A stretch of 56,945 bases of DNA, filler included, from Asterionella formosa (GCA_002256025.1; 5 parts of 5 records of this genome joined end to end with filler, not necessarily neighbours in it), one strand, 5' to 3'. Counted from the first letter of the whole stretch, positions 1-56,945 are shown. Made by a program: numbers and translations. Notes: generated from the letters alone by a model not told the origin.

Positions 1-1
1 C

Positions 2-81
<80 letters not shown>
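1..81 (+). repeat. (CAA)n microsatellite, 27 units, at contig start
   Basis: Perfect CAA run at 1-81; probably the cause of the contig break. Confidence 0.97.
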
Positions 82-82
<1 letters not shown>

Positions 83-211
83 TCCACTACACTACACTAC
101 CTTATACTGGCTATGGCTTTGCAATGACTGCAAATTCTAGAAAAAGAAAAAGACTAGTAAGATTACGCTATTGAAATGATTAATATACCAGTAGTCTATT
201 CACTTGATGCT

Positions 212-3200
212 TTACCAGAAGTGAATTCGCCCATAGCACTCAGCCTCACCTAGAACTCCAACAGCCCTTTCATCGTAGTATACAGCCTCCGATGATTGGC
301 CTCCATAGAATAGTTGGTCTTGGATTGGCAGGAAACTGACTCCAATTTTGCTCTTCTTTTGCCTGGATTTGTCAATAGTGGATGATTCATCTGTTTGGAC
401 GACTCTCCTTGATCGTAGGCGGCTAAGTGCACCAACCAGACCATTTCCTACTTGCCTGGTTTGAACAAAGCGACCACCATCATTGAAAGTAGCATCACCA
501 TTTTCACAGAGTCGTAAGTTGAAACCACTGCTTGAATATGACTCCGCAAATCCAGAGCCTCGAACAACATTAGTTCGTGCTAGTGGGTAGGACATTACAC
601 TTCGCACTCGTGATCCTTGCATCTTCAAACTACGATTCTTTACCTCCATCTGTTGAACATCTTGTTTCATCACACTAGCGGCTCCAGTGAAGACTGTCAA
701 TTCATGGCCGTATGTGCTCAGTAGACTCTCCACCATTTCACGAAGCTCTCCTAGGCGGCTTCCCGCGTGGTCAGTAGTGACCTTGCGAACAAGGTCTGGG
801 AGCGGAACGCTGGATACCATTCGTTGCATTGTCAGCTGAAGCAGATCTCCCAAGACTCCAGCCATGACTTTTGCATGAGACGGTAGTTCTTTTGAAAGGC
901 GCAGGAATCCTTTTGCATTGATGAGTCTGTCAAGCACGTTGAACCAAAGTTGAGAGCCGTGCTCCGAGTGGGGTGAGGATACACCAGAGTTTCTTTCACA
1001 GAGGTCCAAAGCCACCACCAGCATTTGCTTTAGTCCTTCGACTTCTTTTTCTTGTCTCACCTGCTGTGCGATTGTCTGGGCAATTTCTTCCTTTTGCCAG
1101 TCAGACATGAACTGGCGAGTTGACACAGGTTGTTTGAAGACATCGGTTCCCATCCCACGAATGGTTCGCTTTAATCCCATCATGCGACCCTCAAGAGTCT
1201 GCAAGATGAGTTGCAAGGCGCTTGAAACATTTCCCATTTTCTCGAGCAAGTACGCAGATGCATCAGCAATATCATGTCGTTGGCACAACTTCAGGCACTC
1301 TTCAGCTCGGTAGTTGTCGTGCGTTGAGAGGTATTGATAAACCATGTTGGGGTGTAGATTTGCCATCAATCCGAGATATGTTTGATGATGGTCCATGGTA
1401 AGGTTGGCACTTAGCACAGAACCAGCGACTACATCGATCTTACCGAGGTCTCCGGATATGATTGCATGAAGGAACATGAATTGAGCAATCCCTTGATCGC
1501 TCATGTCGAATGACCTCACAACATCATCCAATTCTTCAATATACAATTCTGCAACAAGCTGTGCTGCGAGGATCGCGTCTAGATTTACAAGTTCCGTGAG
1601 CTTTGATGCAAGGGCAGATCTAAGTCCGGGAGCGTCAGAATCTTCTCCAGAATTCGAGCCGGCGCATTCTTTCTTGGCATAGTCGAATACCTCAAGCTTG
1701 AACTCGGTGTCGTCGTCGCCGAGGTAGCAATCGATTGCTTTCCTGAAATGATGAGCGCGACGGTCTTCATTCTCGGTGCGTTGGTGCCATGCTGAAGCAC
1801 CTTGCTGGTGAAGAAGGAGGGCGACTCGATGAATACCAGCACATTCTACCATGCGAAGAACATCCTCTGGTTCGTATGCATTTCGGGGAAGTGCTTGTAG
1901 CAAGGCAATAATTTGATCTTGAGCGAGTTGCCTTCTGTCTGCGTTTGCACCACTTTCATAAAGTTCTGCCAGTCTCGACAAAACCAAAAAAGTGGTCGAC
2001 TTATTCGCCCGAACTACACCATTTATGAGATAAATCGACATGAAATCAAGGAAAGCGTTTACCGACGCTCGTGATCGGCTCAGAGTGCTCAAGGTATCAT
2101 CCTTTCCATCCGGGAAGAAAATTGACGAAAGCATGGAGATGATTTGCTGCCGATCTGGTCCTCGATGATTGCCACTTATTTCGTTTCTACTGTTCTTTCG
2201 GCACTGGTATGAGGTTTCGGTTCCAACTTCGACTTCCCATCCCCCAATCGATTCAAAGTTTGAATCTGATGCCGCGAATTCTTCATCTGGCGCGTCCAAA
2301 GCAAGACTAATTGTCTCAAGGACTGCTCTTGTGTCCACCATCAAAAGGATATGGATGTAAGGATACGAAAGTTTGCGGTATCCAATCACAGAGCTTATCG
2401 CATTGCCGGATTGAAAGTTACCTGAAGTGGTGTAAGTTTCCTTTTGCAGAAACTGAAGCACTTGAGGTCGAATGGTCCCCAGCTTTTTCTCAGGTGTTAG
2501 TACTGTGCCTTGGGGAAATGATAGTCCTTTGAAGACGTGTTGAAGATATATAATAGCCTTGTAGCCCAACCTTTCAAAACTGTTAGCTGGGATGCCATCA
2601 GGGCGCCTTTTTTCCGTAGTTCTTTCATCGGCAGCATCGAAAATCCGTTCCAAAATGATCTCCAGAGGTGTGACAAAATCGTCCAGTCCGTGAGTAAAAA
2701 CATGAAAGAGGGCAGAGTACATTTCATTCCTTCGAAGTAAGGAAATGATAGTGTCAAAGTCCATGATTGTTACATTCATGTGAAGTAAGCATCTTTCAAC
2801 CGTAGCAATTCCGTTGGTCGCTTTACAATGTTCGACAAAATGAGACATAACCTCTGGTGCAATATAATCCAACTTGTCATTTAGAACATAAGGCTCCATT
2901 ACATCGAGAAAGACAGATGTGTAACCAACGGAATGGAATCGACGAAAAATTGGTCCAAAGAGGAGGTCCAATCTTCGAATAACTACACAAAACTCCACAC
3001 AAACACCAGCTAGCATCTGAAAATGGCTTTGAGCAAGATCCAGTCTTGATGATGGTATCCCAGGATCAGCGTCAGGGGCATTATCCACGGCAAGGTTGAG
3101 ATAGCGCATAAGAAGTTTGGCAATCCAGTCTTCGTCGTCAGTAAGCTGAGCACCAGAGAATTCAGGATGCTTTGACAAATCCTTTGTCCCTTCTGGGTTG

Positions 3201-5410
3201 CGTTTCCGGTCTTCTTGACTCTTGATGGTATTCTCGTAGTGGTCCAAAGCCAAAGCAAGTGCCTCCAGCCACTCGCCGTCTTCCTCCAATGCCGATATTC
3301 TTCGTTTAGCGTTGAGTATGGACACATTTTTAACCTCTTCTTGGCAGAGTACCAACAATCGGTTGTCGCTGCATATAAAACTGTTCTGAAAGGTCATGCA
3401 AATCGGAGCAGGATTATGCTTCAATCGATCCATGAGCAATTCTGATTCCCCTTCGTGTATTGCGACAACTCGACTGAGAGCGAACTCTGCGTAGATGAGT
3501 TTGAGGCCTGAAAAGTCTAATCGTTCCAGCATAGTCATCATAACTGTGTCAACAACTGTAAATTCGTTAGTCACCGTCAGGTACACCAGCGAGCGTTCTC
3601 CGAGCCACTCGAGAGCGACTACTGGTGCTGGGGTGTCAAATTCGTCGTGGATGCCAAACGCAGGCCAATGAAAGACTTCGCCACCATCATGATCTAATAT
3701 TGGAAAGCTCGCTCGCAAGAGTTGCAAGCAACATCCCCAGGATCGAGCCAAAATTGGAGATACCACACCACCCCCTCCAGACACCAACGACCAGCCCCAA
3801 GCCAAGCAAGGCAAATAGCTCTGCCCTGTTGATAAGTCCAATTCTGAATTCTTGGGTTGAATACGGTCATCTGGTGGCTTGGACCATCTATGCAAAACGC
3901 TGATACTAGGTTCAACTGCCACTGCAAACGACGATCGTTCCGATGATAAGGCGATCAAGACAAGCTTGTGCAGCAAAGGTGGCATGTTCAGTTTCGGGGC
4001 ACCTGCCTTGATTGGTTTCTGAACGTACGGTGGCAAAACATGGGTGGCTAGGATTTGACCCGCCGTTCCATCCAACAAGCATTCAGTATCCATCGAATAT
4101 GCGGACCACAATATGTTCTTGGAAAAAGTCAATTTGTTGACCAATCCACCTGCATCTACAGTAACTACCTTCAAGTCCTTGTCTGTCAAGAACCGAACCG
4201 AAGTAATGGGAGAGTGGTGAACGTCCACCATGGATTTGATAACGACACCTCTAATCACATCCCATAAAACCAAGAACCCAGAGGTATATCCAGCCAGCAA
4301 CGCTTCGCCATTTCCAGAAATGGCCAACGAAGTTATCGAACCAGTTTGTGAACTGTTCCATAGACCACCATCGACCATGACAGATCCATTTTCTGGAAGA
4401 TGCCGTCCCAACTGATGCCGCAAGACTTCAAACAGATCAAATACTAGAATCATACCTCTCTGCGTGCCAATAGCAATAAACCTCGAGTTGACCGCCAATG
4501 CCGTGGGCAAACCAAATTCTGTCATGCGCGACTTCGATAGCAAAGTTGCCGACAGGGACGGCATAGTTTTATTTTCCACAACACTGGAAAATCCAAATCG
4601 CGCCACTTGGGTGCTGGCAAGTTTTGTCTTTTCTTGTGGGGCATCTTTGCGTTGTCGCTGTTGCATTTGTGAATTGACTTGCAACCGAGGTCTTAATCGA
4701 CGTTTCACCATTAGTGGCGAGATAATGTCGCGGTGACCTGGTCGGAGCAAGCGCTTTTCATACGATTGTGCATTTATCAGAGCAGCCTCTGTTCTACCTT
4801 CATATTCTTCGTCGTTAAGTTCTACGACGTTAAGTTCAAAGGATTTTGAGTCCCCAAGTGGCGAAATAATATCAGGTTGTTTCATGCTTTCCGGAATGAG
4901 ATTATCGGGCTGGTCATAAACTGCGCGCGATCCAGTCATGACTGGCGTATCCGAGTCCTCCACAGATAACTCCCAAGGATCAGCCCCGTATGCATGTTTT
5001 GGTGTCATTGTTTCTCTCTTCTCCATGAACGCATCATCTTCGTCGTCGGATTGAATCGAATTCAAAATCGCATCAACGTCCATGGTCTTCGATGATCGAT
5101 GCAGATGAATCGCAGCAGTCGCCTCCACCCATTCTTCCATGTCGTCTTCTTCCCCTAAAATCTGTTGTAGCACAGCCCAGTCATCAGCATTGTGTGACCC
5201 TGTCGTAAATTTGCCATCCCCGACTTGCTCATGTCGTTTCAAAAAGGTGGCACTGGATATTGTCGAGCCAGAAACCGTCGCAGTGTCATTGCGAGCTTCC
5301 CCGCTCTCGTCGGTTTCTTCCTCTTCACGTAGGATGCGTTCTAGATCAACGTTGCTATTTTCGGATTCTTCACCAGAATCCGAGGCGTCGAGGATCGCTT
5401 GCAAATCCAT
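212..5410 (-). CDS. VPS8: Vacuolar protein sorting-associated protein 8 (CORVET subunit), single exon, 1732 aa
   Basis: Acidic N-terminus; WD40-like propeller (GLPTALAVNSRFIAIGTQRG, AGYTSGFLVLWDV); Vps8-type block (GEWLEALALALDHYE, VEFCVVIRRLDLLF, FLDVMEPYVLNDKL); clathrin-repeat-like DASAYLLEKMGNVSSAL. Confidence 0.88.
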   Translation of the reverse strand: MDLQAILDASDSGEESENSNVDLERILREEEETDESGEARNDTATVSGSTISSATFLKRHEQVGDGKFTTGSHNADDWAVLQQILGEEDDMEEWVEATAAIHLHRSSKTMDVDAILNSIQSDDEDDAFMEKRETMTPKHAYGADPWELSVEDSDTPVMTGSRAVYDQPDNLIPESMKQPDIISPLGDSKSFELNVVELNDEEYEGRTEAALINAQSYEKRLLRPGHRDIISPLMVKRRLRPRLQVNSQMQQRQRKDAPQEKTKLASTQVARFGFSSVVENKTMPSLSATLLSKSRMTEFGLPTALAVNSRFIAIGTQRGMILVFDLFEVLRHQLGRHLPENGSVMVDGGLWNSSQTGSITSLAISGNGEALLAGYTSGFLVLWDVIRGVVIKSMVDVHHSPITSVRFLTDKDLKVVTVDAGGLVNKLTFSKNILWSAYSMDTECLLDGTAGQILATHVLPPYVQKPIKAGAPKLNMPPLLHKLVLIALSSERSSFAVAVEPSISVLHRWSKPPDDRIQPKNSELDLSTGQSYLPCLAWGWSLVSGGGGVVSPILARSWGCCLQLLRASFPILDHDGGEVFHWPAFGIHDEFDTPAPVVALEWLGERSLVYLTVTNEFTVVDTVMMTMLERLDFSGLKLIYAEFALSRVVAIHEGESELLMDRLKHNPAPICMTFQNSFICSDNRLLVLCQEEVKNVSILNAKRRISALEEDGEWLEALALALDHYENTIKSQEDRKRNPEGTKDLSKHPEFSGAQLTDDEDWIAKLLMRYLNLAVDNAPDADPGIPSSRLDLAQSHFQMLAGVCVEFCVVIRRLDLLFGPIFRRFHSVGYTSVFLDVMEPYVLNDKLDYIAPEVMSHFVEHCKATNGIATVERCLLHMNVTIMDFDTIISLLRRNEMYSALFHVFTHGLDDFVTPLEIILERIFDAADERTTEKRRPDGIPANSFERLGYKAIIYLQHVFKGLSFPQGTVLTPEKKLGTIRPQVLQFLQKETYTTSGNFQSGNAISSVIGYRKLSYPYIHILLMVDTRAVLETISLALDAPDEEFAASDSNFESIGGWEVEVGTETSYQCRKNSRNEISGNHRGPDRQQIISMLSSIFFPDGKDDTLSTLSRSRASVNAFLDFMSIYLINGVVRANKSTTFLVLSRLAELYESGANADRRQLAQDQIIALLQALPRNAYEPEDVLRMVECAGIHRVALLLHQQGASAWHQRTENEDRRAHHFRKAIDCYLGDDDTEFKLEVFDYAKKECAGSNSGEDSDAPGLRSALASKLTELVNLDAILAAQLVAELYIEELDDVVRSFDMSDQGIAQFMFLHAIISGDLGKIDVVAGSVLSANLTMDHHQTYLGLMANLHPNMVYQYLSTHDNYRAEECLKLCQRHDIADASAYLLEKMGNVSSALQLILQTLEGRMMGLKRTIRGMGTDVFKQPVSTRQFMSDWQKEEIAQTIAQQVRQEKEVEGLKQMLVVALDLCERNSGVSSPHSEHGSQLWFNVLDRLINAKGFLRLSKELPSHAKVMAGVLGDLLQLTMQRMVSSVPLPDLVRKVTTDHAGSRLGELREMVESLLSTYGHELTVFTGAASVMKQDVQQMEVKNRSLKMQGSRVRSVMSYPLARTNVVRGSGFAESYSSSGFNLRLCENGDATFNDGGRFVQTRQVGNGLVGALSRLRSRRVVQTDESSTIDKSRQKKSKIGVSFLPIQDQLFYGGQSSEAVYYDERAVGVLGEAECYGRIHFW

Positions 5411-5979
5411 GGTGGAATCAACTTGTTGCTTACAATCAACCTCCTTTTTGCGTATTACTCGGCATGCAGCTACCGAACCTGGTAGTACCCTGGTACCAGG
5501 TACTCCCGAGTACCTGCGAAGTTGGGGTAAAAGACGGTTCTTACTATAAGGGAAACAAAAGCTAAACTTCTCATTTCCGCAACTTGCTCTACGGTAAAAT
5601 ATGCAGCTACCACATGATACATATCATAGCTACATGGGTACCTGGTACCCATACACACTGAACACACACCAGCACCCCTCATAATGGTGACTTGTCGTGA
5701 TGTGTATGAAAACGCATGGAGTACCTGTACCTGGTAACCATACAGGCATGTTCATACGTTCATACTGTATACCGGTATACAAACAACCAGCTTCTCTACC
5801 GGTAATATTATAGCAAAGAGTACCTGGTACCACCAGCTAGTACCATCAACAAAGAAAGATTTACCAGTCTATTACCGGGACACCGTTTCCTTATCGTTTG
5901 CATACATGGCATCAGCAACTGTGAGCCAACATAGACATCACTGATACTCTTCGCTTTGCCCGCTTCTCCCCTCCTCGTC
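5411..5979. promoter_or_regulatory. Probable bidirectional promoter between divergent VPS8 and DDX41
   Basis: 569 bp between two head-to-head start codons; dense in TACC(W)GGTA/GGTACC palindromes. Confidence 0.6.
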
Positions 5980-7965
5980 ATGACAGCAGAAAATGAAAAG
6001 CTAGACTGGAAACGACGCCGTGAAGCGCGTCAGCGTCAGCGTCAACACGAAACTGAAACTACTGAAGCTGAGGCATTGACGGAAACCCTTAGTGATGGTG
6101 ACACCAGGATTGCAACGACGTATCAACCGTTCATATCAGCCGCCAAACGAAAGCGCTTGGAGCAAGCTGCATTGCTGGAAGAGCGTAAACGATCGAAGCA
6201 GCAATCTGCGCTGTCTGAATCGGAAGGTCACGTCGAGGAGCTTAAATTAGTCGTTGATGAAGCGTCCGACCAAACTACTGAAGGAGCACAAATTGAAGAT
6301 CGCGACTCCGCTCAGCAGGCAGCCCAAGAACAGAAGTACTCTCTGCTTGACCAGGCGGCTGACTTGCACATGAATTTAACGGACGGACAACGCAAGGAGC
6401 TATCCCGCAAGGAAGAAGAAACACGAATTCTTAAGGAAGCGAGCAAAGTCCAAACGAACGCGTTGCAGGCAGCATCCGAGGTGGCTGCGGGTGTCACGTA
6501 TACGACTCCCATGCCATCCACATGGACCGTTCCAAGATATCTGCTTGACCAAGGTCCAGAGGTGTGGCGCAACGTACGCCAGGAGTGGCACATGGAAGTT
6601 GAAGGCGATGACATTCCTCCACCAATGAAACGCTTCAAGGATATGAAATTTCCCTTGCCAATTATTACGGCCTTGAGAGAAAAGAATATTCAAAGACCAA
6701 CTCCGATTCAAATGCAAGGACTTCCAGTAGCTTTGGCAGGCCGAGATATGGTAGGGATTGCGTTTACAGGATCAGGCAAAACCGTTACTTTTTCTCTTCC
6801 ATTGGTCATGGCCGCGCTGGAGGAAGAGTTACGCATGCCCCTGGTCGCTGGTGAAGGACCAGTGGGATTTATTCTGGCGCCCTCGCGAGAATTGGCAAGA
6901 CAAACTTTTGACGTTGTTAGGGACTTCATGCAGCGGATTAGCTCGGCACCGGCGTATCCAGAATTACGAGCCCAATTATTGATTGGTGGCGAAAATGCAA
7001 GGGAACAAGTCAAGATGATTCATGAACGTGGGGTCCATGCAATTGTGGCTACGCCAGGCCGGATGAGAGATTTACTTAAGAGAAAACAAATGAATCTAGA
7101 AATTTGTCGATACTGCTGCTTGGACGAAGCTGATAGGATGTTGGATTTGGGATTTGACGAAGAAGTTGGAGAAATAATGAATTATTTTCCTCACCAACGT
7201 CAGACGCTATTGTTCAGTGCCACTTTTCCTCAGAAATTTCAAGACTTTGCAAGATCGACGTTAGTGAAGCCTATCGTTGTGAATGTAGGTCGAGCCGGAG
7301 CAGCGAACTTGGATGTAATTCAAGAAGTGGAGTATGTCAAGCAAGAAGCAAAAATTGTGTACTTGTTGCATTGTTTACAAAAGACCGCTCCGCCCGTAAT
7401 AATCTTTTGCGAACGTAAATCAGATGTCGACGACATTCATGAATATTTACTCCTCAAAGGAGTGGAAGCAGTTAGCATTCATGGTGGAAAGGACCAAGAA
7501 GAACGCAATGAAGCAATCGCCATGTATAAAGTTGGAAAAAAGGATGTATTAGTAGCTACTGATATCGCAGCAAAGGGCTTGGATTTCGCAGATATTCAGC
7601 ACGTTATAAATTTTGACATGCCATCCGAGATTGAAAACTACGTTCACCGCATCGGACGCACAGGACGTTGCGGAAAGACCGGAGTGGCAACCACTTTTAT
7701 CAATAAGTCATGTGAAGAAACAACACTGCTGGATTTGAAGCACCTATTACGTGAAGCGAAACAGCGGATTCCGCCAGTCTTGCAAATGTTGGATGACCCA
7801 AGAGGAGACGCATCTGCTGGTAAGGAAGCTGGAGGCTGCTCCTTTTGTGGTGGGTTGGGTCACACCATCGTGGATTGTCCCAAGATTGACAAAGATGCTC
7901 GACGTGTCGCTGGAGGACACAAGGATGCTCTTGCTACAGGTGAAGGATATGGTGGAGATTGGTAG
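5980..7965 (+). CDS. DDX41: DEAD-box RNA helicase DDX41/abstrakt (RH35-like)
   Basis: First ATG at 5980. Motifs GIAFTGSGKT, PSRELARQT, ATPGR, DEADR, SAT, HRIGRTGRCG; the DDX41-typical GRAGAANLDVIQEVEYVKQEAK; C-terminal zinc knuckle CSFCGGLGHTIVDCPK. Confidence 0.95.
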   Translation: MTAENEKLDWKRRREARQRQRQHETETTEAEALTETLSDGDTRIATTYQPFISAAKRKRLEQAALLEERKRSKQQSALSESEGHVEELKLVVDEASDQTTEGAQIEDRDSAQQAAQEQKYSLLDQAADLHMNLTDGQRKELSRKEEETRILKEASKVQTNALQAASEVAAGVTYTTPMPSTWTVPRYLLDQGPEVWRNVRQEWHMEVEGDDIPPPMKRFKDMKFPLPIITALREKNIQRPTPIQMQGLPVALAGRDMVGIAFTGSGKTVTFSLPLVMAALEEELRMPLVAGEGPVGFILAPSRELARQTFDVVRDFMQRISSAPAYPELRAQLLIGGENAREQVKMIHERGVHAIVATPGRMRDLLKRKQMNLEICRYCCLDEADRMLDLGFDEEVGEIMNYFPHQRQTLLFSATFPQKFQDFARSTLVKPIVVNVGRAGAANLDVIQEVEYVKQEAKIVYLLHCLQKTAPPVIIFCERKSDVDDIHEYLLLKGVEAVSIHGGKDQEERNEAIAMYKVGKKDVLVATDIAAKGLDFADIQHVINFDMPSEIENYVHRIGRTGRCGKTGVATTFINKSCEETTLLDLKHLLREAKQRIPPVLQMLDDPRGDASAGKEAGGCSFCGGLGHTIVDCPKIDKDARRVAGGHKDALATGEGYGGDW

Positions 7966-8286
7966 TACCAGGTACTATCTTTCGTCAAAACAAATTAAAA
8001 GCTGGTATTGAAACCGCCGACATGACAGAATTGAAGCATCACCACACCATCCAGGCATTGGATGTAGACCTGTAGTTGTGTGGGTACAGATAGGAAACGT
8101 TCAATGAGTCATATACCAACCAGATTCCTGGTACCTGGTACCGGTATTTCTCGTAATACTGTACCCGGTACTCCGGACTCCGGAGCATGAATTACTCCTA
8201 CTGAAGGTAAGACATGACCAAGGGTGGAGACTGCCTGCGAGTACACAAGATTACGAGTAGGCAGACTCCTCCCGAGTAGGGTCTTA

Positions 8287-9279
8287 GGGCCGTTCTTATC
8301 ATTCTGTTATTTGTTGTCATTGGTGTATCATCGCCGAAATATGATACAAAAATGGCGGTTTGGTTTTTTTGTGTGTATCACCAACGGTTTTTTGTCTGAT
8401 CACCGGTGTATCATGGGTGTATCACTGATACAGTTTTTGGACCCCTGACCAATGCTGTATCACTGATCAAGCCATTGATCACTGTGTATCACGTCCGTTG
8501 CCACTGATAAAATAACTGTAGACATGCCACTGCCAACTATATAATCTATTTTGTGGATGGGAAAATCAACATCAGCAACACAGCGCAACTTGAAAATGCC
8601 ACTGGTGCAATCAATTGATCTAATGGCGTCTATAACACAAAGACTAACCTAACACCACTTTTTGCAAGCACTTTTGTCATATAATAGTAATATTGTAGTC
8701 GTATTAGCAGTCATAGCTTTAGTCGTTGCTGTAACAAATCAATAGCTCTGTTTGCAATCATATAAAATGACGAATGTTCCTCTTCTACATTGTTGATTTG
8801 TAATTTCTTATGCAATTTTAAAGATATATCTATATTTCCTTTTCTATTGCATTGTTCGTACAATGATATCTTAGACCGCAAAAGCGCAGCGACTCCTTTG
8901 CCATTTTGATGGAGAAATAGCTGATTATCGACATGGTCAATGTGTTGACGAGTCTCTCAATACCTGGTACCAGGGGCTAGTAGCATGTACCGCACAGGCT
9001 CCGTAAGATGATATGATATTTGTTTTTTATTCCGGTTGTTATTTTTATTTAAGCTACGCATATGCATATTACTGCTCATATATATCTAGATGCTCGTAGC
9101 TGGCCTGTCACCGTGGTTGACAATCCTTGTTACTCCATGATACACTGTGATCACAAATTAGTGATACAGTGACACTTTTGGAATGAATGAAATTCAGTTC
9201 AAATCGAGTTACCGTTGCTGATGCATTTTCAAAAAAATTCAAATTTCGTGATACACGAAAAAAATGATAAGAACAGCCC
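8287..9279. mobile_element. Non-autonomous PIF/Harbinger-type MITE, 993 bp
   Basis: 17-bp TIRs GGGCCGTTCTTATCATT (8287-8303) and AATGATAAGAACAGCCC (9263-9279), 1 mismatch; TTA target duplication at 8284-8286 and 9280-9282; many subterminal GTATCA/TGATAC motifs; no long ORF. Confidence 0.88.
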
Positions 9280-9329
9280 TTAACTTGGCAATTCACAAAA
9301 CTAGCTGTTGGCGTGCTTTTCGCCACTAC

Positions 9330-9900
9330 ACTGCCCTTTCTGTTAACATTGAAAACTTATTTTAAATAGTCTGTATGTTGGATGCGAACTAGCCAATTGC
9401 CCTTCATATAAAACATATGTTGTATATTTCATAAGTAGAGTTTCTTTATTACTCAATCCTGCAATTGCCCATCATATGAAACAAATTTTGAATATTTCTT
9501 ATGCTCCATTTTTGGACTGCCAAACTACCTTCAATATATTCAATAGCCCATAGATTTGCCTAACGAAATGGACTGCCGTTTATTTAAGGGAAATGGATTA
9601 CTGACATCTATTGCCCCCTATGGACTGCCATTTACTAAAGGAAAATGGACTGCCGAAATTGGAAGGGAGTAGGATGAGCTACGTGAAGGCACAAAATGAT
9701 GGTTTTCTGTAAAATGTCCATGGCAATTTCACTTTTTACATCCCTTCTATCTTCCAGCATGCTCCAAGGTATAACAACTCTGTTCATTGATGTCTCAAAC
9801 ATCGACTCTTTATCAAATAGATCTGGCTTGTTGTTAGATAATTCGACTTCTTATGGGATTCATGTGGTCGCATCATGCTTGCTTTGTCACAGTGGTGCCA
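9330..9900. repeat. Terminal region of a second repeat family with reiterated (A)TGGACTGCC/ATTGCC motifs
   Basis: TGGACTGCC recurs near 9513, 9569, 9621 and 9646; 9720-9880 is homologous in inverse orientation to about 55630-55800. Confidence 0.5.
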
Positions 9901-11329
9901 AAATTTCGGTTCCCTTTTCTGTTGATTTCTGATAGCCTTTCCGGTCAACTCCTTTGCTAGATTTGATATGCAGTGATAAATAAATTAATGATTGCTGTTC
10001 AAAAGCGACCTCAATCAGTCATTAAGTATCAAAACTCAAAACATTATGGTAGGTCAAAGTTAGGCTTCCATCTTGTCATTGAACCGGTATTTTCGTCAGA
10101 TATGATCAGCCATTAAATTTAAACTCTAATTTTGTAGTATGTTTTCTACGTGTCCTACACTATCTCAAATCAGATCTTGGCAGCAAGTTTTAGTGCTCAT
10201 GTGCTGGCTTTTTTCCGCTGCTCAACAATAGTATTGTTTCATTGCTTTCTAATCACAATATTACTTTTGTTACTTCTATATAATCATCTGCAATGACAAC
10301 AAAAAGCTGTCAATCTCAATGAGCTATCGCGAAGTCAGCAAAGCAGCCAGGAACATGATGGAACCAGTGTTCTGCATGAACTCATATTCAACAAGGAACA
10401 GAGGACAGGTGTGTGCTTGTTGATTGTTTGACTTCCCACCATGGTTGAGCATGCTAATAATAATACATAATATCTCTTTCTCTTCAGAGCGTTGATGAAG
10501 GCACCTGTCATGTTACTCCTCCACTTCTTGACAATGCCAACAAATCACCATCCACTAGTCAAACCCTTGTCCAATGAGGCGACGTATATTGCCAGTTGAC
10601 TGTTATTGTTTTTCACCAGGTATAAAATACACGCACTGACATTATTTGTTTCCGTTTCTTGCTTCCCAATGCTAGCAAAGCCACATAATTTGAAACTTGC
10701 ACAAAGATTGTAAAGTCTTCAGGATGCCAACAATGTTGGCAACATGTCTTGCCAGCACCAACAAAATATCACTCCATTGCTCCCTGTCATCCTATTCAAA
10801 CTTGTCCTCCTAAAGTTACAAAGCCACAAACGCCCACATTAGCCAGTAAATTTTTCGATGCATCCTGCTCCTCTTCCTGCCGGATACTACCTCCTGGTAC
10901 CAGCAGCCTGCATCCCCAAGCACCAAACCTCCACTATCAACAAGCTGTTGCTCCTCCGCCACCTCCATCACCACAACTCAAAATCAATCCAGAAACCACT
11001 CCCTCCAAATCTATTCATGCATGGGTTTCTGCTGCTCCAGGCCCAATCTGAACATTTCTGAAATTTCGTTGCGATGCAAAAAAGCGTGAGTTGACATTTC
11101 TTGTTAATGAAATGCGTTGATAATTTTTCACACCATTTTTCCGCTGACCCATTTTCTTTTTCATTTTTATTCTATTCCCTGCTTGTCATTTTCACTTCTT
11201 ACCTTTCGATTTCCATTTCATACTTTGGTTGCTTAACAACATCGTGTCGAATTTTCGATGCTTGGTACAATCATTTTTGTGTGACTATTTTTCTTGCATT
11301 TACCGGTACTGGTATATTCGGTGGTCCAT

Positions 11330-11429
11330 NNNNNNNNNNNNNNNNNNNNNNNNNNNNNNNNNNNNNNNNNNNNTTAATTAATTAANNNNNNNNNNNNNNN
11401 NNNNNNNNNNNNNNNNNNNNNNNNNNNNN
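11330..11429. other. Artificial contig spacer N44-TTAATTAATTAA-N44
   Basis: 100-bp spacer with stops in all six frames; identical at four places. Confidence 0.98.
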
Positions 11430-11710
11430 TTAACTACATTGCATTAGCTACTCTTAGTGGTCACCACTGTCAAATATTTTACATGGTTTCATGTATGTAT
11501 AACATGTGTACCAGTATTTATACTAAATTTTTATATGGATGGTGTCTTTTGCTATTTATTTTGGTGTCCGATGACGTCATGAAAACTATCCCTATCCCCA
11601 AATTTGAGCGGATTAGGGTCAGGGTTTCACAATATCTCCACAACCGGTTTTATTACATCACTAAGCGTGCTCCACAAAACCCGAAAAGTACGTGGAGATA
11701 TTAAGAGGTT

Positions 11711-12045
11711 TACGGTATAACAATGGACCCAAACTATATTGATTGGAGTGAATTGGACAATGAAACCAATGAAGATTGGAGTGAGTTATATCCTGACACA
11801 GAAGAAGAATTGCCTCCAAATATGCCCCCACCACAAGGAAGAACTGTCCAAGTTAAATGTTACATGTTATGTGGATGCAGATCATGCAAATGATCAGGTC
11901 ACTAGGAGATCCATCACTGGAATACTTTTCTTTTTCAATAACAACAGAAGTCAATGGAACTTCCACATATGGTTCTGAACTAGTGGCAGCCTGAATTGCA
12001 ACTGAACTGATTATGAAGGTTTGATATAACCTATACATGCTTGTA
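11711..12045 (+). mobile_element. Ty1/Copia (CoDi-like) RT-RNase H junction remnant
   Basis: Translates DWSELYPDTEEELPPNMPPPQG, CYVDADHANDQVTRRSITGILFF, STYGSELVAA*IATELI, with frameshifts and stops. Confidence 0.88.
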
Positions 12046-12052
12046 GCGAAGA

Positions 12053-13475
12053 TGGCGTCTGCAAATAAACACCATCATATTCCTATGATGCATTATAGGA
12101 TTATGATCATCTGATCAATATATTTCGTTATATCATCTAATTATTTTGATGAATGCCCTCGTAATTTAAATAGTAACCCTTTTGACTATGGAAATTTAAT
12201 TTTTATATGTATTGTTTCTTTTAGTTACCTTTATTTAAATTTCTTGGTAGGATAATGGACAAGTTAAAGTAATGTGGTTTGGCTCATCATTCTCGCCAGT
12301 CCTCACTCTGATTCTTGCAACAACAACAAAGCAGTCATGTCAGGAGGAATGAGTATTTGTGATAAAATCTTCATTTATCGTTAAAGTCATCATATGTCTT
12401 CAATGAATCATCAACTACATTGTACAGTAAAATCGTATGCAATCCGTTTAGAGTTTGAAAAGAAATCCAATGAAAACGAAATGGCTCATCACACAAGACG
12501 AATATTTCCGGTCTGTCACCAGAGCATCAATCAGTGTTACAACCACAATCATAGCTAAATAGCATCCACTATAGAACAGCACAATCTACTTCTCTTTAGT
12601 AACATCGTTTCTTTTACAAGAACGTTATATATATATAGAATTGAAACGCAACATAGCAGGCGATATGCACAAGAAAGCATGAGACCATCTATTTATAGTA
12701 ACAGAGTGATTCTGGTTTCGAAATTTTCATGTCTCATCAGATTTCCTTTGTCATTGTACTAGTTTCATATCCTTGAAGACAGGAGCGTATTCTTTGGTGT
12801 ATCTGGAATGTTTCAATGGATGGCAGCAGTTGGATTTAGACACAAAAGCACTACTTTGTAGATGTTCATAAAAAGCCAAACACTTTGGCCTATCGACCAC
12901 CAGTCAGTCTATACTGCAAAAATGAAAGAAGCACAACTTGAATCCAGAAAGTGCAACAATGTAAAATATTAGAAACCGGAAGTCACATTACATCTAATTA
13001 CGGTTTTCATTGCTTAGCTATACTATCTAGTATTGATTGGTGCAAGGAAGCAATGGTAGAATGGCTGCCAAACGGGGGTGGGGGCAAACACAGAGAATCC
13101 TACTACTAATTTTTCTCCCCAATGATCCCAGTCCATTCTTGAATGTCACTTGCTACAGAAAATGGAGAACAGCCGCCATGATCTGTTGATTGTTGCTTTA
13201 TGGTGCCACTGTCCAGAAATCTCAATCAGTTGCTTGTTTCTTGACTTGAATGCAAAAAGGGATCGAAACCAGTGGGAAAATCAAAAGGGAACTAAAACTG
13301 CTCTGCAAACATCAGAACAATTGTGAAAGAGAAATGAAGTTTCTTGGGATTAGAAGTAAAGGGATAATTGCTTCTGGTCTTGTGGGAACAAGAATAGATT
13401 GACCCAATTGACCCAAACAATGTTCTTGACAAAAAGGGAACCAACCGGAAAAGGAAGCAATGCTTTCGGCATCAT
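12053..13475. repeat. Dispersed repeat family A, copy 1 (~1.4 kb)
   Basis: Colinear with 40685-42110 from TGGCGTCTGCAAATAAA...CCATCATATTCCT to GGAAGCAATGCTTT.GGCATCAT. Confidence 0.9.
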
Positions 13476-14557
13476 CAATCTGTACACAAGCCTGCGCCAT
13501 CTGATGTCGTCAATATAGCAACCTCGACTTCATCAATGAAGAAGTCAATGGGTGGAGCATGTGTGGAAAATTGGGGTTGAGGTCTTCTTGATGCCAACTT
13601 GGGTCTGCTTCGCTGAACTCCTTGCAAATGAAGGCATTGAGTAACCTGGGCCTGTGCTGCCAAAGGATAAAGAAAAATATATGACAAGGTTGGTGGGATA
13701 GTGTTTAGGAGCAAAAGTTATCATAGGTGAACGCATTCGAAAATTCGTATAGACAATAAATGGAGGCATACCATGGCTGCTCTCGGCTGACAGTTGCCAA
13801 GAAGTCAATGTACAAACACAACAAGCAAGTGTGTACAAAAGACAGTCCAATTTTAATCGTCTGGCTAATACTTAGTTGTGAGACTCACCATCCTGTAATG
13901 GGGTGGACTTTGATCATTGCTTTGTTCAAAGCACAATCAATTCGAATGCTGTCCAGTGAAACAGCCAATGAAAACAATTGTGGCGAAAAAGCGCAGAACA
14001 GATCAAGAGATTTCATAGGAATTAAAATAACAGGGCATAGATGATGCACTGCTCCTTGAGTAGACTAAATTTGATCATTTCCATTTTTCATACTATACAG
14101 GTGCATGGATGACTCCTCCCACTCTTTCATTAGATATGCAGCCATGTTGCGATAATTCTACAGGACCTATAGAATTGGTAGTCTGGTGGTCATCATTTCC
14201 GCAGTGTATATACCAGTAGGAGTCATGTATGCATGCATGCATGCATGCATGATGCGATAATTCTTACAAGACAAAAAAATTTGGTAGCTTGGGGGTCATC
14301 ACTTCCGTACTGTATACAGGGGGGCAAGGGGTTGCATACATTAGCAATTACTCCGGTAAAAACTATTATCTTTGGTCAATGAATTTTGATTCTTTCATCC
14401 TATACCTTTGATCATAACATATTAATCATATGATAAACGGTGTCATTGATGAGTAAATGAAAAATCAACATTCATTTTCAGGAATCAGGATTAATTGATC
14501 TTAAAAATATTATCAAATGATCCTATACACATGAGCATATTCAGTTTTCCGCTGCAC

Positions 14558-15190
14558 TATTGTGGCATTTCCATGATAGAATTAATTCTCAGCAAGTATA
14601 CAGTACAACTGGTAGGCCATATGAATTTTGGAATGTATATGGTCAATGTGTCAGAATACATAATTGTATGATTTTGACCATTTGAAAAATTGGCGATGAA
14701 TCCCGTTTATTAAGGGGCTTAATGAAATCAGCCACTGACTTGTAGGTACAAGAATTAACACCAAAAAATTGAAAAAACTCAACAGGTCGTGGAAAACTGT
14801 GAACGCGTCATGCATTGTATATATTTGAATTTTGTATAATCAAAATTGATATTAGTATACACAGGATATGCCATATAATGAGCGTGTTTAAAACTATGCA
14901 AATGTTCAACTATATATACATTTAAACTTACAAATCTTTGTATTCATGGCTGAAACATTTGAAATCATGTTTTCATGTTCCTTGTCATGCATACACTTTG
15001 CTCAAGAAATGAAGGATCATCACACATGATGACACGGAAAACGAAAGTGATAATACAGCACAATGATACTTGTGGCTTAGAAGAGAAGGGCGGAATCAAT
15101 TGATGGTGAGTTGCATCCACTTTCTGAAATGAAGGATCTCAAGCAACACATGATGCGAAAAGCTGTAGTGACAATACAGCACAATGATAC
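14558..15190. repeat. Dispersed repeat family B, copy 1
   Basis: Colinear with 25458-26130, sharing the left boundary TATTGTGG..TTCCATGATAGAA. Confidence 0.88.
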
Positions 15191-15411
15191 ACCATATGGC
15201 TAAGAAGGAGTGAATATGATAGATCCATCATACTTCAAGCTCAGTATAAATTTACTGCATGATCATATTTAAATGATACATTGATCATATTTTTGATCAA
15301 AAAACTATCATATATATGTAAAATTCCTGTGCCACTTAGCATACGATACCCTTGATCATATATATAATGATTGTTTTTATTTACAGACAGGACCAGCTTG
15401 GATATTAGGGG

Positions 15412-15612
15412 ACAACCACAATACCCTGAAGTGGACCTAAAATGAAAAAAAATGCAATATCCTTCCATCTTGTGAGGGAGGCAATAGCAGGCAAAATTAC
15501 AATGTTCAATCACATCAAGAGTGAACATAATTATGCTGATTTATTAACAAAACCATTGCCGGGAGCCAAATTCCACCCCTTTATCAAGGAATTATTGTTT
15601 TGGAACCCATAA
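15412..15612 (+). mobile_element. Ty1/Copia RNase H C-terminus (end of pol)
   Basis: Translates TTTIP*SGPKMKKNAISFHLVREAIAGKITMFNHIKSEHNYADLLTKPLPGAKF...FWNP*; ADxxTKPL is the Copia signature. Confidence 0.9.
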
Positions 15613-15921
15613 CATTCATGCAGCCCGACGCATTCAAAGGGCTACCATAAGGTTCAAAAAATTCCAGCACGGCAATTTAGGTTCAAAACAAAACAATTTA
15701 TTATATATCAGCACTTGAAGTACTCCACAGTATGTATCAACTACCAACATTTCATTGCATAAATATAACAACACATTTGCGTATGATATGATGACAGTAT
15801 TCATGAAAAGGCTGGATGCCACACAGAGATGACACATTAGAAGACAAGGTCAAAGTTCATAAATAAACAAAGGATCATCCCACATACAATAAATTCTCAC
15901 ATATAATGACATGAAAGGGAA

Positions 15922-16409
15922 TATTATAGATACCGTATACTATGTATCGAGATATCAGAACAGTTGGATTAGTTCCGATTATGAGAATTTGAGACATAGG
16001 ACTACACATGTTTGCATACCACGTCAGTTCGGAGAATCAGTATCGCACTACAGGAAGAGAGGAATGGATTGACTATTGGAGAGCATACCACGTCAGTTCG
16101 GAGATTACGTATGCACTATTCATGTATGGAATCAGTATCACACTACAGGAAGAGAGGAATGGATTGACCATTGGAGAGCATACCAAGTCAGTTTGGAGAT
16201 TACGTATACACTACTTACGTCTGGGATCAGTATCACACTACAGAAAGAGAGGAATGGATTGACCATTGGAGAGAATTTACATTTTTCACAGTTTTAAACC
16301 CACAATTTAAGTTTCCATTTTCCATTTTAATTTTATTATCTAGCACCATTTCCGTTTACTACTTCACATAATCTTGTCTTACTGTTACGTTTATTTTGAG
16401 TCTTCAACA
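15922..16409 (+). mobile_element. Probable Copia 3' LTR containing a 95-bp tandem repeat
   Basis: Follows the pol end and a purine tract GAAAGGGAA (15913-15921); runs TATT...AACA (degenerate TG...CA). Boundaries are inferred. Confidence 0.55.
16014..16272 (+). repeat. Tandem repeat, 95-bp period, three copies (first internally deleted)
   Basis: GAGCATACCA at 16081 and 16176; ATCAGTATC.CACTACAG.AAGAGAGGAATGGATTGAC.ATTGGAGAG occurs three times. Confidence 0.92.
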
Positions 16410-16427
16410 TATTATTTCATCAGCATT

Positions 16428-18988
16428 ATGAAAAATGATAGCAAGGATATCAAGAGAGGCAGCCCAGGTGATCACCTAAGTGCACACAAACCTTCTCTCA
16501 CTGCACATAAGAAGAGTATTGATGCCATCTTGCCTTTTGCTGATGAAGCAAAGGAAGATGAACAAGTACAGAAGGAACATGGTGACCACAAGGCTAGGCA
16601 AGGGCATAACATTACGTACCAGGTTTCTTCCAAGGAGGTGGTAGTGGAGCATGAAGAACCAGCACCTCCATCCCATCCTGGAGCTGTTGCGGTAGGAGGG
16701 AGTGGTTATGCAAGGTTAAGTTCTGAAAATGAAAGGTTTTTAGATGAGTCTTTTGGAATCGGTGAACAACCACTTGCCATTCATGGCGTAGAGGAAGGAC
16801 AACACCAACAGGAGGCCGTGAATGCCACTCTTGTTGATGAATTTCCCACTTCTAGGCATACCACTGCGGTGGCCATCAACACTGAGGCTGAAGTGAAGGC
16901 CCAACGTAACCGTAGCATGATTAACATCATGATTTCTTGTGGACTCACATGTCTTGTTGCCATTGTAGCTGTTGTCCTTGCAGTTGTGCTTACTCAGAAC
17001 AACAAACCGAATAATCCAACATTGGTTCCAATATCATATGTTCCAGACAATCAAACGTTGGCTCCCACATTTGTAATTCCCTCTACACCATTGTTTTTGT
17101 TTTTGTCTAATAACTCGTTTGATAATGGGACTGCGCTTTTGACCATTGGCACGCCACAACAACAGGCAATGGTCTGGTTGGAAAGTGAGAAAGGTACATC
17201 AGAAATGATGTATACTGATAAGTTGCTCCAAATCTATGCCTTGGTGACCTTTTATTATGCAACCGCTGGAGACCAATGGCTCAACCGTGGGGATAATGAC
17301 CAAGTCAGTGACAGGTCATTGTGGCTATTGAGTACCGACAATTATTGTAATTGGTTTGGATTGAAATGCGATGCAGATAGAAGCCAGGTCTATTCAATGA
17401 ATTTGACTAACAATACCTTAATGGGGTTCATTCCCCCGGAAATTGGTCGTTTGTCAAGTCTAGGTAAGTTAACATAACTGGCAAGAGATAAAAACAAATC
17501 ATTGAAGATTGCTCACTTATGAAATGAGTCATATCATTTACGACAAAGAATCTATTGATTTTTCATCAAACGATATAGATGGATCACTACCAAGTGAACT
17601 GGGTCTATTGTCAAGTGTTAAATTTTTGTCTCTATCTATTAATCAGCTTACTGGCCCAATTCCATTGGAGCTTGGACAGTTGACCAAAATCATAGGATTG
17701 TCATTGCTTGATAACAAGTTGACGGGAACACTTCCAACAGAGATAGGCCAATTGACTAACCTTGAGACATTACTTATAGGTTTGAACTTTTTGCAGGGAA
17801 CACTTCCTTCAGAAATTGGATTCTTGACAAGTCTGACATTTTTTTATCTACATAATAATCACTTCACTGGTGCATTTCCGACAGAAATCGGAAATTTGAA
17901 AAATGCTAGACTTTTTGCTGCACAATCAAACAATTTCACTGGGACACTTCTTACAGAGATTGGAAACTTGAGAAGTCTGACACTTTTGCAACTACATAAT
18001 AATCACTTGACTGGTGCACTTCCGACAGACATGGGCAAGTTGACAAGCCTTATGGAATTATCCGCCTACAGGAACCTGTTAAATGGAACACTTCCTGCAG
18101 AGATTGGACTCTTGACAAGTCTAACAACATTGTATCTAGATGATAATCAGCTGACTGGTGTACTTCCTACAGAAATTGTCAATTTGACAAGTCTCAGAAA
18201 ATTTGAAGCCTACAGTAACCATTTCAATGGCACCCTTCCTACACAGATTGGATTCTTGACAAGTCTAACATTATTGTATCTTTATGATAATCAATTTACT
18301 GGTGCACTTCCTACAGAGGTTGGAAATTTGACAAACCTCATAGAATTTGCAGCCTACAGCAACCAGTTGAATGGAACACTTCCAACAGAAATTGGATTCT
18401 TGACAAGTCTAACATTATTGTATCTCCCTTATAATCAGCTGACTGGTTCACTTCCTACAGAGGTAGGATTCTTGACCAGTCTAACATCATTGGATTTATA
18501 TGATAATAAATTGACTGGTGCATTTCCAACAGAAATCGGTAATTTGGAAAATGTTGTATTTCTTGATGCAAGCGCCAACCATTTCAATGGAACACTTCCT
18601 TCAGAGATTGGATTCTTGACAAGTCTAAAAATCCTGTACCTACCTGCTAATCAGTTGACTGGTGTACTTCCAGCAGAAATTGGCAATTTGACAAGTCTTA
18701 ATGATTTTCAGATTCATTCCAACATGTTAACTGGTATGATTCCCACAGAAATTGGTCTCATGTCTTCATTGAGTAAGTTTTGTTTTTCTGAATCATACAT
18801 TTCTTCACTGATTGTTCTAAAATTTCGCTATTTTGATAGCTTTATTAAATTTTGGAAATAATAATTTCACTGGGCCAGTTCCAGAAGAAGCATGTGATAT
18901 TGGACCAATGCAGAACATTTTTGTTTGCCCACCATTGATTTGCAACTGCAGCAAGTCCTGCATGAATGGCAAGAATTGTTCATCTTAG
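16428..18988 (+). CDS. Type II membrane LRR receptor-like protein; exons 16428-17463, 17549-18772, 18840-18988
   Basis: N-terminal tail with PGAVAVGG; one TM (LVAIVAVVLAVVL); P/T stalk; N-cap (ALVTFYYATAGDQW...YCNWFGLKC); 17 plant-type 24-aa LRRs in exon 2; Cys-rich end CPPLICNCSKSC. Both GT-AG introns keep frame and match the paralog. Confidence 0.88.
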
Positions 18989-19007
18989 TGACCTTAGCTT
19001 TCTCAAT

Positions 19008-19258
19008 TGTTAGGGTTAGGGCTAGGGTTACTGTTAGGGAAAAGGGACGACGCCTTTAGGTGTCATTCATTCATTCGGGTTAGGGTTAAGGCAGCCCCAC
19101 AAGGGCTGGGCATGTATCTGTAGCACACAGTATGATTAATTATATAGATGAAAACTGGTATGAGAATGAATGTGTCAGTACCGGTCGTTTTTGTTGGATA
19201 TGAAGATGATGTGGAAGTGCACTGTTAGGGTTAGGGTTAGGGTAGTACCCTAACCCTA
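19008..19258. repeat. Interstitial telomere-like TTAGGG/CCCTAA clusters within an LTR-like repeat
   Basis: TTAGGG clusters near 19010-19039, 19078-19090 and 19225-19242, then inverted CCCTAACCCTA; blocks are shared with 22551-22720. Confidence 0.7.
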
Positions 19259-19261
19259 GTC

Positions 19262-19730
19262 ATGGAGTGCGGGAACAAGAATGACCTCAGTGATGTTATA
19301 TCGCATAAAAACATTGCAGGCAAGGATGCACTAATGGTGCGTTCCATAGCAATCCAAATTGCCAAGTGCCTTCAGTTTCTAAATGAAGAGTGTATGTTAT
19401 GCACGGAGATGTGAAGGCTCGAAATTTCGTGTCTCGTGGTGAGGGTGTTGGATATGCTGCGATCGATCTTGATAACGCGGCATCAATAGACGTAAATGGC
19501 GAGGAGGCTGGTCAGAAGCAAACAAGCTCTGGATACTTGCCTCCCGAACAGGCTGCTGTTGAGTACCATTTGCGAGAGAAGGAACAGGGTGCTTCAGAAG
19601 ATTTTGCCAGTGAGGGTCCTGCAAAAATTAAAGCCAGTAACAAATATGACATGTGGTGCTTTGGAGCCCTTCTATATAATCTCTGCACCGGTCATCAACT
19701 TTTTGTTATGAATGAGCGTGAAGAAAGAGA
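19262..19730 (+). pseudogene. Ser/Thr protein kinase fragment, frameshifted
   Basis: MECGNKNDLSDVI...IAKCLQFLNEE, frameshift near 19392, then VMHGDVKARNF, IDLDNA, SSGYLPPEQA, YDMWCFGALLYNLCTG; N-lobe missing. Confidence 0.8.
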
Positions 19731-20184
19731 GCAAGTAATTTTTCACTTTGATTGTACATTGATAATGTACCAACATTTGTCGGTCGGAGACAAAAGGGAA
19801 TAATTCTCAATCATTTCCGGAATTTTGCTTAGTGGAATACTGTACCGGGGAGCTAAAATGACCCTCGGGGTCATTTACTCTATATAAAAAATAGCTGTGG
19901 TATGTATCATACATATGCCAGTATACTTCCACCTTCTGCTACATCATGCCGATAGTTGGTCAACAAAAACACAAATTTTTTACAGTTATAAATAACAGTG
20001 CATTATATAAAAAAATATAGGCATGAATGACTATTTAGAATTTCCCGGAATATTTCAAGACTTGCTTGCTTATACTCAAAATGGCTTGCTCTTGCCAAAA
20101 AAGGTATGCATATACATATGCATATCATTACATATCAATCAACCTCCTCAATACATTGATCATCATCGCTTTTAGATTTCGACC

Positions 20185-20643
20185 ATGTCTTCATCTTCTT
20201 CTGGTCAAAGGAGAGCAGCCAGGGAGGGCTTCCCTTCCTCTCCAAGGCTGCTTGAACGTCGCCATCACCAGCAACAAGAACAACAACAGACTCAACCAGA
20301 ACAAGAGAAGGAGGGCGGACGACGACGAGAATGAAGATGACACTGGTGCTGATGAATTTTCCAGTGACGATGAGGACAGTAGGATGGGTGTCCCACCAGG
20401 TGTTTCTCAGATTGGTGTTTCTGGGGTCACTCAGTCCCCATCAAGGAACAACAACGTTTTTTCAAGTGCTCCTACTAGTTCAGTTTCAAGAACAGCAACT
20501 GCCAGGCGACCACCAACGTTTCCAAGAGCTTGCCGAAGCATGCAGAGTTGGGGTCAACAGTTCAGGATCAATGAGATTCTCTCATTGCTGGCCGCCATTT
20601 CTACTCACCTGCCAATTGGGTCCCATGAATGGGAAGTTGTTGC
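20185..20643 (+). pseudogene. Fragment ending in a DUF6818/Myb-SANT-like motif
   Basis: Low-complexity region followed by GQQFRINEILSLLAAISTHLPIGSHEWEVVA, then an abrupt switch to unrelated sequence. Confidence 0.45.
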
Positions 20644-20649
20644 TTTTTG

Positions 20650-21970
20650 TTTGAAAGCAGAGCATTTCGCTCCTTGCTTGGAGAACTTGTGCAAGCAAGG
20701 CCGATGCAGCTGTCTCCGAAGAGATTTATCACCTGCTTGTATCCATTCTTCCATCGCTTCCAAGAAATCTCCATGCAATATCGCTTGTCCGGGCTGTGGA
20801 GGACACTCTGAATGCTGCAAAAGGTACCTCACTGTTTGAAGTTGCCGAATTTTGTGGTGCACTTGCAACATGAGCAAACATGGACACCAAAGCAGGGCAA
20901 CTTGGTGTTCACTACTTTCGCTCGGAAGTGGTCCGCGTTGAGGTACTTATGCTTCTCTGGGCTGTGCTGACCCACCCAAATGCGTCCGCTCTGAAAAACT
21001 ACAAGATTTTGAAGCAGTATGTTACCAACAAGCTTCGTATTGACCCATTGGGTCGATCGTATCATGAAACATTCCTTGAATCGTGCACAAAATCGCTGGC
21101 ATTAAATGCGGGACAATTGGCAGGAGGTACACCCATTGACGAGTTTTTAGCTTTGCAAATGGTGCAATTGACCGTTTTTGTGTTGGAAGCATGCCCACCT
21201 GAACAGGCGATGGCCATTTGTCAACGAAAATCAAGGAAGGTTGGCGTCCCTTCTTTTCAACGAATTAACGGCTTAATTGTTAAGAAGGCATAAGGCTGAT
21301 GTGAAGTCATCACCTATTCCGAAATGAGTAAGTGTTGAACCTACTTTGCCTTGCATTTAGATTTTCCTTGTTCATGTCTCACATTTTGGAAGTTGATTTC
21401 AATGCAGAGTTCTGTTTGAAGCGTTGATATAAAGGTGGACAACACTGCCGCTCTCTACAAGCATTTACGAAATCTTCGTTTATGTTTATGGTGTCTCTGA
21501 AACTGTGAAGTGAAGTATTGTACAACTTCAACATCTGTGGCAATTGTGTGACATTCCTGCTGATAGGGAGGAGATAATGGTGTTTGTTTCACACGCATCA
21601 TTTATTGGGGACTTCACAGAACTTGAAGCAGCAATAGCGCCTCGCCCTCAGGGTCAGAATGACTCATGCCTATCCTCTGCTTTTTCTGATGAGATAAGGA
21701 CATCCGCTTTCCTTGACCTTTTCTGTTCACAAGCAGTAAGCTGGGACGATTTGGGTGAGGGTGCGTACAAGAGTTTCTCTCTCATGGTCAAGAAACTTCG
21801 CCAGTCACCTGCCGCTTCGCTTACAGCCAGCGGTCCCGCTCTTGACGCTCTGTCGCGTATTTGCCTCACGGCCGGCAACGAGAATGTTGCAGCTCAGTCG
21901 ATGAAAGATCTCCTTGCTGTGGTATACGCTGCTATGGCCAGTGGCAACAAGTCTCACAACGCTTGGTCAT
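20650..21970 (+). pseudogene. Internal fragment of a USP9/24/34-like deubiquitinase (helical scaffold region)
   Basis: Broken ORFs 20880-21293 and 21544-21990; ALDALSRICLTAGNENVAAQSMKDLLAVVY resembles the GLDxLWR...VAxxAIxLL block of USP9/34; retains a GTAAG...CAG intron near 21328-21408. Confidence 0.5.
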
Positions 21971-21990
21971 GTGGACCAAGTCCTATATAA

Positions 21991-22427
21991 TGTTAACCTT
22001 ATAGGCTCTTCCCCTTAACTATGAGCTAATATAGATACACTAATCATTAAGCTTATAATTACCCAGAACCTACTTGTTGAATCCTGACAACCGTAGGGCA
22101 TTATAAATTTATACCCCTTTTTAGAAAGAGATAAGTAATAACTGAAATAAAATTTAAAACAAACGATTACTGATGTCTTCTCCTACTGTCAATATGACAA
22201 ACAATGGAATGATGGAAGCCCTCCTGCTACAGCAGAGAGGACCTCCTCCCATTCCGTTCAAATCAGATTGTTCGAGTAAAGACGTGACCACCCGTGACCA
22301 GTTGGTGTTGACTACACTTTATCTCTATGAGAATTCAATTGGTGTTGACGGAGCCGAGGCTCTCAAGACCAATACTGTCTTGACTACACTTTACCTCGGA
22401 GATTTTTTTGGACATGCTACTGGATAG
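21991..22427 (+). mobile_element. Short LTR-like segment plus gag-like start fused to an RNI-type LRR fragment
   Basis: TGTTA...TGACA at 21991-22089; ORF MSSPTV...GPPPIPFKSD switches near 22300 to VLTTLYLYENSIGVDGAEALKTNTVLTTLYLGD, the same repeat type as 36395-36835. Confidence 0.45.
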
Positions 22428-22550
22428 AACAACGAGGTACCACGTACCAATACGGCCAATATTACTCCATGCATGTGACTAAACAGATGTCCTGGTACCA
22501 AACCCCAGGTTCTAACCAATTTCACGTGTGTACTGATCCATAGACAAATC

Positions 22551-22751
22551 TGTTAGGGTCAGGGACAGGGAAAAGGGTAGATGCCTCTAGGCGTCTTCCC
22601 TATAGAGCATCCAGCCCTTCTAGTGCTGGACATAGTCATATAGATGGAAACTGTTATGAGAATGAATGTATCAGTACCTGTTGTTTGTCTTTTGATATCA
22701 ATATGTAGAAGTGAACTTTGTTGTACTTACCAGAGTGATGGTCATGTAAAA
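22551..22751 (+). repeat. Second copy of the TGTTAGGG-initiated LTR-like repeat, cut by contig end
   Basis: ATATAGATG.AAACTG.TATGAGAATGAATGT.TCAGTACC shared with 19142-19182. Confidence 0.7.
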
Positions 22752-22851
22752 NNNNNNNNNNNNNNNNNNNNNNNNNNNNNNNNNNNNNNNNNNNNTTAAT
22801 TAATTAANNNNNNNNNNNNNNNNNNNNNNNNNNNNNNNNNNNNNNNNNNNN
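22752..22851. other. Artificial contig spacer
   Basis: N44-TTAATTAATTAA-N44. Confidence 0.98.
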
Positions 22852-23389
22852 ACTACCGGTACATAATGATACCAAACCAGTCCTCAAACCATGCAAGAAA
22901 TCTACGCGAATTATGTATATGGACTACTATAGTCAATTGTGTTTGCACATGTATTTGTTGTAGTCACGTGATCATTTTCGTATTCTATTGCCTAGTACGT
23001 GCTGGACGAGTGATAGTAGAATGTACCGGTCGGTAGTCACAGCCAAAGCCAAAGTATTTGCACAGCTAGTATATGTCGTAGTCACGTGATCATTTTCGTA
23101 TTCTATTGCCTAGTACCTTGTCATGAATTCCCGGACCAGGTACCAGGGTACCAGGTACCTGTAATTAGATAGCGGGTATGTCTCTATGCACATGACTCAA
23201 TCTGTTCAATTTTCGACTCTGTGGTAGTCGTTCTTTGGTCTTGTGGCTGAACATTACCACACACGGCCGCTATAATGATTGTATTGTGCTTCTTTGATGC
23301 ACACCATAATAATTTTTGTGTGTATTATCTAGATGTCAATAAAAGTACTGCCCTGCAGGCGTATTTTCGGTTATTTTATTAGTGACAAC

Positions 23390-23589
23390 AGAAATGATAC
23401 CCGCGTGAAAACGTCAGTATCACTGATACAGTTTTTGGAGGGGGCAAAAAAAGGGATCAATTTTGTATCATTGATACAAAATTGATACCATCAAGTTACC
23501 GTTGCTGATACCGTGTTTTGATACCAACCGTCATTTTTTGCCCGCAACCCGGAAATGATACAGCGAATTCGGAATGATAAGAACGACCC
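23390..23589. mobile_element. Right end of a relative of the Harbinger-type MITE
   Basis: AATGATAAGAACGACCC (23573-23589) followed by TAA; shares GTATCACTGATACAGTTTTTGG and AGTTACCGTTGCTGAT with the 8287-9279 element. Confidence 0.75.
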
Positions 23590-24129
23590 TAAGCGTGCGT
23601 CCGATGACTGCAATCCTCGGCTTGCTGTGATAGTTAATCTGCCAATCGTGAGTGCGGATGGAGTATTTGAGGGGAAAAAGCGCCGAGGGGTTAGAACAAC
23701 TGAGCCACGACACAGCGCAAGACAACAACAAGCTCTCGGGGTGCTTGTACCAGTACTTGCTTATATTGTTCAGCTATCGTCACATGAGTGCTTCTGATAA
23801 GCGCTGAAGGACACTCTCTCGAGTCGGCGTCGCTTTGGCGTGCGTAGTGCGAGTTCAATTTGCCAATTTTACATTGACAATGCGCACTTACTTCAGCCTA
23901 CAGCGGCGATGTTTATGGTTGCGTCAATTTGGTGCATGAGGATGGCGAAAACTCTTTTCACTGTCATTTCTTGGCCGTTTCATACCTTCTTGGCATATGT
24001 ACCATACATTACTTGAGGTGTCTTTCGCAATGATTTATCCTCTAAAACAATTTTATCTTGAACTTTTAAAATATGTAGTTGTAACATCAACTAGTTTTGT
24101 CTTGGAAATCACTGTATGATTCTGAACCA

Positions 24130-24507
24130 TCACATGAAAACCTCGAAGAGAAGTCTTGTTCACTATAATAGTTCATATCATTTACGTGAAGTGCACAACA
24201 ATAAACTGTAGATTGTCCATGCATGAAATAAGACACCACAAATATCCTTACTATTTCACAAATAAAGATGCGTGTAGTAAATGGATTAGCCACGAGAGCA
24301 GGATATTAGTCGCACTTTGAAATGAATTATTTGAAACATCAACTAATTCAGTCTCGAGTTCAAAGTTCATTGTGAAAACTTCACATGAAGCCGTTAAAAG
24401 TAACCTATTTTACGGGAAGAGTGGCATTAATTCATGTTAAGTACCCCATCATTAACACTCCTACGTAAATGAAATTTCGAAAAGTGGCGTATTTCGCGGC
24501 TTAGATG
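24130..24507 (-). repeat. Transposon terminal sequence, inverted copy of 28781-29180
   Basis: Reverse complement begins CATCTAAGCCGCGAAATACGCCACTTTTCGAAATTT, identical to 28781 onward, and decays away from that end. Confidence 0.88.
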
Positions 24508-24544
24508 TACTGGGGGTAGTCAGAATACGCAACAACAAACGAGT

Positions 24545-24765
24545 GGTGCCATGTTATATCGCATAATTCTATTATGCCTGCACTAATAAATCATTATCAT
24601 TTTTTTGGTGGTGACTTAGAAGGATTATTTGGTACAACTCCATTTGAGGTTCTTCATCAATTACTACTTGGAATATTTAAGTTCGCACATTTTGGAATCT
24701 TTGTACAATTATTGGACTATCCCTGAAGAATGGACACTTTTTTTTAAAGAAAGAAAATCTCCAGA
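24545..24765 (+). mobile_element. Plavaka/CACTA-like transposase core fragment
   Basis: Translates HFFGGDLEGLFGTTPFEVLHQLLLGIFKF, matching the FG..G...P.E.LH...LG pattern I associate with Plavaka-like transposases. Confidence 0.6.
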
Positions 24766-24869
24766 TATTCCAGAGAACATCGTCTGCAAATAAAAAGTAG
24801 TGTACATATCAGATCAGGGGTATCGTATGATAACTGGCACAGAATTTTTCTGGGCATGATACGCATTTT

Positions 24870-25457
24870 GTTGTGTTGGTGAAACCAAGATGTCGTGTGA
24901 TGGAGGAAATGAGATGCGGCTGGGACAAAGAGATTGTTCCTCCCTTTGATGCTTGCTCCACTTTTCTAATTCCCAAATAATCAGGAAATTTTCCTCTCAT
25001 CTGTAAGATTAAATATAGCCTTCATCGCCACAATGCACCTATCAATCTCATCGTCACTAGTAAAGATTCCATCGTCCACATACACCATAAAAATGGTAGA
25101 CTCTTTGAAACAGATACAATCATCAGCCGAACTTTGAGCAAACCCTACCCATAGCAGTCCCTTGGTCGGGTGTTGAGACCACGTATGTCCAGCCTGCTTC
25201 TGACCACCATATATATTTAAGGATCTTGCGGCAGTGGTCGGATCGACCGTCCAGCCTGCTTCTGACCACCATATATATTTAAGGATCTTGCGGCAGTGGT
25301 CGGATCGACCCCCCTCCGGCAATTGAAAACCATGAGGTATCTTCATGTACAATTTGCACTTGGCGTCTGCCTGAGGTTACGCCAATGTAAAGTCGATCTG
25401 ACGGGTGCTCCATTCGTGCATCAACGATAGCGTCAAAAAGAAACGTATAGGTGGCCA
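24870..25457 (-). mobile_element. Ty1/Copia reverse transcriptase remnant
   Basis: WPPIRFFL...RQIDFTLA*PQA...LYMKIPHGF, NIYGGQKQAGHTW, MVYVDDGIF, DYLGI, LSQPHLI; contains a ~59-bp tandem duplication at about 25189-25309. Confidence 0.9.
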
Positions 25458-26700
25458 TATTGTGGTACTTCCATGATAGAAGTACTACCCAGCAAGTATA
25501 CAGTACTACCGGTAGGCCATATGAATTTTGGTCAATATGTCTATATACATAAATGTATGATTTCGACCATTTGAAAAATTGGTGATGACTCCCATTTATT
25601 AAGGGGCTTAATTAAATCAGCCACTGACTTGTAGATACAAGAATTGACACACAAAAAATTGAAAAAACTCAACAGGTTGTGGAATACTATGAAAACATCA
25701 TGCATTGTACATATTTGAATTATGTATAATCAAAATTGATATTAGTATACACAGGATGTGCCGTATAATGAGCGTGTTTAAAACTATGCAAATGTTCAAC
25801 TATATATACATTTAAACTTCTTAGAAATCTTTATATATATGTATTCATGGCTGAAACATTTGAAATCATGTTTTCATGTTCCTTGTCATGCATACACTTT
25901 GCTCCTGAATTGAAGTATTAACACAGATGATGACGTGGAAAACGAAAGTGATAATAAAGCACAATGATACTTGCGGCTTAGAAGAGAAGGGCGGAATCAA
26001 TTAATGGTAAGTCAAGAGCAGATGCCATTCATTTTCCTTGTCATGCTGCATCCACTTCCTCAAATGAAGGATCTCAAGCAACACATGATGCGAAAAACTG
26101 AAGTGACAATACAGCACGATGTGAATATGATGGAGAAGGGTGGAATCAACAAGCTGTGCATAGCATCACGGTTTGTCAAGAGCAACTGCCAAGATGATCA
26201 ATTGCTGGGATTACAAATACAGAATGACTCGTCCCCTTTCAGTGATTCAATAGCTCCTTTTCGATTTGGTTGCTGGCCAACCATCAATGCGGACAAAAGA
26301 AATCGGTAAGTGCTGCCTATCAGCCATCTTTGGATCAATCCACAACTGTTAGAAAAACTGACACATATGTGTTGCTTCTTTTCAGGATAATGGTAGACAA
26401 ACAGTACTATTTGTAAGTTACAAACAGCAGTGTTGGAGCCCATTTATTGATCGATACTTTGCTTCTCATTCAATCTTCGACTGACACATTCTTCTACAGA
26501 AATATGCATCAGTTACTTCCTCAATTTGTGGTAAGTGAAGCAAGATAGAAGCGAAATGAATGTTGTTGTCTAAGCAAAATATGAACAGCTAACAATGAAT
26601 TGCTTCTCTTTGTTAGTATGGCTGATTGGAACAACGAAACGGATTCAATAGTGCGTGAATGCAAACTCAGATCCGTCAGGAGTAAATGGAACAAAGCAAT
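25458..26700. repeat. Dispersed repeat family B, copy 2
   Basis: Matches 14558-15190 closely and about 38130-39050 more distantly. Confidence 0.85.
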
Positions 26701-26731
26701 TCAAAAAGAGTCGAATTAGAACAAAACGAAC

Positions 26732-28780
26732 ATGGCAATGTATTCAACGGTTCCTTTCATTCCTTTGATCAAAGACTACAATGTATTGACTATCAAGACT
26801 AAAACATTCAGAATTGCTTTAACCGGTGGAAGGTTTGAATCGTTTGATCAAGATATGATCAATGGAAGCTCAGTGGAAGCATTGTTAATTGGAGTGAGTC
26901 AATTTCGTGACATGGCTAACACATGTGCCTTAAGCCCTGCAGATACCTTTTCCTACTTTAAAAGGTGTTTGACCGACATTGCCTTATCGGATTGGTTGAA
27001 TGTGGAAGTACACCCAGAAGATCAATCTGACGATAGTTTCGATGAAGCGATGGTTTTATGGTTAGACGATTGTTTACCAAACGAGAGTTGAGATTTCAAC
27101 GTCAACGACAATGGATGCTACGTTATTTATCTAAACCCTTTTCTATGTTGGTAATGGATTTCGGAGCTCGTATTAAAACTTTAAACAGGCTACTTCAACT
27201 AATGCCTCATCCAGAAGATCAAGTTGGATTGTCAAAAGAAGATATGCGGATTATCATTATCCGTTCTATGCCCGATGAGTGGCAACAAGAGTTTGAATTA
27301 AATCATGCAAAGACTTCAGACCGATCCATTCGCTCGGGCATCGCTTACTTTGAGAGTCAACAATCGTTTAAGGATCGAAACAAGCATCTTCCCAAGAACA
27401 GTTTTCAAACAATCACACAAAATCGTCTTCGTATTGCTGAAGGCAATCGTGTGATGCGTCAAGAAAACGAGCATGTCAGTCGTCAATTCTACAACGATAA
27501 TTTTACTCCAAGTGGTCGTGGAAGAGCGCGTGCTAGTATTGTCAATGCAGTCGGACGCGCGTGGGATCGTCAGGCGACTTTTCGTCATCAAGCTCTAGAA
27601 GCCAGTCGTACGTACCATGATTATCGTGGTCCTTGCCCGGTACATCCTGAAGGTGCACATACTTGGGGCAATTGTTTCCAGAATCCTCGTACTCAAGGTG
27701 GTCGAGCAGGTCGCATGGCTGGTCGTTATAATGGACATGGCCGTTCCAGTTTCGGTAGACGAGGACATTTTGGTGGTCGTGGAGGCGGTTCACACAGCAA
27801 TCCTAGGGAAAGCTATCATACTGACACTGCTAACCCTGTGCCTGTTCCACATGCTCGTATGTTAAATGCATGGGGTCATAATACTCATCCATCCGGTTGG
27901 GGTACCGTGCCACGTGCCGATCCTACCGAGAATACATCTGCCCAGGAAATTTCAGTGGTCACGAACCCTCCTGCTGGTCAGATAGTGACTTTTGTCCCTA
28001 CTACACAACAGCAGATTGCTGATCGCCATCACCGAGGTATGTGCAATAATAGCGATGCTATATATAATGACTCGTTGAGTATATCTCACGTTAGTCATCA
28101 CCTGAATAATATTGTTTACTTACAGGTTGAATACACTATGGATACCGCTGTTACTGTAACGCGGGATATATATAACTGTATTGATGGACATGATGTTCCA
28201 CATACATATCAGGGCCCAATTCCGCTTTCCTGTTTTACTTCTAAGGATATATTAACATCAATTGATTTGATTCATCGGTCCCTTTTAGCGCCAAGATTGG
28301 TGGATGATATACCGATACATAAAATACTACGAGTATTATTTGATAGTGGAGGATCGTTATCCTTAATACATGAACGGGTTATGCCTCAAGGTATTTCTTT
28401 ATCTGACGAGACTTCCCAATTAATACATACCATACCTGGTATTTATTCATCTCATGCCAGTGTCATGCTATATGACCTGATTCTACCAGAATTTAATCGA
28501 ACCGCTCATATTTTACAACAAAAGTGTCAAGTCTTTAATGGTCTATGCACATTTGATATTATTTTAGGACGTGATTTCCTCCGTCAAGTTGGTTTAACCA
28601 TTGATTTCGTAAATAACATCATGTCCTGTATGGATATGATCGTTCCTATGCATCCTCTTACGTTCTTTGATGATAGAGAACAATTACGAGATGTATTATT
28701 ATATTTTGATGCACCTATGATTGTGGAATCTTCATATGCGCTGGAAATTAAAGCTGCTGAATATAATTACGTAAATATTG
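26732..28780 (+). mobile_element. Ty3/Gypsy-like gag-protease remnant, truncated before RT
   Basis: Gag-like ORFs with a frameshift near 27060-27091; knuckle PCPVHPEGAHTWGNC; aspartic protease LRVLFDSGGSLSLI...DIILGRDFL; cut at 28781 by a transposon terminus. Confidence 0.85.
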
Positions 28781-29280
28781 CATCTAAGCCGCGAAATACG
28801 CCACTTTTCGAAATTTTGTCTACGTATGAGTGTTAATTATGTGGTACTTCACATGCATTAATGTCACTCTTCACGTAAAAAAGATTACTTTTAACGGTTT
28901 CATGTGAAGTTTTAACTGTTTCATGTGAAGTTTTCACAATGAATTTTGAACGCAAGACTGAATTAGTTGATGTCTCAAATAATTCATTTGAAAGTTCAAA
29001 TAAGATCCTGCTCTTGAGGCTAATATATTCACAACACGCATTTTACTTAATGAAATAGTAAGGATATTTGTGGTGTCTAATGTCATCCATCTGAGATCAA
29101 AGTTTTACGGTTGTACACATCACATGAAGAACTCACACTTACCGGTAAAAAAGCTCCCTCTTCCCAGTTTTCATGTTATGTAGGTTATTACCGGTACTAG
29201 GTAAATGTACTACTAGCCAGTGGTAGGCAACCCAATTTTTTTACGTGATTATTATTACTCAAAATCAACACTGGTGGAAT

Positions 29281-29457
29281 TATGTCTACTGATGAGGATG
29301 GTACCAGGTAGTATTGTTTGCCAAATATGTGCCAAACAAGGTCCATTATTTTAGCTACCAGTTATTCTTATGTCTACTGATGAGGATGGTACCAGGTAGT
29401 ATTGTTTGCCAAATATGTGCCAAACAAGGTCCATTATTTTAGCTACCAGTTATTCTT
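29281..29457 (+). repeat. Exact 88-bp tandem duplication
   Basis: TATGTCTACTGATGAGGATGG...GTTATTCT starts at 29281 and 29369. Confidence 0.93.
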
Positions 29458-29500
29458 ATTTTTCTCTCGCCAACACAGCACTGCAAAGACAGTAAATATC

Positions 29501-29880
29501 ATGGATCTGTGTGACAATAACGACGAGGACAAATGTCAATTCTGTGGTAAAGGTCCTTTTAAATCAATTCGTGGTCATCACAAACACAGCCCCTCGTGTG
29601 GGCAACAAGATATGATTCAATCTCAGATTCAAGCATCGCAGACATCATCAATGGTAGCGACTTCTCCAAGAGATGGACGACACCACTCTCAAGACCCCCT
29701 TGCAAAATTCCTGAAACAATCGCCAGCAGCCATTGATTTCGTTCAAACAGTTTGTTTTGATGCCGATGACTATGATAATGGTTTATTCCTTGATAGTTTA
29801 GTAGATCATGATGCTGCTGCTATTAATGGTCCAATCATTCAGAACGGAGAAATAAACGACATTATAAACCCTACTGTGAA
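29501..29880 (+). pseudogene. Zinc-finger N-terminus of a transposase-like protein, interrupted near 29871
   Basis: MDLCDNNDEDKCQFCGKGPFKSIRGHHKHSPSC followed by an acidic linker, then unrelated sequence. Confidence 0.5.
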
Positions 29881-30624
29881 ATTGTACCTATTACTACGCT
29901 GGTTTTGGTTTGCACTACCAGCATTCCCTTCTTCCCCTTTGTCTCAATACCCGGTCGGAACATGACGTGGCTACTGTGAAATTGTACCTATTATTACGCT
30001 GGTACTATGAAACTGTAGCTTTGCGCTACCAATCTAATGTCTATTACTGATTATGTCGGTGCTGCATTGCTTCCGATCCAGCACTTGCCCTCTGTCTAAT
30101 CCTATGGTTGACAGATCATTATCCCTTTCTGCTTCCTTGTTCTGTTACAGTCACGTTTCTCTTGACAACTTGACATTCGCACGCTATTGATAGTGCAATA
30201 TATTACTTGTTATCTGGAATGGCTATTACTTGTTATCTGGAATGGCAAACGTTCCAAGTGCTACAAGGAATAGAACGTTCTTGGTTGTGAAGGGGATACC
30301 GATCGCAGATTTTTCAATAAGGAAAAAACTGTTTCTATGGCGTATTTCATGTCTGTTCTCAAGAGACAACGGAAGAGTAGTAAGGAACGACTCTAAGTAC
30401 TGGTTAGATACTTTGATCATGATGACAAAGGCAAGGAGACGAGACTAGATGACAGTGTCCTGGATTTTGTTCTCATCAAATTCTATGTGGGGTTAGCTTC
30501 TGGCTTGTTTAACAAAAAATCATTTGAAACTTCAAGGAAATTTCGGAAACATAGAGGACTAGCGATGATTTTATGGAAAACTCACTTTCCTTGAGATTTT
30601 AGACTACATCAGAAATAACACAAT

Positions 30625-31488
30625 ATGTCACCAAATGCAGCAGAAATAGAGGTTTTCCTATCTTTCATCACTGAGGATTCATTATGGTTAATCAAAACAG
30701 TTCTGAGAACCGATAACTTCGTTTATGTTATCGACAGAATTGAACAAGAATTTGATTTTTTCCTTAATTTATCTTTCCTTCCAGATGAGTTTTTCGGAAC
30801 GGAAGAAAAATATGATCCATTTTTGCATGTGGCAACATCTTTTTCTACATCCAAGAAAAGCTATAACCCTCCTAATTGTTTGTTGAAACAAACATTCAAA
30901 ACAACTGCAACATATAAAGCACTTGCAAATACCATGGAAGGAAAAACCATGCAAGTGTTTTCTTTCAAGAATTATACTAACAGCTTAAAATATTCAAAGC
31001 TGGATCTGCGAAATGTAAAAACATTTTGGCATATGATAAAGTGCTTGTTAATACCAGGTTCCGATGATGTCTCTGGCAATAGCTTCAGAGTTATACCACA
31101 CACTGCCACTATGTTGTTCACCAATTCTGGAAAGAATGGCAACCCAAAACCTCAGAAACCACACCAAGATTATACACCAACAGATTGCGAAAGGGAAACT
31201 CCTATGCCTTGGAGAATGATAATGTCCTTGTCTTTAGGAGGGAACTGTTTAAATAAATGGGATAATTGTGCGGATGAGAAGCATGCAATACATTTGTCCA
31301 TACCATTCAAATTCATCTTTCTCATGCGTGGAGATATAGTCCATGGAGGAGCTTTGGATAATAGTTTTAAAAATGGTGCTCTACGGATTCATTTCTATTT
31401 GTCGCCAGCTATAAAGCGAATAAATGGACACTCTGCCGCCGAACTGAAACGACAGGATAACAACATACACACTGATGGATTACACTGA
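30625..31488 (+). CDS. 2-oxoglutarate/Fe(II)-dependent dioxygenase (PhyH-like DSBH fold)
   Basis: QKPHQDY (HxD), MRGDIVHGG (distal His), LRIHFYL (2OG-binding Arg), with typical spacing. Confidence 0.68.
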   Translation: MSPNAAEIEVFLSFITEDSLWLIKTVLRTDNFVYVIDRIEQEFDFFLNLSFLPDEFFGTEEKYDPFLHVATSFSTSKKSYNPPNCLLKQTFKTTATYKALANTMEGKTMQVFSFKNYTNSLKYSKLDLRNVKTFWHMIKCLLIPGSDDVSGNSFRVIPHTATMLFTNSGKNGNPKPQKPHQDYTPTDCERETPMPWRMIMSLSLGGNCLNKWDNCADEKHAIHLSIPFKFIFLMRGDIVHGGALDNSFKNGALRIHFYLSPAIKRINGHSAAELKRQDNNIHTDGLH

Positions 31489-31698
31489 TGGATCAATATG
31501 TGGTCATAACCAGAAATTCTCGTCATTCTTATTGCAACATGACGGAACAGGATGGTCTAACTTATGATCTAATTTGATAAAAAAGAATCCAAAAATAAGT
31601 TTTTGGGTTTGGTTTGGATCAACGATTAGTAATGGCCGTAAAGTAACCGAAGACAATATTCACTTGCCAGGAAAGTTCTCTTCCCCAGTGTTTACACC

Positions 31699-32500
31699 AT
31701 GTCACTGTTGGTGAGCGACGGAAGTACTGATACAGTTAAATCAGATGAATCTGAATTTGAAGATTCAAATTCGATAAATACTAGAAAGGAAGCAGAGGCA
31801 TCCATTGTTGTGAAACCCAAACAATTAAATTTTTCAGCGGAGAAAGACCAATGTGGAATTTGGTACATTTCCGGCGGTATTAAACAACTGTGTACACAAC
31901 GAAACCGCTCAGATGAGACAGTATACTACCGCTTGTTTCATCCAGACAACGAACATGGTAAACCTGCTGCCATTCAGAACCTTGTAAATTCTGCCGTACA
32001 GCGGTGCAAGGACAAAACTTCTACTGGAACTACGTCTGTAGAGATAGATCGGATCGATTTCTATTATCATGTTACTATAATCTCCAAAGATGACGGTACG
32101 AAAACAATTTTAAGATTTAATAAAAAATGGAACAAACAGGACAAGAGTCTTCATCAATCAAATTCTTGGTTTGATTGGGTTGAAGTGAATTGGGAAACAA
32201 GTCGAAATGGGAAAAATTACAGTGTACCAGCAAAATTACTTTTTTTGGGTAATGTTGTTTATTCAAATGATTATTCAGATTGAACTGAAACACTCCTTGC
32301 ATCTATACGTTCTTTGAAGAGTACCAGTGTCATGCCAGCACATCATCGCTTGTTTTTTGCTACAGGTGATTACATTTGTGATAAGAAGACTTAAGCGTTG
32401 TTGAGCATAACAATATTCTTTCCACAGCATATTTGTAGTCCCAGCTTTAGCACCAGCTACAATCAGTAAATGTAAGAGTACCCGAGAAACCGTTGAAGCC
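31699..32500 (+). pseudogene. Plavaka-like transposase C-terminal-type domain
   Basis: LRFNKKW...SWFDWVEVNW...YSVPAKLLFL; coding-like sequence continues past the stop at 32283. Confidence 0.5.
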
Positions 32501-32659
32501 ATGGAAAATACAGATTATTATATTACATTACCACCACAAAATCAATGGAAATTGATTGGTTGGGATATTCCTTCTTTAAGTACGACAGAGAAGTAGCACT
32601 AATCGTCACAATACAAATTATTACGAATATACTTCAACATTTAATAACTGCCTCCGAAT

Positions 32660-34091
32660 TCATAGTTTACTTATCTTTATGTTTTTTCTTTTTTTTGGAG
32701 AACCTGACGATGAAAATGAACTTTCATTATCCACTGATTCTTCAGAAGATTTCAATAAACTCTTGAAATCTTTGTATAGTATATCATGCTGGCTGTCATT
32801 CAGGAGAACAGCATACCTGCTCACTTTCTGCATGCCCTCAGCAACAACGAAAGCACGTTCGTATTCTTTATCAAATTTCAAGGTTTCTTCATTACCATGC
32901 CAATGGTAAGATTCTACGGGATGATGAACCATTTTACTAAGATACATCAGTTCAGTTGTAGTAAAAATCGGAGATAACTCGAATTCAGGATTGAACTCCA
33001 TTGCTGCAACTTTGTCACAACATGAACCCACAATGGTGTGGAGAACATATACCATAACTGCATCGTCAACTTCATTCTCTGGATTACCAGGAAATGACCA
33101 TCCATTTTGATTTTCACCCTTAAATTTCATTTTCATAAATGTATCCCAACCATCCTTTGTTAAACGTGACTCACTTCGTTTCCCCATTAAATTAGTTTCT
33201 CCACTGTATCGTAGTTGTAGTAGTAATTCTATAAACTTCACAATTGTAAAGGGACCACATGACCATCCACCATCCTTGGTTGGTTAGAAAATCTTTGAAT
33301 CTAAATGTTTTGCTATAAAACATTTCAGAGGGCCTTTCCCACAGAAACCACTGTCCACCTTAAATTGAGGTTCCCCATCGCTCGGTGTAACCTCGGATTT
33401 TTGGTATCTCACTGAATGTTTTCAGAAAACTCTCTCGATATTCTGATCGAGCCTTATTCATGCCAGATTTCCATTTTTCGAACTCGGTTTTGAATTTGAC
33501 CATAGCTTTGGAGTAACTAATTTCTTTGTTAATATCTATACCAGGGCAAATACGTTTTTTGCGTGCAATCTCGTGAATGCATTTCAAATGACTTTTCAAA
33601 CTAACTCCATGTTCAGGATCACGTAATTCAACGTTGCCTTCATTTAGATCAAAACAATATAGAACATAATGTTGATGATGTCGTGTTTGTAAATAAATCA
33701 CAATAAGGAAGAATTCAATGGAGGGTTGGAAATAAAAACTGTTAGATGGATAAGGACTTTCAGTATTCCAGTCATTTCTGTCTTGAGATTCAATCATTAC
33801 ATGAATGTTTGAGGGATGCAGTTCATGAACAATGACCTTCACAATGGCGGTCACAATTTCAGTATCCCAATATGCACAATTGTCCAATTCAATAAGATTG
33901 TCCCTGTACTGCTTCTCTGACAATTTAAGGGAATACTCATTCCTGCAATATTGACGTACTTCTGAGGGGGAGCGAGAGTATGTATTGTAGTAAAGCTTAT
34001 GTGACTCCGGACCCAAGTCAATGGGTTGATGTTTTGCTGGAATGATGAAACACTGAAGTACTACAGAGAGCTTCTTGTTGATATTGAACAA
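32660..34091 (-). pseudogene. Ulp1/C48-like cysteine protease, disrupted near 33280-33360
   Basis: YWDTEIVTA...HYVLYCFDLNEGNVELRDP (His, Asp), and DGGWSCGPFTIVKF (Cys) in frame with ORF 32660-33241. Confidence 0.62.
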
Positions 34092-34157
34092 CAGAACGCA
34101 ATCGAAAAGGAACGAATATCAAACAGTGAGGGTAAGCCCGACATTGAAGGTAGGCAA

Positions 34158-34257
34158 NNNNNNNNNNNNNNNNNNNNNNNNNNNNNNNNNNNNNNNNNNN
34201 NTTAATTAATTAANNNNNNNNNNNNNNNNNNNNNNNNNNNNNNNNNNNNNNNNNNNN
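34158..34257. other. Artificial contig spacer
   Basis: N44-TTAATTAATTAA-N44. Confidence 0.98.
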
Positions 34258-35171
34258 ATCAATATCTTCGAGTACCTGCCCGGCAATGGTGCGTAGTTGT
34301 AGCAATGACATTGCTGGTATGGTCATATAGCGTCACAAGCACTCCGACTAAGTTGGTATCACCACTGTCATTGTTGTCTGTATCCTCCTTGACACAGCCG
34401 GAAATTGAGCCAAGTTTCTGTGCACTAGGAGCAGGACTGATGACAGGCTGAAGACCTGGACGTCCTGGAGGGGCGTAAAAATGAACTTTCCAGCACTGTC
34501 CTTTAACGTCGTCATTGCAGGGTTGTTGTGCTGTTGACTTCTTTGTGGCTTGCCATCGCCTGTGATGCGAAGCAAGTCAGCTGCCAGCGCTTTGGTCCGA
34601 TGAGATTACCCACCAGCAGCATGTGCAAATCATTAGCAGAAATAATTTCCGTTCGGAAAATATTTCTGCTGCCAGTTCCATCATGTTTGCAAGTGTCATG
34701 GAGGAGTCAACTAAGATTCGTGTGGCAACAAAGTATTGGTGGTTTATACGAAGATTATGTAGGCTAGTAGGGTATAATGTGATGGGAGAAAACTGGATCA
34801 TGAAGTAACCTTGGAATTTCTCCTCCCATAAGAAATGACATTCAAAATGCGGAAAGGAAACAGAAAACAGTTACTTATATAGAGCTTCAAACTCGTTCTT
34901 CACCCATATGATATCACCAACTTTGTCCAAAACAGGAACCATGTGTTTCTTCCACTCCGAATTCTTTTCCTTATGAGAGCGTGGTCCAACAATTTGAATA
35001 AACTTCTTCCTATCCAACTCATAAATAGACTTGCTTGCAAGGGGGCATCCAATGAACCTTGGTAGTAAATCTGGTTTCTTCAACAACTGTAAATGAATGC
35101 TGACAAACAAAGTAAATCTCCACTTCAAATTTTACCAGGTTGCTTAGATAAGTTGTGGTGTTGCTTAAGGC

Positions 35172-36919
35172 CTATAGTTGTTTAATATACACAATTCTGG
35201 GAAAGCCTTGAGTACCAAGTTGACCCAACTTTTCAACCAATTCAATAGTTTTGGGCCACCTCATGCGATTGTTCTGAATGCAACAAATAGCTAGTTCACA
35301 CACAGAGGCCAGAATTCCATCTGCCCATTCCTTTGCTTGAGGATCAACATCTTTTACCAATTTTGGAATTGCCAATTTCAATGCCTCTGCTGGAGTTCCT
35401 TCAAAATCACTTGGGAAGTAGCGTTCAGAGAAATCTTTCAACTTTGTGCTATCATTTTGGAGGCAGCCTGTTACAAGCTCAATCATGACAATGACAAATG
35501 AGTAAACATCACATGCTGATACATATTTTCCACCCTGAAGATGAAATGGACATATGTAGCCAGGTGTCCCATATGTTCCATCACCTGCTGTGTAACGAAC
35601 TGAGGAAGGAATTGGATTGGTTGTTACTGAGCTACCTTTAGGCACAAACTTGGCTAAGCAACAATCAATCAGCTTGGCAGTATAGTTCTGATCAAGGCAG
35701 ATATTAGATGACTTGATGTCACGATGAAACAGAGTGTGGCCGTCCGGTTTTATAGTATGAAGGAAGTCGATGGCAGAAATAATTTCGTTCATGATTCGAA
35801 GTCGGATCTTACTTGAGAAAATTAATCTTTTTTGTTCACTCTTATAGAATTTATCAAGTGACCCATTGGATAATAACTCATACACCAAGTATTGATCAGA
35901 TACCACGTGTTGATCAGATGAAACAGGGGACAAATGATAGCCGTACAAAGTTACAATATGAGGGTGTTGGAACCTCTTTAATACCTGAAACAGTATGATG
36001 GAATATTGAGAAACATAATAGACTTGAAACAACCTGCAATAGATGATACTACAGATGAGCTTACCTCCAATTCTTTTTTAAAAGTCTTAATAATTTTTAA
36101 TTTTTTCTTATCTTCCAAAAAAGTTAAATTGAAACGAAGACATTTCACAGCAAAATACCGATTGTCATCCATGCCTTTGTAGACAGCACCAAAAGCTCCT
36201 TCACCTAGTTTCAAGGCAGCAAAGTTGTTTGTACAACTAATAATGAATTCCTTAGGAAGCTCGATTGGTCTTTTATTCACATTGTCAATAGCCTCATCCA
36301 TTTTCGATCGACCAATGGAAATGAGATTTATGCGGTTTATGTTTGCATCAATGAGTTTGTTTATATCATTTCGTAAATTGTCACCAATTGAATTATAAGA
36401 GAGTTCAAGTCTAGTCAAAAAAATATTGTCCTTGAGAGCCTCTGCAATGGCCTTGGCTCCGTCATTACCAATTGAATTATCACCGAGATAAAGTATAGTC
36501 AAGACAGTTTTGACCTTGAGAGCCTCTGCAATGGCCTTGGCTCCGTCATTACCAATTGAATTATAACCGAGATTCAGTGTAGTCAAGACAGTATTTCTTT
36601 TGAGAGCCTCTGCAATGGCCTTGGCTCCGTCATTACCAATGGAATTACTTTGGAGAGAAAGTGTAGTCAAGACAGTATTGACCTTGAGAGCCTCTGCAAT
36701 GGCCTTGGTTCCGTCATTACCAATTGAATTAGTATCGAGATCAAGTCTAGTCAAGACAGTATTGACCTTGAGAGCCTCTGCAATGGCCTTGGCTCCGTCA
36801 TTACCAATTGAATTATTATAGAGATCAAGTTCAGTCAAATTTGGATCATTCGCTTTCAACCGTTTGACATATTTCTCCAATTCTGTTTCTGTCTTCTTTC
36901 GACGAAAAGCTTTTAGCAT
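35172..36919 (-). CDS. Cytosolic RNI-type LRR + IRAK/Pelle-like (TKL) kinase; exons 36919-36065 and 35984-35172
   Basis: About five 28-aa repeats (NSIGNDGAKAIAEALKVNTVLT.L.L); LGEGAFGAVYKG, FAVK; 80-nt GT-AG intron joining ELE/VLKRFQHPHIV; HRDIKSSN, DCCLAK, GTPGY, DVYSF. The 3' end may extend further. Confidence 0.82.
36395..36835 (-). repeat. 84-bp coding tandem repeat (LRR units)
   Basis: TTGAGAGCCTCTGCAATGGCCTTGG.TCCGTCATTACCAAT recurs every 84 bp, almost identically. Confidence 0.93.
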
Positions 36920-38129
36920 TTTCAAAAGCGTCTTGAATGTAATGAGAGTTGTCTATTGTTTATTCGAGCGACTTCTTTGTTTGGTTCTTGTTCGTGTCTC
37001 GTCGTCGTCGATTGAAAAGTAATTCTTGAGCCCTAATAGTTTGTCGTATTATTCTACGTAAAAGATGCAATTCATTATTAAACCTGCAGGATATACCGGT
37101 ATGGAAGATGCTGGAAATTTTGTTCATTCTCATATATACCGTAAGTTGTCTATTGTGATTGACGAGCGACTTCTTTTTTGGTTCTTGTTCGAGTGAAAAG
37201 TGTTTTTTGTGTTAAAACTCCTTTTCTCGTGCTGCCAAAATAGTTTCTCTCCCACTTGTCGTAGAATTCTACGCAACTCATTCCTCCTGCATGATAGATG
37301 GAAGATGCCGGAAATATAGCTACATATGATCCATGATGATGATCGTATGTATACGATTGATAGAAGGGCTTATATAAACCTGTTCGCGTATGTAATAATA
37401 ACATTCATTTGCTTGTGTGTCGTATGATGTTGCTCGTGTTTGTAATTCTTGACTCTTGTCCATCATAGTACTAACATAGTCTAACCGTAATTATTTCTCT
37501 ACCAACTGATGTCATTGAGTTCTAAATGAAATCATAACCATGATGATGCCGGAACTTTTGTCCATCATATAATATGTTTGTACATATGCCCTGCGTTGTA
37601 TATATACATAAGTAATGAACATGGTGATGAGGACATTTTGAGAAATTATGAGCTATTAATTACACTTTTTATACAGTGTATTGGCACACCGGTATCATTA
37701 CAACAGGTACATTTATTGGAAAAATACCGGTGGTACCATTCCACATTGTATGCAATAATTGTTATATAGGAGAAGGTTGAAGTTTAGTCCAATGTATTTT
37801 GTCAATTTTGATGCATCCAGAAATTTGGCCAAGAGGTGCATGATTATACCATTTGAAGGGAGCAAGTTTGTCATTAATTTGTTGTATCATGGATTTTACG
37901 TAGACAACTTCATCCTTCTTGAAAGAAGAGTTGCAAGGAACTCGTCCAAATACTTTGTTCAACATTTTTAAATCTAAATAGGAGGTCAAAATTTTGTTGA
38001 TACAAAATTGAAGAACAGTTACTGTATTTCCAACTGAAACATCTACCTGCTACTGGTAATCTGTATACCGGTATAGATGATAAAATGTTATGATCATATG
38101 ATGTACACATGAAAAATTTCTGCCAAATA

Positions 38130-39050
38130 AGGGGCTTGAATAATTAACTACCAAAATCCTTATGTATAAATAATAATACTACTAATGGGTCGTGACTTAC
38201 ACCAATTGAATGGTCCAAATAAGTAGTTCCAACGGATGTAGAAAATATTGATGCAAAAAAATTTCAGAAACAATACCGGTATACAAAGTCGTGGAAAACA
38301 ATGGACAGATCATGCATTGAATATATTCCAATTATGTATATGTGAATATGATCATCATGGGTTATACCAGACAAGCCATATTGAGAGTCCCATTGAATTT
38401 TAAAAATGTAGGACACTTGATGTTTTTATATATTTACTAATTTTATAACTAAATACATGGCAAATAATGCCTGCTTTGTGAAAAGAAATATTGTAGTAAA
38501 GTATATGACAAGAAAAGTTTACGCAATGACGAAAAACATTGTGGCTTCGACACATTGCGCCTTCGAAGGATGTAGAATGTTTAAGATAATGAGGCTATCA
38601 ATGTGATACGTGAATGACAATCTTTAGGAGGCAAACAACAAGGAAATAGTAAACTAAGCGCAAGTTTCCTTTCTTCTCAATTGATTCAATAGCTCATTTT
38701 GCTTGTTGTGGCTGGTGCATCAATGTGAAACAAAATAATATTGGTAAGTGCTCTTTTCCTTGGACTTATTCACTACTTTTGGAACATAACTGACGGACAC
38801 GTTTACCTTCTTACAAAGTTAAGCTCACGAAAATGAATCGGTAAGTTTGCTTTTTATTCGACAACATTGGATACCTGATATATACTTATTCAAGAATTGA
38901 CTGAAAATTTATTATTACAGACATATGCATCAGTTTTTTTTAATTTGTGCTAAGTGAAGCAAGAGAATATAATGTAATTGCGTGGTGTTGTTCCTTCTCA
39001 TTGTTACTGTAACAGCATAGGACAAAAAAACCAATCAAACAACGGAATTG
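38130..39050. repeat. Dispersed repeat family B, diverged copy 3
   Basis: Shares TAAGGGGCTT, GTCGTGGAAAAC, GATTCAATAGCTC...GGTAAGTGCT and ATATGCATCAGTT...TAAGTGAAGCAAGA, in order, with 25600-26550. Confidence 0.7.
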
Positions 39051-39824
39051 TCGGCGAGTTCAGAGTGTCACTAGAATCAGGGAAAGAGATGGGACATTAA
39101 GCACTGCATGGCAAAAGATTCAGAATAGAGAAAGGGCAAGACAGGAACAATATACCTTGATCTGAGTAGAGAGAGAAACATTGGGTACCTGATCTGTAGA
39201 ATCATATTAGCATTGATAAATTTGATAGGTAAATTACGATCCATTTCAATCTATTTTGAACAATGCTTATGATTAGAATCATGATCATGCTTAAGATAGA
39301 TTTAAGATGAAAAAATTCACATGATAGCATAGAGATTTACGATGAAACAATTCACATGCGTTGTAGTAACAATTTATGTTTAGCGATCACGAGAAGTGAA
39401 AATAAATTGAGAAGGATTATGACATTGATATAAAATGTTGAAAGGAATGGTTTACGCTATTTGGTTGAGCATGTTGCCTTTGATCTGACTTTGTGTGGCT
39501 CGATTCCCGCAATATTTTTGAGAAGCAATTGTTGGGTTCGACTCCCATACACCTTACCGTCCCGCACGGTCTTGCCTTCTGTGCAAGAAATAGTGTGTTG
39601 CCCCCCTACAAGCAGCTTATGCCGCCTTCCTAGGCGGTCGGAGTTTCCCCTAACCCTGCAGCTAAGACAATCATCTTTCGTGAAGGGTGGTTGGGGACTC
39701 ACCTAGCTACGCTAACATAACTAGGGAAGCACAGGCAGCACAATGAATACTTGCCTTGAAAAAGAGGAGAAGGAAATGGGCTATTAAACAGATTATCATT
39801 TTTATCTGAAATGTTGTTGATCAG

Positions 39825-40367
39825 TTGATATACATTGTTGACCTAAACATTATGTCCGCGATGCAAACAATGCAGTCTAACAATGCTGTTGCATTGTCCC
39901 AGTACATTCAATCATCACAGCTCTCACAATCTCGAAAAAGGCTTCATAACATGACGGGTATGACAGAATCTATTAGTGCTGCTACTGTCATGCATGTGAT
40001 AAAGCGAAACAAGATGCATGATGAATAAAAGCGCCTTCTCCGGAATCCCGAACACTGTTGTGCTAACCACACATTCTTTGATGATGTACTATCTCTCACA
40101 CACAGGTTTCATATTATTGAACCTACTGAATCGAAAAACGCCAGTGATGATATTGCCCTTACAAAAGTTTTAGGAGTTTTGAGAAAGTGTGGACTGGGTC
40201 AAATTGACATAAACAACTTGAAAAAGATGGGCCATGAAGGCCTTGTACATTGCCATTGTCACACGTATTTAGCAAATGCGCGGTGTAAACATGCATGTGC
40301 ATTTGCATTTGACAGGGAGATTATTACCACATTTGCTAAGACAATGCATCCAAAGCCAAGTATTTAG
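39825..40367 (+). mobile_element. Mutator/MULE transposase C-terminal remnant with SWIM zinc finger
   Basis: HCHCHTYLANARCKHACAF fits CxC-x(n)-CxH; upstream frames are broken. Confidence 0.6.
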
Positions 40368-40603
40368 AATAGAGCTTCCGGACGGAACAAACATGCAAAA
40401 CATGGGGGAAACTTGGATATTCATTGATAAATTTTTTAATCATACTATGCATGTGCGTTTGCATTTGACAGGGAGATTATTACCACATTTGCTAAGACAA
40501 TGCATCCAAAGCCAAGTATTAAGAATAGAGCTTCCGGACGGAACAAACATGCAAAACATGGGGGAAACTTGGATATTCATTGACAACTTTTTTAATCATA
40601 CTA
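40291..40603 (+). repeat. 156-bp tandem duplication
   Basis: ATGCATGTGC.TTTGCATTTGACAGGGAG... starts at 40291 and 40447, with few mismatches. Confidence 0.93.
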
Positions 40604-40684
40604 CGGAAAGTTACATATGATATAAGTAAATTTTTAAGTACGCGTTATAGAAGCTCGACTATTGTGGGGATCATTGGGTTGCAC

Positions 40685-42110
40685 TGGCGTCTGCAAATAA
40701 AAAACCATCATATTCCTTTGATGCATCATAGGATTATGATCATCTGATCATAATTTTTTGTTATATCATCTAATAATTTTGATAAATGCCCTCGTATTTT
40801 AAATAGTAAACCTTTTGACTATGTATACATATAATTACTATATTTATTGTTTCTATTCAGTTCCTTTATTTAAATTTCTTGGTAGGATAATGTCGTACCA
40901 GCTAAAGTAATGTGGTTAGGCTCATCATCCTCTCCAGTCCACACTCTGATTCTTGCTACAACGACAAAGCAGCCATGTCGAGAGGAACAAGTGTTTATGA
41001 TTAAATCCTCATTTGTTGTTCAAGTCATCATATGTCTTCGATTAATCATCATCGACAGTGCACAGTATGTTTTTATGCAATCCGTTAAGATCTTGAAAAG
41101 AAATCCAATGAAGACGAAATGGCTCATCACACAAGACGAATATTTCCGGTCTGTCACCAGAGCATTGATCAGTGTTACAACATTAATCATACCTAAACAA
41201 CATCCATTATAGAACAGCAGCACAGTCTACTTCTATGCTACATCGTCTCTCTAACGAGAACATGATATATTTAGAATTGAAAGGCAGCATGGCAGGAGAT
41301 ATGCACAAAGAAGCAAGAGACTGTCTATGTATAGTAACAGAGTGATTCTGGTTTCGTAATTTTCATGTCTCATTAGATTTCCTTTGTCATCATACTAGTT
41401 CCTTACCTTTGATGACAGGAGCGTATTCTTTGTTTGATGTATCTGGAATGGTTCAATGGATGGCAGCAGTTTGATTTAGAAACAAAATAAGACAAAAGCA
41501 CGACTTTTTAGATGTTCATGAAAAGCGAAACACTTTGGCATATCCACCACGAGCCAGTCTATACTACTGCAAAAATTCAAGAAGCACAAGTTGAATTCTC
41601 GTTTATTGATTCTAGTTTCAGTAGTGCAATGTAAAAAAAGAAACCGAAAGTAACATTTCATCTAGTTATGGTTTTCATTTTACTACTATTGATTGAGAGG
41701 AAGCAATGGTAGAATGCCAAACAGGCGGGTGTAAACAACACAGAGGAGCTAATTTTTCTTCCCAATGATCCCAGACCCTCTTGGATGTCACTTGCTACAG
41801 AAAATGGAGAACAGCCGCCATGATCTGTTGATTGTTGTTGTATGGTGCCACTGACCAAAACCTCCAGAAATCGCAATGAGCGAGTTGTTTCTTGACTTGA
41901 ATGACCAAGGGATCAAAACCAGTGCAAAAAGCAAAAGGGAACAAAAAATTCTCTGCAAACATCAGGACAATTGTGAAAGAGAAAGGAAGGTTGAGAGGGG
42001 AAGTAAAGGGATTATTGCTGGTCTTGCTGGAACAAGGATGGATTGACCCAAACAATGTTGACAAATAGATACTACTTACCGGAAAAAGGAAGCAATGCTT
42101 TTGGCATCAT
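40685..42110. repeat. Dispersed repeat family A, copy 2
   Basis: Colinear with 12053-13475. Confidence 0.9.
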
Positions 42111-42111
42111 T

Positions 42112-42531
42112 ATGCCAACAAAAGCGGATCCAGATGCATGGATTCGACCAGCCACAAAAGCCAATGGGTTTGACTACTATAAAATGATGCTCATATATGT
42201 TGACGATATCCTATGTACATCCCATGACCCACATGCAACTACGAAGGGCATCCAATCAACATTTAAATTGAAAGACGACAAGATTGAAAAACCAGAAAAT
42301 TATCTTGGGGCACAGCTTACACAAAAGATCATTCATGGAACGGAATGCTGGACAATATCATCAGAGCAGTACTTTAAAGCATCCATAGCAAATGTTGAAG
42401 CAGCGTTGGAGTCAAGTGATCAGAGATTACTATCCCGATTCCCCACACCGATTCAAGCCAATTATCAACCGGAGCTGGACACAACAGCGGAGCTAAAATT
42501 AGAAGCCATCCGCTATAATCAAGAGATATAA
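42112..42531 (+). mobile_element. Ty1/Copia (CoDi-like) RT remnant
   Basis: PTKADPDAWIRPATKANGFDYY...IYVDDILC...YLGAQL...WTISSEQY...YQPELDTT. Confidence 0.9.
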
Positions 42532-43035
42532 TTGGATAAAAGTAGTAAATTTAAAATTGGCAATCAAAAAACAGTTTTTGAACTTTTTCGATTTTCACTT
42601 ATGGCTATCTCGAGCAAAATGCAGATGCATGAGGACCCAATTTTCTTCGAACCATCTATAAGTGCCATCAAATCGATGCAATTGTGTCCGGATGGAGGGA
42701 GAACCTACCTCACACAAATAATGAAATGCGTATCATGCACAGAAATATTCTGTGCCAGTTACAAAGCAAAATTTTATTGGAATTGATATAAATAGTTATT
42801 GATTTGCTAGATATTTAGTTCTAGATGTTACTCACGAATTCCCCTGACTAATCTAGTATATTGCAAAACAGTATGTCTGACCAAAAATCCGTAGGACCAT
42901 AATGGGGCTTCTCATTAGATGATGAAATATAATTGCCTTAAGTTCAAACAAGCAGATGCTTGTAAGTCAACTATTCCAGAAGGTCGAAGATAAAAAATTT
43001 GTATGTATGTACACAAGTCATCAAAGCAAAGGTGA

Positions 43036-44606
43036 CTAACCAGTACAATTCAAGCTCTCTTTACAGGAACTGCTGCAGTTGCAAATTAGTGGTGGGCAAA
43101 CAAAAATGTACTGTATTGGTGAAATAATACATGCTTCTGTTGGAACTGTGCCTGTAAAGTTGTTCTTTCCAAGAGATAATAAGGCTGCCAAGAAAGTGAA
43201 ATATTAGCACAAACTTTCAAGAAAAGTAAGTTTAAGCTCAAATAACTCACTCAATGCAGACATGAGACCAATTTCTGTGGGAATTGTACCAGTAAACTTA
43301 TTGCTTCCAATCCTAAATGCTGTGATGTTGGCCAACTGTCCAAGCTCTACTGGAATTGGACCAGTAAGCTGGTTCTGGAATAAAAGCAACTTTGTAATAC
43401 TTGTCAGAAGACCCAGTTCACTTGGTAGTGATCCATCTATGGCATTTGTTGAAAAATCAATAGATTCTTTGTCGTAAAATGATTTGACTCATTTCATTAG
43501 CGAGCGATCTTCAATTATTTATTTTTGTCTCTTGCCGGGTATGTTAACTTACCCAATCTTGACAAAAGACCAATTTCCGGGGGAATAGACCCCAATAAGG
43601 TATTGTTAGTCAAATCTATCGAAATGACCTGGCCCACATTATTGCATGTCAATCCAGACCAATCATCACAATAATTGTGGATACTAAATAGCCACGACCT
43701 GCTATTGAATTGGTCTTTCGTACCTTGGTTGAGCCACTGGTCTCCAGAGGTTGCATAATAAAGGGTCACCAATGCATAGATTTGGAGCAATTCAGTATCC
43801 ATGATTTCTGTAGTACCTGGCTCACTTTCTAACCAGATCGTTGCCTGCTGCTGTGGGGAGCCGTCAGTCAAAAGTGCAGCCCCCTTATCAAACGAGGTTT
43901 TAGATAGCAAGGAGAACAAAGCAGACGTAGGACTTGGTGATGGAGGAATTGATGTTGGATTCGATGTGAAAGGAGCCAATGTCTCATTGCCTGACTTGTT
44001 CCGAGTAAGCACAACTGCAACTACAGCAGCAACAATCGCAACAAGACTTGTGAGTCCACAAGATACCATGATGTTAATCATGCTACGGCGACGTTGGGCT
44101 TTCCCTTCAGCTTCAGCGTCGATGGCCGTCACAGTGGTAAACATAACAGGGACAGAATCATCAACAAGAGTGGCATTCACGGCCTCCTGTTGGCTTCCCT
44201 CTATGCTATGCATGGCAAGTGGTTGCTGAATTATTCCCTGGGACTCCACTAAAGACCATTCATCGTTGGTACTTGACCTTGCATGACCACTCCCTCCCAC
44301 CGCGACTGCTCCAGGAAGTGTTTGTGGAGGTGCTCCCAGTTCTTCATGCTCCACCACCGCAGGAGAACCCCCCTGCAAAATGTTAGGCCCTCGTCCAGCC
44401 CTGCGGTTAACATGATGTTCCTTCCCATCAATGTCTTCTCCATGTAAAAACTCAGAGTCCCAAGCTCGTTCTTCCTCCTTTGCTTCGTCAGCAAAAGGCA
44501 CCCTGCTGGCATAATCGCTCTTCTGTTTTGCAGTGCCAGAAGGTTTCAGTGACCTTACATGATCATTTTGGCTGCCTTTCTTGACTTCCTTGCTGTCGTT
44601 GTTCAT
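43036..44606 (-). CDS. Type II membrane LRR receptor-like protein, short paralog; exons 44606-43553, 43466-43251, 43184-43036
   Basis: Same architecture and intron positions as 16428-18988 (PFADEAKEE, PGAVAVGGSG, QEAVNATLVD, SMINIM.SCGLT, TM, N-cap); only 3 LRRs in exon 2; ends CPPLICNCSSSCKESLNCTG*. Confidence 0.88.
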
Positions 44607-45247
44607 ACTGCTGCTTGTTGTATATTGTGTTTAGTGCGCAGAATAATCACAACAGTAAGGCAAGGACAAGATTGTGTGGAGAAGAAAAGAACAAAGCAAC
44701 AAACGAACAAGCAAAACTTCGCAAAAAATATTCTCAAGGGAGGTCTGCAAAAAGAAGATTCGTTTATCGTGGAAAATACTATGTACGGGTGAACGAATAT
44801 TGCAGTGCAGTGTGGGCGCGTGGATGAACGTATCGTGTCATACAGTACAGGGGACTAACTAGCCATTAGAGTGTTTTAGCGATAGTACAGCGTGCAAGCT
44901 TGGAGCAGCAAATACGCTAGAACGGCGTAGGTGTATAACCTTTATCTTTCTTTCCTTTTGCACCATGTAAGTTGTTCTGCCGACCACACTAGCGTATTAT
45001 TCGGTTTATCAGACCCAGCGCTCTACCGATGAGCACTTGAGTTATCTTTGAATCGGAGAAGAGCGTACAGTGTGAGCAAATAGGAGCGTCGAATTCGAAC
45101 CATCGAGACAAGGCGTCTGGCGTTACGTGTTCGTAACGAATTTTTCATATTCAGTATGTAGTGTCACGTGTGCGTACCGAATTTGGATGATAATGATCAT
45201 TCGCAGGCGTCGGTGACCGTGTGCACTCGAGTCGTACCGACGGGTAT

Positions 45248-45365
45248 CCGCAGACGACCAGCGAGCGATAGCGATTGTGGCCGGAGTTGAACTGATCACT
45301 CAACGACCGCAGACGACCAGCAAGCGATAGCGATTGTGGCCGGAGTTGAACTGATCACTCAACGA
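45248..45365 (+). repeat. 59-bp tandem duplication
   Basis: CCGCAGACGACCAGC.AGCGATAGCGATTGTGGCCGGAGTTGAACTGATCACTCAACGA at 45248 and 45307. Confidence 0.93.
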
Positions 45366-45557
45366 CGGCATTGGCGTAACTGTGCTGCCTGCACACAAGT
45401 ACTATTTGTTACAGCGGGAATCCACTGACAACATGCGTTTGCGTTTGCGAAATACTATCATTCTCTTTTCCCAGCAAATCCACTCATTATCATGGCGAAT
45501 AACTTGGTCGGAGTCGCCCACGTTCTGTGGGCAATCGGTTTTGAGGTTGCTGTCGAA

Positions 45558-45657
45558 NNNNNNNNNNNNNNNNNNNNNNNNNNNNNNNNNNNNNNNNNNN
45601 NTTAATTAATTAANNNNNNNNNNNNNNNNNNNNNNNNNNNNNNNNNNNNNNNNNNNN
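45558..45657. other. Artificial contig spacer
   Basis: N44-TTAATTAATTAA-N44. Confidence 0.98.
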
Positions 45658-45844
45658 TGCACCTCCTCCTGTTGCTATTCCCTCTCCTTCTACAACTGCT
45701 ACTGCCGATCCACCATTCCTTGATGAAGTTTGAGACTCCGCAAGCAAGTAATTAGATGCAAAGAAGCTCGAGATTAATGTAATGCATCAGAAGAATTCTC
45801 CAACGATGATGCTGCCCTGCAAAAGTGTAAAACGTAAAGTAATA

Positions 45845-48800
45845 AGAAAATAATTTTTGTAGTATTAACGGAGTAAAAATAAACACGGTTTGGGGGGGAA
45901 AATATATACATGTACAGATAGAATAATATGCACTGTAAGCCACCGCTATGCAATAATCTTAGTGACTTTGGAAAAATTATTTCTTCATGGCTAGATACAC
46001 TGAATCAAAACTGATTCCTTAATAGTATAGCAGAGAGCATTGTCTAACATAAGCTTTGTACTTGCGTCAAGTTTTGATCGTTGAATTACATAAATATTTT
46101 TAGTCGAAAGATAGAGTAAAATAGCGGTGGCTTACAGTTTTTAAGTGGTACCGCCAAAAAACTGAGAGTCATACAAACTTTCAGTTTTGTACTGATATAG
46201 TCATAACAAAACGGGTTAATCACATGGTTTGAGACGAATATTTGTAATATTATAAATCTGTATTAGACAAAGTTCTTCCTGTGGCTGCCTATAAGGAACA
46301 GCATTGTTCGTACTTGAACACTGCAATCTTGTGTATCAGTTCTTTAATTATAGTAGCCCAAAATTGGCTGTCAACGGTTTTTGGTCCAAATCGGTTTTAC
46401 CCCATTGAGCCTTCATGACTTTTTCAACACATTGGAGAAGCTGAAGCTACATAAATAATTAGCTTGTTTCATGACTTTTCCGCATCATTATTATGGCATG
46501 TTTGCACCATTACAATTAAGTTGTGCACCATACTAACTCATTTATTTAGAGTTGTTTAAGTGGCTGCCAGTGCGCCAATAATAAATATTATAACCTAGTG
46601 GTACCTGGTACTGGCATGATGATAGACTACTTCTAGTAAACCAGCACTGTGGCTGGTATGTATGACATAAAAACAAGCCTACATATCCAACTTGTAAGTC
46701 TCATAATATACAATGATTTGCAGAGTCAGCATTGAGACACTAAAGTCATCATGTTGGCAGACCAAGGAATGCTAACTCCTCATGAAACGGAAATTGAGCA
46801 GCTAAACCTCAACAATGTAATTCGAGAGTTAGAAGCTATCAAGGCTAACAACGGAGGTAAAATGCCATATGGCACTGTTTCTAAAGTGGTGGAGGCTAGG
46901 AAAAGATTGCTCCCATGGCTATCAATTAACCATGTCAAGTAACTACGAGATGAGGGAGAACAAGAAATTATCTAATGAGATTTACTCAAGTACTACTACA
47001 TCGACCAGCACGTTCTCAGCTGCTATGGGTAGATATGACACGACCTCATCCTCTCTGACTTTTGCTTCCCTTTCCACAATGTTGACCAGTGACTTTAATG
47101 CTCCTAGGAATCTTGCCCCCACCATCACCAGCAATTATGTTTCCTCACCAGTAGCACCAGCAACCACCCCAGCAATTTATTTATTTTATTTGTTTCAAAC
47201 ACAGCAGGACGAGGAGGAGGGTGGTGGTGAGATATCATTTGATAGCCAGCAGCTAAATGAGCTGACAAGCGCAGAGCAGAATGACACACACAAAATTGAA
47301 CATACATGTGAGAATTTTGGTGAGGGCGAGATGAGAACAGCAGATGCAGAAGGCAGGCAGTGTTAGTCAAAAAACAAGCAACCAGCATAATAACTGGAGG
47401 ACGACGCACCAAAGGGTGTCACTGCAGCTGCTGTATGAGATGTTGGGCAACGACATGAAATTGCCACGAGGGAAATATGTGATTTGTATGCTGTTGCTCA
47501 AGAAAAATTCAAAGATGCCAACAGGCGAGTAAAAAATTGAACACTTGCGATGATCATAACAGAAGCAAAGGCAGGGATTGGGCTTCCAGAAGAACTTTCA
47601 TGAATAGAAGCACAATTGTCAACAGAGTCTCACAAAAAATGGGACACCAACATGGAAGGGTAAGCCCAATGCTTGCAATAGAACTGTACATGGTTGAATT
47701 GATTCATCAACTTGACCAAATGCGAAATCCTATATCTGTCAGTGATGGTCTTTGACTTGCTTGCCAACTCCCTAATATCTGGAACTAAAATAGGAGACAG
47801 CGTCAATTGATGGAGACAAACTCATTCTTCTGCATACCGATCTCAGAGAAATCCGAAAGTTGGAATGGGTTACTGGAGAGGGCTCATGAAAAGGCTGGGA
47901 GAGGGCTCATGAAAAGGAACAAAGGGATAGTGACCGCTAAACGAGGTGTCGAATTTGAGCGGATTGGTGCACTTACAATAATTTTGAAGCAATGTATGAG
48001 CAAGTGTACAAGGAGATGGTTGTGGGAGGGATTGACTCCAGGCAAAGTATAATTTGAGTCATCCTGACCGGCTGCTTTTCTTTTGTTGACGAGGTGCAAT
48101 CAAACACATCTCAAACTAAAGATTGGCAGTGTGGAGGGAGAGTTATTTCTCTGTGGAAAGGGTGAGCAAGCACAGCAAAGATCGGCACATGAAGATGCAC
48201 ACTTTACCGTGGTTCTTGGGTTTGCAGCTGCAAATGGGAATCCAATTATGTGTGCCATCATTTTTGCTGCTAAGACTCTCGAAGATGAATGGGTACTTGG
48301 TCTTGATCCATTTGCAGAGTGGGTTGGAGATGAAAATAGCTTGTTAGCGAACAGTGGAAAGAACAAAAGGTACCCCCAAGGACCAGGCAGTGTGCACAGT
48401 TGATGGAGTCAACTTTCCTACTTACTGTTGTGCCTCTGAAAATGGAAGTATCACAGCAGAGCTACTTGTTGGAATGCTTTCACACATGGACAAAAACGGA
48501 ATGTTTGCACAGGGCACTGGCCCACCACCTTTCTTAATTCTTGATGGTCACGGAAGCCGTTTTGACTTGCTCTTTCTTGAACACATCAATAATCCTGAGC
48601 ACAATTGGAATTTCTGCATTGGTGTTCCATACGGGACCTCCTACTGGCTACTAGCCAGTAGGCGGAAGCGGAGCGAGGTGGAGAAGCAAACAAGCAATCA
48701 ATCAACACATTCTCGCTTGGCTGACATCTATCAAAGTAGTTATACCAAACCAGTAGCCTGAGGATGTGAGTAGAACACTAATTAGTGACAAACGTAAATA

Positions 48801-49595
48801 ATCCCTTTATAAATCTATATCAAACCATTATCAAAACGAACGAAAGTAAGATTATCGAAACAAAAACTGATATAATATTTGAGTTAAAAACGCATTATTT
48901 TTTAGGGTTAAAAAAAAAGAAAACAATTAATAAAAAAGGGGTAGATGATGCAACGGACAAATAATATTGTGGCAGGAAAAATGAGTGAACAATATGGTAA
49001 TCGAAACCAGAATTTGAATATATAATTGTCTTCAGGTAAGTAGTAAAAAATATGTATTGATAGTCATACAAAACGACCATAATCATCAACTTTAAAAACT
49101 TCATATCTATTGAATTATGAATCTTCATAACTAATGAAACAGACCTATTCAAAGCGCAGAGCCTGTTCTACATTCCTTAGCTACGTACTTGATTTGTTGT
49201 CACCATGTAATTTGACTAAAATATTTTAAGTCGAAACGTGGGGTAAGCTTTTAGACTTGTGTTAATCCCTGGGAATGATGTACCAGGGTACCAGGTACCA
49301 CCCAAAAACTGAGAGTCAACGTTTCAGTACTCCTTCTTTCGACTAAAATTATCGAAGTTTCTTTTAAATGACATAATTCGAACCAAGTACAAACTTTATT
49401 ATAGAATGGGGCTAGCTATGATTTAAGCAGTTGTAAAGTATAACATCCAGTTATGGGGATCTAAGCCATAGCTTTACCCATTTGGACTCATAAAGTTAAC
49501 TCTCAGTACATATTTTTTAATCTATACATATAGATTTTTTACCCCCCAAACCGTGCTTTTTAAACTCGATTGTTACCACAAAAACTATTTTCCAT
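45845..49595 (+). mobile_element. Decayed pogo-like (Tc1/mariner, DDE_1) transposon with imperfect inverted ends
   Basis: Transposase pieces at 46751-48660: HTH-like SPMLAIELYMVELIHQL, HFTVVLGFAAANGNPIMCAIIF, SENGSITAELL, PFLILDGHGSRF, CIGVPYGTSYW. CACGGTTTGGGGGG.AAAA near 45884 is inverted near 49535-49555. Confidence 0.8.
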
Positions 49596-50489
49596 TTCTT
49601 TTGTTGATCCTATCATTAGCGGCACTAGCTACCGGTGCCAGGTACCAGGGTTTTAAGTGCCGATCATAACAGCACTGGTAGCAAATTCGTCAAGTAGCTA
49701 TTCGTTCGGACCTCGCATATCAATCACTTCAAGTTCTCATCTGTCCGGTGGTCTTCCTCTTGTTTCAATTCATTTCATGGGTGATTTTTGTGATTTCATG
49801 ACAATTCCTTGTTGTATGTAGTGTTTCAGGTAGTCTCGCTGAGAGGTCGCAGCTGATGTTCTCAATTTAGGTAGAGGAGAATGCAAAATGACATCGTTAT
49901 ATATTTTACACTAGCAAAAAAATCTATTCGGTCACTAAATGAATCTACCGACAGAAATACTTTCTATTACCTGTATACATATATAAAAGGTGATGCCAGC
50001 TGAATAGAGTAAAAATTTATATAGATTTCTATTCCATTTCTCGTCGACAGCAACCTTTGGGACCAAATACGGAAGTAACGCTAGCTATTTGACGACGTGA
50101 ATTTACTTGATTTAGCGTTGACTCTCAGTTCAAAATCTTCCAAACATTGACTCTCAGTTTTTAGGTGGTTCCAGGTACTAAGTGTTGCAATAATCGAACG
50201 ACAGCCATAGAACATATCGGTAGTCATAACATTGTAGCTCACCTTTGTTAATGACAAGGTTCCCCTCAATAACCTGCACCTATCATAGATCATAGGTATA
50301 CCGGTATATGTACCACCGTACATGGTTGCACTTACACTGGAAGTATCACACCAGTAAGCACAATAGTATGCTGCCTTTTTTCAAGGTAGACAATTTGTAT
50401 CTGTAATATCTCTCTAAGGTACAAGTCAACAGTATAAAGCTAGTTGGTTTCAAAATCATTATTTCTTGCATTTTATCATGTTTATATCG

Positions 50490-51610
50490 AATCTAGCAAC
50501 CATAATACATTTGAAAATTCTGAATAAAATTAAATTGTGATAGTCCAGCCAGCCACCTCGATTGTTGATTGCTACACTTGGTGGACTTGCTGTAGAGCCA
50601 CTCGATGCATATGTTGTTGCACCCTTTCTGATGCTGTGAATACCAATATCCTCCACCTCATATCCATCTAGATCGCCTTCATGTCCATGTAGCAACCTCT
50701 TGATAATTTTTCTGAATCAATCCTCCTGCTCTACACCAGGAAAAAATAGACCATCTGTATCTTGTAGAATTTTTGGGAAGCATATCATGTACTCAAACAA
50801 TGCAGTTATTGGGCACAATGCAAAATCTTCAGGGTTGGTGTAGCAGTGTTGGGGCTTGAAATTCTTAGAGCCATCTTGATCAGGTTTTGCATGAGAAAAT
50901 CGAGTCCCCACAGCATCTTGATTCCAAACCATATGCTTGATACAGACACCGCCATCAGTACTATCAACAAGGCAAATCAAATTCCAAGTTAGACATAAAA
51001 ATGCACGTGCAAAAACAGGTGATGGAGAGCCATCTTCAATCAGCCATATGTTATTTTTCGGTACAGGTTGATTGTCAATTCACATTTTGCCTCCTCAAGG
51101 CTAACCATGATCCCATCTTGTTTTGCCTTACTTGCAATCTATTTGATGCCAGCAATGAGATCTTTCAGCTCATCATAAAAGTCGTCTATAACCTTCTTCT
51201 TATACTTCTTAAACAAGTTGTAAAGTGTTTCCTTCTTGTTTTTATACATCTTCTGACTAAGTATACAGCCTGGCACTGGATTACTGAGGTTCCCAACAAG
51301 ATACTTTGCGAAGTCTGTAGGCTTTAAGTCCTCAAATTTACTTGGATGCAATCCTGTATAGACTTCCCTTTCAAAAAAACTGCATATCCCTGATCTTGCT
51401 TTCTTCAATCAAATGTGAATGTTGTCGATATCATCAGTGATATATCTGATTTGCGCTAGCATCTCTGGTCCTAGTAGCTGGTCCTCATGTTTATATGGAT
51501 GTAACTGCAGAAAGACTTCATGTTCAGACTGGTGCCGGCTCATTGTTGATTTTGCTCTTGTGTTCCCTCTCATATTTGCTAAATTCATGAGCTGTAAGGA
51601 CTTCATTTTA
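50490..51610 (-). mobile_element. Crypton-type tyrosine recombinase remnant
   Basis: FLCLTWNLIC..., FSHAKPDQDG, HCYTNP...CPITAL, DIGIHSIRKGATTYASSG...RGGW; several stops; truncated before the catalytic Tyr. Confidence 0.8.
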
Positions 51611-53699
51611 TTTGCTTCCTTCTTCTGCCTTATTTGTCAATCTCTGGTGGCAAAATGCTATCCATGATATTTACATGCGCAAGCACTACTATGCCCTCCT
51701 CTTGTCCTTGATTGGAATCATGTCTCCTCTTCTCATTTTTTTGTAGTTGCTGTTGCAATGCAGTTGCATCATCTGGATCCATCAGGGCGCGACCGAACTT
51801 TTCATGGCAATCGAAGCATGTGTCGTTGTTTTGAACTGAATATCTGCTTCTTCATGCAAATGAGCGACCGCAAAGAGCATGAATGCTATACCCACATCCA
51901 GGGCAGTTATGTGCAGTTGACCTTGGTAGCTTCTTCACCATGCATCTCTTGATGTTGCAGTGGGCATATTGTTGATTGTTGTTGTTCTCAATTGATGTTC
52001 ATAATTGGCTGAGTCGGAACCCCTAGTACTACCGGTATAGCTATTAGCAGTAGCTTATCATGCATGTACTGTCAACGTGAATCCTACGATGGTACAAAAT
52101 TGAACGCCGTTCATACATGTTTTCGGGTCGAAGTCTCCCCAAAAAGCCGCTGCCGATGGGGCCGCATAAAATATACGTCTTAAAAGCCAGAGGGGAACAA
52201 ACGTCAGCGCGGAAAAAAGGGGAGAATTTCTCCTCAAAAATGTAGGAGGATCTCCTAGATTCTCCCCATTTTTCCACAATTCTGGATGTTCAGCAATATC
52301 AATCAAGCCTCCTTGCGTGCTGAAAAGCTAAGGAGGTCTGAAAATGTTTACGAAATCTGGGGAGCTCGACGAAAAGAAATGGGAAGCTGGCAAGCATCAG
52401 CAGACCGAAGGTACTAAGCTATGATGGATTGTACCCGAGGCAATCCAGTAAGTATATACCTCACAACTTGTCGTTCTGAAGAGTTTCCTTCAAGTCGAAT
52501 TGTTAATTGTTGAACCTCCATCACTAAGGTTGGCGAGAAAGCACTCGCTGATCAGGCTTTACTTGCCCGGTCGTCATTGGTATTGAGAGAATAAACCCGG
52601 GCGGGGGGCGGGGGCACAACCAGATACCTTTCCAATTGTATTGTCAGGTGACAAAAGATGCTCGTTTGAACTTGTTTGGTCAAGATCATATGTGATCAAG
52701 GTTTCGCCTTGGGAGAAAAGTGGTGGGACTTTTGCCCCATATTTCTACTGCTCTCTGTTTGGGTTGCATATCAACCTGACAGTGTAAGACAGGCAAATGT
52801 TCTTCCAACAAGGTTGGGTCCATGTCAGCAGTTACGGATTAAGATTACTAAGGCTAGGTGAAAAAAGGAAATAGAAAAGGCCCCATCATATGGATGATAT
52901 TGTGAGGAGTCAAAGAGTACTTAACTTATTGCAATAAGTAAATTAAACAATGTAGAAAACCGCCCCCCCCTAAAGAGAATAATTTATGGACAACCCTCAG
53001 GCATGATCTTGTTGATGTTTTAATCATAGTACGTACCCTGCTAGAAAATGGGTTACCAGGTACTCCCTCTGTTCAATAACAGTTTCATCAATAATTCAAA
53101 TTTATCCAGAGCCATTTTGACTTCTACAATTTTCTCCGCCTCAATTGCCTTATTATGCGGCTTGCTCTAAGCTACGAATCCATGAATAAAAATATATAGA
53201 AAGATTAAAATTGGAAACTACATCTGAAAAAAAGGGTATTTGCCTTTTTCGACTTCATTTTTGCACATCTCAAGAAAAATGCAGACCCCTGACCCCCCTT
53301 TTTTCTTGCCACCGTCTCTTCTCAACAAGCATAGGAGAAAGGATCTAACACGAGAAGAACGTCAATTTGTTTTGGATTATGGTTTAAGGACTTGCATGCC
53401 GGGTTGTTGCAACAAATTGACAGGTCTATCATGGTTGCTCTTGCTAAGAATGTTAACAAACAATACAGCTACTATTGTGAATCAAAGAGCAGTAGACGCA
53501 TTGATAACACAACTTTAAAGTCTATATTTGTTATTTAAATTTCTACTAACAATTAGAGTGAAAAGTTTGTCTTCCTAGCGACCCCAGGAGTCTAACCCTA
53601 GTTTGTAGAAAACACTGCCAGGGTTGCAAAAACGGCAGGGAACAAGGAGTTTGCTTCTCTGAATTCCCATGAATCGAGTGTCCATTCGAATATTGAATT

Positions 53700-54273
53700 A
53701 TGATGGGCAATATTGGACCTTTGGCAATTTTCGAGGTGAAGATAGGAAATATAACACACATATTTTATATGATGGGCAATAGTAGGCTAAAATTGATATT
53801 TATGCTAAATTTGTGGGCAGGAGGTAAGCGAATGACCCGACGATAGCTAGAGCGGGAATTGCCTCAACAATACCCTTCTCAGCGGCTACTTGCCTTCGAG
53901 TATACATGTGTACTCGACTGCGCCACTTGTATGGTCAACCTACTTGCGCCACCCAGCCTCGAACACATGTATACTCGCAGGCAAGAGACCACCTCGGGCG
54001 TGTATTGCCTTGTACCCGGCGCTGAGAGAAGGTCACCCTACGAGTGCCATCCCAGTCGAGTACACATGTATACGAGAAGGCAAGTAGCCGCCGAGAAGGG
54101 TATTGTTGAGGCAATTCCCGCTCTAGCTATCGTCGCGTCATTCGCTTACCTACTGCCCACAAATTTAGCATAAATGTCAATTTTAGCCTACTATTGCCAA
54201 TCATGTAAATTATATTTTGGATATTTCCTATCTTCACCTCGAAAATTGCCAAAGGTCCGATATTGCCCATCAT
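53700..54273. repeat. Long inverted repeat (foldback): 221-bp arms, 132-bp spacer
   Basis: 53700-53920 is the reverse complement of 54053-54273 with scattered mismatches. Confidence 0.95.
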
Positions 54274-56753
54274 TACAATATATTTTGTATATTTCATATG
54301 TTTGCATTTTGGCAAGACAACAGACGCCAATTGCCCCTCGGTTTCCCAGCCCTGGGATTGCCGAAATCGGCAAGGGGTCTACTTAAGGGCATAGAGATGG
54401 TACAACAAGCGTAAAACACATGAGAATGATTGTAACATGCAACATCAATGAAAATTGAACATGATGTTTGGAGCAACCAAAGTATGAAATGCGATGTAAT
54501 AAGTGGCATCAAATGAGAAATAGAAAAAATTGTTTTGGGTTAGAAATGAAATAAAAAATAAGAGTTCCAATGGAGACGTATGCATTGTGAATCATTGTAG
54601 TACTTACACACCAGGCAACATTGACTTTCCATCACCACACAATCGAAGACCGAAAGAAGAAGAACAAAAGTTGAATCCAATGTAGACCAGCATCGTTATG
54701 TAGCGTAAATGGTATGGTTTCTGCAACCATGCGCATCGCTGTAGTAGCCTGACACCAGTAGCAGTATTTCCGCCACAGTCATTCCTCTCCACCGCCCACC
54801 AAACAAGCAACCCTGATCATTCCATTCTGAGCAAGCGTGATCGCCACGCTGCTCCAGCACTGCTATTGACTCTCTCTAGCTGATTATTCATGTAGCTTCT
54901 GATACGAACTCGTAGTAGAAATGTCGTAGCAAAGCGCGTTAGTACAAGAAAAGCATTGCTTGGCGGCAATATTGACATCATTGTCAACGTCTATACAAAT
55001 CAACAAATACGATCAGCAACGGCACAATACCACATCTTCAATGAGTAGTCATTGATAAATGCATTGGTTCTTATGTAGATATGTACAATCGAAACAAAAC
55101 AACAGTGCGTAACGACAAACAAACAATGGAAGCGATCAAAACAAACCACGGAAGCAATCAAATCGGAAAGTCGATAAATACGATCTACAATCCACATTCA
55201 GTATTTCACTGTTGTACTCACCGATCCGCTTCAACTAGCATATCAAGCACAAGACGATGGGATAAAAGAGAGACAAACGTTGCCTATTTCAAGCCTGAAT
55301 AGAGCAAAGGCAGGCAAGATAGAGTGAGAACTATATTTGTGAGGACGAAATCGGGCAAACGGTTCGTAAAATCAATGAATATATGAACGATATAATTCAA
55401 CATTTCAGGACTCGTAAAAATAATACCGAGTCTACAGAGATTATATTATTACGTGTTCAAAGTAAGCGTTAAAGCATAGCTTAAACCATGCATGGTTTTT
55501 TTAGTGCCACGTATGTATGTAGACTGGATGACTGCCGGCCGGTACCGGTAGAATATCCGTTAAGCATCATTACATACATGACCGGAGCAAAAACACCAAC
55601 ATCAGATGTATCGATATCATCGTTCGTCCGACGAAATATGGACGATGCGACTACATGAATACCTCGAGAAGACAAGCAATCCAACAATAAACCGCATCCG
55701 TTAGGCAAAGAATCGCTACTGGCGTCATCGCGGAACTGATTTCGCTTCAAACCGGTTATGATGGACGACGATTGGCATGGTGAAAAGTGAATTGCCGGAG
55801 TCCACTTTTCAGGAGACGAACAAACACGAGGTGAATTCTAGATATAAATTAATAGAATCTTTATAGTATATAAAATGGTTCATATTACCGATTTTCTGGT
55901 TGTCATGCTAAAATCGGCAATTTTATTGCCGAAAAATTCGATGTGCCCCATATTGCCCTTAAATAAAAATTACTTAGAGCCTATAAATTACTTAGAAGCA
56001 CCCGAATGGCAAGACGATAGCTGGATCGGGAATTGCCTTCAGAAGGACGCGCGACCGGAGTGTTTGGAAAATAAACCGCGAGGCCTGTGCACGATTCAGA
56101 AGGAATTTTCGATCTACATAGCGAGGATGTCCGGAGTTTCCCGTAACTCCCAGGTACCAGCAATTTGCGGTAATTTTGCTGAAAACTAATGATTTAGCTG
56201 TTTTTATCCTAGATGAAAATGTCTATTTAAGCAAAATGACCGCAACTTGGAGGCACCTCTGCTCTACGCAATGGATGAGAATACTTCCAACTTCGCTTGT
56301 ACAGTGTGGGCTCCAGCCGTCGGACTGCATCAGTTCCTGCTGTACTCGCTTAAATGACCGGTATATACAGCATATAAGAAGTGCGTGATCGTTCGTTGGT
56401 GTTCAGGTTGCACAGGCAAGAAGAACCAAATTCCCACCATTTTATGCAAAAATCATACAAGATATTCTTGCTCATGGCGTAAAATTATACGTGGTACAAG
56501 ATAGTGGTACGGACAATTGATTTCCTCATCGATCTGTCGGCTCCAAACATTTTGCTTCACGTGGTTTTTGGGAGAATCCCATTATTCGCAAACACCTATA
56601 ACGGGCAACAAACTCGGAGCCGAATCGTTTGGCAGCACCTACATAGAAATCATCCGAAGTATCAGCATCCCAAAGTCCTATACCACGGAAAGGGACGGAG
56701 AACATAATCGAAGCGCGAGCCATTCAAAGAGACCAGCATCATAGTGAAGCAAG

Positions 56754-56938
56754 ATGGATATTTTTGATGCAGCCAGTGAAACTTCTTTTGATGACTGCAG
56801 CTCTGCTCCAAATGGCGACGAAAGGCTGTCTCTTTTCAATATGAATTATACTGATGGCGAGTATGAAGGAGAATGGAATCAGTTTGGACAACGAGAAGGG
56901 CGCGGGATCATGACATATCTTGATCCCTCGTCTAGAGG
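56754..56938 (+). CDS. First exon of a MORN-repeat protein (partial)
   Basis: GEYEGEWNQFGQREGRGIMTY is a MORN motif; GTAAG donor at 56939; contig ends shortly after. Confidence 0.65.
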
Positions 56939-56945
56939 GTAAGGG

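Follow-up and report, generated by a model that had tools for sequence, protein, structure and literature searches.

In the available parts of the literature, the described hosts of Plavaka transposons are fungi and red algae, and a literature search found no description of Plavaka in diatoms. Some PlavakaB transposons of Agaricomycotina, placed in the CMCT/EnSpm clade, carry TET/JBP dioxygenase genes, and the available portion of that source gives the termini of PlavakaB as 5′-CATCA..TGATG-3′ and those of PlavakaA as 5′-TGT..ACA-3′ (PMC12730594). According to the accessible text on the giant Plavaka elements of red algae, these have accessory genes PAG1–3, of which PAG3 is a ParB-like and 2-oxoglutarate (2OG)-oxygenase gene located beside tandem repeats (bioRxiv 10.1101/2025.02.11.637652). 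Non-autonomous transposons carrying gene fragments (Pack-MULE type) are mentioned for giant brown-algal elements in the accessible part of a further account (PMC12477816).

The locus described here comes from the diatom Asterionella formosa (GCA_002256025.1). The window, the whole stretch of 56,945 nucleotides that was analyzed, consists of five pieces, each of ~11.3 kb, joined by artificial linkers, which are runs of N (11330–11429, 22752–22851, 34158–34257, and 45558–45657) with TTAATTAATTAA in the middle of each. Piece 3 (22852–34157) is a stack of decayed repeats nested in one another (Table 1). The original prediction read positions 28781–34157 as a transposon carrying a dioxygenase and a Ulp1-like protease as a module. 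Its right-hand end is not biological, as the linker starts directly after 34157. Most of the features observed there are real; the proposed linkage of oxygenase, transposase, and protease is not supported.

Table 1. Features of piece 3 and of the linker that ends it, in window coordinates
Feature	Position	Strand	Basis
Second copy of terminal region, leftward, outer end 24507	24186–24507	-	Inverted match
Piece of another, older transposase of Plavaka type	24523–24775	+	P0114 residues 36–116, 55% identity (tblastn)
Retroelement gag-protease frame, cut at 28780 by transposon terminus	27046–28780	+	RVP match, contig breaks
Transposon terminal region, begins CATCTAAGCC, subterminal TTCATGTGA motifs	28781–29123	+	Long inverted match
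Zinc-finger ORF (CxxC...H...C), truncated at 29874	29501–29874	+	Motif, contig continuations
Foreign 1.7-kb segment of another repeat family, truncated at 31575	29875–31575	+	Collinear metagenome copies
Intact 287-aa ORF, 2OG/Fe(II)-oxygenase fold	30625–31488	+	HxD 31162–31170, distal His in 31327–31350, Arg in 31381–31398
75-nt filler, oxygenase segment to transposase remnant	31576–31650	.	No match to L001/L003 or P0114
C-terminal third of Plavaka-type transposase, two frame changes near 32391 and 32432	31651–32584	+	Protein identity
Convergent Ulp1-like pseudogene, two frames (34118–33360, 33283–32660)	32660–34157	-	Motifs, language-model lead
Artificial linker N44-TTAATTAATTAA-N44, ends piece 3	34158–34257	.	

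A Plavaka-type transposon inserted into a retroelement gene

At 28780/28781 a Plavaka/EnSpm-type cut-and-paste transposon interrupts the gag-protease gene of a retroelement. The interrupted frame (ORF 27046–28836) matches Pfam RVP with an E value of 5e-05 and 24 bits (cut-off 20.7), and contigs from runs X2 and X3 track it up to 28780 and then switch to other sequence. Loose contig ends are found at 28780 and 28774 in other runs, and the flanks differ between runs. The sharp edge predicted at 28781 is a genuine mobile-element end, as judged from a long inverted copy and from interrupted coding sequence at both copies: positions 28781–29123 align with the reverse complement of 24186–24507 over 343 nt at 79.6% identity (E 4e-88; inverted-repeat arms I7 and I2), and both copies of the terminal region adjoin broken coding sequence. 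The evidence for the terminus is this 343-nt repeat; the 10-mer CATCTAAGCC by itself is not significant (six matches at one mismatch or fewer, a count equaled in 10 of 100 shuffles). Exact TTCATGTGA sites number six in the window, five of them within the two terminal regions, and none of 100 shuffles reached six. The 5′ end reads CATCT at both copies, which agrees with the PlavakaB CATCA at four of five positions. One end of each copy lies within the window, the 3′ end of the 28781 element being past the linker at 34158, and the older transposase fragment begins 16 nt from the terminal-region end at 24507. Neither the window nor the related contigs showed an intact element having both termini and the 2–3-bp target-site duplication expected of Plavaka.

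The predicted zinc-finger ORF is present, in a frame (29384–29965) that encodes CQFCGK...HHKHSPSC and has its ATG at 29501. A family-model search with it returned nothing above cut-off, and homology to the N-termini of Plavaka proteins was not detectable; it is possibly the N-terminal exon of the transposase. Contigs from X2, X3, and X23 agree with this ORF to 29874 and then continue as in-frame coding of other sequence. Because the ORF is not linked to Plavaka proteins by sequence, the terminus and the transposase remnant are assigned to one element by their position and by the terminus motif.

The domain predicted from a WFDW...PAK motif (32167–32241) is likewise real: it represents the last third of a Plavaka transposase. 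The remnant corresponds to residues 357–662 of the related protein P0114 and shows 88–90% identity to P0114 and P0125 and 89% to P0011. The last of these aligns over its full length with P0057 and P0058 (41–44% identity, E about 1e-87), proteins of 1000–1200 aa in which PF18759 scores 50.6 and 59.3 bits (cut-off 26.3). On P0057 the remnant covers residues 910–1212, and tblastn with seven full-length relatives found nothing of P0057 residues 1–909 between 28781 and 34157. The Plavaka catalytic DDE domain, with its C(2)C and H(3-4)H motifs, is deleted from this copy, which is decayed, as had been proposed; since the whole catalytic part (the PF18759 domain) is gone, the copy cannot move by itself and is non-autonomous. 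The predicted Plavaka/CACTA-like identity is supported by the CATCT terminus and by a transposase C-terminus homologous to PF18759 proteins. The copy retains this terminus with its subterminal repeats, the zinc-finger ORF, and the C-terminal ~310 residues of the transposase, and 1.7 kb from another repeat family occupy the place of the catalytic part.

Ulp1/SENP (Peptidase_C48) protease genes travel on plant Mutator and CACTA elements. A convergent ORF with His/Asp and SCGP protease motifs had been predicted beside the transposase; the motifs are present, but instead of a single ORF there are two frames, with a TAA at 33284–33286 just ahead of the Cys motif, and the 5′ end runs past the piece edge. 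On the minus strand the motifs read HHQHYVLY...LRDPEH (33680–33609) and GGWSCGPF (33271–33248). Counted by eye, 17 residues separate the His of HY from the Asp of RDP, WSCGPF follows ~110 residues on in the other frame, and the TAA lies nine codons before the Cys. All relatives at ~70% identity are fragments. Pfam PF02902 matched neither half of the pseudogene (E ≤ 1) nor any of 11 family members (E ≤ 10), in searches whose sensitivity is lowered by the frame split; PDB sequence searches were empty, and the structure model, with a pLDDT of 42.9, is too low in confidence to use. A protein language model placed 26 of 30 neighbors in a set whose best cluster has PF02902 in 27% of its members (score 0.93). 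The motifs and this language-model lead make a Ulp1 assignment plausible. As it adjoins the transposase at comparable read depth, the protease-like gene would be the more likely true accessory gene of the element.

The interrupting segment and its oxygenase ORF

The interruption of the transposon, originally placed at 29871–30460, spans ~29875–31575 and includes the oxygenase ORF. The segment holds tandem repeats, a leader, and the ORF, which is followed by 87 nt of 3′ flanking sequence. Repeats of ~100 nt are found at 29871–30003, a 33-nt repeat is recorded for the segment, and the tandem repeat ahead of the gene occurs in four copies in the metagenome locus L002. That locus is collinear with 29907–31415 (83.6%), spanning both the claimed interruption and the oxygenase ORF, while L001 covers 30620–31575 (88.6%) and L003 covers 31173–31575 (82.8%). 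L001, L003, and an X23 RNA contig all part from the window after 31575. Past this point L001 and L003 are collinear with each other (90.7% identical over 300 nt), and the conserved sequence that follows their oxygenase gene contains a 448-aa ORF and neither transposase nor protease; the 448-aa ORF has no relative in Pfam, NCBIfam, or the PDB. The proposed status of the dioxygenase as a module of the transposon is not supported: the ORF lies inside the interrupting segment, collinear with L002, the flanks in L001 and L003 continue otherwise, and the homologs are not tied to the terminus, the transposase, or the protease. The comparison of contexts comprised eight related loci, most of them short and none reaching upstream of the tandem repeats, so the oxygenase unit may yet have a transposon context elsewhere. 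At the left junction of the segment, CTAC is common to both partners. Given this 4-nt microhomology on the left and the truncation and 75-nt filler on the right, the piece may have been joined via illegitimate recombination or gap repair.

The intact 287-aa ORF has the predicted HQD...H...R residues, in PHQDY (31159–31173), RGDIVHGG (31327–31350), and LRIHFY (31381–31398), corresponding to H182-Q-D184, H242, and R256, with the Arg 14 residues past the distal His. Alignment A2 shows no variation at H242 or R256 and at least 90% conservation at D184; the first His of the HxD motif is replaced by Tyr in one homolog (P0042). The predicted structure has the double-stranded beta-helix fold, and among the listed fold matches only 2OG/Fe(II) oxygenases are found, the best being rice ALKBH1 (5xoi), AndA (5zm2), PHD2 (6zbo), OkaE, FtmOx1, and PHYHD1, at 5–16% sequence identity. 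The protein is predicted to bind Fe(II) via H182, D184, and H242 and 2-oxoglutarate via R256. It had been called PhyH-like and not obviously TET. The fold and motif bear out the oxygenase part of that description, and the 50 matches listed by either fold search include no TET or JBP chain, a distant relation being still conceivable; Pfam PhyH, however, does not match the ORF. Pfam offered no family for the ORF (E ≤ 1) or for 19 homologs (E ≤ 0.1), and neither Pfam nor NCBIfam has a matching model for this oxygenase-fold family, which is therefore worth a family description of its own.

The gene is multi-copy and not a single-copy host gene. The family comprises 45 cluster representatives, among them many fragments at 55–85% identity, and its proteins of 280–670 aa occur in several uncultured eukaryotes. 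Comparison of the window ORF with L001, L002, and L003 gave dN/dS values of 0.42, 0.40, and 0.33, respectively, and the majority of related copies are frameshifted. A distant homolog, L006, is surrounded by kinase, pyruvate kinase, AAA_16, and peptidase M3 genes, and no transposon domains were found around it.

Origin of the oxygenase-bearing segment

The locus is probably a decayed Plavaka copy in which part of another repeat has taken the place of the enzyme core, the oxygenase being an accidental passenger of this one copy and not a regular accessory gene. It is unlikely that the oxygenase instead belongs to a diatom Plavaka subfamily as a true accessory gene, forming with the Ulp1-like protease an anti-silencing or chromatin module, and that the window copy has been rearranged. 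Here the gene does have a Plavaka-like terminus on one side and the remnant of a Plavaka transposase on the other, it is multi-copy, its ORF is intact amid decayed surroundings with dN/dS below 1, and a tandem repeat precedes it, as in the available description of red-algal Plavaka; the recurrence of 2OG oxygenases as Plavaka accessories in fungi and red algae, as the accessible parts of those sources have it, also raises the prior. However, the gene is followed in L001 and L003 by the 448-aa-ORF sequence, other copies of the zinc-finger ORF stay coding beyond 29874, most related oxygenase copies are frameshifted, and L006 has ordinary gene surroundings. The three parts of the locus also differ several-fold in read depth: summed contig depth in run X1 is 1–2.6 million over 28507–30014, 0.3–0.6 million over 30015–31522, and 0.07–0.17 million over 31523–34157, steps in contig depth that do not equate to copy number. 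Because the related copies do not bear the module out, an anti-silencing role carries small weight for transposon escape from silencing.

Another undescribed mobile element, consisting of the tandem-repeat leader, the oxygenase, and the convergent 448-aa gene, could have entered the Plavaka copy by insertion or recombination, the oxygenase then being cargo of that other element, which we regard as improbable. The high and variant-rich coverage of 30015–31522 in the source run, the 45 cluster representatives with their many fragments, the collinearity over 1.5–2 kb of copies from three metagenome sources, and a partner ORF lacking database relatives would all fit such an element, but a transposase, termini, and target duplication were not found for the unit on the short contigs available, and a host gene family with tandem or segmental duplication would appear identical. 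Very unlikely is an assembly chimera, in which unrelated repeats were joined at 29874 and 31575 in a highly repetitive genome. Joints and loose ends abound among the 206,216 X1 contigs placed on the 11.3-kb piece, no part of which is unique, and the 29874 junction, with its microhomology, lies inside a tandem repeat; against this, an X1 unitig spans 31546–31678 without any difference, and the ORFs on either side are ordered as expected of one element. X1 contains most of the sequence and may be the source sample, so that the unitig spanning 31575/31576 does not count as independent evidence.

Comparison with described elements

As a decayed Plavaka copy with a replaced core, the locus resembles PlavakaB, as far as the available portion of that source allows comparison, in the PF18759-homologous transposase C-terminus, in CATCT versus CATCA at the terminus, and in the presence in this copy of a gene with a 2OG-oxygenase fold. 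It differs in that it comes from an alga in freshwater samples, that this copy is without the catalytic domain and showed neither a 3′ end nor a target duplication within the window, and that the oxygenase has no Pfam match (TET/JBP included) and is unlinked to the transposase in related copies. A diatom Plavaka with long subterminal regions and a protease-like neighbor gene would widen the known Plavaka range. With the red-algal Plavaka, whose PAG3 could be compared by its description in the accessible text, the locus shares an algal lineage, tandem repeats before a 2OG-oxygenase-type gene, and mostly degenerate copies; the element here is small and broken, and no ParB-like or methylase domain was found in the window or in the longer oxygenase homologs. 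Gene-holding foreign sequence in place of the transposase core, with microhomology at one junction, recalls Pack-MULE elements as mentioned in the accessible account, but the captured piece holds a complete ORF and there is no sign that the chimeric copy multiplied.

The pseudogene resembles Ulp1/SENP proteases in its His...17 residues...Asp and subsequent Cys-Gly motif, in adjoining a transposase, and in language-model neighbors from plant clusters partly annotated PF02902, and differs in an Asp-to-Cys spacing about twice as long, in the lack of a Pfam match, and in being broken. The 287-aa protein shares with Fe(II)/2-oxoglutarate oxygenases the predicted fold, the HxD...H triad, and the Arg, and differs in its 5–16% identity and in matching no Pfam or NCBIfam model. 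A doubtful, more far-reaching reading is that this protein founds an undescribed Fe(II)/2OG oxygenase family, multiplied in this alga within a mobile cassette (tandem-repeat leader, oxygenase gene, and 448-aa partner gene) that moves between transposon families. If so, this would be a third independent recruitment of 2OG oxygenases by EnSpm/Plavaka-type transposons, with DNA or chromatin of the element itself as a possible target of the enzyme, and the unit would be likened to the red-algal PAG cassette and the fungal TET/JBP genes.

Transposon terminus and transposase remnant

The window consists of five ~11.3-kb pieces separated by linkers (Table), and features across any linker are not genomic neighbors. 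The position 34157, at which the original prediction had ended the transposon, is the end of piece 3 (22852-34157), which holds the transposon, and not a biological boundary, and because a linker lies to the right of piece 3, the LRR-kinase beyond it is not a neighbor of the transposon. Piece 1 contains ordinary host genes, and the repeats shared between pieces 2 and 3 and between pieces 2 and 4 span 73 to 94% identity across the pairs. Two perfect tandem duplications in piece 3 are recent events within otherwise decayed sequence.

Table. Coordinates of features in the window and in a related metagenome locus (L003)
Feature	Coordinates	Strand	Details
Linkers	11330-11429, 22752-22851, 34158-34257, 45558-45657		N44-TTAATTAATTAA-N44
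Vps8-like protein	212-5623	-	Piece 1; 1803 codons
DEAD-box helicase	5935-7965	+	Piece 1
Repeat, pieces 2 and 4	12067-13342, 40700-41992
Repeat, pieces 2 and 3	14558-15186, 25458-26121
Inverted repeat, pieces 2 and 4	16660-19001, 43023-44332		Overlaps LRR-domain ORFs
Tandem duplication	25187-25310		62 nt x2, 100% identical
Tandem duplication	29280-29455		88 nt x2, 100% identical
Zinc-finger ORF	ATG 29501		CQFCGK...HHKHSPSC
Oxygenase ORF	30625-31488		287 aa, intact
Filler	31576-31650		75 nt, between oxygenase segment and transposase remnant
ORF with WFDW...PAK	31642-32283		Transposase remnant
Protease-like frames	34118-33360, 33283-32660	-	HYVLYCFDLNEGNVELRDP; WSCGPF in another frame
448-codon frame	L003:681-2027	-	Convergent to oxygenase gene

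The element edge at 28780/28781 is confirmed by contigs of other sequencing runs. Contigs from runs X2 and X3 track a retroelement up to 28780 and then enter other sequence, and one contig from the poly(A) run X23 has another left flank and joins the window sequence at 28774. To locate the element's far end, the window was searched with the sequence that follows 28780 in the other runs, and no match was found. The terminal region at 28781-29123 has an inverted counterpart at 24186-24507 (343-nt alignment, 79.6% identity, E = 4e-88), and CATCTAAGCC begins the outer end of both copies; taken alone, this 10-mer does not exceed what chance gives. Each copy borders broken coding sequence. Up to 28780 runs a 596-codon frame that encodes a retroviral protease domain (RVP, 24 bits; cut-off 20.7), and next to the other edge, at 24508, is part of a different Plavaka-type transposase, which starts 16 nt away and shares 55% identity with residues 36-116 of the homologous protein P0114. 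The motif TTCATGTGA has six sites in the window, a count reached by none of 100 shuffles, and five of the six are inside the two terminal regions; by analogy, its clustering is reminiscent of subterminal repeats in cut-and-paste elements. Positions 28998/28999 are joined straight to 29732/29735 in 33 contigs of run X1 and one of X2; the terminal region has thus lost ~735 nt in many copies. The loss takes in the start of the zinc-finger ORF and the zinc finger, and these copies are deletion derivatives of the transposon.

The ORF with the WFDW...PAK motif is 89% identical to the homologous protein P0011, and the transposase remnant runs on to 32584 through two frame changes. Two longer proteins from the 90% cluster of P0011, P0114 (664 aa) and P0125 (652 aa), are represented in the window by residues 357-662 only. 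P0011 aligns over its full length with P0057 (1219 aa) and P0058 (1023 aa) at 41 to 44% identity (E ~1e-87), and both contain the Pfam Plavaka domain PF18759 above the cut-off (residues 269-502 and 77-293, respectively). No part of that domain was found between 28781 and 34157, so the window copy is without the catalytic core. The zinc-finger ORF has a pattern likeness to the Cys/His-rich N-termini of P0057 and P0101, and BLASTP and hhalign detected no homology between it and Plavaka proteins. What remains is a decayed, non-autonomous transposon of the Plavaka/EnSpm kind, and its host is an alga detected in freshwater samples.

The oxygenase family

No match to the oxygenase ORF or its relatives was detected in Pfam or NCBIfam, and PDB searches with the sequence or with the profile A6 returned nothing relevant. 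An exhaustive HMMER search identified 45 cluster representatives at E ≤ 1e-3, among them many fragments of 55 to 85% identity and some proteins of 280 to 670 aa with 20 to 43% identity. The conserved pattern of the alignment is Q.PH.DY ... PW..(D/I).PL..GG..LN.W ... IP....L.RGD.VH.GG ... NGALR.H.Y. H242 and R256 are invariant in the family alignment and D184 is conserved in at least 90% of it, and one homolog, P0042, has Tyr in place of the first His. An AlphaFold model built from the family alignment had a mean pLDDT of 69.5, with 83 to 91 across the strand-rich residues 161-260. Foldseek gave 348 PDB matches at E ≤ 1e-3, with query-normalized TM scores of 0.29 to 0.44 among the matches listed, and the best of those listed are all 2OG/Fe(II) oxygenases: PHD2, SnoN, OkaE, FtmOx1, AusE, PrhA, AsqJ, and AndA. 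The assignment of a 2OG/Fe(II) oxygenase fold, without any standout subfamily, is sound on the predicted model. The dioxygenase motifs recognized in the original prediction are thus upheld by the conserved family pattern and the fold matches, as is its description of the protein as not obviously TET, since no subfamily is prominent among those matches. Neither the oxygenase family nor P0114 was found in scans of viral contigs. The family is undescribed and deserves a name.

Origin of the oxygenase segment

A metagenome scan with conserved peptides of the family yielded eight loci from 95 pattern matches. One of these, L002, is collinear with the window over 29907-31415 (83.6%), and because this collinearity spans both the oxygenase ORF and the sequence originally predicted to be the interruption (~29871-30460), the two form one unit. 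Upstream, a repeat of ~115 to 125 nt is present in four copies in L002 versus ~1.3 in the window. Two other loci, L001 (88.6%) and L003 (82.8%), match the window no further than 31575, beyond which they are 90.7% identical to each other in sequence absent from the window; an X23 poly(A) RNA contig has the same continuation. In L003 this continuation contains a 448-codon frame on the opposite strand, for which Pfam, NCBIfam, and PDB searches gave no relative. The window lacks this frame, which is the usual neighbor of the oxygenase gene in related copies.

The original prediction held that the oxygenase is an accessory gene of the transposon, and its intact ORF and dN/dS of 0.33 to 0.42 against three other copies are in keeping with that, as is the fact that Plavaka elements are known to carry 2OG oxygenases in fungi (PMC12730594) and in red algae, there beside tandem repeats (bioRxiv 10.1101/2025.02.11.637652). 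We nevertheless consider this unlikely, and the claim that the transposon carries the dioxygenase was not borne out, because the related copies, both junctions, the depth steps, and the context of a distant homolog point otherwise. On the right, the oxygenase of L001 and L003 is followed by sequence that the window lacks. On the left, contigs of three runs contain the zinc-finger ORF to 29874 and then read on in frame into other sequence. CTAC at 29871-29874 is part of both the zinc-finger ORF and the tandem repeat unit, recurring at 29971, and so constitutes microhomology at the left junction. In the richest run, summed contig depth differs several-fold among the terminal region, the oxygenase unit, and the transposase/protease part, depth not being equivalent to copy number. 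The distant homolog L006 (498 aa, 31% identity) is surrounded by host genes encoding a kinase, pyruvate kinase, AAA ATPase, and peptidase, with no transposon domain; none was detected by Pfam at the distant loci L004 and L007 either, although Pfam gave almost no matches there. Together, L002, L001/L003, the junctions, the depth, and L006 fit a foreign replacement piece rather than a conserved accessory gene: a 1.7-kb foreign piece would have taken the place of the transposase core in one copy, and the link between oxygenase and transposon is most likely accidental.

In run X23, the leader at 30313-30606 has the highest depth of piece 3, and the RNA contig covering it departs from the window after 30606, just ahead of the oxygenase start codon, indicating an expressed paralog that has the leader but other downstream sequence. 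Across the oxygenase ORF, the RNA contigs reach only ~94% identity and so derive from paralogs. Part of 32277-33030 is uncovered in this run. When L002:1095-1973 and L003:1-425 were compared with window 30625-31415, L002 contained 11 insertions of +4 nt and three of +3 nt relative to the window and L001 ORF, and L003, from a different source, has all four that fall in the shared overlap; only about three such insertions occur in the 700 nt upstream of the L002 ORF. Almost every insertion reads XYZ + G or C + XYZ (CAA-G-CAA, GGG-C-GGG, CTG-G-CTG, TAG-C-TAG) or TA-GC-TA. They look like excision footprints, in which 3-bp target duplications retain a single end base of an element bounded by C...G, but 14 within 800 bp seem more than that reading would allow.

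The protease-like gene and known Plavaka systems

The protease-like gene faces the transposase remnant across 75 nt, in convergent orientation and at similar depth, and is a better candidate than the oxygenase for a real accessory gene, though it is broken in the window copy, with a TAA nine codons ahead of the Cys. Its His-to-Asp spacing, 17 residues, is as in Ulp1, and the stretch from Asp to Cys has roughly double the length found there. Relatives at ~70% identity are all fragments, Pfam and PDB sequence searches with both halves and a PDB search with the profile A3 gave nothing usable, and the predicted structure, with a pLDDT of 42.9, was too poor to use. A protein language-model search placed 26 of the 30 nearest clusters in a set whose best cluster (score 0.93, 166 shared features) has Peptidase_C48 in 27% of members, which is a lead to a Peptidase_C48 identity and not proof.

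Our literature searches yielded no paper about diatom Plavaka elements. From red algae (bioRxiv 10.1101/2025.02.11.637652) and brown algae (PMC12477816), giant EnSpm/Plavaka elements have been described that contain accessory genes and nested insertions. The red-algal PAG3 carries a ParB-like domain (bioRxiv 10.1101/2025.02.11.637652); Pfam and PDB profile searches detected no such N-terminal domain in the longer oxygenase homologs. According to a 2025 survey (PMC12730594), PlavakaB families have the ends 5'-CATCA..TGATG-3' and duplications of 2 to 3 bp, and the CATCT found here, compared at the 5' end only, fits four of the five positions of CATCA.
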